The notes under the pieces are model-generated. The model was not told the DNA's origin, made no database searches, and saw only the letters and a list, made by a program, of their open reading frames with translations. Both the position numbers and the translations under genes were made by a program. 64,000 nucleotides of DNA from contig CM059432.1 of the NCBI GenBank assembly GCA_030390025.1, positions 41,294,001-41,358,000 of the forward strand. The letters are read 5' to 3'. Below, piece by piece: positions 1 to 64,000 of this stretch (positions are counted from its first letter, which is position 1; each line of letters starts with the position of its first letter). Origin of the DNA: Squalus acanthias (lineage: Eukaryota).

Positions 1-542
1 CAGTGATGATGTCATCGCCTTGTGCAGCACCCCGCTTGCACCCCAGCCGCAAACTTCGGTTGCGCCCCCTGACGTACCACCGGATGCTATGTCCGACAGG
101 GTCAGGGGGGCGTACGTGTGGCCAGGGTGGCGATATTTAAAGGGGAGGTGCCAGGCGGCCATTTTTTTTGCTGGCCACCTGCCAGCACCTGCCACCTCTG
201 CCGTCCCCGGTTGGGCCGCGATCGGGCAGCCCGGCACTCCTCTTGAGTGCTGAGCTCTTTTGCCAGCACCCCGATCCCTGGTGGCCCAGCTGGGCCCCGG
301 TTCGCGCTGCGCAAGGCCCTTCCCCTTTAATAAGGGGAGGAAGGCCTGCTGTACCACGGCGCGACGTGCCGCCGTGCGTGGCGCTGCTGCACGTAGCACT
401 GCAATATTGGGCTGGAGCGCTCCAAGAGGGAGGGGGAGCACTTCCAGTAGCGCCCCGCCTCCTGCTTGGGTGCTACCATCGAATTTTGGGCATGGGGGCG
501 CTAACTTTTTCTGGGCAGGGGGCGCGACCCAATTTTTGCCCC
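1..542. mobile_element. Harbinger-family MITE, right end only (left end outside the window), in a GEM intron
   Basis: Ends ...GGCGCGACCCAATTTTTGCCCC followed by TTT. The reverse complement GGGGCAAAAATTGGGTCGCGCC resembles the terminus of the Harbinger at 21794 (GGGGTAGAAATTAGGTCGCGCC). GC-rich, with GGCGCTA/TAGCGCC motifs. Confidence 0.7.
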
Positions 543-974
543 TTTGACTTTAAATATTTGATGTTGTAACGACGGCGAAACGGTCAGCGTTCGTCGCCAT
601 TACTGTGTAAAACTGACAGCAACTTCTGACGTCTGCATATACACTGTTAAACATGGAAATCCAGCAGTTGCTGTCAGTAATACTGCTCCTCCACAAGGTG
701 CGCTGTTGCAGTCTTCGCAGATGCAATCAACACAGAATCAGTGATGTGACGTGATCTTCAACTTTTTACACACTATTCTCGCTGTAAAAACCATTGAAAA
801 AGTTAAGCCTTGTTGAATGAGGTGTAACTGAGCTTTTAACAGCGTACTAAGTCATAATTACTGTTCAACAACCTCTCCGGCCCTGAAAAATTAATTTATT
901 AAGTCTGGAGTGTCATTCCCTCCATTCCATGATAAAAATTCCATAGATTTTTAAAATAATAAAAATAAACCGGA

Positions 975-1100
975 GCGGTTTAGGGAGGGAATCCCACTAG
1001 GAACTAGGCAGCTGAAGGCACAACCACCAATGGTGTAGTGAAGAAAATCGGGGATGTGCAAGAAGCCAGAAATGGAGGAGCAGAATTCTAGCAGCTTATC
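975..1100 (-). mobile_element. L2-type LINE 3' fragment
   Basis: GGCAGCTGAAGGCACAACCACCAATGGTG...GATGTGCAAGAAGCCAGAAATGGAGGAGCAGA matches the L2-type tail seen at 41580-41610 and 44795-44850. Confidence 0.55.
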
Positions 1101-1234
1101 ATTCCCATAAATTGTACCTAAGTAGCGACCTACATGGGTAATGTTCATTGATACATGGCATTGTTCTATTTATTAAGTTGCCTAAGTTCTGTAGTGAACT
1201 TATTTATAAATACCTGTTTCCTCATTCTTTGTAG

Positions 1235-1311
1235 AAGACACCTATGAGCGAATGATCACTGTTGATGGAGAGGGCGCCACCCTTATTGTGATGGACACAT
1301 GGGAAAATAAG
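1235..1311 (+). CDS. GEM: GTP-binding protein GEM (RGK family), internal coding exon (77 bp)
   Basis: TTCTTTGTAG acceptor and AAG|GTAGT donor. Translates (E)DTYERMITVDGEGATLIVMDTWENK, including the RGK-specific DxWE G3 motif. Splices in phase 0 to the next exon. Too short for the ORF track. Confidence 0.93.
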
Positions 1312-2348
1312 GTAGTACAATTATTTCTTAAGATTGGAATGCAAGTACATGTGTTGGCCATGCAAGTAGTGGTGGATTTCTCCTATAAAGATGCATCCTG
1401 TGTCTGGAGAGCTAATATTGCTTAAGCTGCATGAAATACCATTTGTAGCTCCATGGATACCGCACGTTTTATGTCCCTGCCAAAATCAAAACTTTCACCC
1501 AATAACAATTGTCAACCCAGCCATCATAACACAACCACCGCACTTGGGAATAAAAGTAATTTGTTATGTAAAATACTTTGAGTTGCTGCAACATGAAAGT
1601 TATATAAACGCAAGTATGATTTATTTATGTTTCACAAATGGCGGCTGAGTTCAGTTCAGTAGAATTACCCTTGAAGATTTCTTTATAAATGGATCAATAA
1701 TTAGAAGAGAACAGAATTTAAACTTTTCAGAAAAGGCACAATTGAAAAAATCATGGCAAACTCCTTCTAGATCTGTGCCAAGTGTCCGGTTTGCTTGTGA
1801 GAAATTCCTGATGGTGGTGTCCTGTTAAGTGCTGATGGCAGTGATGCGCCATTTATCTGTACTACACACGTGCAGTGCAAGCAGTTTTTAATTCTAATTG
1901 TATAGATAATTATTCCTAAAAAGAAAGCACAATTTGGTCATTAATTATTAAAGCTAATCACTTTAAAAGGTTGCGTTTATTTGATGTTAATGGCCCTGAG
2001 GTTGCTGTGCATAGAAAATAATTCAGGAAAGCTACATTGTAAGAACATCAGGTGGGAAAGGGTTAATTGTGTAGTCAATGCCACATTTTCTTTTAGGAGG
2101 ATTATACCAGCAAATTTCTGAACCTAACAATAGTACAATTAAATTGAGTAAATACTATAGCTACAGTTTCTGTTCAGTGGATTTTCCTTGAGGGACCGGT
2201 TATATTGCTCTGGTAAACTGCATTGTAACTCACAGCAGTTTGTAAACTGTAAAAGGTCTTTCTTTTAATTGTTGCATCCGATGATCTTTATAATTCCAGA
2301 AATAGAAAAGATGCTGACATTTTATTATCAACTTTTGTCTGCTAATAG

Positions 2349-2553
2349 GATGAAGATAACTGGGCGCAGGATCACTGTATGCAGATTGGCGATGCGTATC
2401 TTATTGTCTACTCTATCACTGACAGAGCAAGCTTTGAGAAAGCTTCCGAGCTTCGCATCCAGCTACGGAGAACGCGACAGGCCGAGGATATTCCAATTAT
2501 ATTAGTCGGGAATAAGTGTGACCTTGTGCGCTGTCGAGAAGTATCTGTGGCTG
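2349..2553 (+). CDS. GEM: GEM internal coding exon (205 bp)
   Basis: AG acceptor at 2347-2348 and G|GTATG donor. Translates DEDNWAQDHCMQIGDAYLIVYSITDRASFEKASELRIQLRRTRQAEDIPIILVGNKCDLVRCREVSVA, with the G4 NKxD motif. ITDRASF, RIQL and RCREVS are GEM-like rather than RRAD-like. Confidence 0.95.
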
Positions 2554-2799
2554 GTATGCTTTCTATTTTACTCAGTGATCTAGACCGGGACTTGGATATG
2601 CTGGGTCTTGGCTTTGTAAGGGCAGAGACTCCGCTTGCCCCATAACGTCACTGACATAAGTGGGTGCTGGGGTAGGGCTCAGATCCGGGCTTGGATTATG
2701 GAAGATTTGATGAGCCAATATCTTTTTTACATTTTAGAACAGTCCTCTTTGAAAGGAACCTGAAACCTTTCCCCCAGCCCAGTCTTTAGCTGGGCTTTC

Positions 2800-4516
2800 C
2801 AACCTTTTCAGTGGAAGCGTTGCTCCAAATAAGCCCCTAAACCGCCAAAGACATAAGTTGTGGGACCTCCCCCCAACCCAACAGACTTTAGGCGCATTTT
2901 GATACTTGCACCGAGTTACCAATTTTTTTTTTGTTTCCCTGGCCTCGGGGAACCCGCCAGCTAAAGGAAGGTGAGGACTGCTGGATCTAGGAGGTAAGTG
3001 CCTTTCCACTTACCTGCTGAATCCAGCGGTCCCGCCTCGCCAGCCCCCCGCGATCAGACCCCCCCCCTTGACCCTTCCAATTCCCCCCCGAGGCCTCTGA
3101 ACCCTCCCCCCAAACGAGGCCTCCGACACCCCTCCGATCCCAACTTCGGGTTCGAATCTGCAGCCCCCGAACCCGGTGACGATAAGCAAAACCCGACTCC
3201 GCCGAAGATCCTCCAACTCCCGGCTCCCCCAACGATCTTCCAGCCCCCGACCCTCCCCGATAATCCTCCAGCCCCCGACACCCCCCCGACACCCCCCCGA
3301 CAATCCTCCAGCCCCCGACACCCCCCCGACAATCCTCCAGCCCCCGACCCCCCCGACAATCCTCCAGCCCCCGACCCCACCGAAGGTCCTCCAGCCCCCG
3401 ACCCTCCCCGACAATCCTCCAGCCCCCGACCCTCCCCGACAATCCTCCAGCCCCCGACCCCCCCAACAATCCTCCAGCCCCCAACCCCCCAACAATCCTC
3501 CAGCCTCTGACCCCCCCGACAATCACAGCCCCCCGACCCTCCCCGACAATCCTCCAGCCCCCAACCCCCCAACAATCCTCAGCCCCTGACCCCCCCGGAC
3601 AATCCTCCAGCCCCCGACCCCCCCCCGACATCCTCCAGCCCCCAACCCACCGAAGGTCCTCCAGCCCCCGACCCCCCCGACAATCCTCCAGCCCCCCGAC
3701 CCCCCCCCCGACAATCCTCAGCCCCAACCCTCTCCCGACAATTCCTCCAGCCCCCGACCCCCCCCGACAATCCTCCAGCCCCCGACCCCCCGACAATCCT
3801 CCAGCCCCGACCCCCCACCCGACAATCCTCCAGCCCCGACCCCCCCCGACAATCCTCAGCCCCCAACCCTCCCCCGACAATCTCCAGCCCCCGACCCGCC
3901 CCGACAATCCTCCAGCCCCCGACCCCCCCCCGACAATCCTCCAGCCCCCGACCCCCCCGACAATCCTCCAGCCCCCGACCCCCCGACAATCTCCAGCCCC
4001 CGACCCCCCCCCGACAATCCTCCAGCCCCCGACACCCCCCCCCGACAATCCTCCAGCCCCCGACACCCCCCCCGACAATCCTCCAGCCCCCAACCCCCCC
4101 CGACAATCCTCCAGCCCCGACCCCCCCCGACAATCCTCCAGCCCCCAACCCCCCCCCCCCCGACAATCCTCCAGCCCCCGACCCCACCCCGACAATCCTC
4201 CAGCCCCCGACCCCGACGATGATCTGCAGCCCCCGACTGCCTCCAAAGACCCCCAGCCTTCTGACCGCCCCCCCACCCCACCCACCCCGATCCCTCCCTC
4301 CCTCCTCTCTGCGGCCTAGTGCCGCAGGCCTACCTGCCCGACAGTTAGCCAGCCTCTCCATCTAGCTGGCTGCGGGGGGGGTTGGGGGCGGGGGGAAACA
4401 GGGATTCAAAATGTACATCAGGCCCTGCCGTTAAATTCTCCCCGGTTTCCTGACCATATTGAATCCCGCTCCCCACCCCCCGCTCCCTACCCGCCTCCAA
4501 ATTAAAATTCCGGCCC
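2800..4516. mobile_element. Harbinger-type non-autonomous element carrying the minisatellite
   Basis: Right end ...TAAAATTCCGGCCC (4516) has the GGCCGGAATTTT terminus also seen at 15050. The left terminus was not resolved. Confidence 0.45.
3230..4215. repeat. C-rich minisatellite (unit about 27-29 bp, CCCCCCGACAATCCTCCAGCCCCCGA) inside a MITE-like element in the last GEM intron
   Basis: Dozens of visible tandem copies of GACAATCCTCCAGCCCCC separated by C-runs of variable length. Confidence 0.95.
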
Positions 4517-4795
4517 AAGTATCAGGAGGCTGTTTGACTGCAGAGGGCACCACAGCCAACTCCAAATCCTGCCCTTGTTGAAGATCCACACATTCACACT
4601 TCCAGCAGGAGTCACTGGATAACATTCAGGAGTGGAAACCTGAGTTGACTTATTTCTTCCTAGCCCAGGAGCACTAAGGCGAAGTGTAGTGCCCCTCACG
4701 CCAGTCTGACATCTGCTAACCCAGTATAGATTGCTCCTGGAACTTTCTCAGTCTGTACGGCTCAACCACTCACTGGATTAACTGAACCACCAGGA
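4517..4795 (-). mobile_element. Old tRNA-derived SINE (second copy at about 32490-32750)
   Basis: Shares blocks with 32520-32740 (GGCTGTTTGACTG, CCTGCCCT, CAGCAG..GTCACT.GATA). A degenerate tRNA-like head reads on the minus strand. Confidence 0.5.
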
Positions 4796-6273
4796 TAGTT
4801 AGCAATGATCTTTGAACTCTGTGAGGCCTATAATGTGGTTTCAGCACTGATAATGCAATCCTGTTGAATCAGCAATGGGAAAATATTGCGAGGTCAGCTC
4901 TTTTGAATACTTAATGTTGCTGCCAGTACGTTCCTCATGACTGAGGTGTAGAGATGGTAGTATGTAAACAGCTGCTGGCACATTAAAGACAACAGACTTT
5001 TTTTGTGAGGTGGATTATAATGTCGTCCAAGAAAATTGGTCTTTTGCGGCATAACTGTATATTTACATTACAGATGCAGCTGTGATTAATCTCTGTACAG
5101 TTAGTGGCTTAGGCACCTCCTGCCTGCACTTTCCAGTGCTCATGGTAGCAGGCGTAGTGTAGGCCTTAGGCCTCGTGTGTCCACAATATGAGGTACAGTG
5201 CCATGGGCCACATTATCAGCCATCTTGTCTCTGGAAACAGAGTATTGTAAACTGTGACTACTTGAACAGGTTTTCAGGCATTTTAATGTAGCAACAATCC
5301 TATATGTTTTATTTGAATTGCCTCTGAGTTTGTGGCTTTGAGCCCCTTATGAGGTCCAGGGCATATAATCTAGGCTGGCATTCCAATGTAGTACTGAGGA
5401 AGTGCTACATTGTCAGAGGTGCTGTCATTCAATAATGGCCCTAAATTAGTGATCAGTATGACGACGTACTCTCTAATGTACTCTCGCTGTCATATCGCCT
5501 TTGAAATTGACCACAAGTTCGGGATTTTCACTTGCCATCTGTCAAGTTCCGACTGCACATCGGCTTCACTGCACATTTCACATACTCGTTCAAATTAACG
5601 TGCAGGCAAAAAGTTGGGCTAATTGTCCACCTACTGTGCATTAATTACACTGAAAATTTTTACGTCTGGTGCAAACAGGCGTAGGAGCCTGTTGCACAGT
5701 GTAAGGGGGAAGGGAGATGAGAAAATTGTATTCATGTTGAGCTAAGTTTATGCTACAGCCCATAACAATGAGGCACTGGTTCGTGTCTGAGCAGATACAA
5801 ACTTTGAAAGAAACTTTTATTTGTTCGAGTTTGAAAACAGGGCCTTTTTGTGTCACTGCCTTTGCTGCCCAAAAGCCTTTTGTAGTTTCGGTTTAATTAT
5901 TTCCCAACTTCTATTTAGATAGGATTTAGTTCACTTTCATGAGTTACTCATGTTATCAGACATGTCACAGCTCACAGTTCAGGGATGGTTAAATTTCACT
6001 TATTTCTAGTCACAATCATTATATTTGGGAGAAAATAGTAACTTCTTTATCTTCCTTCTTCTAACAGTTAAAAGAAGCTAACCAGAACTCTATTAATTTC
6101 ATTGGGTTTACCATCTATAAAAGACTTTTTTCCAGAGGCCTTACATAAAGAATTCTGGCAGCACTTGTTGAGGAACCGGTTTGCAACAGCCAAAGAACGA
6201 GGCACAAATTATTTTAATAAGCAGAAGGCATATGTATGTGTTTTTTAAATTTAAATGTTTTTTTCATTTGCAG

Positions 6274-6551
6274 AGGGCAGATCTTGTGCTGTTGTTTTCG
6301 ACTGCAAGTTCATCGAGACCTCTGCTGCAGTCCAGCATAATGTACAAGAACTCTTTGAAGGAATTGTGCGACAGGTGCGGCTCAGGAGAGATAGCAAAGA
6401 AGTGAATGAACGAAGAATGGCCCAGTACAAACGAAGAGAGAGCTTCCCGAGGAAGGCCCGACGCTTTTTGGATAAACTAGTGGCAAAGAACAATAAAAAG
6501 ATGGCTTATAAAGTGAGATCAAAATCTTGTCATGACCTTTCTGTACTATAA
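6274..6551 (+). CDS. GEM: GEM terminal coding exon
   Basis: TTTCATTTGCAG acceptor, phase 1. Translates EGRSCAVVFDCKFIETSAAVQHNVQELFEGIVRQVRLRRDSKE...KARRFLDKLVAKNNKKMAYKVRSKSCHDLSVL*, with the G5 ETSA motif, the basic calmodulin-binding region and the RGK C-terminal KSKSCHDLSVL-type motif. Confidence 0.96.
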
Positions 6552-7472
6552 AAAGTATAGACTGCCATAATTAAAATGGTGACTGTTAAATTATCAGACT
6601 ATTATTTTGAGGGTATGGGTTAATCAATCTATATTAGATTACGATATATTGGACCCAATTGGTTTACAGTTGTGTTTGAGTTGACAGCAGCACAGCTTTC
6701 TATGTTGGTGAATTTCCCCCATTGTTTGTCAATGAAGAGCTTTCAATATCAGTTTATGATATTGCATCTGATATGTGGTTTGCTTAGAGTTACATGTTCC
6801 TGAAATGAATTATAGAAGGAGAGTCTTAAACTACAGGCAATTCTGGCATAAAAGGGCTTTTTAACCTTGTAATAAGCTCCATTTTTTTAAAAAAGGAGAG
6901 AATTGCCAAAGAGATGGAATAGTAGTTTAAAATTGCCTCTGCTATTTCATGCCCTGCATTGCAATCAGAAGATCAAAAACGCTTTCTGGTCATGATTTGT
7001 CACTGACATCACGCATGGTGGAACAGGGCAACTGCAGCTCAGCTCAGTGACCACATTATTACATTAGACTATTATTTTCTTGCTTTAAGTGAAAAATCTG
7101 TTTTAAACAGTGTTGGAGTACTGGATTATTGTTAAAGGTGACAAATAAAGTGAGCTCTGCCAGGCATGGTGAGCTCTCCTGTGAATTCAGAGCATACTAC
7201 TTACAGCTCGTTCCTTATCTGACCTCTAAGAGATTTCAGACTGAAAATGTCAAAAATAAAATCATCACTTGGTGTAGTAGTGTGCATGTGTTCCTTGTGA
7301 ATCAAGTTGAGTTTTCATCCAGAGAGTGGCTATTGGACAATAACCTGTCATTGCTATAAGGTTGCTAATCTCCAGCACTTTTTCTCCAGTTAAGAAGGTG
7401 GGTAAGAGATTCGTTTCAAGGTCTCTGGTATTGTTGGTCTGTAACCAACCACTGGTAGTTAGTTATGAGAAC

Positions 7473-7556
7473 ACATCTGGGGTGACTCATCTGACAAATC
7501 CCATCTCCCTCCAGAACATCTGGGGTGACTCATCTGACAATTCCCATCTCCCTCCA
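7473..7556 (+). repeat. 43-bp tandem duplication, each copy containing TGACTCA
   Basis: ACATCTGGGGTGACTCATCTGACAA(A/T)TCCCATCTCCCTCCA at 7473 and 7516. Confidence 0.9.
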
Positions 7557-9822
7557 TGACAAAAGGAATGTCCTACTGCTCAACCTCTCTCCAGTGGCTT
7601 AGATGTAGAATTGGGAGGAGAGAAGGGATGAATCTGCTTTTTTAGCACATTAATATCTCAACATGCTGTGCCCTAAGCCATATTAGCCACCAGTATGGAT
7701 GGAAAGAGCATGATATCTACAATAGAATCATAGAATTTTATGCCACAGAAGGAGGCCATTCAGCCCATCACACTTGTACCTTTTGTCTCTTGTTCCAGTC
7801 CTCTGAATGCTATCATTCATTTCTGGATATATTTCAGGTCTTTGTAACTGTTCAACCTTTCACTGTCAGTATTGAGCTTGTGTTCCATTTAAAACAACGT
7901 TTGTAGGAAGAAATAAGTTGAACAAACTAATGTCTTTTTTAACTGCATTATATCCCTTTTAAATAAGTTTAATTTTTAACTACATTACTATATATATATT
8001 CTTTTATATTTTTCCAGATAAAATTTGTGTATTTATTATGAACAATTCAACTAGAACTCTTTTTTAACAAAATGTTGACAAAATTTTGTATTTATTTTGT
8101 AAGTTTCTACTTAAATATTCCACTTTCAAGCAAAATAATGTAGTTTATTAATTTTATTATGAAACATTTTTATTGCCTTCAATGTATTATTTTGTGTAAA
8201 GTATGCTGGTTTGTACTTTGAACAATTCTTTATGTGTAATGGTGTATGAAGATCTGTTGAAACTGTTGGTTTCTGAGCATTAGGGCCAATAACTTGTGGT
8301 TTCTCCAATATTGAATTAACCTCGGCCACCCAGTCCAGACAAAGTAACCCCACGAAATTCTCCACATTGGCCAAATTGGCCACAGAGAACTTTCAGCTCA
8401 TGAAAGATATTTATTCAGAATATTATTTTTCTTTTTATCATCAATTATTCAGCAATTTCATCTTTGTGTTTTTATAATGCAGATTTGCTAAGGATTGTTG
8501 AAGTTAAACATTGTAGGAATTTTTGACTTATTGATGTTAGCAATGGTGTTCAACTAACTGCTGAGTAGGAACCGGGTAAAGCCACTTGGTGAGAAATGTT
8601 TCAACCTACGTCCCATAGTGATAGAACAGTAGTAATTAATTTGAGGAAAATCTAAATTTCCTTTTCCCATTCTGGTTGAACTTGTCTCACACTGGTTGAA
8701 TATTTCAATCTGCCTGCCCTTCTTTATTCAGCTGAATATGCTGACACTGTCAGATAAGTTTGAGTAATTCTGGCTGGTTGGGAATGAGGGGGAAGTGAGA
8801 CTCAGCTAGTTAATGAATAAAAGAATGACAATAATGATTCAGATTGGTTAAGACAATTGGTAATCCATGCATTCATGAATAAAAGGCTTACATTGAATGG
8901 CAAATAATTTTAGGATTATTGCCAATTTGCTTAAAACATAATAAAACAATAACCTTTTGTGTGCATGAATGGAACACAGACATCTTTATTGATTTTCAAT
9001 AATTGGATTATCACTTTGGAAAACACAGAAAGAACAACAATAGTCTTATTAAAGACATCTTACTACTTAATGTGATGGAAAAATAGTGCATGAAGAGAAC
9101 CAAGGGATTCATTAACAAAAACAGTGCAATGACCCATTTATTTTAAATAGATTGGAGAAACCAAAAATCACATTATTTTGGTCCAATTGACCTTTTCTTT
9201 TAAATTTATTATTATTTTTCTTTTAAAATAATTTTTCTCCTGCATGATGCTTTAATAAGGAGAGTGAGGTATAAATATGACTTTGAATGAATGTTATAGT
9301 CTGGCCTTGAAATTAGTTCCTTCCTATTTAGCTCTGTTTTGAAACCATACCTGTAAAGCTTATTGGAAGGAAATCAAATTGTTCAATATTATTTCTCAGT
9401 TTCAAGATCTTCGTTCAATTAACGATTTTATTTATATTTAATAGTTCATTTCTACACTATTCAATGGACAAATATATGGATTTATGTTTGTACTGGAACA
9501 TTCTTGTTTTAAATCATTGAAGTATACCATTCATATAACAACATACAGATATTTAATAAAAACTTTTTTTAGAGAAATATGCATTACTTTTGGTTTTATT
9601 ATAGATACTTAAAACTTTTTACTTATGCATTTGTGATTAGAAGTGGGTACTGATAATGACTGACTTCATATACCACTGAAATCAGAGTTACCAAAAGTCT
9701 GCAAAGGCGGCAAAAATAAAACATTGCCAATGTGTGAGAGATCAGTGGGATGGATGAACTAAGGAACTACCAGAAAAATTTACACTCCAGGTGACAAGGT
9801 CTTCCCTCCCTAAAATGAAAAA

Positions 9823-10095
9823 GATCCTTGCATTTATGTAGTGCCTTATTATGTCTCTGAAAATCTGAAAGAGCCTATATAAAATAAATTACTGGGAAGT
9901 GTATAAGTGGCTGTTGTTATGTAGGCCAACATGGCTTAAATTTACATATAGCAAGATCCCAGAGATAGCAATGAAATTAATGACAGCTAATCAGTTTTTG
10001 GTGGTATTGGTTGCAGAAGGAATGTTGGCCAAGACGCTGGAAGAATCATCAAGGTGAACAGACAGATGGGGCCTCGCTTTAATGTCTTATCCAAA
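9823..10095 (-). mobile_element. DeuSINE (SacSINE1-like) remnant
   Basis: CTTGCATTTATGTAGTGCC tail and GGGCCTCGCTTTAATGTCTTATCC Deu-domain-like block, shared with the copies at 31430, 38476 and 63457. Confidence 0.6.
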
Positions 10096-10189
10096 TAAGA
10101 ACTGCCTGCCAAATGGCATGCATCATAAATTTATATTTCACTAACATTATTTACCACATTTCATCAATGATGTTCTTTGAAACAAGAAT

Positions 10190-10420
10190 TGTATCAAAGA
10201 ACTGATGGGTGACAAATGTTGCACCCTGTTCAAGAAATATAGACAGGTTAGCCTCACACTAGTAGGAAAACTGCTAGAGGCCATTGAAAAGGGACACTTG
10301 GGAAAGTATGACCTAGTCAGGGACAATCAATGTGAATTTATAAAGGGATGGATAAACTTCTGTGAGGAAGTTGCCAAGCATACAGACAAAGGAAATGAAG
10401 TGGATATAGTATATTTGTTC
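10190..10420 (+). mobile_element. Degenerate CR1 reverse transcriptase fragment
   Basis: Translation YRQVSLTLVGKLLE...NQCEFIKG...NFCEEVAKHTDKGNEVDIVY matches CR1 ORF2 (YRPVSLTSVVGK...SQHGF...FFEEVT..VDKG..VDVVY). Confidence 0.75.
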
Positions 10421-12774
10421 CTGTCCAACAACTTTTCTTTTGACTTCCAAATGTAAACAGAATTATGTTATCTTTAAATGTTTTCCTACCTTCACTTACC
10501 TGTCCAGGTTTATTACCCAGAACCAGGCCCAGTACTGCCTCTTTCCTTAATGAACTTCTAATGCACTAATTTAGAAAACAGTCATAAATGCATTGAATAA
10601 ATTCTTCTCCATTTTGGCCACCATCATTAATATTATTCTAGTCTACCTCTGATGGTTAAAGCCGCCCCTTTTTGGAGCCCTATTACTTCGGCAAACCTAA
10701 TTTCTTCCTCTACTTTTTCATGATTTAGCAGTCTATAATGGTCACCTAATATTATTGCATAGCTTTTATTATTTCTCAGTTGAATCCAGAGAACTCAGCT
10801 GACTATCACCTTTGTTAAAATAAGAGATCTGAATTCATGTTTGTCTATGATTTATTTTGGTAGCAGGGTGACACAGATGGCCGTAGATATTCCAAGAGTG
10901 GTTTGACAATCTCTTGCAACAGGGATTTGGAATCAAATTTCAAATCCTTTATTTCTCAAGCTTAGCATGGGGGTGAGAGAGTAAAAGGGGTGGGGGTGAA
11001 AGAGAGTGTCTTTCTTCATACTAATATTCAATTTTCAAAAAAATACAGTCCGTATAACTACATATTAGCAGCTGTAGTCTGTTGATGATTCTATTTACAC
11101 TTATCTATCAAACCCTATTGACAAGATTTAATTTTGTTTTGATAGAAGCACCTGCTTAATTCCTTCAATTGACACAATAAGAGTTGTTGAAGAAGAAAAA
11201 CAGGAAAACATGAATGTACTGCACGATCTTTCTCAGTTGATAATGGCTTATTCCAAATAGTTTACTGTCTAGCTAGAAACTATGGGCTAGGAATTCCACA
11301 CGGTGAGTTGCTTTTATGCTAATGGTAATGAGTTACGTCTGCCGATGGTCTAGAGAATGACACAAGGATTTCAAGAGTCAGTTTGTTTGCATATCATTGG
11401 AGTAGTGATTGGCAAATTACCCATGTAAAGCTGGGGGCAATATGCTGGGGTGCATGGAAATTACAGCACACCCTGTGACTGCACAACCTGGCCACTCGGC
11501 TCCCAGTAATCACTTAAAATGCTTTTTTGAATGTTTTTATCTGCCATTTTTCTCTCAGGAACTGAAATATCTAATGGGCAATATATGGGTTGAAACAAAA
11601 TTTAAAATGTTAAAGTAAGATTAGATAGTTCACAATAATATGATTGTCTTTTAATGCCTTTATTAAGAGTTTATTTGAAGGCCTGCCAAAAGCCTGGACT
11701 TGATACTTTTGTCTGGAGCTATGACTCAGTGAGCTGAATTTGGATTGTGCCATTTGAGCATGTGCAGCACACCTAATATGCCAAGATGTATCTACTGTTC
11801 AGTCTGCTGTATTAACGTTTTTTTTTTAGTTTCTATCACTTTCTTCTCATCAGCTTTTTTTCAAATAATTTTGAAAAAGAGGACAAATTTCAAAGCTTTA
11901 TTGAGGTAAAATTTATATTGAGTGTGTTCTTTAAAAACAGAAAAGTGTGTGTGAGTCAGAAAATTTACACGGGAAATTTTAAGCTAACCTGTCCAGCAGT
12001 TTGGGTTGGACGCCCGTTTTAAACTTTTTTAAATGCTGGAAGCAAACAAAACCTCTTTGACGGAAACAGAGAGATAGGACTGGAGGGGCAGTGGATATGG
12101 CAAACTGGCTGAGAGTGAAGGGTTTCTAGCCTGTTGCCACCCACCTTTAGGGGAACTAGTGTGAGTGGGGAGGAAGTGAATGGAGCATTTAGGATGAGGT
12201 GAGTGGCAGCAGAGAAGGGAAGCATACAGGTTTGAAGGGTAGTTTGAAGGTGAAGTAGGGTCAGTTATGGGAGGGAGAGGTGTTAGGAAGTAAAGGAGTG
12301 ATGCGAATGTGATGGAGTAGGGGGCCTAATGGAAGCAAGGGGGTGTAAGGAACATGAATAATTGGGGGAGGGGATGGGAGAAAGTCTTTGAGGGCCACAT
12401 TTTCTCCAAAACCCCCACCCCAAATGAAGTTGTTGGTGTCTCCTTTTCCCACCACCTCTCACCAGAAAGAAAAGATGAAAAGAAAAAGAGATTGAGATAT
12501 ACTGAGGAGGAGCAAAAATAAATGTTAAGGAGAGAGAGGCAGAAGAGAAGGGAAAGAGAGAGACAGGAGCAGAAGAGGGGAGACAGAGGGAAACAGCAAC
12601 ATAAAGACATCAGAGACAAGTAAAAGAGTACCCATATTCTCTGACTTACCGTTTGCAAAGTCATGGGAAATCGACTGGCAATATATAAAAAATATTATAT
12701 TTGTGAACACTTCCTCTCAACTTTTTCATTATAAATGCCGATAATACAACCTGCCAATGTAAACTTGTCACATT

Positions 12775-13631
12775 GGGGGTGATTTTGTCAATGGGGGCAC
12801 GTTGGAGGCGGGACTGCTGCTTGTCGGGTTTCAGTCCCGCCTCCATCGACTTGTGGCCAACCCACGCTATTTTCCCTTGATTGACCTTGTTAAGCCCGCC
12901 CAGCGGGCTTAGCAGGCCAATTAAGGAGAAGCCGGTTACAGAGAACGTCAGCGTATGACGTTTCATCCGTCAAAAATTTTTGACAGATGAATTGACATCG
13001 TTTGACAGCTTTGAGAAGCTGTCAAACATTGACATTCTCTGTTGTTTGGTGAGTTCTTGTACTCAAGGCTCACCAAAACTCTTTTGTGAGCAGAAAGCAG
13101 ATGGCTGTTGCATCGGAGAATGCAGCAGCCATTCTGTCATCTCTGCCGTGGAGATGCCGGAGCCTCCGCATCCCCAACGATTGAAGCCTGCAGGAAGAAA
13201 CAAAGGTAAGGAAACTTTTTCTATCACTTTTCACTCACCTCACATACTTACCTCTCCACACTTGCACCCATCACTCACCTCCACAGCGCACTTTTGGACC
13301 CCTCCAACCCCCGCAGACCCACTGCTCACCTCGGAGACCCTGGCGGGGTTTCCCGACATCGGGAAGCCCGCACCTCTCCTGGAAAAATGGGGATAATCCT
13401 CTTAACTGCCTGTTAACTACCTGTTAACAGGCAGTTAAGTGGCTGTAATCCCCTTCCCGCTTCCAGGAGACGGGACCCGGCGCGGGTCGGGTACCCACCT
13501 CCTGGGAAGATGGCATGGAGGCAGGTTGGGGGTGGGGTGGGTACCCGGTGGGTACCCGCCCCCAGATTTTGCCATTTTCCCGGCAGTCCCGCTTCCAAAC
13601 CTGCCTCCCCAGGGCTGGCAAAATCGACCCC
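12775..13631. mobile_element. Harbinger-type MITE (857 bp) with 3-bp TSD ATT
   Basis: TIRs GGGGGTGATTTTGTCA and TGGCAAAATCGACCCC (13/16 match). ATT at 12772-12774 and 13632-13634. Several internal hairpins. Confidence 0.85.
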
Positions 13632-13681
13632 ATTGTAATTACATCCTCCTCCATTATAAATGTAGATATAGGAATTTATAA

Positions 13682-14969
13682 TAAGGTAAAAAATCACGGG
13701 ATTGGGGGTAATATTCTGGCATGGATAGAGGATTGGCTATCTAACAGAAAGCAAAGAGTTGGGATAAATGGTTCATTCTCAGACTGGCAATCAGTAACTA
13801 GTGGTGTTCCACAGGGGTCAGTGCTGGGTCCCCAACTCTTCACAATCTATATTAACGATTTGGAGGAAGGGACCAAGTGTAACATATCAAAATTTGCAGA
13901 TGATACAAAGATGGGAGGGAAAGTAGTGAGTGAGGAGGACATAAAAAACCTGCAAGGGGACATAGACAGGCTAAGTAAGTGGGCAGAGATTTGGCAGATG
14001 GAATACAACACTGGAAAGTGTGAGGTGATGCACTTTGGCAGGAAAAATCCTAGAGCAATTTATTATCTTAATGGCAAGAAACTGGAGAGTACTGAAGTGC
14101 AAAGGGATCTGGGGGTCCTGGTGCACGAAACTCAAAAGGTTAGTATGCAGGTGCAGCAAGTGATTAAGAAGGCAAATGGAATGTTGGCTTTCATTGCTAG
14201 GGGGATAGAATATAAAAATAGGGAGGTATTGCTTCAGTTGTACAAGGTATTGGTGAGACCGCACCTGGAATACTGCATACAGTTTTGGTGTCCTTACTTA
14301 AGGAAAGACATCCTTGCTCTCGAGGCAGTGCAAAAAAGGTTCACTCGGTTAATCCCGGGGATGAGGGGGTGGTCATATGAGGAGAGGTTGGGTAGATTGG
14401 GACTCTACTCATTGGAGTTCAGAAGAATGAGAGGCGATCTTATTGAAACATATAAGATTGTGAAGGGGTTGGATCGGGTGGATGCGGGGAGGATGTTCCC
14501 GATGACGGGTGAGACGAGAACTAGGGGACATAGTCTTAGAATAAGGGGCTGCTCTTTCAAAACTGAGATGAGGAGGAACTACTTCACTCAGAGGGTGGTA
14601 GGTCCATGGAATATGCTGCCACAAAAAGCTGTAGAAGCTACAACATTAATTAAATTTAAAACAGAAATAGACAGTTTCCTGGAAGTAAAGGGCATTAAGG
14701 GTTACGGGGAGCGGGCAGGAATTTGGACATGAGTCTAGGTTCGGATCGGTCATGGCCCTGTGGGTAGTGGAGCGGGCCCAGGGACTGTGTAGCCTGATTC
14801 TGCTCCTATTTCGTGTGTGCAATTCTGTTAGATGCAGGAGATGGTTCTGTGATAGATAGTAGATTGGCGGTTAGGATCAGATCAGCCATGATCTTATTGA
14901 ATGGCGGAGCAGGCTCGAGGGGCCGATTGGCCTACTCCTGCTCCTATTTCTTATGTTCTTATGTTCTTA
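13682..14969 (+). mobile_element. Young 5'-truncated CR1 LINE (C-terminal RT, 3' UTR, (TTCTTATG)n tail)
   Basis: Open RT frame with GVPQGSVLGP and FADD to the stop at 14732. Almost identical to the reverse complement of 22933-24220. Confidence 0.95.
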
Positions 14970-15581
14970 AATATAAAAATAAGGACAAAATTTATGAGTT
15001 TAAAATAGCGACTGAATTACATCTGTGAGTCCTGATATTCGCACACATAGGCCGGAATTTTCCTGTTGCCGTGCGTACGAGTTTGGAGGCGGGTCAGCTG
15101 TAAAAATAGCAAAAATATGCAGTGCATCGGGAACCTGCTGTCATCCTGCCTCCTCGCACCTTTAACTCGGGCTTGTTTGCCGATCGGGAGAGGCGGGCGA
15201 CCTCATTAAACTCATTAAATGCTTGTTATCAGACCCTTAACAGGGTTTTTAACTGGAGCTTCTGAATTTAACGGCATAAGCACGGGAAGCACGCAGCTTG
15301 GGAACCCCGCCTGTGAAGGGGAGGCGGAAGTTCAGTGGCCATTGTGTGAGGGCATTAATTGACAGCTGGAAATACCAGATAAATACACATACCATACAAC
15401 TCATTAGTTGCCTAAGGGAAAGGCTGTTGATGACTCATTTTGTGTACAGATTTAGGTTTCTGGAGTTTGCAGGTCATTTCTACAACCTCGGAAGCCACTC
15501 TCACTACATTGCTACTCACTATCACAACATTGAGAGATTGGCCCTCTGATCACTACTTGACCTGCCATCTACGACATCAGC

Positions 15582-16782
15582 ATGGGTGCCACTTATACTG
15601 TCTCACTTTGGTCCTCAGAATCGGACCAAGATGAGCATCAACACCAGCCACACCAGCAGCAGCAGCAGCAACCGCAACACCAGCCTTCTTCTCAATGACC
15701 TGATGCTCCACAGCAGAGAGGGGGGCACCACAGGGCTGCAGCACGCCGGAGGCGATACCCCCAACACAGGGTATACAGGCAGAGGATGAGCTTCCTCGAC
15801 ATGACTGAGCAGCAGTGCTTCAGGAGGCTCAGGCTATGGCGCCAGGTCGTCGCAGACATTTGTAGCTTGCTGAAACAAGACCTGCAGCCCAGAGGACCTG
15901 GTGGACACGCCTTACCAGTGGCTATCAAAGTCACCACCGCCCTCAACTTCTTCGCCTCAGGCTCATTCCAGGGATCTGCAGCAGACATTTGCAGGATTCC
16001 CGCAGTCGGCCACCCACAGATGCATCACCCAGGTCACTGATGCCATGTTTCACAAGTCAGCCAATTATATCAACTTTGCCACTGATGAAGCCAGTGTTAC
16101 TGAGCGGGCGCTCAGCTTTGCAGCTCTGGCTGTCTTCCCACAGGTGCAGGGCGTTATTGACTGCACAAATGTGACCATGAAGGCACCCCCGCATCACCCA
16201 GGAGTGTTTGTGAATTGCAAGGGCTTCCACTCCCTCAATGTGCAGCTCGTCTGCAACCATAAAAAGATCATCATACATGTGTGTGCCAGATTCCCTGGCA
16301 GCTGTCATGACTCTTTTGTCCTGTGCCAGTCCACCCTCCCTCAGCTCTTCGCACCTCCAAATAGACTTACCGGCTGGCTGCTTGGAGACAAGCACTATCC
16401 ACTGAAGATATGGCTCATGACACCCCTGAGGAGGCCAAGTACCGAGGCCGAGGAACGTTATAATGAGAGCCACATCTCCACCAGATGTGTAATAGAAAAA
16501 GCAATAGGCATGCTGATGATGCGCTTCAGATGCCTTGAAAGATCTGGAGGAGCCCTTCAGTACGCACCAGCCAGGGTCTCCAGAATCATCATTGTCTGCT
16601 GCGCGCTGCACAACACAGCTCAGCAGTGAGGATTGGAGCTGCAGGAGGAGCATGGTGCAGAGCGCACAGCCTCTTCAGAGGAGGAGGAGGAGGAGGAAGC
16701 TGAGATGCACATGCCACCAGCAGCGACGCACATTGCTACCCGGGAGACCCGGGATGGCCTCATCATGGCCAGATTAACTTAA
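15582..16782 (+). pseudogene. Harbinger DDE transposase pseudogene (HARBI1-like family)
   Basis: ATG at 15582, in-frame TGA near 15696, frameshift near 16000, TGA at 16627 and terminal TAA at 16780-16782. Motifs: [58 protein letters not shown]. Confidence 0.92.
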
Positions 16783-17099
16783 CTTGCTCCAATGCAGGCA
16801 CATGCCTGCCACATGCTGTACTAAGTCCCCCTCCCGCCCCCCACCCACAACACCATAAAGCATCCCTACAATGACCAAGCCATTGCTCTCACTCAAAGGT
16901 CCAATGTTCGAGGTTAAATAGTGTCTCACCATTCGCTCCAAGTGACAAAGCCACTTCCAAGGTTTGACGCAAAAATAGACAAGTTTCGAAAGTGATGCAA
17001 GGAAAAACATTTATGTGTGTAATCAAAACAACTGAAACTTCGCACTAACATTTGTTGATACACCCATGTTCTTACCCTTGTGCATCTACTTTTGTGTCA

Positions 17100-18952
17100 G
17101 TTTTCATTTCTGCGTGGTTCTATGAGGTGCAACCCCTGTGGCTTCAGCAGATGTAGAGGCAGCCTGCTCACTTCCCTGCTGCGACTGCATAGACACTTTT
17201 GGCGGATGTCCTCTGGGTTTTGAAGCCTATGATGGCCCCGCCAAAGTCTGCTCCTCCTGTGTCTGTGCAGGGGCAAACTTGGCCATCGGGATCCAAGGAA
17301 GCATCTGGAGCTCTGACTGAGGGAGAGGCAACGGGTGAGAATTGGGAGCACTTTGAGAAGAGCCCCCATTTCCATGTCCCCTCTCACTTTCATCCCTCTC
17401 ATGGGCCACCCACACTTCCCTGCTAGCAAGGAGCTGGAGAGCACCTTGCTGCACAACAGTGGGGCGATGAAGGCCCAAGTCAATGTTTACATCTCTCCTA
17501 GAGAGGAGGTCTATGAGCGCCTGCCATCTGTTGTCCACAGCTAGCATGTGCTCATGTGAGTGGCACATTTGCTGCTCCTTGCAGGTGGCCATCATTTCCA
17601 TGGAATAGCACATCGTCACCATCGCCTGCGACATGGTGGTGCTCATGTTGGTGATTGACTCCTCCATTCTCTGAACATTTGCAGACATCGTGGCTGCAAA
17701 AGATGCCAGAGCCTCATGCAATTGTTGCTGCCCCTCCAAGATCATCCTCTTTCTCAATGGCCTCAGAGGCTCAGCATCTGCATGCAGTTCAGCAGAGCTT
17801 GGAGCGTCCTGCGCCCTCCAGCGAGGAGTCACCACTGCTGTCCCCGTCAACACCATCTGCTCTTGCTCACTTGTGAATTGTGAGGCACCAGGTGACAACT
17901 GTACTGTATGGCGCAAAGGACCCACCGAGGACCCACAGTGCATATCTGCGCAGATGCTGGGTGGGCTTGGGTCTGCTGACGGTGCACCCTCAGAGGCTGG
18001 AGTCTCCTCTGAGGAGTCATCTTCTTCCTCCAGCTGGACAGTGGGGGGGTCAGTTTTGGACCTGTGGGAGAGTAACGAGATGAATTAGAAGTGTTGTAAT
18101 AAGAATGGGTAACGTTACCATTATGCACATGATGACATTTCACTGGCTGCTGACATGAGTCACCATATGGGTGACTGTTGTATATCATGTGGCTTTATGA
18201 GATGTGATTCTGTTAACAGGGATGTGCTCCTCTCTCCATCTCCCACCACCAGTGTCTCTCGAGCTCCAGAAATTTCCAGAGCCGCCTCCTCTGCTGCTGT
18301 CAGATGTGCAATGACCGGAGGGCCACCTTTGGTCTCTCCCTCTCCCTGTTGTTGTGATCTCTCTTCTCTGGCAAGGAGGGAAAGAAGAGAAGTTTGAGTG
18401 AGAGTGATGGAATGAGTGTAATGAATGGATGGGTTACATCTGTAGAGGGTGACTATGAGGGAGTGGGTTGCCAATGCCAAATGGCCACCTTCTGTGGTGT
18501 TACTTGGTATGATTGCATTAGGATGAGGGTGAGTGTAAGGGGTGGTTAGTCAGATGGTGATGTGAGTATGTGCATACAGAGAGAGGGATGGGTGGACGTG
18601 CAAGGTATGTTGATGTGAGTAATGATGTGCAGGAGTAGGCTTGGGAAGGCAGAATGATGGGGATGTGTTGACAGGCACTTCAGGATGAGGGTGAGTGTGG
18701 TACTGCACTCACCTTTCCTGACCTCATGAGATCATTGAAGCGCTTCCTGCACTGTATCCAGGTCCTCCTGACCACATCCCTGCTGCTGACCTCCTCAGCT
18801 ATATTCAGCCAGGCTCTCTTTGTTGCTTGTGGAGATCTCCTTTGCGTGTCAGCAGGGAAGAGGACCTCCCTCCGTGCTCTGACAGCCTTCACAAGAGTAT
18901 GCAAGAAAGAATCCGAGAACCAGGGTGCAGCCATCTGCCTTTGGCTATCCAT
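17100..18952 (-). pseudogene. Harbinger #1 Myb/SANT-like DNA-binding protein gene (3 exons, degenerate)
   Basis: Exon 1 (18952-18713) reads MDSQRQMAAPWFSD...AWLNIAEEVSSRDVVRRTWIQCRKRFNDLMRSGK then GTGAGT. Exon 2 starts near 18367 (TKGGPP..HLTAAEEAALEI) and is frameshifted. Exon 3 starts near 18061. Confidence 0.85.
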
Positions 18953-19384
18953 GTTTCAAAAGTTTTATCTCTCCTGTGGCCTTTTCTCCACACTTTTCAT
19001 CCTCCTCTGGAAACCTTCAAGTGAGTTCAGTGCAAGGCTGCTTTAAATATGCAAAGTGATTATTTGCACGGCATTTTTTGACTCCCTCTGCGCATGCGCG
19101 CCTGTTTTGCGGACTCAATCCGGTCGCGCATGCACAGTACGATATATGAGGAAGCTGGAAGTAGGGCCGAACCATGTTGGTGAGACTAGAGCTGCTGCCA
19201 TTGCCACCTGCCTTGTCTGCTGCTCGAGCCTGAGCCTTCTACAAGGGATTTTGGGTTATCTTTCGAAAATCAATGACTATACTAAAGGAGCCTCCTGGAC
19301 TTTTGCCTAGAATACCGCTGTGATTATCTACACGAACATTTTCGTGGCCTTCTGAGAAAGAGAGGAAATCAGGGGTGGTGATGG

Positions 19385-19700
19385 TGGGAGAGAGAGTGGG
19401 GCAGAGAGAGAGCGAGTGGGGCAGAGAGAAAGAGAGTGGGGTAGAGAGAGAGAGGGGGCAGAGAGAGAGTGGGGTAGAGAGAGAGAGGGGGCAGAGAGAG
19501 AGAGAGAGAGTGGGGCAGAGAGAGAAAGAGAGGGGCAGAGAGAGAGGGACAGAGAGAGAGAGAGAGACTGGGGGAGAGAGGGGGAGAGAGAGAGGGGAGA
19601 GAGAGAGAGAGGGACAGAGAGAGAGACTGGGAGGAGACAGAGAGAGAGAGGGGACGGGGAGAGAGGGGATCGGCGGGGAGAGAGAGAGAGGGAGGAGAGG
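19385..19700. repeat. (GA)n / purine-rich low-complexity tract
   Basis: Directly visible. Confidence 0.9.
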
Positions 19701-20012
19701 AGGGGAGCGGAGGTCAAGAACTCAGGGAGAGAAGGTCAGGAACTCGGTGGGGTGGCGGGGGGGTAAAGAGTACAGAGAGCACAATGGGGATAGTGGAAGA
19801 ACGTGATCTAGGTCTAAAGGGGGGGGGATGAGAGCGAGAACGTGATCCAGATGGTAAGATGGATCACATTCTTCCAACCCCACCCCCTTTACACCTACAC
19901 CACATTCTCCCTCTCCTCCCCCTACACCTGGTTGATTTCTTGGAAAGCTCGGTGCGTGTGTGGCAAGTGATATCATTGAACTGGGCGAAATCCGGAAGTC
20001 ACGACACTGTCA

Positions 20013-20285
20013 CATAGAAACATAGAAACATAGAATTTAGGAGCAGGAGTAGGCCATTCGGCCCGTCGAGCCTGCTCCGCCATTCAATACGATCATGGCT
20101 GATCATCCAAATCCAGTACCCTGTCCCTGCGTTAATCCCCACAGTACACATATCCCACCCTACCCCCGTAACCCCACGTATTTAATTCCCCCTAACATAT
20201 CCCATCCTATCCCCATAACCCCACATATTTAATCCCCCCTAACACTAAGGGTCAATTTATCATAGCCAAATCAACCTAACCCACA
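20013..20285 (-). mobile_element. 5'-truncated HE1-like SINE
   Basis: Near-identical to the reverse complement of about 63180-63450. (CATAGAAA)n tail. Confidence 0.85.
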
Positions 20286-20390
20286 CTATTCACTTCATAC
20301 CCAATAAACCTGTTAACAATCCGTGACACACATACAATGCCCCATCTATGGTGGGGTGGGAGGGAAGGTCAGGAACTTGTTAGGGGAGAA

Positions 20391-21027
20391 GCCTTTATTA
20401 CAAGAGGATTTGATTATAAGAGTAAAGACGTCTTACTGCAATAATATAGGGCCCTGGTGAAACCATACCAGCAGTACTGTGTGCAGTTTTGGTCTCCTTA
20501 CCTAAGGAAGGATATACTTGCCATAGAGGGAGTGCAACGTAGGTTCACCAGATTGGTTCCTGAGATGGGGGGATTGTCCTATGAGGAGAGATTGAGTAAA
20601 CTAGGCCTGTATTCTCTAGAGTTTAGAAGAATGAGAGTTGATCTCATTGAAACATACAAAATTCTTACAGGGCTTGACAGGGTAGATGCAGGGAGGATGT
20701 TTCCCCGGGCTGGGGAGTTTAGAACCAGGGGTCACAATCTCAGAATAAGGGGTCGGCCATTTAGGATTGATACGAGGAGAAATTTCTTCACTGAGGGTGG
20801 TGAATTTTTGGAATTCTCTACCCCAGAGGGCTGGAGAGGCTCAGTCGTTGAGTATATTCAAGACAGAGATCGATAGATTTTTGAATATTAAGGGAATCAA
20901 GTGATATGGGGATAGTGCAGAAAAGTGGAGATGAGGTAGAAGATCAGCCATGATCTTATTGAATGGCGGAGCAGACTCGAAGGGCCAAATGGCTTACTCC
21001 TGTTCCTATTTATTATGTTCTTATGTT
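20391..21027 (+). mobile_element. CR1 3' fragment
   Basis: YCVQFWSPYLRKDILAIEGVQRRFTRL..., CR1 3' UTR and TTATG tail. Removing it restores the host repeat unit GGAGAAGGTCA. Confidence 0.9.
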
Positions 21028-21514
21028 AAGGTCATGAATCTGTGGGGGAGGAACTTGGGCAGGGGGAGAAGGTGAGGAACCGGTGGGGGGCGGGGGAGGG
21101 GAGGTGGTGAGGGAAGAAGGTCAGAAACTCGGGCAGGGGGAGGTCAGGAACTTGGGCGGGGGGGAGAATGTCGGAAACTTGGGAGGAGAAGGTCAGGAAC
21201 TTGGGCGGGGTGGGGGAGGAGGTCAGGAACTTGGGGGGTGGGGGCAGGATATTGTTTGGTGGTGTGGAAGAAGGTCTTAACCCGCGAGGGTGAGCGCTGT
21301 CTTTTCCAAGTGAGCTCTGTTCTGTCTGGAGTAGGCAGTCAGAATGGCTTGAATTACACTTTGTAAAGTAACTGATTACGTAGGCAGGGAGGATCTAATT
21401 ACACATTCCAGAGAAACTGCTGGGTGTGTCTTCTCCTCCAAGGGGACCAATCAGCAATCAGGACTTGTCATCCAAGGGGACCAATCAGAGCTTTAGGTGC
21501 TGCAAATAAACACG

Positions 21515-21793
21515 TTAAGGTGATTGGCAGAAGAACCAAAGGCGGCATGAGGAAAAACTTTTTTACGCAGCGAGTGATTAGGATCTGGAATTCACTGCCT
21601 GAAAGGGTGGTGGAGGCAGATTCAATTGTGGCTTTCAAAAGGGAATTGGATAAGTACCTGAAGGAAAAAAAATTGCAGGTGTACAGGGAAAGGGCGGGGG
21701 AGTGGGACTAGTGAAGTGCTCTTGCAGAGAATCAGCACGGGTTCGACAGGCCGAATGGCCTCCTTCTGTGCTGTAACCATCCTATGATTCTAT
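21515..21793 (+). mobile_element. CR1 3' fragment whose (ATTCTATG)n tail is split by Harbinger #2 and resumes at 29287-29296
   Basis: KVIGRRTKGGMRKNFFTQRVIRIWNSLPERVVEADS...; tail reads CCTATGATTCTAT, then the element, then TATGATTCTA. Confidence 0.9.
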
Positions 21794-22151
21794 GGGGTAG
21801 AAATTAGGTCGCGCCCCATTTGGGGCGCAAATATCGTCCGCGCGCAAATATTAGCGCCTGGCGCTAATTATCGGCACTGACAGGAAACTTCACTTTTACC
21901 GCCCCGGGAGGTGAGTGGAGCGCTAAATTAGGCGCTGCACACCTCTCTTAAGGCGCAAAGGCCTAGGAGTGAGGCGCTACCTCAGCGCACGAGCGCAGCG
22001 CAGCTGCTGCCAGTTAGCGAGGGAATACAGACACACTGGCGCCGGACACTTCTTAAAGCGGGGGGGGGCCACTTGCTCCCCAGCCACACCCTGCTCATTG
22101 CAGCCTTGAATCTCAGCCTGGAGAGACCTGTAATCCATTTTGCTGCCAAGC

Positions 22152-25100
22152 ATGGAGAGGGTGAGAGAACGCGCTCATCGCTTCACCGAGCGGGCCTTGG
22201 ATGCTCTGGTTGACGCAGTGGAGCGCAGACGATGCATGCTGTTCCCGGAGAGTGGCAGGAGGCCTTTGCCACGCGAGTTCAGAAGAGTGTGGAGGGAGGT
22301 GGCTCAGAGCGTCTCCTCCAGGAGCATGGTGCCCAGGACCCATGTTCAGTGCCGCAAAAAGTTCAACGACCTCACTCGGGTCGTCAGGGTGAGTGGCTTT
22401 TTCTCAATACCTCTCCATCCCTCCATCTCAACCTCACTCTATGGCCAGAGGGTCTTAAAACCCCAATGCACAACACTCATGCAACACCTATGGCCCTTTC
22501 ATCAAACACACACACACATTCCACACTTTGCATACAGTAAGGGCTATTCACCTATGGGAGGCACATCAGGCAAGACCATGGCTGCATATTGTAAGGGCTA
22601 TTCACCTATGGGAGGCACATCAGGCAAGACCATGGCTGTATATTGACTCAGATGCTGTCCTTTTTCTTGCAGGCTAAGCTGGCTCATAATCGGAGACAGC
22701 AGCAACGGACGGGTGGAGGGCGGCTTCAGCTGCAACCCCTCAGCGATCTGGAGGAGCGCGTCCACAGGATTGTGGCAAGCCGGGTGATCGGTCCCGTCGC
22801 CACTGGGGACGCCGACCCCGTTGTGGACAGCAATGGTAAGGTCATCACCTTTTTGTCCTCTGTCCTTCCACTTGTCCCTCACAATACCAGCCTTTGACAC
22901 TTTCAATCCAACTTGCTAACTCGCTGCACTTATAAGAACATAAGAACATAAGAAATAGGAGCAGGAGTAGGCCAATCGGCCCCTCGAGCCTGCTCCGCCA
23001 TTCAATAAGATCATGGCTGATCTGATCCTAACCGCCAATCTACTATCTATCACAGAACCATCTCCTGCATCTAACAGAATTGCACACACGAAATAGGAGC
23101 AGAATCAGGCTACACAGTCCCTGGGCCCGCTCCACTACCCACAGGGCCATGACCGATCCGAACCTAGACTCATGTCCAAATTCCTGCCCGCTCCCCGTAA
23201 CCCTTAATGCCCTTTACTTCTAGGAAACTGTCTATTTCTGTTTTAAATTTAATTAATGTTGTAGCTTCTACAGCTTTTTGTGGCAGCATATTCCATGGAC
23301 CTACCACCCTCTGAGTGAAGTAGTTCCTCCTCATCTCAGTTTTGAAAGAGCAGCCCCTTATTCTAAGACTATGTCCCCTAGTTCTCGTCTCACCCGTCAT
23401 TGGGAACATCCTCCCCGCATCCACCCGATCCAACCCCTTCACAATCTTATATGTTTCAATAAGATCGCCTCTCATTCTTCTGAACTCCAATGAGTAGAGT
23501 CCCAATCTACCCAACCTCTCCTCATATGACCACCCCCTCATCCCCGGGATTAACCGAGTGAACCTTTTTTGCACTGCCTCGAGAGCAAGGATGTCTTTCC
23601 TTAAGTAAGGACACCAAAACTGTATGCAGTATTCCAGGTGCGGTCTCACCAATACCTTGTACAACTGAAGCAATACCTCCCTATTTTTATATTCTATCCC
23701 CCTAGCAATGAAAGCCAACATTCCATTTGCCTTCTTAATCACTTGCTGCACCTGCATACTAACCTTTTGAGTTTCGTGCACCAGGACCCCCAGATCCCTT
23801 TGCACTTCAGTACTCTCCAGTTTCTTGCCATTAAGATAATAAATTGCTCTAGGATTTTTCCTGCCAAAGTGCATCACCTCACACTTTCCAGTGTTGTATT
23901 CCATCTGCCAAATCTCTGCCCACTTACTTAGCCTGTCTATGTCCCCTTGCAGGTTTTTTATGTCCTCCTCACTCACTACTTTCCCTCCCATCTTTGTATC
24001 ATCTGCAAATTTTGATATGTTACACTTGGTCCCTTCCTCCAAATCGTTAATATAGATTGTGAAGAGTTGGGGACCCAGCACTGACCCCTGTGGAACACCA
24101 CTAGTTACTGATTGCCAGTCTGAGAATGAACCATTTATCCCAACTCTTTGCTTTCTGTTAGATAGCCAATCCTCTATCCATGCCAGAATATTACCCCCAA
24201 TCCCGTGATTTTTTACCTTAAGCAATAATCTTTTGTGTGGCACCTTGTCAAATGCCTTTTGGAAGTCTAAATACACTACGTCCACTGGTTCCCCTTTATC
24301 CACTCTATATGTTACTTCCTCAAAGAACTCCAGCAAATTTGTCAAACATGACTTCCCCTTCGTAAAACCATGCTGACTTTGTCCTATTAAATTATGATTA
24401 TCCAAATGTCCTGTTACTGTTTCCTTAATAATGGACTCCAAAATTTTACCTACCACAGATGTTAGGCTAACCGGTCTATAGTTACCAGCCTTCTGTCTAC
24501 TGCCCTTTTTAAATAAGGGTGTTACATTAGCAGTTTTCCAGTCTGCCGGGACCTTAGCGGAATCCAGGGAGTTTTGAAAAATTATTACCAATGCATCTAC
24601 AATCCCTACCGCCACTTCCTTCAAGACTCTAGGATGTAAGCCATCAGGTCCAGGTGATTTATCCGCCTTGAGTCCCATTATTTTACCGAGTACCACTTCC
24701 TTAGTGATTTTGATCGTGTTTAGCTCCTCTCCCCCTATAGCCCCTGTTTGTCCAGTTTTGGGATATTCTTAGTGTCCTCTACTGTAAAGACTGATACAAA
24801 ATATTCATTCAGTGTTTTTGCCATCTCCATATTTCCCACCATTAATTTCCCGGTCTCATCCTCTAAGGGACCAACATTTACTTTAGCCACCCTTTTTCTT
24901 TTTATATAACTATAAAAACTCTTACTATCTGTTTTTATATTTTTTGCTAATTTACTTTCATAATCTATCTTCCCTTTCTTAATCAATCTTTTTGTTATTT
25001 TTTGCTGCCTTTTAAAGTTTTCCCAATCCTCTGTCCTCCCACTAGATTTCGCTACCTTATATGCCCTTGTTTTTAGTCGAATACTATCCTTAATTTCTTT

Positions 25101-27319
25101 ACTTAGCCACGGATGACTGTCCTTTCTTTTACACCCTTTTCTTTTCAGTGGAATATATTTTTTTTGGAAGTTGTAAAATAACTCCTTGAATGTACACCAC
25201 TGATCATGTGTCGTCTTACCCTTTAATCTATTTTCCCAATCCACTCTACTCAATTCCGCTCGCATACCTTCATAGTCTCCTTTATTCAAGCTTAGCACGC
25301 TTGTTTGAGATCCAACCTTCTCACCCTCTAATTGAATATGGAATTCAACCATGTTATGGTCACTCATTCCAAGGGGATCCTTTACTAGGACATTTTTAAT
25401 TAATCCTGTCTCGTTACACAGGACCAGATCTAAGGTTGCTTGCCCCCTGGTCGGTTCAGTTACATACTGCTCAAGAAACCCATCCCTAATACACTCAATG
25501 AACTCATCCTCAAGGCAGCCCTGCCCCATTTGATTTGTCCAATTAATATGATAGTTAAAATCCCCCATAATTATAGATGTTCCCTTATTACATGCCTCAA
25601 CTATTTCCTGATTGATACTCCGTCCAATAGAGTTGCAACTGTTCGGAGGCCTATAGACTACGCCCACTAATGTTTTTTTCCCCTTATTATTCCTTATCTC
25701 CACCCAAACTGTTTCATTATCATGATTTTTTGACCCAATATCATGACTCTGTATTACAGTGATTCCTTCCTTTATTAACATAGCCACCCCACCTCCCCTT
25801 CCTTCCTGCCTGTCCTTCCTGATCGTTAAATAACCTGGTATGTTTAATTCCCAGGCATTGTCACCCTGCAGCCATGTTTCTGTAATGGCCACAATATCAT
25901 AACCATATGTAGTTATTTGTGCCATTAACTCGTCTATTTTGTTACGAATGCTACGTGCATTCAGATAGAGAACTTTCAAATATGCTTTGTGGCACTTAGT
26001 TCCTGCTTTTTCACTTTTTACCAGTTTACCTTTTACTCCACACACTCTGTCCCTTCCTGCCACGCTCTGATTTGTGATTCCCCTACTGCTACCTATGTCT
26101 ATGACCCTCTCTGTTGTCATTTTTATTTTTTGCTCTCTTGAAACCTCCCCCCCACTAATTAGTTTAAAGCCCTCTCCACAGCCCTAGTTATTCCTCCCTT
26201 ACTGCCACCCTGTCCTCACGCTAAAGCCACTCTTGTACCTCCCTGCTTTCAGATGGTGATTCACCAGCTGAGGAGATGGTCCCTGAAGCTGCCACTGGGA
26301 GTGATGCTGCAGCTGAGGAGGAAGAGGAAGCCAGAGCATCAGTGCCACCCTCTCCCGAGGAAGCCCATGGCCACACTGGGAACACGCCTTCCCCGGAGGG
26401 GAGCAGGGGGGAAGGGGCTGATGATGGTGAAGTTCCAGGACCCAGCGGGCTGCAGCAACGCCATTGGGGGGGGAGGGAAGAACGGGGGAGCAGGGGGGAA
26501 GGGGCTGATGATGGTGAAGCTCCAGGACCCAGCGGGCTGCAGCCACGCCATGGGGGGGGGAGGGAAGAACGGGAGCCTTCTCCCCAGAGGGAGAGTATGC
26601 CAGACACTCCTAATGCAATGGACGCAGAGGAGGAGCGGCTGATTGCAGAAATGAACAGCCAGGCGGTGGGCATGCACACTGAGCTCATGGGTGCAGTGGG
26701 AAGGGTGCCCGAATGCATTGAGGCACTGGCAAGGAGTGTGGAGCACTTCGCTGTAGCACAGGCGGATGCCACACTAAAGCTTAGTGCTGCAATTCAGTCA
26801 CTGGCTGCCAGGAACCCATCTGAGACTGCTCTCATGCAGACTCAGATTGAGGCCACGCGAGCACTGACTGCTGCCATCCTCGATGGTTCGTGCACATGTC
26901 CCCGGGGCTGTCACCGCGCCGCAGCAGGCCAGCAATCTGTTCTCCGGCAAATTGCTCCGGATGCTGAAGTGCTGCCCCGTGGGAGTGCCAGTGTGTCGGG
27001 CGAGCAGGGAGTTGCTGTCCTCTCTCACGATGACAGCATTCCTGCTGCCAACACTGTCACTTCTCCACTGCACTTGCCACCGCCTGTAGGACAGACTGCT
27101 GCCGCCCATGCAGAGTTGGTGCAGTCTGCAGCCGGGCCCTCCAGGCCCAGAAGTGGTCGAGGCCGTCCTTCAGGGGCATCTGCAGTGTCAGGGTCTGACA
27201 AGCAGCAGCCTTCCACCAGCCTTGCTGCAGCCACTGAGGTCCCATTACGGAGGAGCAGTAGGGTTAGAAGGGGGGAAGTGCGCAAGGGAAGGAGATCACC
27301 CTCGAAGGGCAAAAAGTAG
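22152..27319 (+). CDS. Harbinger #2 Myb/SANT-like (trihelix) DNA-binding protein; exons 22152-22388, 22673-22835, 26253-27319 (488 aa predicted)
   Basis: Exon 1 reads MERVRERAHRFTERALDALVDAVERRRCMLF...RVWREVAQSVSSRSMVPRTHVQCRKKFNDL then GTGAGT. Exon 2 reads AKLAHNRRQQQRTGGG then GTAAGG. The exon 3 acceptor CTTTCAG is phase 1 and in frame with the 347-aa ORF. Total 1467 nt. Confidence 0.85.
22933..26190 (-). mobile_element. Young CR1 LINE (end of ORF1, APE+RT ORF2 with a single frameshift near 24740, 3' UTR), antisense in intron 2 of the Harbinger #2 Myb gene
   Basis: APE motifs YLNARSIRNK, ITETWL, MGDFN, SDH (26120-24735). RT motifs YRPVSLTS, QGSVLGP, FADD (24696-23170). TTAT at both junctions. 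Confidence 0.97.
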
Positions 27320-27613
27320 GAGGTGTGCCAAAATGCTGGTCATTTTTTTATTAAAGGCCGAGGTTCATGGCCCAACTTTTGTTTAGTGTTTTGGACATTA
27401 TCTCCAGGTTGTGAGAACCAGTTATGTTATTGACTGTTTTTTTGTGTTTATTTCTATGAGTTTGTCATGAGGAATTGACACACACAGAGTTTGTACAATA
27501 AATAAGTTTCTGTATTCAAAATATACATGGCTGGTGGTTGGAATTATTGGTGCCTTGGCCGGCTTAGGGGTTGCGTGCTGGGTTGATTCGTGTTTGTAGC
27601 AATGGCAGGGGCC

Positions 27614-28774
27614 CTAGAAGCGGCTTGCTATTAGTCGTTGACGGACGGCCCTTGCAGTTTGACCATTGTGGGCCGCCCTCCTGCCTTGGTGCTGCTGCTG
27701 ATCATCGTCCTCGGCCTGTTCCTCCTCTTCCTCCTCCTCCTCTTGTGGTGCTGCAAGGCCTGGTGGCATTGGCTGCGTCCTGAGGATTGCCATGTTGTGC
27801 AACATGCAGCACACCACTACGAATTTGGAAACTTGATCAGGCGAGTACTGCAGGGCTCCTCCGGAATGGTCCAGACAGCGGAATCGTTGTTTGAGCACGC
27901 CGATTGTGCGCTCAATAATGTTCCTGGTTGCTTGTTGGCTTTCCTGGTACCGCAGCTCAGCAGGGGTGTTTGGCGCACGGAGCGGTGTCATCAGCCAGGT
28001 GCTCAATGCGTACCCCTTGTCCCCCAGAAGCCAACCAACTGGCTGATGCGGTGCCTCGAAAATTTCTGCCACAGTACTCTGGCGCAGGATGAAAGCATCG
28101 TGGCAGCTGCCCGGATAGTGGGCATTGACAGCGAGAATCACCTGTCTGTGGTCACAGACCAACTGCACATTCAAGGAATGGAACCCCTTTCTGTTCCGGA
28201 ACTCCTCTGCATTCTCTCGCGGAGCACGCAAAGCCACATGCATGCAGTCAATGGCGCCCTGCACCATGGGGAAGCCCGCTACCCTCGCAAAGCCCATAGC
28301 ACGGTCATGCTGCTTGTCTGGGGTCATAGGGAAGGAGATGAAGTCTCGTCTCCTTGTGAAGAGGGCATTGGTGACCTGCCGGATGCAGCGATGCACCGCA
28401 AACTGGGAGATATTGGCGAGGTCCCCAACAGCAGCTTGGAATGAGCCAGTGGCGTAGAAGTTCAAAGCCACTGTGACCTTCACTGCCACCGACAGAGACG
28501 TCCTGGACCTCAGCTGAGGCTGCAGATCTGGCTGCAGCAGGTGGCAGAGCTCAGTGACCACCTCCTTGCTGAATCGCAGCCTTCGCAAACACAGCTCCTC
28601 GGACATGTGGATGTAGGAGAGCTGTTCACGATATACCCTGGGAGGGTAAGCTCTCCTGTACATACGCCTGATGGCCCTCCTCCGTCTGGCCATCATTGCC
28701 ACTCTCTGTCTGCGTCTCACTATCCTCCGATTGAGCTGGAGCAGGACGACGCCCCCAATCATTGCAGCCCCCAT
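27614..28774 (-). CDS. Harbinger #2 DDE transposase, 386 aa, uninterrupted
   Basis: HTH region LRFSKEVVTELC...ALNFYATGSFQ. Catalytic motifs GAIDCMHV, PGSCHDA, LLGDKGY, IIERTIGVLKQRFRCL. Acidic tail. Confidence 0.95.
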   Translation of the reverse strand: MGAAMIGGVVLLQLNRRIVRRRQRVAMMARRRRAIRRMYRRAYPPRVYREQLSYIHMSEELCLRRLRFSKEVVTELCHLLQPDLQPQLRSRTSLSVAVKVTVALNFYATGSFQAAVGDLANISQFAVHRCIRQVTNALFTRRRDFISFPMTPDKQHDRAMGFARVAGFPMVQGAIDCMHVALRAPRENAEEFRNRKGFHSLNVQLVCDHRQVILAVNAHYPGSCHDAFILRQSTVAEIFEAPHQPVGWLLGDKGYALSTWLMTPLRAPNTPAELRYQESQQATRNIIERTIGVLKQRFRCLDHSGGALQYSPDQVSKFVVVCCMLHNMAILRTQPMPPGLAAPQEEEEEEEEQAEDDDQQQHQGRRAAHNGQTARAVRQRLIASRF

Positions 28775-28969
28775 ATTCTCTTTGCCAGAAAAGTAATGAG
28801 GTACAGCAACGAAAGTAGCAGCAAAGTTAGGATGAACTAGGCAAAACTACCTCACAAAGCGTTGAGTCAATGTAGAAGTCTCTCTCTCTCTCTCTCCGAA
28901 TCTCTCTCTCTCTCTCAGAACGAGTGGTGCATAAATGTCGACCACAGAAAAAGACAGGAAGAGGCCCCC

Positions 28970-29114
28970 TTTAAATAGCGCCCCCCCCAGCCCCACACCG
29001 ATTGATAACGTTCCAGTCTTCCGGTCGTTGGAAACGCCAGGCGGTAAGGCAGGGGGCGCCACTCAATTTCCGCTCCGGGGCGCCCCAAGGGCGTTGCACC
29101 ACGGAATGACGTCA
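28970..29114 (-). promoter_or_regulatory. Putative Harbinger #2 transposase promoter (TATTTAAA box and TGACGTCA CRE)
   Basis: TTTAAATA at 28970-28977 and TGACGTCA at 29107-29114. Both are retained in the related MITE (59958-59965 and 59821-59828). Confidence 0.55.
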
Positions 29115-29571
29115 CAATCTGCGCGCGCAGGTGGTCGCAGCGGTAAGCTTTAGCGCCGCCGCACAATCTCAAGTTAAGTTCTCGAGCGGCGCAAACAGTG
29201 CTGCGCCCGGGCGTTAGCGCCTTAACGCCCCATTAGCGCCCTTTTAAGGCGCTAACGGGAGGCGCAACCAACTGAATTTTTACCCCTATGATTCTACGTC
29301 CTTAAATATAGGCACTGGAAACGAGTCATTGATTACATCATCAGACCCATACCATTTAATAGGGCCAGGAAACGCGCGTGACTCTTTCAATTGGGGCCAT
29401 TAAGTGAAAGTCGCTCTGAGCAGCGCATTGCGCAGAACATCATGTTTTGGACTTGCTACGCCGCCCGCACGCACCAAAATGGACGCAAAGGTGAAAATTC
29501 CGGCTGTAGTTTTTTATGTTATATAAGTCTTCCAGATCTTACAATTGAAGTTGTGTTTTGTGGGTAGTCAC

Positions 29572-30356
29572 CTTAGTATAGTCAAAGTGTTAACTTCAAA
29601 AGAGCTTTTAATAATGATAGGGTGTATTATATTTTGATTCAGCTGGAAGTCATCTTCTAAGAAATCTGAATTTTGGTCCAGTCCAAAGATCCTGATTTAG
29701 AAGTATCTACCCCTCTAAGAAAAGACCAGTGCACAATGGGACAGTTTGCTGTCTTTTTTCAGTCTAGCTGATAATATTTTATTGGCCGTACACCATGGAT
29801 TTAAACTCTGGCATGTTTCTGATGACAGGGAGAAAACTATTTTGTGATGGTACCTGTATGAACTGTTTATAGTGGGCCCAGGCTTCTGGCATGTCCAATT
29901 TTACCTGGTAGTCAGGTGCATCCATGGTATCTGATTTCCTCATTCCACCATTATTGTGACTCTGACCTTGGGAGCCTCGAAGTATCTTTGGTTATTGTGA
30001 CAATGTGTGTGCTATTGTAACAGAACCTTAAATATAGCAGAGAAAAACGACAGGACCAAAGTTCAATCACCATATATTGAGATAACAATTGTGATTCAGA
30101 GTCTTACCTTGAGGGTGTGTGTGTGTGTGTCATTTTACAATTCAAGTTTCATCCCCAAGATATAAAAAATGATTAACAAAACAAGCTATTGTTAAGTCTT
30201 ACTTAGTATAGTCAAAGTGTTAACTTCAAAAAAGCTTTTAATAATGATAGGGTATATTATATTCTGATTCAGCTGGAAGTCATCTCCTAAGAAATCTGAA
30301 TTTTGGTCCAGTCCAATGATCCTGATTTAGAAGTATCTACCCCTCTAAGAAAAGAC
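29572..30356 (+). repeat. 155-bp direct repeat pair (29572-29726 and 30202-30356)
   Basis: CTTAGTATAGTCAAAGTG...CCCTCTAAGAAAAGAC occurs twice, 630 bp apart, with about 5 substitutions by eye. Confidence 0.92.
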
Positions 30357-31429
30357 TGTTTACTAGCTTTTTAAAAAATTTATGTTATTTCATACTTTCC
30401 TGCCTTTGTCACATTCCTAATGCCTATTATCTCCTTTTTAAAAATTATTTTCACAGTATGTAGCAAGGAATTTTGAGGGGAGTCAGCTTCTCATTTGATA
30501 AAATACTTTGATACCATGTGCTAATGCAGCATTGTCCAATATAAATTGTTGACTAGCCACAGGCATGGCTACGACAACATAATTTTAGCCCCATGCATTA
30601 ATTTTAGCAGAAAATGCCTTACATACAATACAGATAAATGTACTTGACATGTATATTTACTTGCCCTTTGCCACGATGTGCACTGATGGAGCTGCTTGCT
30701 ATTGGTTGGACCTGCTTTCTTCTGCTGGACTGGACCGATTATTCTGATTGGTCGAACTAACCATGATGACAGCTCCCCTCTCCATAAAATGTTGCTGGTG
30801 TTCCCATGGTTCTGAGGTCTGGTGTTTTCTCCAGTATTACACACCATTTTAGCAGGCAGCATACACAACGATCAAAAAAACCCTCACACACTTTACTTTT
30901 TGTTGCACCATTTTACCAAACGCACAAAAGGTTAAAGTATACATGCATACGCTGTGAAAATATGAATATTGAGATCACATGCCCAACAACGGTGTCTGTT
31001 ACTATTTTTTTGATTTACTAATCAAAAATGTAATTAACCACATCTGGATTCCCAATGAGCCACATGTGGCTAATGTATTGTCAACACTGGCTAGTGTACT
31101 AGGGATTGTGTTGAACTGGAAATTGTTAGTGAAGCAGACAGAATTATGAGACACAGTTGTCCTGACCGGGACCAATGGAATGAATGGTGGAGGGGAATTA
31201 TTTTAGGCAATTACCATTCTTTGTACTGTTCAACATTATTAGCTCATTTGCTCTACAATCCATAAATAGCAAGTGTAGTGACCTCTGTCCCTCTGGAGGG
31301 TTCATATCATATTTGATATTCTAAAGTTAACAACAACTACTTCAAAATATCTGAAACCCTTCCTGAATGAAAAATAGCTTCAAAGGCTGAATCACAGTAA
31401 CCCCAAATGCTGGAAAATGCGCCAATGAA

Positions 31430-31760
31430 GTACTTTTTTAAAGTGTTGTAATGATAGGAAATGCAGCAGCCAATGGGTCCCACAAGCAACAATGAGATAA
31501 TGACCAGATAATCTATTTTAGTGATGTTGGTTGAGAGATAAATGCCAGGATACCAGGCGAACCCCAGTACTCTTCCAATAATGCCATGTGATCCTTTACA
31601 TCTACCTGAGAGATCAGACGGGGCCTCAGTTTAACATATCATCTGAAAAATGGCGCCTCCAAGTATCAGCCTAGATCATGTGTCCAAGTCTCTGGATTGG
31701 GGATGAAACCACAGCCTTCTGACTCAGAGGCGACAGTGCTACCATTGATCCAAGGCTGGC
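31430..31760 (-). mobile_element. DeuSINE (SacSINE1-like)
   Basis: GGGGCCTCAGTTTAACATATCATCTGAAAAATGGCGCCTCC Deu-like block and tRNA-like head (TTCTGACTCAGAGGCGACAGTGCTACC on +). Confidence 0.7.
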
Positions 31761-32799
31761 TCCTGTGGCCCTTTAAATTCTGATCGGGGCCGTGGACGGA
31801 TCTTCCGCCTGTGGCTCCTATGTTGGAGGGCATTTATGGGTTAGTTGCCGGGCTACACCTGCTGAGAGTTAGCATGAGTTCTGTTGAAGCCTGTGGAAAG
31901 GGCCCAGACCGTTATTGGGTCCAAGTAATCGATAACCTTCCCAAAGAGGCCTGCTTGCTCCTCCGGGAGCGGAGGAGGTAAAGAACAGGAGTTTCTTTGG
32001 AGCCTGGCTGAGCTTACTCTTGGCCGTCAGAGCTGCATGGTGCCACTCTGACAATCCAGCTGACCGTTTGGGAGGGTACTGCTGATGTACCCTTGCAGGC
32101 GCAATGCACCAACCCGGGCCATTCAAATGATCCTGCCCCCCGGGATTTTGGATGGGGTCTCTGGCTTGGTGCTAAGTTGGGCAGGGGTTCTGTTCCACTG
32201 AAGTTGTGTCAGTAGAGTCTCATGAATTTGGGGTCCATTAACTGGTTATTTGTCCTGTTTCAGCTTGTTGGAAGTTCATCTGCACAAAACGGCAGCCAAA
32301 TTTGCCTACATAACAACAGTCGCTGCACTCCAAAAAACGTGGCTCATTTAGTGATGCACTTTGAGACATTTCAACAACACAGATAAGGCACCATATAAAT
32401 GTAAGTTTTTATTTTCATTTAACATTAATTTAACGACCAAGATTTTTTTCACCTCAATTTTCTCCCCTCCTATCCTAAAGACACATTCCACAGGTGTCAA
32501 CCATCCCCTGTTATCTCACCTAAGTAGGCATTCTTCATGTGTGAACTTAGCGTAATGATTGGCTGTTTGACTGTGGAAGACATAACAGCTGAATCCAACC
32601 CTGCCCTCACCCGAAATTCACATACCTGCTCTTTTCAGCAGCTGTCACTCGATAGCAATCAAAAGTGAGAATCTCGCTGCTTTTTCAAATGGCATCTCTA
32701 ACCCAGATAGGCTGACGTCAATTGCAGTGCTCCTGCTAAATTCACCTAAAAAATGTATTTCACTATGTGTAAAAGGTTCTATTGTCAGGACAATGTACA

Positions 32800-33310
32800 A
32801 AATAGCTGAGGACAACTAAAGGCACTTTGATGCTGAGATGACATTTGCAAAAGGATAGTGGGCAATTGCAGTAGTGATGGCAAGACGGTCATGTTAGTAA
32901 TCAGAGAATAATCAAGGATTGCATTGATCCTTTGAGGGATTTGCCAGGACAGGTTAGGCAAGAAGATTAAGATATGGCAGATGAGCTAAATAGATATTTT
33001 GCAACAGTTTTGACTTCTGAAGCTAATGTTAGCTTTCCAGTTTTCCATTGTGCAGCTAAAATTGCTTCAGCAGAATTAACGACAGAAATAGTTTTCACTA
33101 AGATTAATGTGCTTAAAGCTGCTGGACCTAATGCTGTATATCCCAAAGTAACTAAAAGAAATAGGGAGGTCATATGTGAGACACTGGCTCATATATTCAA
33201 TAGCTCATTGAGGTTGGTTCCCATGGATTGGAGGGTGGCTTATGTAGTCCCATCATTTAAGAAAGGGAAGAAATTGGATACTGGAAATTAGAAGGCCTTG
33301 AGTTTGACTT
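32800..33310 (+). mobile_element. Degenerate CR1 ORF2 fragment
   Basis: MADELNRYFATV...KAAGPNAVYPKV...HIFNSSL..VPMDWRVAYVVPSFKKG. Confidence 0.75.
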
Positions 33311-36300
33311 TACATATATGCCAGCTGTCTGCAATTCACACTGGCACTCAGTATTTTGGAGGCTGACCCACATGTCAGCTTTTGCTGACAAAAATCAGCA
33401 TGAACCTTGCCTCTGTCCCTTGAGCACCACTCCTAACCAAATCCTGCTGTGAAGTGATTCCCACACGGTAGATGGGAATTCTCATGAGAACAGGTGTTCC
33501 CACCTACACTATCCACTGGCCAGAATCCATTTGCAGCAGGAGTTAGATAGGTTTTCACTGAGGGGTGAAGGAACGGGGAGAAGAATGGATGGCAATGAAG
33601 GGACGCAAATATGTTCCAAGATGGAGATGGGAGGGTTAGAAGAAGTGGAAGTGTTTCTGTGAAAGGTTGGGGAGTTGGATGGCCTACATGTCTTTGTGAA
33701 TGAAATTGGGAGGGTTGGATGTGGGAGAGTGACTGTTGAGGTACCTTTTGCAGAAGTGACAGTCTGGTTGGTCTGCTGAAAGTCCAAACATAACTGTTTT
33801 TCCTTTTTTTAGTTTAAAAATTCATCAGCTGTGAAGTATAAAAGTGCTTAAAATTAACCAAAATACATTTAATGTAAAGAAAATCCAAATTTTATGTTCT
33901 TGGACTCCCCAGAAATGCACCACCAATTTTCACCTGCAGCATTTGCATTTTCCCCTTCAGGATTTTGTGTACTTATGTTTTTTGTTCATCCAATACAAAT
34001 GAAGGAATAACAAGAGAAAATGCTAGAAACACTCAGTAGGTCAGTCAGCATTTGTGGAGTGAACAGGCATGTTGACAAGTTCAGGTGATGATACTTCTGC
34101 AGTTTTATGCTTTTTGTTTATACAAGTCAGGGAGTGTTGTATATTCATACTGCTTAAGTTACAAAGCCCTTGTAAATACATGTTTTGACATGTCCTAGGA
34201 TTATAATTAAGGCTGTTTTTGAGTTGTTAGCTTTTTGCGACTTGTAGCAGATTTTTTGAAATCTGCTGCATGTACAGGCCCAGCTCTGCCTCCCCTCCCC
34301 CACCAGGAATCCCAGGGCATTGTAAAAGGGGCGGAGACTCAGCAAAAGGGTGTCCACCCTTTTTTTTATGACATCTGTTCTGAGGAAATGGGTGTTCATT
34401 GGGAACAAAGGTGAGGAATCCGTCCCTTACATTTTTTCAATAATAGAGATCAAAGGCAGAATGCAATGCTCCTGATACAGCCTTACCAAGACCAGTTGCA
34501 ATTTCAACATCAACTCCTTAGAATTATAAATTAGATCCTTAGTTATAATTAATTTATAGATTGTAACCCAACATTTTATTTGCTTTCCTGACGGCCACTT
34601 GAAACTGAACTGATGGTTTGAACAACCTATCCCTCAGATCTCTTTCCTGCTCTGTTACCTCAAGCATATTGACATATAATCCACATCTCACTTCTTCTAC
34701 CTAATCTTAGGACTTCACATTTTGGATTATCATTGGTTAGCATCATTGATCATGGCAATCAATTTGGTATTATCTGCAAACTTAGATATCTTGGACAATA
34801 TTCCATCCTGCAAGACTGTTTGTCTTCCTCTTCTAAACATGTAGGATAAGGAGATTCCCATTGAGGAAACCAATTGGTGCCAGTAATAGTGCTGGGGGCA
34901 TAAAACAAATTACAATAAATGGAATAAAGGCTTATGACAACCTAAGTAACAGCAGAACAAAATATGAAAACAAGGATAAAAACAGTTAAGAAATGACTTA
35001 AATACACTTGCCTTAACATTACTTTATCTTTTAAATAAGCTTCCATACACTTATCACTGCCTAGCAACTTGAGCAGCCAGTTCATATGGGCAAAAATAGG
35101 AATGGATGTCCTGCATGCACAAAGGTTAAGAAATGATATGCAGGACCTTCCCGCCCACAATTTAGTACCTAAATGATGATCCCACCTAGCAATTGGGCAG
35201 ATCTGTTCTGTCTCTCTCTTTGTCTGTCTTCATAGCTATCTCTGAGTTATGAGGGTGATTTTAACTCGTGAGAGGGAAGCTGGGAGTCTCCATGGGAGGC
35301 CTCAGCTGATTTTAACAGCCAGGCCTCATTTACAGCATGCTGGTTAGCTGACTGCCTGAAACAGGCAGAAAAAGGCAGCTGGCTGGATTCAGGCAGGTTA
35401 AAATAATGGGGCCCAGAAGCTACCTGCCGGCACCAAGGTAGGTTCCGAGGTTGTGGGGGGGGGGGGGGGGGGGGGGAATCGTGGCTGGGTGGGATGGGGA
35501 GGAAGCCTGGGGCAGCAGAGGCCCAGACTTTTATTGTGGGGGCTGGAGGAGTACTCCTGCGTCTTCTGGCCCCACTAAGGAAAGTTTATGACTTACCTTA
35601 GAGGATCTCCTCTTCTTCCTTGCCAGGTTTTACTAAGCAGGGTGTCCATAGCAGATGCTCTGTTCAGTAGGCTGTTGAAATTCCATCAGGCTCCTATGGA
35701 CGACATAGTACCGCAATTAGTATATATCAATGAGGGTTCCGTCTATTAGATGGGCGCCTCGGCGGCCTAAGAAAATGACTCTGCTAAAATGGCAGCAGGC
35801 GGGAATCAAGCGGGAATGGGGCAGTAAGTCTTTGCACAGCTATTATAATTGGGTGGGATGAGTTCAAGTTTTCCCCATACATGGGACATATCCAGGTATA
35901 GGTGGTGGGATGCTCCCAACCACGATTCTGGGGCTGATCCTGCCAAAATTCGAAGGATTAAGGGAATTAGTTTAAATGCCAATGGCAGGCATCAATGTGC
36001 ATCTTGGGTGGCTGCCTGTTCGGAGAGGCCGGGAATCCTAGTTTATGCTGACCACTCTGGAAGGGGTTCCTTGGGGCCTCCCCAACAACATCTTAATAAT
36101 GTCCCTATCGGCTCCCTTTATAAGAGGGCCCAAAATTTTACCTGAATTTTCAAGCATTCAGTACTCACATAGGTGGGTCCCGCAACTGCCATTCCTGAGG
36201 CTGATATGCTTTGTTCTTCTGGTGCACCAGCCGCCAATCCTCTCGCTGAAATTTCCCAGGCTGAGGGTGCAGGATCCCCAGGCAGAGAGTACCTGCTCCC

Positions 36301-36445
36301 ATCCCCTCCCCGTCCTAACCCAAATGCCTTTGTTGTTAGGAAGGAGCAGCTGCATAAAACAAGTATTGTTGCCAGGACCAGCTGATGAAGGCAGAAATGG
36401 GGTTTTAAAGGCATTGTTACACACTTTGGTTCTGCCTTAGATATT

Positions 36446-37283
36446 GGCCCTGATATTTACAGGAAGGTGGGGAGGCAGCAGAGGGGGTGGGGGGCGGGGT
36501 TGTACTGGCTGGGAAACCCGGAACTGCGGGTAACGCGGAGGTCCTGCCGAAGTTAACGGCAGGGACCAGTTTGAATTTTTTTCTCTGTTTCCCGGCCGGC
36601 AGTCAGCCAGCCATTTTGAGAGGCTGGCTGGCTGTTGGGCAGGAAAGCCTGCAACGGAAGGCCGCAGCCGGGGAGCGTAGAGAAGGAAGAGAGAGATCAT
36701 TGGGGGTTAGGGGACATCACGGGGGCGAGGTCGCAGGTCGGTGAGATCGCAGGGGGGCTTCAGATCATGAGTCAGGTAGGAGATGGTGGGTCCGCCTGGA
36801 GATCGGGGGTGGGGTGGGTGGGGTGGCATCGGGACATGAGGGGCGGGGTCGGCTGATCGCAGTAGGGGGGGAAGCCCGATTGTGGGGACAGAAGCCGATC
36901 ATAGTAGGTTAGCTTAGGGGGCCGGGGGAAAGCATTCCTGCTCCTCCTGGCCCACAAGCAGTGCTGGAAAAGCACTTAACTGCTGGATCCAGCTGTTCTC
37001 GCTTCCCTTCAGCTATTGGGTTTCCTGAGGCCTGGGAAACCGGGTCTGCAGCTGTTAAATGTAAAAGTCTGTTAAAATCTGAGGCATGCAGCCTCATTAG
37101 CATATTTAAATTACTGCCCCACCTCTTGAGAGCAGGTTACTCGCCTGCCCCCCAACCCACCCTGGTTAAACCAGAAGTATGTGCGTTTGTGGCTGGTTGA
37201 GGTCGGGTTTCAGATTTTTTAGAATTTAACCCGCCCCCACCCCGACACTGTCCCACCCGTCCTGGATGTTTAAAATTCCCCCC
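36446..37283. mobile_element. Harbinger-type MITE with TSD ATT and divergent ends
   Basis: ATT then GGCCCTGATATTTA at the left; TAAAATTCCCCCC then ATT at the right. GC-rich body typical of the MITEs in this window. Confidence 0.55.
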
Positions 37284-38039
37284 ATTATCTCAGGTATAGA
37301 GTCACTCCCGTAAGCAGCCCAAGTGTGCCGCACTGCCCAATATATGATAGTGTAATTTGGGGGTGTAACAATAGGACTCTCTTGTGTCTCTAAATTCAGC
37401 CACACGGTGCCTGTTTTTCGGCTGCTAACCAGCCTACTAAACCCTCAATATTGAAGGCAGGAAGCGTGCGCACATTTCCGGCTGGAAATGCACCGCCCAC
37501 CATATTGGGACAGGAAAAAAAAACCATACAGTGCCCACACCTGAAATAGGCGTTCGGCCCTTCGCATGTGCAAATAAGGAGCCTAATGCCTATTTGAGGC
37601 CCCCACTGCAAAATTGGTTTGCCCTCAGGCAGCAAAACCAGACCTGGGACCAGCTGCTACTAAAAAAGTGAAGTTTTTGAAATTTACTTACCTGAATGTG
37701 GAGCCAGAAGGAGCAGGATCGAATTGAATGGCGGAACAAGTTTGAGGGGTTGAGTGGCATACTGCTGCTCCTATCTTCCTATTTTCCATATGTTAGTGTT
37801 AAATAGACTGTCATCCGTTATATTCTACAAAATGGCTCATCTGGCTTTATTATAGATCTGCAACCTGTGACTTTATTTTAAAACTCATTCCCAAACTCTT
37901 GAAATAAACTATCAAAAATCACAACATTGACAGACATACTGTAGAATATTTTTGATCGGAAAAACTCTTTTTCCCATAACTTTGCTCTAGCTGCTTTTTT
38001 TTGGATGGCCAACAGGATGTATGGCCCTCCTTCTTAAAT

Positions 38040-39965
38040 CCCTCTCGAGAATTGTGTCTTAGGAGGCTACCGTTCAACCCAAACACTCTGGGGCCCCTGG
38101 TCTCTGCTGCAGACCATATCAGGAGCTAGGATTGTGCATTCAGTTGTAGAGAAGGTCGTAACAGCACTCAGTTTCTCCAAGCTGTCACTCGTAACTTCGG
38201 CTGTATAAATCAATTTGAAGTGCATACCTGCATACTGATAGTGTTTGCCATCGCAAAATTTTGACAGAGTTGCAGGATCTCATAAGTGTCTTGGGCATAT
38301 GTGGCTAATCACGCCCTGACAACCCTCATTATTTTGTTAACAGAAACTCCCTGAAATTTCAGTTATTATGCAATTACAGGTGCCAGCTCCATCATGTGAG
38401 GGCAGAGTCTGCTGCTGGCTGTCGTGATGCATTTGACCTTCAAAAGCGTCCCTGCCCTGGTTTACAATGAAATAAAGAAAGAACTTGCATTTATATAGTG
38501 CCTTTCACAACCTCAGGACGTCCCAAAGTGCTTCACAGCCAATTAATTACATTTGAAATGTAATCACTGTTTTAATGTAGGGACATTCGGCAGCCAATCT
38601 GTGCACAGCAAGGTCCCACAAACAGCAACGAGATAAAAGATGCAAGAATGCTACCATTGAGCCAAGGCTGACACCAATGAAGGTCAAGTTTCAGAATGGC
38701 TCTTTGGAGACACTGGCTACCCTGTTCCTCCCATGGCTCATGACACCAATGTATCAGAAGAGAGATATAATCACATAAGATCAAGAATTCGAATAGAGCA
38801 ATCAATACGCATGCTGAAAGGAAGATTTAGATGCCTGTATAAGTCAGGGCATGCCATGCAGTACGTTTTTAGCATTGTCTCAAGAATTGTGATAGCCTTG
38901 TTGAGTCCTCGCTGTCCAGAAAGGACTAGATATTGATATGTCAGAGGAGGAGGAGGGAGAAGCAGATGGAGACACCGTGGAGGCAGAATTTTAGGCAGAA
39001 GAAGAGGAAGCAACTGCAACAGCAACAAGAAAACTGCAAAAGAAGCATACTAAGGGTACCTTTACTGAAGCCTTTGCTACTGCTTGTCTAATCACATTTA
39101 TCCTTCATAGAGAAGCACTATTTAGACACACCAGCCTTGTCCTAAATTCACTCCACTGCTCCTTGTATGTAACAGTGACTGGAAAAAACAAAGCCAACAC
39201 ATTACACTCACTAAAAAGGAGCCATCCTTGTTTAATGTCTCCAGAAAATCCCAAATTCACACTATTGTCCTGAGGGAATGATTGTGCTGCAGAAAAAGAC
39301 ACTGGACTCTATTGCTATCCCATTCATGTGCCACACATCTGCTAAGAGGTTGCACAGTGCCACCATATGTATCCGATGCTCTGCAAACATTCTTTTCATG
39401 GAGCCCTGAGATCATCATCCACACGCTTTGCAGCCGGAGCCTGAAATCCCTTTAAACTGCGCTCAACAACATCAGACTCGACTTCAACACATTCATCCTC
39501 TGGCTTCCCTGTGCTCTAGGCTTCACCCAGTGGCATTTCCTCTTCTAAACTATTTTGGCGATCCCCAATCACCCTATCTGGGCTGGTGATTACAAGTGAG
39601 AGTGATAGGGTGGGCAAGTTTCTGTGCTTGGTGGCAGATGTAGATGAACCTGATATCTCATCACCAACCATTTCCAGTGTTCCTTCTTTGTCTGCTGATT
39701 CTGAAGATACAAAAGAGACAGGTGTTATCAGAGGTTTGTGATGGATGCGCGGTAAGCCGCTTCTCTAGTTTTGGCTCATCCGCAGCTTTGTTCTGTTCTG
39801 ACACATGCATTTGGGGGCAAGCTGACTTCCTCTGCCAAGTTTTCCAGGCCTACTTGGGTGAAACTGCACTATTGCTGGGAAAAAAAACATGTCCTTTTCC
39901 TGTGCAGCTATGTTCTGTGCTGTGAGCCCGCTGAGGTTGCATTAAGGACTTCAGAAGTCTGGCCC
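38040..39965 (+). pseudogene. Old Harbinger #3 remnant: transposase (+, about 38040-39060, split by a SINE at about 38476-38670) and Myb-like remnant (-, about 39750-39870)
   Basis: WLFGDTGYP..PWLMTP and EERYNH..RIRIEQSIRMLKGRFRCLYKSG..MQY on +. Minus-strand LAEEVS...RTEQSC resembles the SANT helix of the other two elements. Confidence 0.7.
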
Positions 39966-40456
39966 ATTTATTTTTAACCCATATTTGACAGACTGAGCCA
40001 AAACATAAATGGATGAAAAGTTATTCAAGAAGTGTTTTGACAGATGTGATTGTCTTCTTCCCTTTGTTGATAGGTGATCGATCAGGATTGGTTGTTATCT
40101 TGGTAGTTTCTTATTAGTAGGTTTCTGCTGTTTTGAATTTTGATTTATATATTATCAACTGAGTTCTGACTTGTTACTGTTTTAAGAATATGAAATTTGA
40201 GCCAATTAAAACGTGTGATGCCACAATATGACATGGAAATGTAATGCCCAAAGTATCGTGCCCAAAATGTGATGCCAGAGTGTGACACAAAAAGTATGAC
40301 ATGCTGGACAGGAAATGTGAATTATTGTACTATTTTTAATATATTCATAGAAGTGGATCTCCTCTGGTACTGCTCATGGTAAGTCCCAACATGTGCATTT
40401 TTTAAAGACAGGAGAATTATAGCATTTAATGCAACATGGATTATTCTTCTGCTAAT

Positions 40457-41075
40457 CGAGTACAGGAGCAAGGATGTCCTGCTGCAGTTGTACAGGGCCT
40501 TGGTGAGACCACACCTTGAGTATTGTGTGCAGTTTTGGTCACCTTATCTGAGGAAGGATGTTCTTGCCATGGAGAGAGTGCAGCGAAGATTCACCAGACT
40601 GATACCTGGGATGGCAGGAATGACGTATGAGGAGAGATTGGGTCGATTAGGCTTATATTCGCTAAAGTTTAGAAGAATGAGAGGGGATCTCATTGAAACT
40701 TATAAAATTCTAACAGGACTAGACAGACTAGATGCAGGAAGGATGTTCCCGAAGGCGGGGGAGTCCAGAACCAGGGGTCACAGTCTAAGGATAAGGGGTA
40801 AGCCATTTAGGACTGAGATGAGGAGGAATTTCTTCACCCAGAGAGTGGTGAACCTGTGGAATTCTCTACCACAGAAGGCAGTAGAGGCCAATTCATTAAA
40901 TATATTCAAGAAGGAGTTAGATATATTTCTTAAGGCTAAAGGGATCAAGGGATATGGGGAGAAAGCAGGGACAGGGTACTGAATTTGGATGATCAGCCAT
41001 GATCTTATTAAATGGCGGAACAGGCTCGAGGGGCCGAATGGCCTACTCCTGCTCCTATCTTCTATATTTCTAATG
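40457..41075 (+). mobile_element. CR1 3' fragment
   Basis: YRALVRPHLEYCVQFWSPYLRKD... to the stop, followed by the CR1 3' UTR. Confidence 0.92.
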
Positions 41076-41610
41076 TTTAGATGTGTACCTCTTTAAGTTG
41101 TAATTGTTCTGCATTCTTGAAATGAATACTTGGGTGGTTACAGGCCAGATTGCCTTTCTTTCTCTATTTTTAAGTGTTTAAAGCTGCAAAGTTTATTAAG
41201 TAAATGGAAGTTGATGTCACTCAGAGTTTAATTGTATGGTGAAGGTATTGTGGAGAGTGGAATGTGCTTGTCAGTTGCAGCTGAGAAGTATACAACATTT
41301 GTAGGTTGCTTTGTATCTGTAACAAAATGTGACATTTTGCTTGAACAGGTAATCCATTTGTAATATATTATGACAACAATAGCACCTTTAAGGTAGTAAA
41401 ACATTCCAAGGTGCTTCATAGGAGCATTATCAAACAAAATTTGACACCGAGCAACATAATGATATAATAGGACAGCAGACTAAAAGCTTGGTCAAAGAGG
41501 TAGGTTTTAAGGAGCGCCTTAAAGGAGGAGAGAGGTGGAGAGGCGGACAGGTATAGAGCGAGAATTCTAGAGCTTAGGGCCAAAGCAGCTGAAGGCACGG
41601 CCGCCATGGT

Positions 41611-44600
41611 TTTTATTTTATATTTGTTCATGGGATGTGGGCATCGCTGGCAAGGCCAGCATTTATTACCCATCCCTAGTTGTCCTTGAGAAGGTGGTGG
41701 TGAGCCGCCTTCTTGAACCGCTGCAGTCCGTGTGGTGAAGGTACTCCCACAGTGCTGTTAGGGAGGGAGTTCCAGGATTTTGACCAAGCGACGATGAAGG
41801 AACGGCGATATACTTCTAAGTCAGGATGGTGTGTGACTTGGAGGGGAACTTGGAGGTGGCGGTGTTCCCATGCGCCTGCTGTCCTTGTCCTTTTAGGTGG
41901 TAGAGGTCGCGGGTTTGGGAGGTGCTGCCGAAGAAGCCTTGGCGAGTTGCTGCAGTGCATCTTGTAGATGGTACACACTGCAGCCACGGTAAGCCAATGG
42001 TAGAGGGAATTAATGTTTAAGGTGGTGGATGGGGTGCTTTGTCTTGGATGGTGTTGAGCTTCTTGAGTGTTGTTGGAACTGCACTCATCCAGGCAAGTGG
42101 AGAGTATTCCATCACACTCCTGACTTGTGCCTTGTAGATGGTGGAAAGCCTTTGGGGAGTCAGGAGGTGAGACACTCGCCACAGATTACCCAGCTTCTGA
42201 CCTGCTCTTGTTGCCACAGTATTTATGTGGCTGGTCCAGTTAAGTTTCTGGTCAATGGTGACCCCCAGGATATTGATGGTGGGGGATTCGGCGATGATAT
42301 TGCCGTTGAATGTCAAGGGGCAGTGGTTGGACACTCGCTTGTTGGAGATGGTCATTGCCTGGCACTTATGTGTCACTTATCAGTCCAAGCCTGAATGTCG
42401 CCCAGGTCTTGCTGCATGCGGGCATGGACTGCTTCATTATGTGAGGAGTTATGAATGGCACTGAACACTGTGAGTTATCAGCGAACATCCCAACTTCTGA
42501 CCTTATGATGGAGGGAAGATCATTGATGAAGCAGCTGAAAATAGTTGGGCCTAGGACACTGCCCTGAGGAACACCTGCAGCAATGTCCTGGGGCTGTGAT
42601 GATTGACCTCCATCCACCACAACCACCTTCCTTTGTGCTAGGTATGACTCCAGCCAGTGGAGAGTTTTGCCCCCGATTCCCATTGACTTCAGTTTTACTA
42701 GGGCTCCTTGATGCCACACTTGGTCAAATGCTGCCTTGATGTCAAGGGAAGTCACTCTCACCTCACCTCTGGAATTCAGCTCTTTTGTCCATGTTTGGAC
42801 CAAGGCTATAATGAGGTCTGGAGCCGAGTGGTCCTGGTGGAATCCAAACTGGGCATCAGTGTGCAGGTTCTTGATGAGTAAGTGCTGCTTGATAGCACTG
42901 TCGACGACACCTTCCATCACTTTGCTGATGATTGAGAGTAGACTGATGGGGCGGTAATTGGCCTGGCTGGATTTGTCCTGCTTTTTGTGGACAGGACATA
43001 CCTGGGCAGTTTTCCACATTGTCGGATAGATGCCAGTGTTATAGCCATACTGGAACAGCTTGGCTAGAGGCGCAACTAGTTCTGGAGCACAAGTCTTCAG
43101 CATGAGAGCCAGGATGTTGTCGGGGCCCACAGCCTTTGCTGTATCCAGTGCACTCAGCCGTTTCTTGATATCACATGGAGTGAATTGAATTGGCTGAAGA
43201 CTGGCTTCTGTGATGGCGGGGACCTCAGGAGGAGGCCGATATGGATCATCCACTCAGCACTTCTGGCTGAAGATGGTTGCAAATGCTTCAGATTTGTCTT
43301 TTGCACTCACGTACTGGGCTCCACCATCATTGAGGATGGGGATATTCATGGAGCCTCCTCCTTCTGTTAGTTGTTTAATGATCCACCACCATTCACGACT
43401 AGATGTGGCAGGACTGCAGAGCTTTGATCTGATCCGTTGATTGTGGGATCGCTTAGCCCTGTCTATAGCATGCTGCTTCCACTTTTTAGCATGCATGTAG
43501 TCCTGTGTTGCAGCTTCCCCAGGTTGGCACCACATTTTTAGGTACATCTGGTGCTGCTCCTGGCATGCTCTTCTACACTCCTTATTGAACCAGGGTTGGT
43601 CCCCTGGCTTGATGGTAATGGCAGAGTGAGGGATATGCCGGGCCATGAGGTTATAGATTGTGGTGGAATACAATTCTGCTGCTTTTGATGGCCCACAGCA
43701 CCTCATGGATGCCCAGTTTTGAGCTGCTAGATCTGTTCTGAATCTATCCCATTTAGCACGGTGGTAGTGCCACACACTACGATTGATGGTGTCCTCAGTG
43801 TGAAGACGGGACTTCGTCTCCACAATGACTGTGCGGTGGTCACTGCTACCAATGCTGACATGGACAGATGCATCTGCGACAGGTAGATTGGTGAGGACGA
43901 GGTCAAGTAGGTTTTTCCCTCGTGTTGGTTCTCTCACCACCTGTCGCAGGCCCAGACTGGCAGCTATGTCCTTCAGGACTCGGCCAGCTCGGTCAGTAGT
44001 GGTGCTACCGAGCCACTCCTGGTGATGGACATTGAAGTCCCCTACCCAGAGTACATTCTGTGCCCTTACTACTCTCAGTGCTTCTTCCAAGTGGTGTTCA
44101 ACATGGAGGAGTACTGATTCATCTGCTGTGGGAAGGCGGTAGGTGGTAATCAACAGGAGGTTTCCTTGCCCGTGCTTGACCTGAAGCTATGAGACTTCAT
44201 GGGGTCCGGAGTCAATGTTGAGGACTCCCAGGACCACTCCTTCCCGACTGTATACCACTGTGCCGCCACCCCTGGTGGGTCTGTCCTGCCGGTGGGACAG
44301 GACATACCCAGGGATGGTGATGGAGGAGTTTGGGACAGTGGCTGAAAGGTATGATTCTGTGAGTATGACTATGTCAGGCTGCTGCTTGACTAGTCTGTGG
44401 GACAGCTCTCCCAATTTTGGCACAAGTCCCCAGATGTTGGTGAGGAGGACTTTGCAGGGTCGACTGGGCTAGGTGTGCCGTTGTTGTGTCCGTAGCCGGT
44501 GCCAAAGTCGTTGCCGGGTGGTCCGTCCGGTTTTATTCTTATTGTTTTTTGTAGTGGTTTTTACAACTGAGTGGCTTGCTGGGCCATTTCAGAGGGCAGT

Positions 44601-44790
44601 TAAGAGTCAACCACATTGCTGTGGGTCTGGAGCCAGACCAGGTAAGGACGGCAAATTTCCTTCCCTAAAGGACATTAATGAACCAGATGGGTTTTTACGA
44701 TAATCTGAAAGTTTCATGGTCACCATTACTGATACTAGCTTTTTATTCCAGATTTATTTAATTAACTGAATTTAAATTCCCCAGCTGCCT
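41611..44790 (-). mobile_element. CR1/L2-group LINE of a second lineage: APE+RT with a few stops and frameshifts, no ORF1 seen
   Basis: APE motifs VLLTNIWGL, LTESYL, VGDFNVHH, SDH. RT motifs YRPISLLS, DIKAAFD, GVPQGSVLGP, MFADN. A-rich 3' tail at about 41611. Confidence 0.92.
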
Positions 44791-44863
44791 TGGTGGAGCG
44801 GTTAAAATCGGAGATGCACAAGAGGCCAGAATTGGGAGAGTGCAGAGATCTCAGAGGGTTATA

Positions 44864-45183
44864 GGGCTGGTGGAGGTTACAGAGATAGGGAGGGGCGAGG
44901 CGGGGTTGTGGGGCTGGTGGAGGTTACAGAGATAGGGAGGGGCGAGGCGGGGTTGTGGGGCTGGTGGAGGTTACAGAGATAGGGAGGGGCGAGGCGGGGT
45001 TGTGGGGCTGGTGGAGATTACAGAGATAGGGAGGGGCGAGGCGGGGTTGTGGGGCTGGTGGAGGTTACAGAGATAGGGAGGGGCGAGGCGGGGTTGTGGG
45101 GCTGGTGGAGGTTACAGAGATAGGGAGGGGCGAGGCGGGGTTGTGGGGCTGGTGGAGGTTACAGAGATAGGGAGGGGCGAGGA
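44864..45183. repeat. 47-bp minisatellite, about 7 near-perfect copies, expanded from the L2 sequence
   Basis: AGAGATAGGG recurs at 44881, 44928 ... 45163 (period 47). Confidence 0.95.
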
Positions 45184-45789
45184 GGCCACGGAGGGATTAG
45201 AAAGCAAGGATGAGAATTTTAAAATCGAGGCGTTGCTTAACCGGGAGCCAATGTAGGTCAGCGAGCACAGGGGTGGTGGGTGAACGGGACTTGGTACGAG
45301 TTAGGATACAGGCAGCAGATTTTTGAATGATTTCAGGTTGATGGTGGGTGGAAGATGGGAGGCCGGCCAGGAAAGCATTGGAATAGTCAAGTCTAGAAGT
45401 AACAAAAAAAAAGGCATGGATGAGGGTTTCGGTAAGTAACTCTACAGTGGTGCTGCTCAGTAAGTCAGAGGATGTGCTGTATTATAAGGTTGGGGAAACT
45501 ATACCAAGTGTAGGTATATGTCCCTTTATGCTGCAGTGTATAATTGTTAATTAAACACTGAGTTCATATACCAGTCAATTAAGAGGCTGCTGCTGTTTAG
45601 TAAACAGTTGGTGAGTTCACAGAAATATTAATTTAGATAATAAAAACTGGGATTGAAAACCCAGCACAACGTTGATCACAGCATAAATGACAAGATCTGC
45701 CTGCCTGTGATCTCGGACTCTATCCCCGCCATGGTTTGCAGGAGCAGGAGGAGATCATCCAATTGATGCTTGCCTACCCATTCTGATAA

Positions 45790-46090
45790 CATTGCAAGTT
45801 TCTCAGCTCAGCTGTACATCTCCCACTCCCTTCACCCCACCATTGGTGGCTGTTCCGTCAGCCATCTGGGCATTCAGCTCTGGAATTCCCTCCCTGAACC
45901 TCTCCGTCTCTCCACCTCTCTCTCCTCCGTTAAGAGCCTCCTTGAAACTCACCTCTTTGACCAAGCTTTTAGGACCACCCGTCCTAATATCTCTTTCTTT
46001 GGCTGGCTGTCAAAGTTTGTCTTATCCCGCTCCTGTGAAGCACCTTGGGACGTTTCCCTACGGTAAAGGCAAGTTGTTGTTAGAACTTGC
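45790..46090 (+). mobile_element. L2-type LINE 3' end
   Basis: CCACCATTGGTGGCTGTTCC...CTCTGGAATTCCCTCCCT...CTCTTTGACCAAGCTTTT...GCAAGTTGTTGTT tail. Confidence 0.75.
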
Positions 46091-48058
46091 CTTTACTGTA
46101 GGGAAACACCCCAAGGTGCTTCACAGGAGCAGAATTTATTAAATGAAGTTTACCCTAAATAAAACTCGTATCAAATATTTGCTGATATCGAAAGTGAGTG
46201 TATGTAGATGCAATAGTGCTGAGTCAGTGGATCCTTTCCCAAGATTATATTTCAAGGCCAGTCAAGATGTTATGTGGAAATCTCACAAAGTTAAAGCAAT
46301 TAATTTAATATTGAGCTGTGCACACCTTGTCTCCTCAGCTCTCCACAATGCTCTGTCAGTGTCCAGGTATTGCAAAACTGCTACTGATTTGATTGATTAC
46401 TGCTCACTCACTCCAGTCTGTGCTCATATTGGCTTTAGTCCCTACTGCATTATTTTAAAAGATCAATATTTTGAACTTCCGCAATCTGACATCTGGCCTT
46501 CTGCCTTGACCTGGCTGGAATTGCATGATTAATCCACTGAGTGCAGGGCTGATCACCTCCTGCGCTCCCCCCACCCACCCCCCCACCCCCCGCCCCGCAG
46601 CCCCACATATCCCCCAACCAGAGTTTAAGGTTTACTTTGAAATAAATCAATTCTGTCCGCTGTGGGCTGCTTTTCCTCACACTGTTGACCAACCTTCAGG
46701 TTTGCCGTAGGACCGATCATCCACTACACCCCCTCATCAGACTTTCCATTTAGTGGATTGTAAAAAAAAATGGAAGGTGGCTGCTTTTGAGTTTTTTTAA
46801 CAGAAACAACCACTTGCTTTATGGGCCCGGAATTCTTTAGGCCCGGGACGCGTGGTTTGCTGGGCTGCTGGCCGATATTTGGGGCGGACCTGCTCGGGTT
46901 TCTGCCCCCTTTCAGCCCCATTAGAATTCAGAGGCACTTTCAGGAGTGGGCATAATATAATGCAATATAAATGAGGGAAATATATAGCATGCAACATATT
47001 TCGTCCTTTACACACAAAGTGGAGTGGCGGCGGGGGGGGGGGGGGGGACTTTGAAAGCCAGTTGGAATTTTTCACTTCCACTATGATTAGAAAGCACACT
47101 GTCTTGAAGCCCACATACTTGCTGGATTAGTAACTGGCCTGGACCACAGCAGCAAATGACGAGGAAGTGAAAAACACTTGACTGTAGCGGTCTTAGCAAC
47201 AGGCCAATTTCCAGTCTTGATGCTCAGTAATTTGCTGTTATAACTGGCTGAGAAACATTAACATGTTTCATTTGCTTCTTCAGCCGAGAAAATGGCATAA
47301 AAAGCAAACGGAACTGTTTAAAAATGTTCAATCTCCCTCCCAGAGGCCCTGCTGTGAGCCCACTAATGTTGCATTAAGGTACTGCAGCAAATTTCCTTCT
47401 CCACCCCACCCCCCATCCACCCTCGTCCCCACCCCGCTCCCCCACCCCCACCTCAGGTGGGCACTCCAGTTGTAAGAAATGGCTCAGGTGCCTGCCCAAA
47501 GTATTTTGATGACGCTGACCCCAGGATTTCAGACGGGGCAGGGTCATTGACAGTGGGCAGGGAGAAATTCTGTTCTGCCCCAAATCTGCCCACCCTCTCC
47601 CAGACCACCCAGGAATTTTAAAGCCATGATTTTTTTTAACAAATGGTAGATAGGAGACTGTGTTAAAAAAATTAAAACAAGGTGGGTTTTTCTTTTAAAA
47701 AGGAGGTAGGCATTTAAATAAAAAGGAGGTGGGATGATGGCTGTTTTTGCTTAAAACAAATGAAAGTGGCTTTGTTTTGAAAAAAAACCGAAGGGGATTA
47801 TTTGTTTGTGTTGTGCTTGGGGTAAAGGGATAGTGCAAATTGTGCAACCGGGTTTGGGTAGAATTTTGAATCGTTAAGCAATATGGAAATTCAAAGGGGG
47901 CATGGTAACAGCAAAGGGGTGTGGCTTAACATCGCTTGATATTTGTACTGTAGGGCTTGGCAATACTGTAGACTGACTGTTGCTGCACCTTTGTATATGA
48001 CTGAAATGATTTGAATCAGGGATCTTTCCGCCTTATTTGTCAAAACACGTCGATTGTA

Positions 48059-48181
48059 TTTTATGAGGTACGGATCCGAGTAAATCATTAGCTGCAATAA
48101 ATTGACGGTTAAAGTTTGACAAAGTCTTTTTGGTATCAGGTCTCACTTTGTTACTTTCAGCTTCTGAACCGAAGGAGATAA
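48059..48181 (+). promoter_or_regulatory. Putative intestinal-type promoter (CDX, HNF1, HNF4-like and GATA motifs) for CDH17
   Basis: TTTTATGA at 48059-48066; GTAAATCATTAGC at 48080-48092 (11/13 to the HNF1 consensus GTTAATNATTAAC); GCAATAAA at 48094-48101; CAAAGTCT at 48120-48127; AGATAA at 48176-48181. Lies in TE-poor sequence. Confidence 0.6.
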
Positions 48182-48208
48182 AGCAAAAGCCAAAAATCTG
48201 ATTGACAG
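48130..48208 (+). other. Putative non-coding first exon of CDH17 (start approximate)
   Basis: Strong donor CAG|GTAACT at 48208/48209 immediately downstream of the motif cluster. Confidence 0.45.
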
Positions 48209-48928
48209 GTAACTGAAAACTTATTTTACATATTGCAGCTGCTGTTTGTGTGTGGTATGAAAATTTAAGATTGGCGGTAAGGTAGTGTTAGAACTTGCAG
48301 GGGCTGCTTCTAAAACACAGCCTTGTACCTGGGTGAAGAGACTGGTTTCCAAAGGGCGTAGTTCTTGGTAAATGTTGTGCAATTGACAGTTGTTGGCAAG
48401 CTTATACTGCAACTTACAGTATAAAAAAACATTTGTTTCTGTTTTCGACTAAACAGTATATTTTAAAATAATTTTATCTGACAACGTGGAAGCACATGCT
48501 GCAAAAAGTAATGATTTCACTAATTTGTCTCGGTAATATCTTCAGTTATCTATGTAAGAAGAAAATGAGTTCCATACAGTCTTGTGACCGATTTGTGCTT
48601 TTGTTCAGTTTCTGATTGAGGTTTTATTGATCTGACTGCAGACTGAGGCGCTGATTTGAAAAAGGAATTGTTAAACAGCTCTTGTATAATGTAAAAATGG
48701 TGACTGACTGAGGTTGTTCGTGAGACCCACCCGATTAATGCAACCTGTTACAATCAGGTCTGACAGGTTTATAATAGCTTGCATGCACTCTTGACATTAT
48801 AAAACAATACAACAACTGTGACTATCCACAAGTTACAGTAGGCAGCACTCTTTATAATCTCAATATATTATTGTATTACATATTTAGAATGGTTTCTGTG
48901 ATTTTTTTGATGTTTTAAAAGCAAATAA

Positions 48929-49074
48929 GCCTGGAAATTATCCTGTACGGTATTATAATGCAAAAATAAACAGGTTAATGCCTCCTATAAAATAGCAGAC
49001 AGAAGAATTTGTACAAACATTGAACACAAAGGTGGTCAGTGTTTGTACAATATCGCACAGTGTAATTTCCATGC
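48929..49074. mobile_element. Small MITE with an internal hairpin
   Basis: TIRs GCCTGGAAATTATCCTGTACGGTAT and ATATCGCACAGTGTAATTTCCATGC. Internal 19-bp stem at about 49009-49050. Confidence 0.65.
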
Positions 49075-50442
49075 TAGAGATTAATTAAAATGGTTTCATT
49101 TTTAATGCTTTCTGTCAGCATCTTTTATTGCTTTTCAAAATGGCTCAAGTTTTAAGCATTAAATAATGTCAGGAAGTTCTTTGTTTGAAGATTGATTTCT
49201 TTAGGAATTGTGTAAAACTTAGTCAATTTCGTATAAAAGTATGATAGGTTTTCAGAATAGAGACTAAGGTATAGCTTAAAATTTAGCAATGATTAACATC
49301 TGCAGGACAGGCCTTTGGTATAGAGGCTGTGCAGGTGGAGGTGACTCAATCGCTTGGTTTATTTAGTAATACGGATTGAGTTCAGAGCTGCCGTTCTCTA
49401 CACAGTGAGTTCTTGATTTTGGTACATTGTCAGGAAAAGGGAAGAAAAATTAGACTGCGGGCAAGATTTCTGTTTGAAAGTAAACTACGGAATGGTTGTT
49501 CTTCTCCATAATAAAAGCAGGCTTCCTCTCATTGCTGGTTTCAATATGGAACTTCAACCCCACCCCTCCCCGTCCCCAAGGAAATCAACATGAGGCTGTA
49601 CTCACACACCTCTTAGTGATTAAGAAGCGGTATTCACTGAGGTCTGGGAGTAGTGATTCCAAACTGCCATTGTTATCTGGGAAATGGTGTGTGGCAGGAG
49701 AAGTCTAAAGGAAAAGAAATAATTTTAAAAATTGAAGAAATAGAATTAAAAAAAATAAAAATATATATATATAAACAGGTTGTGCAATATTTCCCAGAAT
49801 CTGCTCTTGGCAAAATACATACTCAGTATGTTATGCTTTGAGTTAGATGGTGAAAATACATTCAGGTCCTACATCGCTATCACTTCCATAAAACCCTTTG
49901 TCCATATCTCATTGCCACCATGTTTACGCACACTCACTTGTTTAAAGAGTGAAGGCTTTGAGCAATTTGTTTATCCTCCTTTCTCTAGTACAGTACACAC
50001 AGGCACCTGTTTGTCATTCAATCAGACCTCATATTGAAGCAGCCAAGAAACCATTTTGTGAAGTAACCCAACAGTTGATTTTGTTGTCGTGCAGCACTGC
50101 TGCCATTGCTGCAGCCTGCAGTGTGAGGGTGTCTTCCATGGTGTTGAAGAATCCATGCCATGAAAGTGAATTGCAGCACTGTGCTTTCCTTGGGTGTGAT
50201 GAAATAACTGGGAGTTACAGGGCACATTCTTTAACAATGTCATAACAAGCAAAAGTGAAGGTCAAACTGTTTACAAATAGTGGTAGAATCTCAAGATAGG
50301 GTTACTGTCTTGATATTAATGATATGTATAGTATATTTGTGTTTTAACTTATCTTACTGTTTGTGATGCTGAATTAAACATAGTAGATGAAATATAAATG
50401 AAAGGGTGGAGTTGAAAGTGATGGGAGACTTGAAGGTACATT

Positions 50443-51103
50443 GGCTTATAAATTTGGCTGCGCAGTGCCTGTTTTCGGGTGCTAACTTGCCTACTAAGTC
50501 CCCAGTGTGGTGGGCAGGAATTGCGCTACCTGCCATATTGGGAAAGGACAAAAAAAAGGCATCCATTACCCACAGCTGAAGCAGACGTTAGGCCTTTTGC
50601 ATATGCAAATAAGGGTCCTAATGCCTGCTTGAGGCTTCCTCTCCAAGGTTGGTTTAACCTGAAGCAGCCAGCACCATCGTTGGCTACACTTAGGGAAACC
50701 AGCCATAGCCTGCCAACCAAGAAGGTAATTAACTTAGCTGAAAGTCGAGATTATACCGATCCCAGACCCTCAGCATCCTCTGCCAATCTCCCGATTGGGC
50801 CCCGCGATTCTCAGACTCCCCATCCCCGGCCCAACCTGATCCTGGACCTGACCCGCAGCCCCAACCCCCAGACCGATCCGATCCCAGACACGATCCCAGG
50901 CCCAACCCTAGGACCCCCTTACCTGAAGTCCACTAGCAGCAGCCAAATATTGCCCAACTCTTCGCTGGCGGGCTATGATGCCACATTAACTCCATTATAA
51001 TGAGGCCTGAGGCCCAAATATCTGGGGAGCCTTGGGCCTCAACATTCAGGTGCGGGGAACGTTCCCTGTGCCCCATGTGCAGGGCGCACCAAATTTCTGG
51101 GCC
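50443..51103. mobile_element. Harbinger-type MITE
   Basis: TIRs GGCTTATAAATTTGG and CCAAATTTCTGGGCC (12/15 match). Flanks ATT and TTT. Confidence 0.6.
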
Positions 51104-51928
51104 TTTGACTCTGTCCACCTCCTGCTTATGTTCCTCCTGCTGATACCTTACTTGCATCACTGACTCGTTGGCTCCACATCCCCAGTCTATTGAATTCAAA
51201 TGCTTGTTCCTACTTACAAACCCCTCTATGACGTTATTCTACTCTACCTCCACAATTTCTTCAGCTCTAAGTCCCAGCTCACACACCCCTTCTCTACTTT
51301 CAGTGGCAGAGCCATCACCCATCACATCCTCGCACTCTGCAACTCTTCTTAAACTCCAGGGCTTGCTGCATCTCTGTCCATCTTTAAAAGCCTTGCTGCA
51401 TCTCTACCCTCTCCTCCTGGAACTCTGGTCTTCCCCCTCAAGTTCCTTCACTTCCTGCTTGTTCACCTCTTTGCTTGTAAAGTGCTCTGATAATTTTTTA
51501 TTCATGGGGAATGATATGTATGTTGTATATAGCATAATATAATTTATACCTAAATAATAATAGGGTAGATATTTATCTTCAGCGTCTGGCTGACAATCTG
51601 GCAGGAGGGTTGCACGCCCTTTATGGAACCTACTTGATTTCCTTCCATTCCTTTCAATGGAATGAAAATCAGGCTAATTCCACAAAGGGCCTGTGAGCCA
51701 TTCTGCCAGATGAAAATGCAAACCTTCCGCAATATTTTTTTTTCGACCAGCAGATAACTGGGCATGAAATTGTGCACTCCATATTCTAAATGATTTTACC
51801 CTTTTAACTTGTATAATGCATAGAAAGTGCTTTAAAATCTCCTGATGGGATGTGGAAGATTCTTTTACCTTTTTGCAATGAAAAATCTTACTATTCATTT
51901 GTGTCCGTGTTACAGATACTGAGACATC

Positions 51929-51985
51929 ATGGGGACACCCAGTCACCAGCACCGTGACAAACTGCTTTTACTTTTTGTTGTACTG
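51929..51985 (+). CDS. CDH17: Probable first coding exon (exon 51916-51985) of cadherin-17: signal-peptide N-terminus MGTPSHQHRDKLLLLFVVL
   Basis: Acceptor TTTGTGTCCGTGTTACAG, good Kozak context ATCATGG, hydrophobic stretch and phase-0 donor CTG|GTAAGT. CDH17 follows GEM on the same strand in the known vertebrate GEM-CDH17-PDP1 block. Identity is inferred from synteny and exon structure; no cadherin repeat is visible in the window. Confidence 0.62.
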
Positions 51986-52856
51986 GTAAGTTTTCATATT
52001 GCATCAGTTTTTATTTTGCAATATATAATTAATTAACATTTTAATAACTGCTTAATGTAAGTGAATTTATACATTTGATGTGACAGAATTTTAGCTGAGG
52101 CATTGTAGCTGAGTTTGAGGTTTTCTAATGTTCTCAGGATTTTATTGGCAAAGTGTGGTGGGCGATCCCCTGGTTCTAACATGGTAGTGAATGTTTCTGC
52201 ACAAATATTTACCTAATTACCTTTTGCCACACCTTCAATGCTGGGAGCCAGGAGTAGATTGCTTAACTGGAATTTGAATTAAGAGACAGACTTCTTTGTT
52301 CAGTTGCAGGAAGGCGGCAATTGAGTAACAGTTTGCCTGGGGAAACAATTCAAACTTCAGCAGCATACCAACTGGCTGTAGGGTTATCTCATTGGACCAC
52401 CAGCTAAACTTTGACACTTATTCCTCTTTAAAAACTGCTAATGTCTCTTTTAATTGTACTTAACCCAGCAAGGAACAATAGGCGTTTTGTTAAACATTGA
52501 ATTTATTGGTAGGTGGAGAATTCATTAGAAAGTTTGAAGCCTTAAACACACTCATACGTGCCACCCTAGAAAACTAGCAAAAGCTGACCAACAGTTTCAA
52601 AAGAGCTGACAACTCTGAAAAACTGCCCTAAATATAGATCCATGACATGCATAAACAAATTGTTACAAGTGGCTCTTTCAAACATTAATGCCAATAACAT
52701 GGTTATGTAGAGACATTACAGCTGGTCAATGAATGGCACGGAAGGACAAAGTTAAGCATTAAAAGGTTTTAATACAGTCAGATTGCCCTTAATTCCAGAA
52801 TAGATAAAGAGGTTAAAAAAATTTCTGAGACAAGCTTATACAATCAAAACACTATT

Positions 52857-53467
52857 GGGGGAGGTTGACGATTTTAACTGGCAGGAGAGTGCCGACGGGA
52901 AGCCGCTGGTTTCAGTTAGATTTCCTCCTACCCAGCAGAATGAGGCCACGGCGATTTTAACTGCTGAGCCTCATTGACATGCTACTGGACTACTTCCCGC
53001 CTGGAATGGGCAGGCAGCAGCTGTTGGTCTTTGGAAATTCGGGCGGCCCTTGGCTGGCCATCAGCAGTCAGGTAAATGTGGGGACTTGGGTTCTGGGAGG
53101 GGTCTTGCGTCATCGCACTCCTGCTCCTCCTGCCACCACAAAGGAAAGTTAAAAACTTAGCTTGAATGGCCCCTTCTGCTTCCGATCCTCTTCTCACTTG
53201 ACTTCACCTGGCAGGAAAAGCCACAGTGGCTTCCCCGCTCAGTCCGGGGTTAAAATTGCAGTTGGGTCCCGCTGACATCATTGTGCCCTGATCTGCATAT
53301 CTAAAAAAGAATCCCGCCAGCTTCAGGCGGATGCTTTTGCCACCTGCTCAGAAGAGCTGGTTAAAATTGAAGATAGTGGGATCCAGGCAGGACATCGGCG
53401 GGCAAGCCACCTGGTCAATTTTAACTGACCACCCACCCAGTTGCTCAGTAGGTTTAAAATCGGCCCC
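52857..53467. mobile_element. Harbinger-type MITE (degenerate)
   Basis: GGGGGAG..GATTTTAA at the left end and TTAAAATCGGCCCC at the right end. Confidence 0.5.
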
Positions 53468-53876
53468 TATTAACTTAATATTTCTGCAGTTAGTCAATTT
53501 AATTTCTCTGCACGAGTCCTGACTTGTTTCATTCCTCAAACAGAATGTCAAATCATTAAATCAAACAGAAATTCCATTATCGTTCCTTTCTGCCCAGTCT
53601 CCAAACTCCTCAAAATTTGAAACTCCTCCCCTTTGAAGATTGCTATTTCCACCTTTTATTGTACTTAACCCAGCAAAGGCTGTTTCTGTTTATAGTCAAT
53701 AGGCATTTTATAAAACATTGAATTTATTATTAGGTGGAGAATCTATTAGAATGTTTGCTGAAGGTTTGTCTCCTCTCCCCCTAACCTGATTCATCTCTCT
53801 GTGACAGTCCTTCAATTAAAGGGCAATCTCTCTGACTTAGTTTCCCAGTCGTCACAGCCTGATTAGTCTTTCTTTT

Positions 53877-54260
53877 GGGGAGAAATTCGGTACCTTAGCG
53901 CCTCCTATTAGCACCTCTGGGGGCGTTAACGGGGCGCTACCGGCTTTGCGATCGGGCGCGGTGATAGTACCGACGCCCACAAAATTAACATGGAGGTTTG
54001 CGGCGGAGGTAATCACTAGCGCCACGATCTCCTGCGCCTGGAGATAGTGATATCATTGCCGTGCACATCGCCCCGGTAGCGCCCCAGACACGAACTTCGG
54101 TTCGGCCCCCTCATTGCCGGGTGACAACACCGACAGCTGCAGGAGGCTGGGAGCTTCGGAGGCGCAAATAAAAGGGGATGTTGGCGCGGGTAAGAGAAAA
54201 ATTTTAACAATGTTACTATTGATTTTTTTTGATTCCTCCTGGGCCGTGAGTTATACATTC
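53877..54260. mobile_element. Partial MITE related to Harbinger #2
   Basis: TTT then GGGGAGAAATTCGG..TTAGCGCC..TTAGCACC..GGCGTTAA..GGCGCTA, matching the subterminal motif pattern of #2. Confidence 0.6.
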
Positions 54261-54930
54261 TCACCACCCAAGGGTAAAGAAGTTTCTTCTGAATTCCCTA
54301 TTTGATTTCTTAGTGACTATCTTATATTGATGGCCTCTAGTTATGCTCTTCCCCACAAGTGGAAACATTCTCTCTGTATCCACTCTATCAAAACTTTTGA
54401 TAATTTTATAGACCTCTATTAAGTCACCCCTCAGCCTTCTTTTTTCAAGAGAAAAGAGACCCAGCCTGTTCACCCTTTCCTGATATGTATACCCTCGCAT
54501 TTCTGGTATCATCCTTGTAAATCTTCTCTGCACCCTCTCCAGTGCCTCTATATCCTTTTTATAATATGGTGACCAGAATTGCACGCAGTACTCCAAGTGT
54601 GGTCTAAGTCTAACCAAGGTTCGATACAGGTTTAGCATAACTTCCCTACTTTTCAATTCAATCCCTCTAGAAATAAACCCTAGTGCTTGGTTTGCATTTT
54701 TAATGCCTTTGCTAACCTGTGTCGCAACTTTTAGTGCTTTGTGTATTTGTATTCCGAGATCCCTTTGTTGCTCTACCCCACCTAGACTCACACCCTCCAA
54801 GTGATAAGTGACCTCCCTATTCTTCCTATCAAAATGTAATACCTCACATTCGTCTGTGTTGAACTTCATTTGCCAATTATTTGCCCATTCTGCAAGTTTA
54901 TTAATGTTCTCCTGTAATTTGTTGCAGTAC

Positions 54931-55640
54931 TTCTTCTCTTCTTCTTCTTAAAAGTGAGAAGTCGCACAACACCAGGTTATAGTCCAACAGTTTTATTTGA
55001 AATCACAAGCTTTCGGAGCGGCTGCTCCTTCTTCTTCTTAGGCAGTCCCTCGGAACCGAGGATGACTTGCTTCCAAACTAAAAATGAGTTCTCAGGTGAC
55101 TGATGAGTCCAATGCGGGACCTACAGTCTCTGTCACAGGTGGGGCAGACGGTGGTTGAAGGGGCGGGTGGGTGGGGTGCTTGGGTTGACGTGCACTCCTT
55201 GCGCTGCCTGCACTTGGCTTCCGCTTGCTCCCGGCGAAAAGACTCGAGGTGTTCGGCGCCTTCCCGGATGCTTCTCCTCCACTTTGTGCGGTCTTGGGCC
55301 AGGGATTCCCAGGTGTCGGTGGGGATGTTGCACTTTTTCAAGGAGGCTTTGAGGTGTCCTTGAAGCATTTCCTCTGCCCACCTGGGGCTGTCTTGCCGTG
55401 TCGGAGCTCCGAGTAGAGCGCTTGTTTTGGGAGTCTCGTATCGGGCATGCGGACGATGTGGCCCCTCCATCGGAGCTGATCATGCGTGGTCAAAGCTTCA
55501 ATGCTGGGGATGTTGGCCTGAGCGAGAACACTGACGTTGGTGCGCCTATCCTGCCAATGGATTTGCAGGATCTTGCGGAGGCAGCATTGGTGGTACCTCT
55601 CCAGTTCTTTGAGGTGCCTGCTGTACATGGTCCATTGTAC
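54931..55640 (-). mobile_element. RTE-clade LINE 3' fragment with (GAA)n tail
   Basis: LERYHQCCLRKILQIHWQDRRTNVSVL..QLRW.GHIVRMPDTRLPKQALYSEL, and the C-terminal CPTCDRDCRSRIGLISHLRTH zinc finger. Confidence 0.9.
54951..55030 (-). mobile_element. Short Penelope-like 3' fragment inserted in the RTE tail, with a partial hammerhead
   Basis: Near-identical to about 57310-57390. Flanked by duplicated CTTCTTCTTA. Confidence 0.85.
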
Positions 55641-55829
55641 ATGTACATTGATTATCCCTCCCAATTTGGTATCATCCGCAAATTTAGAAATCGTATTTTT
55701 GATTCCAAAGTCTAAACCGTTAATGTAAATTGTGAACAGCAGTGGTCCCGGCACTGATCATTGTGGAACACCACTACCCACCTTCTGCCACTGTGAATAG
55801 CTATCCTTTACCCCTACTCTCTGCTTTCT

Positions 55830-56930
55830 GTCTGATAGATAATGGGATTTCAGTAGTCAGAAGTTGTTGATAAGGTTTCTCATAAGAGGCTTGTTAGAAA
55901 AACTCAGGCATATGGTATAAATCGAAATGTAGCAGCATGGATAGAAAATTGGTTGATAGACAGGAAACAAAAAGTTAGAGTAAATGTGTGTTGCTTCGAT
56001 TGGAGAAGAATTGGAAGTGACGTACCTTAGGGACCAGTGCTGGGTCCAATTTTGTTTTCAGTATATGTAACTAATTTGTACTTGGGTTTCAGGATTGTAA
56101 TCTCTAAATTTTCTGATGACACAAAGCTAGGAAGTTTGGAAAACAGTGAGGAGGATTATAAAAGACTTTGGGATAATATAGACATGTTAGAGGAATGGGC
56201 AGACAGGTGGCAGATGTGATTTAATGTGGATAAGAGTGAGGTAACACATTTTGGGAGGAAAAACAAGGAATGGTAATATATACTCATGGGAAACATGAGC
56301 TGAGAGGGTAGGAGAAAGAGTGGTCATGAATAGAGCAACCTAGGAGTTCAAATATATAATTCCCTGAAAGTACCAGTGCAGGTAAATGAAACCATAAAAA
56401 ATACCAGAAACATTTTGGGTTTTATAAATAGGGACATAGAGTACCAAAATAAAGATGTAATGATGAATTTGTACAGTACTGTATGCAGTTCTGGATGTCT
56501 TATTAAGAAGATATATTAAAGCCACAGAGCGCATACAGCCTGTTGATGTTAGGGATGGGAAACTGTAGTTATGAGGTGAGACTGGAGATAATTAAACTAT
56601 TTCTACTGGAGCAGAGAAGGCACAGAGGAGATTTAATAAAGTTTTATTTAAAATTATGATGGGTTTTGATAGAGTGAATAAGGAAAGACTATTTCCTCTA
56701 ATTGAGGAGTCAGTAATCGGGGCTTATTCATCTAAAATCATCACTTTAATGCACAGAGAGGTTAGGAGAAATTTCTTTACATAGGCGATTGTTGAAGCAT
56801 GGAATACTTTGCAAAACGGAGTGGTAGAGACAGAGACCATTGTACCTTTTACAGGATAATTGGATAAGTATTTGAAGCGGAGGAAGATATAAGGTTATAA
56901 GGAAAGTGCAGGGCAGTGGATTGCTCTAAC
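55830..56930 (+). mobile_element. Old degenerate CR1 ORF2
   Basis: DKVSHKRL..., LGPILF..SKFSDDTKLG..WADRWQM, with multiple stops. Confidence 0.8.
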
Positions 56931-57302
56931 ATAAAGCTGGCATAGACATGTAAACTAAAGGGTACAATCCTAAAGGGGGTGCATGAACAGAGAGACCTGG
57001 GGCTATATGTACACAAATCGTTGAAGGTGGCAGGGGAGGTTGAGAAAGCAGTTAAAATAGCATATGGGATCCTGGGCTTCATAAATAGAAGCATAGAGTA
57101 CAAAAGGAAGGAAGTTATGATGAACCTTTATAAAACACTGGTTCGGCCTCAACTGGAGTATTGTATCCAATTCTGGGCACTGCACTTTAGGAAGGGTGTG
57201 AAGGCCTTAGAGAAGGTGCAGCAAAGATTTACGAGAATGGTTCCAGGATGAGGGGCTTCAGTTACGTGGATAGACTGGAGAAGCTGGGGTTGTTCTCCTT
57301 AG

Positions 57303-58294
57303 ACAAAATTGAGAGGTCGCACAACACCAGGTTATAGTCCAACAGTTTTATTTGAAATCACAAGCTTTCGGAGCTATCGATTGCTCCTTCCTCAGGTGAA
57401 GTAAATTAGATACAGAATCGCCAAAGCATATATAGATAGAAAACAAAGCATGTGTACCTTACAATTGCAGACCACTAAATTAAATCATCCTGACTATCTG
57501 CCGAGGTGTGATAAAGTTAATTAAGTCAGCCAGGAAGGTACCACATCAAAGACATAGCAAGATACAACTGAGACAATGAGGTGTAGTCGCAGGGATTCTA
57601 ACGTGTCAAAAGCTGCCGTCTGTATGTAAAACGAAAAGCTTTAAAATTTTTACTTTTTTACTGGGAAAATTTTTACTTTTTTACTGGGAATCACATCTGT
57701 GAACAAGCTAACAACGACTCGAGTCCGGATCACGTCATGTATCATGACATAAACCCAAGATCCCGATTGAGACCGTCTTCATGAGTGCGGAACTTGGCTA
57801 TCAGTTTCTGCTCGATGATTTTGCGTTGTCGTGTGTTTCTAAGGTTGCCTTGGAGAACGCTTACCCGCAGATCCGAGGCTGAATGTCCTTGACTGCTGAA
57901 GTGTTCCCCGACTGGGAGTTAACAATCCTGCCTGGCGATTGTTGCGCGGTGCTCGTTCATACGTTGTCTCAGTGTCTGCATGGTCTCGCCGATGTACCAT
58001 GCCGCGGTGCATTCTTTCCTGCAACGTATGAGGTAGACAACGTTGGCCGAGTCACATGAGTATGTACCATGTACCTGGTGGGTAGTGTCCTCACGTGTGA
58101 TGGTGGTATCTGTGTTGATGATCTGGCATGTCTTGCAGAGTTTGCCATGGCAGGGTTGTGTGGTGTCGTGGTCGCTGTTATCCTGAAAGCTGGGTAATTT
58201 GCTGCGAACGATGGTACTTCTGAGGTTAGGCGGCTGTTTGAAGGCAAGTAGTGGAGGCGTGGGGATGGCCTTAGCGAGGTGTTTGTCGTCCTCC
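57303..58294 (-). mobile_element. Penelope-like retroelement, 5'-truncated, with GIY-YIG endonuclease remnant
   Basis: Minus strand reads YSCDSANVVYLIRCRKECTAAWYIGETMQTLRQRMNEHR...PVGEHFSSQGHS, with one stop. Perfect 12-bp TSD TGTTCTCCTTAG at 57291-57302 and 58295-58306. Confidence 0.92.
57358..57399 (-). ncRNA. Minimal type I hammerhead ribozyme motif in the Penelope-like terminal region
   Basis: Minus strand: UCAC CUGAGGA A GGAGC-AAUCGAUA-GCUCC GAA AGCU U GUGA. This gives stem I UCAC/GUGA, core CUGANGA...GAAA, stem II GGAGC/GCUCC and a palindromic AGCU stem III. Confidence 0.75.
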
Positions 58295-58537
58295 TGTTCT
58301 CCTTAGAGCAGAGAAGGTTGAGAGGAGATTTGATAGAGGTGTTCAAAATCATGAAGGGTCTAGACAGAGTCGATAGAGAGAAACTGTTCCCATTGGCGGA
58401 AGGGTCAAGAACCAGAGGACACAGATTTAATGTGATTGGCAAAAGAACCAAAGGCAACATGAAGAAAAACTTTTTTACACAGCAAGTGGTTAGGATTTGG
58501 AATGCACTGCCTGAAAGAGTGGTGGAGGCAGACTCAT

Positions 58538-61090
58538 AGAATCATAGAATCATAGAAAGTTACAGCACGGAAGAAGGACATTTTGGCCCATTGTGTTCGC
58601 GTCGGCCAACAAAGAGCTATCCAGCCTAATCCCACTTCCCAGCTCTTGGTCTGTAGCCCTGCAGGTTACCGCATCCCAAGTGAACATCCAAGTACTTTTT
58701 AAATGTGGTTAGGGTTTCTGCCTCTACCACCCTTTCAGGCAGTGAGTTCCAGACCCCCACAACCCTCTGGGTGAAGAAATTTCCCCTCAAATCCTCTCTA
58801 AACCTTCCACCAATTACTTTAAATCTGTGCCCCCTGGCTTTTGACCCCCCCTGCTAAGGGAAATAGGTCCTTTCTATCCACTTTATCTAGGCCCCTCATA
58901 CTTTTATACACCTCAATAAGGTCTCCCCTCAGCCTCCTCTGTTCCAAGGAAAACAAATCAAGCCTATCCAGTCTTTCCTCATAGCTAAGATTCTCTACTC
59001 CTGGCAACATCCTTGTAAATCTCCTCTGTACCCTCTCCAGTGCAATCACATCTTTCCTGTAATGTGGTGACCAGAACTGCACGCAATACTCTAGCTGAGG
59101 CCTAACTAGTGTTTTATACAGTTGAAGCATAACTCCCCTGCTCTTGTATTCTATGCCACGGCTAATAAAGGCAAGCATTCCGTATGCCTTCTTAACCATC
59201 TTATCTACTTAGCCTGCTACCTTCAGGGATCTGTGGACATGCACTCCAAAGTCCCTTTGTTCCTCTACACTACTCAGTGTCCTACCATTTAATGTGTATT
59301 CCCTTTCCTTGTTAGCCCTCCCCAAATGCATTACCTCACACTTCTCCGATTGAATTCCATTTGCCACTGTTCTGTCCACCTGACCAATTTATTGATATCT
59401 TCCTGCAGTCTACAGCTTCCTTCTTCAGTATCAACCACACAGCTGATTTTAGTATCATCTGCAAACTTCTTAATCATACCCCCTATATTCAAGTCTAGAT
59501 CATTGATATATACCACAAAAAGCAAGGGACCTAGTACTGAGCCCTGCGGAACCCCACTGGAAACAGCCTTCCAGTCACAAACACACCCATCAACCATTAC
59601 CCTCTGCTTCCTGTCTCTGAGCCAGTTTTGAATCCAACTTGACACTTTGGGGGAAAAATTCAGTTGGTTGCGCCTCCCTTTAGCGCCTTAAGAGGGCGCT
59701 AATGGGGCGCAAAGCAGCTAGCGCCCGGGCGCGGCGAAGTTTCCGCCGCTCGCGAAATTAACTAGACATTTTGCGGCGGCACTAAACACTACCGCCACGA
59801 TCTCCTGTGCCGGCAGATCATGACGTCACTCGAGTGCGCAACGCCCCGGTATCGCCCCGGAGCGGATATTGAGTGGCACCCCCTGCCTTACCGCCTGACG
59901 CTAGCAACGACAGGTTGAGGGGAGCGTTCTGCAGTCATGAAGGGAAAGGGGGAGCGCTATTTAAAGGTGACTGCTTCCTGCCTTTTATTGTTGGTGCCAT
60001 TTTTGAACTACGCATTCTGAGAGAGAGAGAGAGAGAGAGACTTCTGGAGAGATTCAACGTTGTGTGAAGGAGTTTTGGGTACTGAGCAGCACTTTGCAGG
60101 TTCATTTTGATTTGCCATTCCTTGTATCGATTGAGAAGAGACTGTGGGGACTGCACTCTGAGCTCTTTGCCTGGTACTCTCCATTGCTCTTTCCAGCACA
60201 TTTGATGTGCAGGTCTCTCCAGGCCGAGATTCAAGGCTGCAATGAGCAGGATGTGGATGGAAAGCAAGATTAACCATCCCCTTTAAGAACTGGCCCGTGC
60301 CATTGTGTGTGTGTTCCATTGCTGACTGACATTACATGAGCTTCGCCAGCGCTCCGAGTTAGCGCCTCGCTCCTCGGCCTTTGCGCCTTAAGACAGGTGT
60401 GAAGTGCCTGATTTAGCGCTCCAATCACCTCCCGGGGCGTTAAAAGTGAAGTTTCCAGTCAGTGGCGATAATTAGCGCCAGGCGCTAATCTTTGCGCCCG
60501 GACGATATTTGCGCCCCAAATGGGGCGCGACTGAATTTTTCCCCCTTTGTCCTGGACCTCATGGGCTTTTAACTTCATGACCAGTCTGCCATGTGGAACC
60601 TTATCAAAAGCCTTCCTAAAGTCAATATACACTACATCAAACACACTACCCTCATCTACCCTCCTTGTTACCTCCTCAAAAAATTCAATCAAGTTTGTCA
60701 GACACGACCTTCCCTTAACAAATCCGTGCTGACTATCCTTGATTAATCTGTGTCTTTCTAAATGAAGATTTATCCTGTCCTTCAGAATTCTTTCCAATAA
60801 TTTTCCCACCACCGAGGTTAGGCTGACTGGCCTGTAATTACTCGGTCTATCCTTTTCTCCCTTTTTAAACAAGGGTACCACATTAACAGTCCTCCAGTCC
60901 TCCGGCACCACACCTGAAGCCAGAGAGGATTGGAAAATGATGGTCAGGGCCTCTGCTATTTCCTCTTTTGCTTCGCTTAACAACCTGGGATACATTTCAT
61001 CCAGGCCTGGGGATTTATCCACTTTTAAAGCTGCTAAACCCCTTAATACTTCCTCTCTCACTATGTTTATTTCATCTAATATTTCACATA
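58538..61090 (-). mobile_element. CR1 RT fragment interrupted by a Harbinger MITE
   Basis: ORF pieces 61061-60546, 59645-59331 and 59199-58819. (CATAGAAT)n tail at about 58538. Confidence 0.92.
59649..60545 (+). mobile_element. Non-autonomous Harbinger (897 bp) of the #2 family, TSD TTT
   Basis: Perfect 16-bp TIR GGGGGAAAAATTCAGT. Removing the element and one TTT restores the CR1 frame HEVQDKVSSWI. Both ends align with the ends of Harbinger #2. Confidence 0.95.
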
Positions 61091-62319
61091 TTCATCGTGG
61101 CTTTCAAAAGGCAGTTGGATACGTACCTTGAGGAAAAAATTTGCAAGGCTATGGGGAAAGGGCAGGGGAGTGGGAATAGCTGAAGTGCTCTTGCAGAGAA
61201 CCAGCCCGGGCTCGATGGGCCGAATGGCCACCTTCTGTGCTGTAACCATTCTATGATTCTATGATAGTCCCAATCGCCTCCATCTGTGCTGTAAACTTTT
61301 ATGGTTCTATGGAGCACGGGCTGTTTCAGCTTTGCTGATTTTCAAGAAAGATAGTTGACAAATATGCATGCTCACCTGCTGTATTCATTGAAAATCACTA
61401 TAATCCTATTTACTTGTATCTGTCGTTGATCTCTTTGAAATCAATATCCTGTTTGTACTTGTAATTGGTATGAAACTGAGGTAGCACCTGAAGTTTGAAA
61501 ATGTTTAATGTAAAGACTGAGATGAATATGGTATTAAAACTTGTGTGATTGGTGATTGTTCACTTCACTCTAACCTCCAACTTAGAGGTAAGTCCTAAAA
61601 ATACTATCGTACATATTCTTCCTTTATTGAAGTTGCAATTCATCACTATCTCCTACTCAAATTCCTTCTTTTATAATGGTGGTAACTCCTTTCCTCCTCT
61701 AGTTTTTCCTTTCTCTTACCATCTTCAGGCATTTGAAACCCATGATCAGTGTCCCCAATCACTACTTCCTAGGAAAGTTGACCCACTGCCAGCACACATC
61801 CGAATGTTGTCGGGATGATGCTTATGATTTTCTGATATGCACTGCCAGCAAATGAGGTTCTCTGCTGCCAGCATGTACTCAGAAAATTACCCAGCCTAAT
61901 TTATCTTGACTTCTCTCTTACTACTTTCAACCCTGTGGGTGTCCTACACTTTGGCACCTGACTACTTTTCTTGGTTTCTTAATAAATAAAATCTGAATGA
62001 GGTAAGAACAACATGACTTCGGTGAAAGCATAATAAAGTAGTAACATGGGTTTCTGGACGTATATGAGATAATTTGCTGACATGTATCTTCAAGTCCGAC
62101 ATCACTGTGTAGGGTAACTAGATTTTTTAAGCAGTGCAGTACTGGGACATAAGGCCAGAAACTAATTTCTCCATTAAAAGAACTGCCGGATGGACAGAAA
62201 ATTGTGGATTGGTGCAAGCAGAAGCAGAAAACCCTGGTGAGATATTCCTTAGCAGCAGAATAATACACTGTGCATTACATGGTATAAAACTCCTGTACTG
62301 GTAAAACATTTCAAATCCC

Positions 62320-62620
62320 TCCAGTTTGGCTTCAGCCCTGCTTACATCATGACCACTCTGGTTATACTGACAACTGACTTCCTATGTGACTGTGACCATC
62401 GTATGTTATCCCTCTATGTTCTTCTCAATCCATCCACAGTATTTGACGCAGTCGACCATAACATCCTCCTCCAATGCCTCTACTCTGTCGGGACAGCTGC
62501 TGTGTTGCTCTTAAGTGCCCTTACAAGGCAGTCAGCATGTCTTCAGCGATGGCTTCTCTTTCCAACCCTCCATATTTCCTCAAGGATCCTTCATAGGCCC
62601 ATTCCTTGCCTTGTGTGATA
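62320..62620 (+). mobile_element. Degenerate L2 RT fragment
   Basis: DFLCDCDH..LSLYVLLNPSTVFDAVDHNILLQCL...PQGSFIGP. Confidence 0.65.
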
Positions 62621-63007
62621 TTGACACAAAGAATAGCATTGGCCATTCCTGCCACCTGCTGCTGTCACATTTAAGGATTTTTGATTTCATTTTTGGTCTT
62701 CACTGAAAGGATTTGGGAATTACTTATATTTAAGTGTTGTGTTTTAAAACAAAGTAATTTTGCACAAGGGTTTACTTGTTAGTGGTCAGGCACTGAAGAT
62801 CTGTATTAAAGTCAGACAAGCCAGTTTTAAAATGTCATGGTTCACAGTCTATTTCAAACTGAGATAATGAGGGTCAATCGCAATCCCTGCGCCCATTTTT
62901 GGGGGCTATCCAATTTAGCCCTCCCATGTCTCCTCCCCTATAGACTCCACTGAATGGGATCCTAGCATCTCCACCATCTCCTCCTCCTTCTACGTTAATA
63001 GATGGAA

Positions 63008-63451
63008 GGGCAACACGGTGGCATAATGGTTAGCACTGGTGCCTCACAGCACCAGGGACCCGCGTTCGAATCTGACCTCGGGTGACTGTCTGTGTGGAGT
63101 TTGCACATTCTCCCCGTGTCTGCGTGGGTTTCCTCCGGGTGCTCCGGTTTCCTCCCACAGTCCAAAAATGTGCGGGTTAGGTTGATTTGGCTATGATAAA
63201 TTGACCCTTAGTGTTAGGGGGGGATTAAATATGTGGGGTTATGGGGATAGGATAGGATATGTTAGGGGGAATTAAATACGTGGGGTTACGGGGGTAGGGT
63301 GGGATATGTGTACTGTGGGGATTAAAGCAGGGACAGGGTACTGGACTTGGATGATCAGCCATGATCGTATTGAATGGTGGAGCAGGCTCGACGGGCCGAA
63401 TGGCCTACTCCTGCTCCTAGATTCTATGTTTCTATGTTTCTATGTTTCTAT
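63008..63451 (+). mobile_element. Full-length HE1-like V-SINE (tRNA head, V-domain, CR1-type 3' tail)
   Basis: A box TGGCATAATGG, B box GTTCGAATC, V-domain TGTGTGGAGTTTGCACATTCTCCCCGTGTCTGCGTGGGTTTCCTCCGG, and tail GGCCTACTCCTGCTCCTA..(TTTCTATG)n. Confidence 0.9.
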
Positions 63452-63456
63452 GGATA

Positions 63457-63745
63457 AAAAACTTGCATTTATATAGTGCCTTTCAGACCCCCAAAGTTCT
63501 TCACAGTCAATTCACTACTTTTGAAGTGTAGTCACTATTGATTTAAAGGCAAACACAGCAGCCAATTTTTACACATCAAGACCACATAAACAGCAACGAG
63601 ATGAGTGACAAGTTAATCTGGGTTTTTTTGGTGTTGGTTGAGGGATAAGTGTTGGCCAGGACTCCTCACTGCTCTTCGAATAATGCCATGGGTTCTTTTA
63701 CATTGACCTGAACACGCATTCGGTGCCTCAGTTTAATATCTCACC
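63457..63745 (-). mobile_element. DeuSINE (SacSINE1-like), 5'-truncated
   Basis: ACTTGCATTTATATAGTGCCTTT tail and Deu-like block on the minus strand. Confidence 0.7.
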
Positions 63746-63766
63746 TGAAGCCTCGAGCAGTTGATG

Positions 63767-64000
63767 CCAGCCTTGGCTCAGTGATAGCACTCTAACTTCT
63801 GAGTCAGCTAGTTCAAGCCCCACAACAGGACGTAAGCATAAAATCCAGGCTGACACTTCAGTGCAGTAGTGAGGGAGTGCTGCACTGTCGGTGGTGCCAT
63901 TTTTTGGATGAAATGTTAAACCGACACCCTGTCTGCCCTCTCAGGGGGAGTTAAAAGATTCTATGACACTATTCGAAGAAGAGCAGACGAGTTTTCACGA
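63767..64000 (+). mobile_element. DeuSINE (SacSINE1-like), runs off the window end
   Basis: tRNA-like head TGGCTCAGTGATAGCAC..GTTCAAGCC, then CAGTGCAGTAGTGAGGGAGTGCTGCACTGTCGG...GTTAAACCGA Deu-like core. Confidence 0.75.

Follow-up and report, generated by a model that had tools for sequence, protein, structure and literature searches.

The relative age of transposable elements that lie inside one another is implicit in the organisation of the cluster they form, as set out by Giordano et al. 2007 (PMC1914374). For the human genome that work gives 636,125 interruptions and 307,412 clusters, of which one alone holds 86 interruptions, and its interruption matrices include contemporaneous families that interrupt each other in both directions. 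A preference for landing in elements already present, and for certain positions inside them, has also been described (Levy et al. 2009, PMC2836564). Among DNA transposons, PIF/Harbinger elements, including zebrafish Harbinger3_DR, are described as having separate genes for a transposase and a Myb-like protein, terminal inverted repeats, a 3-bp target duplication, an extended target preference and short non-autonomous derivatives, with both proteins required for transposition (PMC2836001). Merlin elements are characterised by a target duplication of 8 or 9 bp, a terminal 5'-GG, inverted repeats of 24-462 bp and a DDE_Tnp_IS1595 transposase (PMC8101967), and duplications of 4-10 bp are given for the wider MuDR/Mutator group (PMC10045372). 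Reports from sharks and rays include LINEs of the CR1 clade as well as the V-SINE HE1, whose partner is HER1 (PMC3747384, PMC4824008).

The locus described here is a nest of five transposable-element layers at positions 15050-29505 on the forward strand of the window (i.e., the whole 64,000-nt stretch of DNA that was analysed), with junctions that can be read directly. As in the clusters of PMC1914374, relative age follows from the nesting; unlike the genome-wide matrix described there, which allows for overlapping activity, our evidence comes from a single shark-like locus. We consider it very probable that the stack is nothing out of the ordinary, with transposable elements having piled up one after another in the repeat-rich DNA of a cartilaginous fish. 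A sequence-only reading of the window had proposed this five-layer nesting, which was borne out, with the named features found where that reading had put them. To compare the locus with other copies, contigs of 4 of the 20 listed public runs (X1, X5, X6 and X16; three organisms) were aligned to the window; relatives (contigs at least 82% alike) covered 30 of 30 bins in all four runs. The features of the nest are as follows.

15050-19050, no strand: left part of layer 1, a decayed two-gene Harbinger (Harbinger #1), with left inverted repeat, transposase, Myb/SANT gene and Myb upstream region
15582-16783, plus strand: Harbinger #1 transposase, from three-frame translation and tblastn
17100-18952, minus strand: remains of the Myb/SANT gene of Harbinger #1, with an open first exon (18952-18713) and the exons after it placed only roughly
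19043-19050, plus strand: left copy of the layer 2 target duplication, TTAAATAT
19051-21513, no strand: layer 2, a non-coding repeated element with about 1.55 kb of its own sequence, comprising inverted repeat, GA-rich tract and internal tandem units
20012-20284, minus strand: 5'-truncated SINE with a CR1-like 3' end, from similarity and an empty site
about 20387-21029, plus strand: older CR1 3' fragment with octamer tail, splitting one internal repeat unit of layer 2
21514-21793 (start 21514 or 21515), plus strand: left part of layer 3, a CR1 3' tail of 280 nt, from similarity, a contig and the inverted-repeat register
21794-29286, no strand: layer 4, Harbinger #2, 4,235 nt without the inner CR1, with an inverted repeat (11/12) and a TAT duplication in the CR1 octamer tail
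22152-27319, plus strand: Harbinger #2 Myb/SANT gene, 488 aa with no internal stop, exons 22152-22388, 22673-22835 and 26253-27319
22933-26190, minus strand: layer 5, a very young 5'-truncated CR1 LINE in intron 2 of that gene, from Pfam and empty sites
27614-28774, minus strand: Harbinger #2 transposase, open, 386 aa (Pfam DDE_Tnp_4, E 3.6e-37)
29287-29296, plus strand: right remnant of layer 3, the end of the CR1 octamer tail, opening with the duplicated TAT, from junction reading
29297-29301, no strand: last 5 nt of layer 2, the outer part of its split inverted repeat, in the register giving 14/18
29302-29309, plus strand: right copy of the layer 2 target duplication, TTAAATAT
29310-29505, no strand: right part of layer 1, 196 nt with the right inverted repeat, from that repeat and bridging contigs

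The outermost layer holds a DDE transposase and a separate Myb/SANT gene (Pfam DDE_Tnp_4, E 6.7e-35, and Myb_DNA-bind_5, E 6.5e-10), as PIF/Harbinger elements do, and the transposase, which is 55% identical to that of Harbinger #2 over 206 aa, is broken by two stops (near 15697 and 16627) and one frameshift (near 16000). Its termini carry the 12-mer GCCGGAATTTTC at 15051-15062 and the exact complement at 29493-29504, a pairing that did not recur when the 14.5-kb interval was shuffled 300 times. The element is best drawn one base wider at each end, as 15050-29505: over the extended length the inverted repeat matches at 12 of 13 positions, two contigs from another copy begin or end their match at 15050, and position 29505 is C in contigs of all four runs. 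The flanks are then ATA and GTA (i.e., a putative 3-bp duplication with one mismatch), and only in the 15050/29505 register do the outer flanks jointly complete the motif A-N-N-Y[TSD]R-N-N-T, which fits 1.8% of window positions. Ends at 15049/29506 or 15051/29504 were rejected, as they give no duplication and leave the flank motif incomplete. Single contigs in organisms A and I bridge the right end and its flank (rows 29505/29528).

Layer 2 is bounded by the TTAAATAT direct repeat, a duplication of 8 bp (or 9 bp with one mismatch), and by an imperfect inverted repeat of 18 bp that matches at 14 of 18 positions, with a core (19056-19068 and 21501-21513) matching at 12 of 13; three other ungapped registers score 5-6 of 18. 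Taken alone, the 8-bp repeat is weak evidence, the 8-mer occurring eight times within the 64-kb window and recurring in 904 of 20,000 shuffles (4.5%). Duplication and inverted repeat together were reproduced in 1 of 20,000 shuffles, in a test devised after both features had been seen, and the pair of features supports layer 2 better than was first thought. A contig of another copy starts matching at 19055 after 47 foreign letters; a start at 19056 without a duplication is possible and would need two coincidences. By depth the element is multi-copy, with coverage that varies greatly along its length (about 100-700 at 19.2 kb and about 56,000 at 21433 in X1), and among the contigs listed none joins its left end to its body. 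A 20-nt pattern from its right end found no match in JGI metagenomes.

The class of layer 2 is suggested, at most, by its ends. The duplication length fits Merlin; unlike Merlin, layer 2 has an imperfect inverted repeat of 18 bp, and in this single copy one end reads GG and the other GC. Pfam searches of five layer 2 open reading frames gave no match at E 0.1, the DDE_Tnp_IS1595 transposase of Merlin included; such a lack is expected for a non-autonomous copy, and it therefore speaks neither for nor against a Merlin partner. MuDR/Mutator elements have AT-rich duplications of 8-11 bp and G...C termini, with which the 8-bp duplication and G...C termini of this one copy are compatible. Elements of the hAT group, with their 8-bp duplication, end in (C/T)A...T(A/G), a pattern that the G...C termini of layer 2 do not fit. 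Kolobok elements duplicate TTAA, and that reading was rejected: the left TTAA has no matching terminus after it.

The outer layers could have been paired wrongly, with 29310-29505 belonging to another Harbinger-type element, or with 19.05-19.35 and 21.25-21.51 kb being separate, in which case the true depth would be three to four layers. The Harbinger #1 inverted repeat is not unique, because a 12/13 copy terminates a different element at 4515; the ATA/GTA duplication carries its mismatch; the depth of layer 2 is uneven and its 8-mer, taken by itself, would arise by chance 4.5% of the time; and the join 19050>29310 is absent from the 15 joints listed of 3,220. These same 15 include neither 21514>29297 nor 21793>29287, and the absence of all three is uninformative. 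For two of these three outer joints, the right side is too short for them to be expected from non-orthologous copies. Against mis-pairing stand the joint shuffle result for layer 2, the flank motif completed across 14.4 kb, and the length of the rejoined Harbinger #1, which at 4,197 nt is within 1% of the 4,235 nt of Harbinger #2, both having a convergent two-gene layout. In both Harbingers a TATA-like word also lies about 95-100 nt upstream of the Myb start, and a search of 19.0-21.8 kb for a second candidate Harbinger #1 end with at most two mismatches found none. We thus regard mis-pairing as improbable and infer that the two parts of layer 1 were once joined at 19050 and 29310.

Within layer 2, the CR1 tail of layer 3 sits 5 nt inside the right end and splits the inverted repeat. 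Two other pieces of CR1, at 58427 and 61087, match it at 86-89%, and a single contig covers 21515-21794 in one piece. Its octamer tail in turn hosts Harbinger #2, which shows the following PIF/Harbinger features: a DDE transposase, a separate Myb/SANT gene (Pfam Myb_DNA-bind_5, E 1.3e-09; exons inferred from GT-AG sites and reading frame), inverted repeats and a perfect 3-bp TAT duplication. Both genes are open, and the closest relatives of the transposase are cartilaginous-fish proteins annotated as 'putative nuclease HARBI1' (60-66% identity in the top three). An 897-nt MITE related to Harbinger #2 lies at 59649-60545. Compared with Harbinger3_DR, the Harbingers here belong to shark lineages and have duplications TAT and RTA, and Harbinger #2, in which neither gene is interrupted by a stop, is a naturally occurring copy. 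It probably did not arrive through RNA, because its Myb introns are kept although the gene runs in the same direction as the CR1 that hosts it. Its insertion site fits A-N-N-Y[TSD]R-N-N-T, a motif that was full in two, half present in one and absent in one of only four elements. In lying within a CR1 tail at a position that matches the motif, it resembles the positional preferences of PMC2836564, which are described there for human Alu, hAT, ERV1 and MaLR elements; here a preference of Harbingers for CR1 tails was tested at one site.

The innermost layer encodes an apurinic endonuclease and a reverse transcriptase (Pfam Exo_endo_phos and RVT_1), is 5'-truncated and ends in a short-repeat 3' tail, as CR1-type elements do; by tail and domain layout, layers 3 and 5 are putative members of the CR1 clade. 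A few bases of microhomology mark its junctions. The copy had been called young, and a near-identical neighbour (13682-14969, 2 differences in 1,288 nt) agrees with this, yet the reading frame already has one frameshift near 24.74 kb. Empty sites, proposed earlier as a check, were found in contigs of other copies for both this CR1 and the SINE: the former as joints 22929-22931>26188-26191 in X1, X5 and X16 with matching loose ends in X6, the latter as joint 20010>20284 in all four runs.

The SINE and the second CR1 piece entered layer 2 independently and are side branches, unordered relative to layers 3-5. The SINE, putatively HE1-like, is 97.5% identical to a copy at 63170-63445 and shares its 3' end with CR1 (20011-20141 being 89% identical to the CR1 end at 40955-41085, over 132 nt). 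V-SINEs of the HE1 type have a tRNA-derived head and an 80-bp V-domain; the insert lacks a head, and an Rfam search of a longer copy (62900-63500) gave no tRNA-like match and one chance match at E 0.91. The older CR1 fragment is 78.8% identical to 40458-41080, with junctions read directly; the 15 joints listed do not include an empty site for it. The CR1 and SINE copies resemble the reported CR1-clade and HE1/HER1 elements in their endonuclease and reverse transcriptase, 5' truncation, octamer tails and shared SINE 3' end.

That part of the stack was built elsewhere and moved as a unit, so that arrival order differs from nesting order, is a scenario to which we give little credence. Both Harbingers keep their ends, and Harbinger #1 could have carried layer 2, or Harbinger #2 the inner CR1, which lies in an intron. 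Against this, Harbinger #2 is abundant in copies that lack the inner CR1 (with joint depths reaching 3,410), and the inner CR1 is separated from its neighbouring copy by just those two differences; for layer 3 such transport is unlikely, as the CR1 splits the layer 2 inverted repeat. We find it hardly conceivable that the stack is an assembly artefact, i.e., a mis-join or inversion through the inverted CR1 copies at 13682-14969 and 22933-24220. These two copies face each other over 1,288 nt at 99.85% identity, as an inverted repeat, and among the contigs listed none spans the entire stretch; but the left halves of layers 1-4, between the CR1 copies, pair in the correct orientation and register with right halves outside them, and an inversion would destroy all four pairings.

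On the serial pile-up that we favour, a two-gene Harbinger would have inserted with a 3-bp duplication and decayed later, and a non-autonomous inverted-repeat element would then have entered the region upstream of its Myb gene, duplicating 8 bp. A truncated CR1 would next have landed 5 nt inside the right end of layer 2, splitting the inverted repeat and probably immobilising the element. Intact Harbinger #2 would then have inserted as DNA into the octamer tail of that CR1, at a site matching the flanking motif that Harbingers appear to prefer, which may be the reason for its landing there, before a very young CR1 landed in its intron; the SINE and the other CR1 piece would have entered layer 2 independently. 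Decay agrees with this order, as had been claimed, the outer transposase being broken and the inner one open over 386 aa. CpG relative to GpC counts, compared only between the two Harbingers, were 101/306 in Harbinger #1 and 189/387 in Harbinger #2 (Fisher p 0.007), the difference being non-significant when three gene parts were compared singly (p 0.07, 0.09 and 0.36). CpG counts do not rank age across unlike element classes; the observed/expected ratio of the inner CR1 (0.39) resembles that of the old Harbinger (0.36). Of 40 tool-chosen difference rows among 3,018, the Harbinger #1 body accounts for 22, layer 2 for 9 and Harbinger #2 for 5, while the inner CR1 has 2, as does the right end with its flank. 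How closely the Harbingers match annotated shark proteins (76% identity for Harbinger #1, 60-66% for Harbinger #2) does not serve to date them, because a Harbinger #2 query was used to gather the 120 proteins.

The insertion order of these individual copies, including their nesting, is supported by the two empty sites and by the inverted repeat and duplication of layer 2. The stronger claim, that the stack gives a direct chronology of at least four families (Harbinger #1 older than layer 2, then the CR1 of layer 3, Harbinger #2 and the CR1 of layer 5), goes too far, and we consider it unlikely. The agreement of decay with the order favours it, as do the flank of the Harbinger #1 right end, which organisms A and I share, and the depth at four listed Harbinger #2 sites (29002-29023), which is 157-425 in organism I and 555,000-710,000 in X1, as if this subfamily had spread later. 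By contrast, every layer has relatives in each of the four runs when contigs 82% alike are counted, and several Harbinger #2 coding bins are deeper in organism I (for example 28178-28666: 1.30 million, against 0.55 million in X1), as is the inner CR1, pointing to families that overlap in time, with the caveat that summed depth is not copy number. One nest orders copies rather than families; the side branches are unordered relative to layers 3-5; and the insertions of layer 2 into Harbinger #1 and of the inner CR1 into Harbinger #2 could predate the locus, in a donor copy that jumped. Published family chronologies, as described in PMC1914374, rest on genome-wide interruption matrices, in which the reciprocal interruptions of contemporaneous families are documented.

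Nested pile-ups of this kind are ordinary and well known, with hundreds of thousands of nested clusters described in one vertebrate genome (PMC1914374). We are doubtful of a more far-reaching reading, in which deep shark stacks grow by directed steps, Harbinger #2 is a natural vertebrate Harbinger, still mobile and autonomous, with a subfamily that spread once the sampled species had separated and is guided to CR1 octamer tails by its target motif, and layer 2 represents an undescribed, abundant shark family of DNA transposons with 8-bp duplications and short, imperfect inverted repeats, outside Merlin and hAT. A search of the open-licence literature found no papers on nested or active Harbingers in sharks, and the Harbinger families and the layer 2 family may be undescribed. 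The stack serves as a worked example for a shark repeat library, giving the exact ends of two Harbinger families and one unclassified element, and its useful by-products are an apparently intact two-gene Harbinger, a young CR1 family with near-identical neighbours and an unassigned 8-bp-duplication family.

The sequence-only reading described a five-deep nest of transposable elements, and this observation was confirmed: the nest is real and a clean example. From the outside inwards it consists of Harbinger #1 (layer 1, 15050-29505), an unassigned element (layer 2, 19051-29301), a CR1 tail (layer 3, 21514-29296), Harbinger #2 (layer 4) and an inner CR1 (layer 5). The two innermost elements and the gene upstream of the stack are as follows.

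21794-29286, Harbinger #2, inverted repeat matching at 11 of 12 positions, TAT on both sides
22933-26190, minus strand, inner CR1 with endonuclease and reverse transcriptase
1235-6551, RGK-type small GTPase gene with three coding exons, two of them with Pfam Ras matches

The last exons of this Ras-family gene, which we take to be GEM-like, end near 6550, and no host gene was seen inside the stack. A short exon at 51917-51985 codes for a signal-peptide-like start; going by human gene order beside GEM, we assume that it could be cadherin-17.

In silico excision of the inner CR1 (Pfam Exo_endo_phos, E 2.8e-14; RVT_1, E 2.8e-31; octamer tail present; one frameshift near 24.74 kb) left a 159-nt GT-AG intron in the three-exon Myb/SANT gene of Harbinger #2, which then encodes 488 aa with zero internal stops. 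Contigs from three public sequencing runs (X1, X5 and X16) connect 22929-22931 with 26188-26191, and a fourth run (X6) has matching loose ends; an empty site for the inner CR1 therefore exists in other copies. A further CR1 copy at 13682-14969 differs from it at 2 of 1,288 positions, meaning that the subfamily is very young, and the presence of two such copies 8 kb apart suggests current activity or local gene conversion. This second copy is 5'-truncated and inverted relative to the inner CR1, with its end 80 nt to the left of Harbinger #1; the inverted pair could template an inversion. Furthermore, a 191-nt contig from organism B, one of three labelled organisms, is identical to the inner CR1 at 25956-26146 with a depth of 876. 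The young subfamily is thus abundant in another labelled organism, with close kinship, slow change or transfer as possible explanations.

In Harbinger #2 the two genes are open and the two ends intact, the intronic CR1 being the sole interruption. Among the 120 relatives listed for its transposase (386 aa; Pfam DDE_Tnp_4, E 3.6e-37), nearly all are shark and ray proteins carrying the name ‘putative nuclease HARBI1’, with 60-66% identity in the top three, which points to a cartilaginous fish as the source of the DNA. Two tandem duplications lie in the Myb gene, an in-frame one of 87 nt at 26398-26573 and one of 54 nt in the first intron at 22529-22645. The surrounding layer 3 is a 280-nt CR1 3' end, 86-89% similar to other CR1 pieces within the window, whose octamer tail resumes for 10 nt past Harbinger #2. 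The empty site of Harbinger #2 is absent from the 15 of 3,220 contig joints displayed, and other copies would not be expected to yield it. Because the Myb introns were kept though the gene lies in the CR1's sense, we infer that Harbinger #2 arrived as DNA, inserting into a pre-existing CR1 tail. An 897-nt derivative of Harbinger #2 with related ends (76-83%) lies at 59649-60545; this MITE has a TTT duplication and a 16-bp perfect inverted repeat, and forms part of a second, three-deep nest, sitting in a CR1 that itself lies in a CR1 3' end (58427-58536 and 61087-61263).

The insertion of layer 3 into layer 2, and layer 2 itself, had the least support in the first reading. The 8-bp direct repeat is unconvincing by itself, since 904 of 20,000 shuffles of 18953-19350 produced one. 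However, the 13 nt that immediately precede the CR1 tail match the reverse complement of 19056-19068 at 12 of 13 positions, and no other pair of this kind with one mismatch occurs in the window. With the 5 nt on the far side of the tail included, the inverted repeat grows to 18 bp with 14 matches (three alternative ungapped registers gave 5-6), and its two arms lie immediately inside the two copies of TTAAATAT. The two repeats occurred jointly in 1 of 20,000 shuffles, in a test designed after the fact. Given that the CR1 splits the right inverted repeat, layer 2 had probably settled at the site before the CR1 came. Reads agree that it is a repeated element: the empty site of a SINE inserted in it (20010 joined to 20284) is present in all four runs, and in an organism-I contig the match begins at 19055 after 47 foreign letters. 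Against this, read depth at the right end is far above that at the left, and among the contigs displayed none connects the body with the left end. None of five layer-2 ORFs tested matched a Pfam family. In this copy layer 2 departs from Merlin, as described in PMC8101967, in its terminal GG and in the length of its inverted repeat, and it is left unassigned.

Harbinger #1 retains remnants of transposase and Myb genes (Pfam); the former has 2 stops and one frameshift and is 55% identical to the Harbinger #2 transposase. Its exact 12-mer inverted repeat was found in none of 300 shuffles, and a scan allowing up to 2 mismatches placed it at 15050, at 29505, in the Harbinger #2 coding region and at 4515 (the end of a different element), with none near 19.2 kb. 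Contigs of another copy cease to match at 15050, and at 29505 a C is present in contigs from all four runs, making the terminal match perfect. In this register the flanks (ATA/GTA, one mismatch) complete the motif A-N-N-Y[TSD]R-N-N-T; shifting the register by one base in either direction loses it. Among four elements the motif is complete in both Harbingers, half present in one MITE and absent in another. The halves of Harbinger #1 appear to join from 19050 to 29310, giving 4,197 nt compared with 4,235 nt for Harbinger #2; a contig with this join is not among the 15 of 3,220 joints displayed. The two-gene make-up of both elements agrees with the PIF/Harbinger description in PMC2836001, as do the inverted repeat and 3-bp duplication of Harbinger #2.

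Further repeats occur elsewhere in the window. The element ending at 4515 (~2900-4516) lies in an intron of the Ras-family gene, ends in a 12/13 copy of the Harbinger #1 inverted repeat, is full of a 27-28 nt C-rich tandem repeat and resembles an element at 36455-37285. A Harbinger-type MITE (12775-13631; ATT duplication) lies within or beside an apparent decayed Harbinger-type element starting at 11284, and a third, more decayed Harbinger transposase remnant (38697-38894) is 40% identical to that of Harbinger #2 over 73 aa. Directly right of Harbinger #1 is a 155-nt direct duplication (29572-29726 and 30202-30356; 97%), and an organism-A contig over 29402-29620 shows 22 gap letters relative to the window.

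The suggestion that decay agrees with nesting order held between the two Harbingers (CpG/GpC 101/306 in Harbinger #1 vs. 189/387 in Harbinger #2, p 0.007), but was not significant in any of three single gene parts (p 0.07-0.36). Of 3,018 difference rows the tool selected 40: the Harbinger #1 body accounts for 22, layer 2 for 9, Harbinger #2 for 5 and the inner CR1 for 2, and the remaining 2 fall at 29505 and 29528. Single contigs of organisms A and I run from the right end of Harbinger #1 into its flank (rows 29505 and 29528, with depths of 13 and 33), and the insertion is therefore common to both. For the four Harbinger #2 sites that were displayed (29002-29023), summed depth was 157-425 in organism I vs. 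555,000-710,000 in X1, which hints at a later spread of this subfamily.

The first interpretation is thus partly supported: the nesting stood, but a direct chronology of four or more families was too strong a reading. Relatives cover 30 of 30 bins in four runs at 82% likeness, and summed depth, which is not copy number, is higher in organism I than in X1 over several coding bins of Harbinger #2 and over the inner CR1. Two nesting steps could have taken place in donor copies. The side inserts in layer 2, a SINE at 20012-20284 that is presumably HE1-like (97.5% to another copy) and a second CR1 piece (~20387-21029; 79%), are side branches, unordered relative to layers 3-5. Rfam gave no tRNA-like match on the longer SINE copy. 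HE1 is described as a V-SINE of sharks and rays in PMC3747384, PMC4824008 and PMC10468316. According to Giordano et al. (PMC1914374), one cluster by itself implies an order of age, families require a genome-wide matrix, and contemporaneous families interrupt each other.

For the human genome the same paper counts 307,412 clusters and 636,125 interruptions; two other papers report that transposable elements favour existing elements and particular spots within them (PMC2836564), and that deep ‘matryoshka’ nesting is resolvable with existing software (PMC7755421). Nesting is common, and the stack is an instance of a known phenomenon. A search of open-licence literature at the level of listings turned up no publication dealing with shark Harbingers that are nested or active. 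What remains of value at this locus is the intact Harbinger #2, together with the layer-2 family, which is left unassigned.
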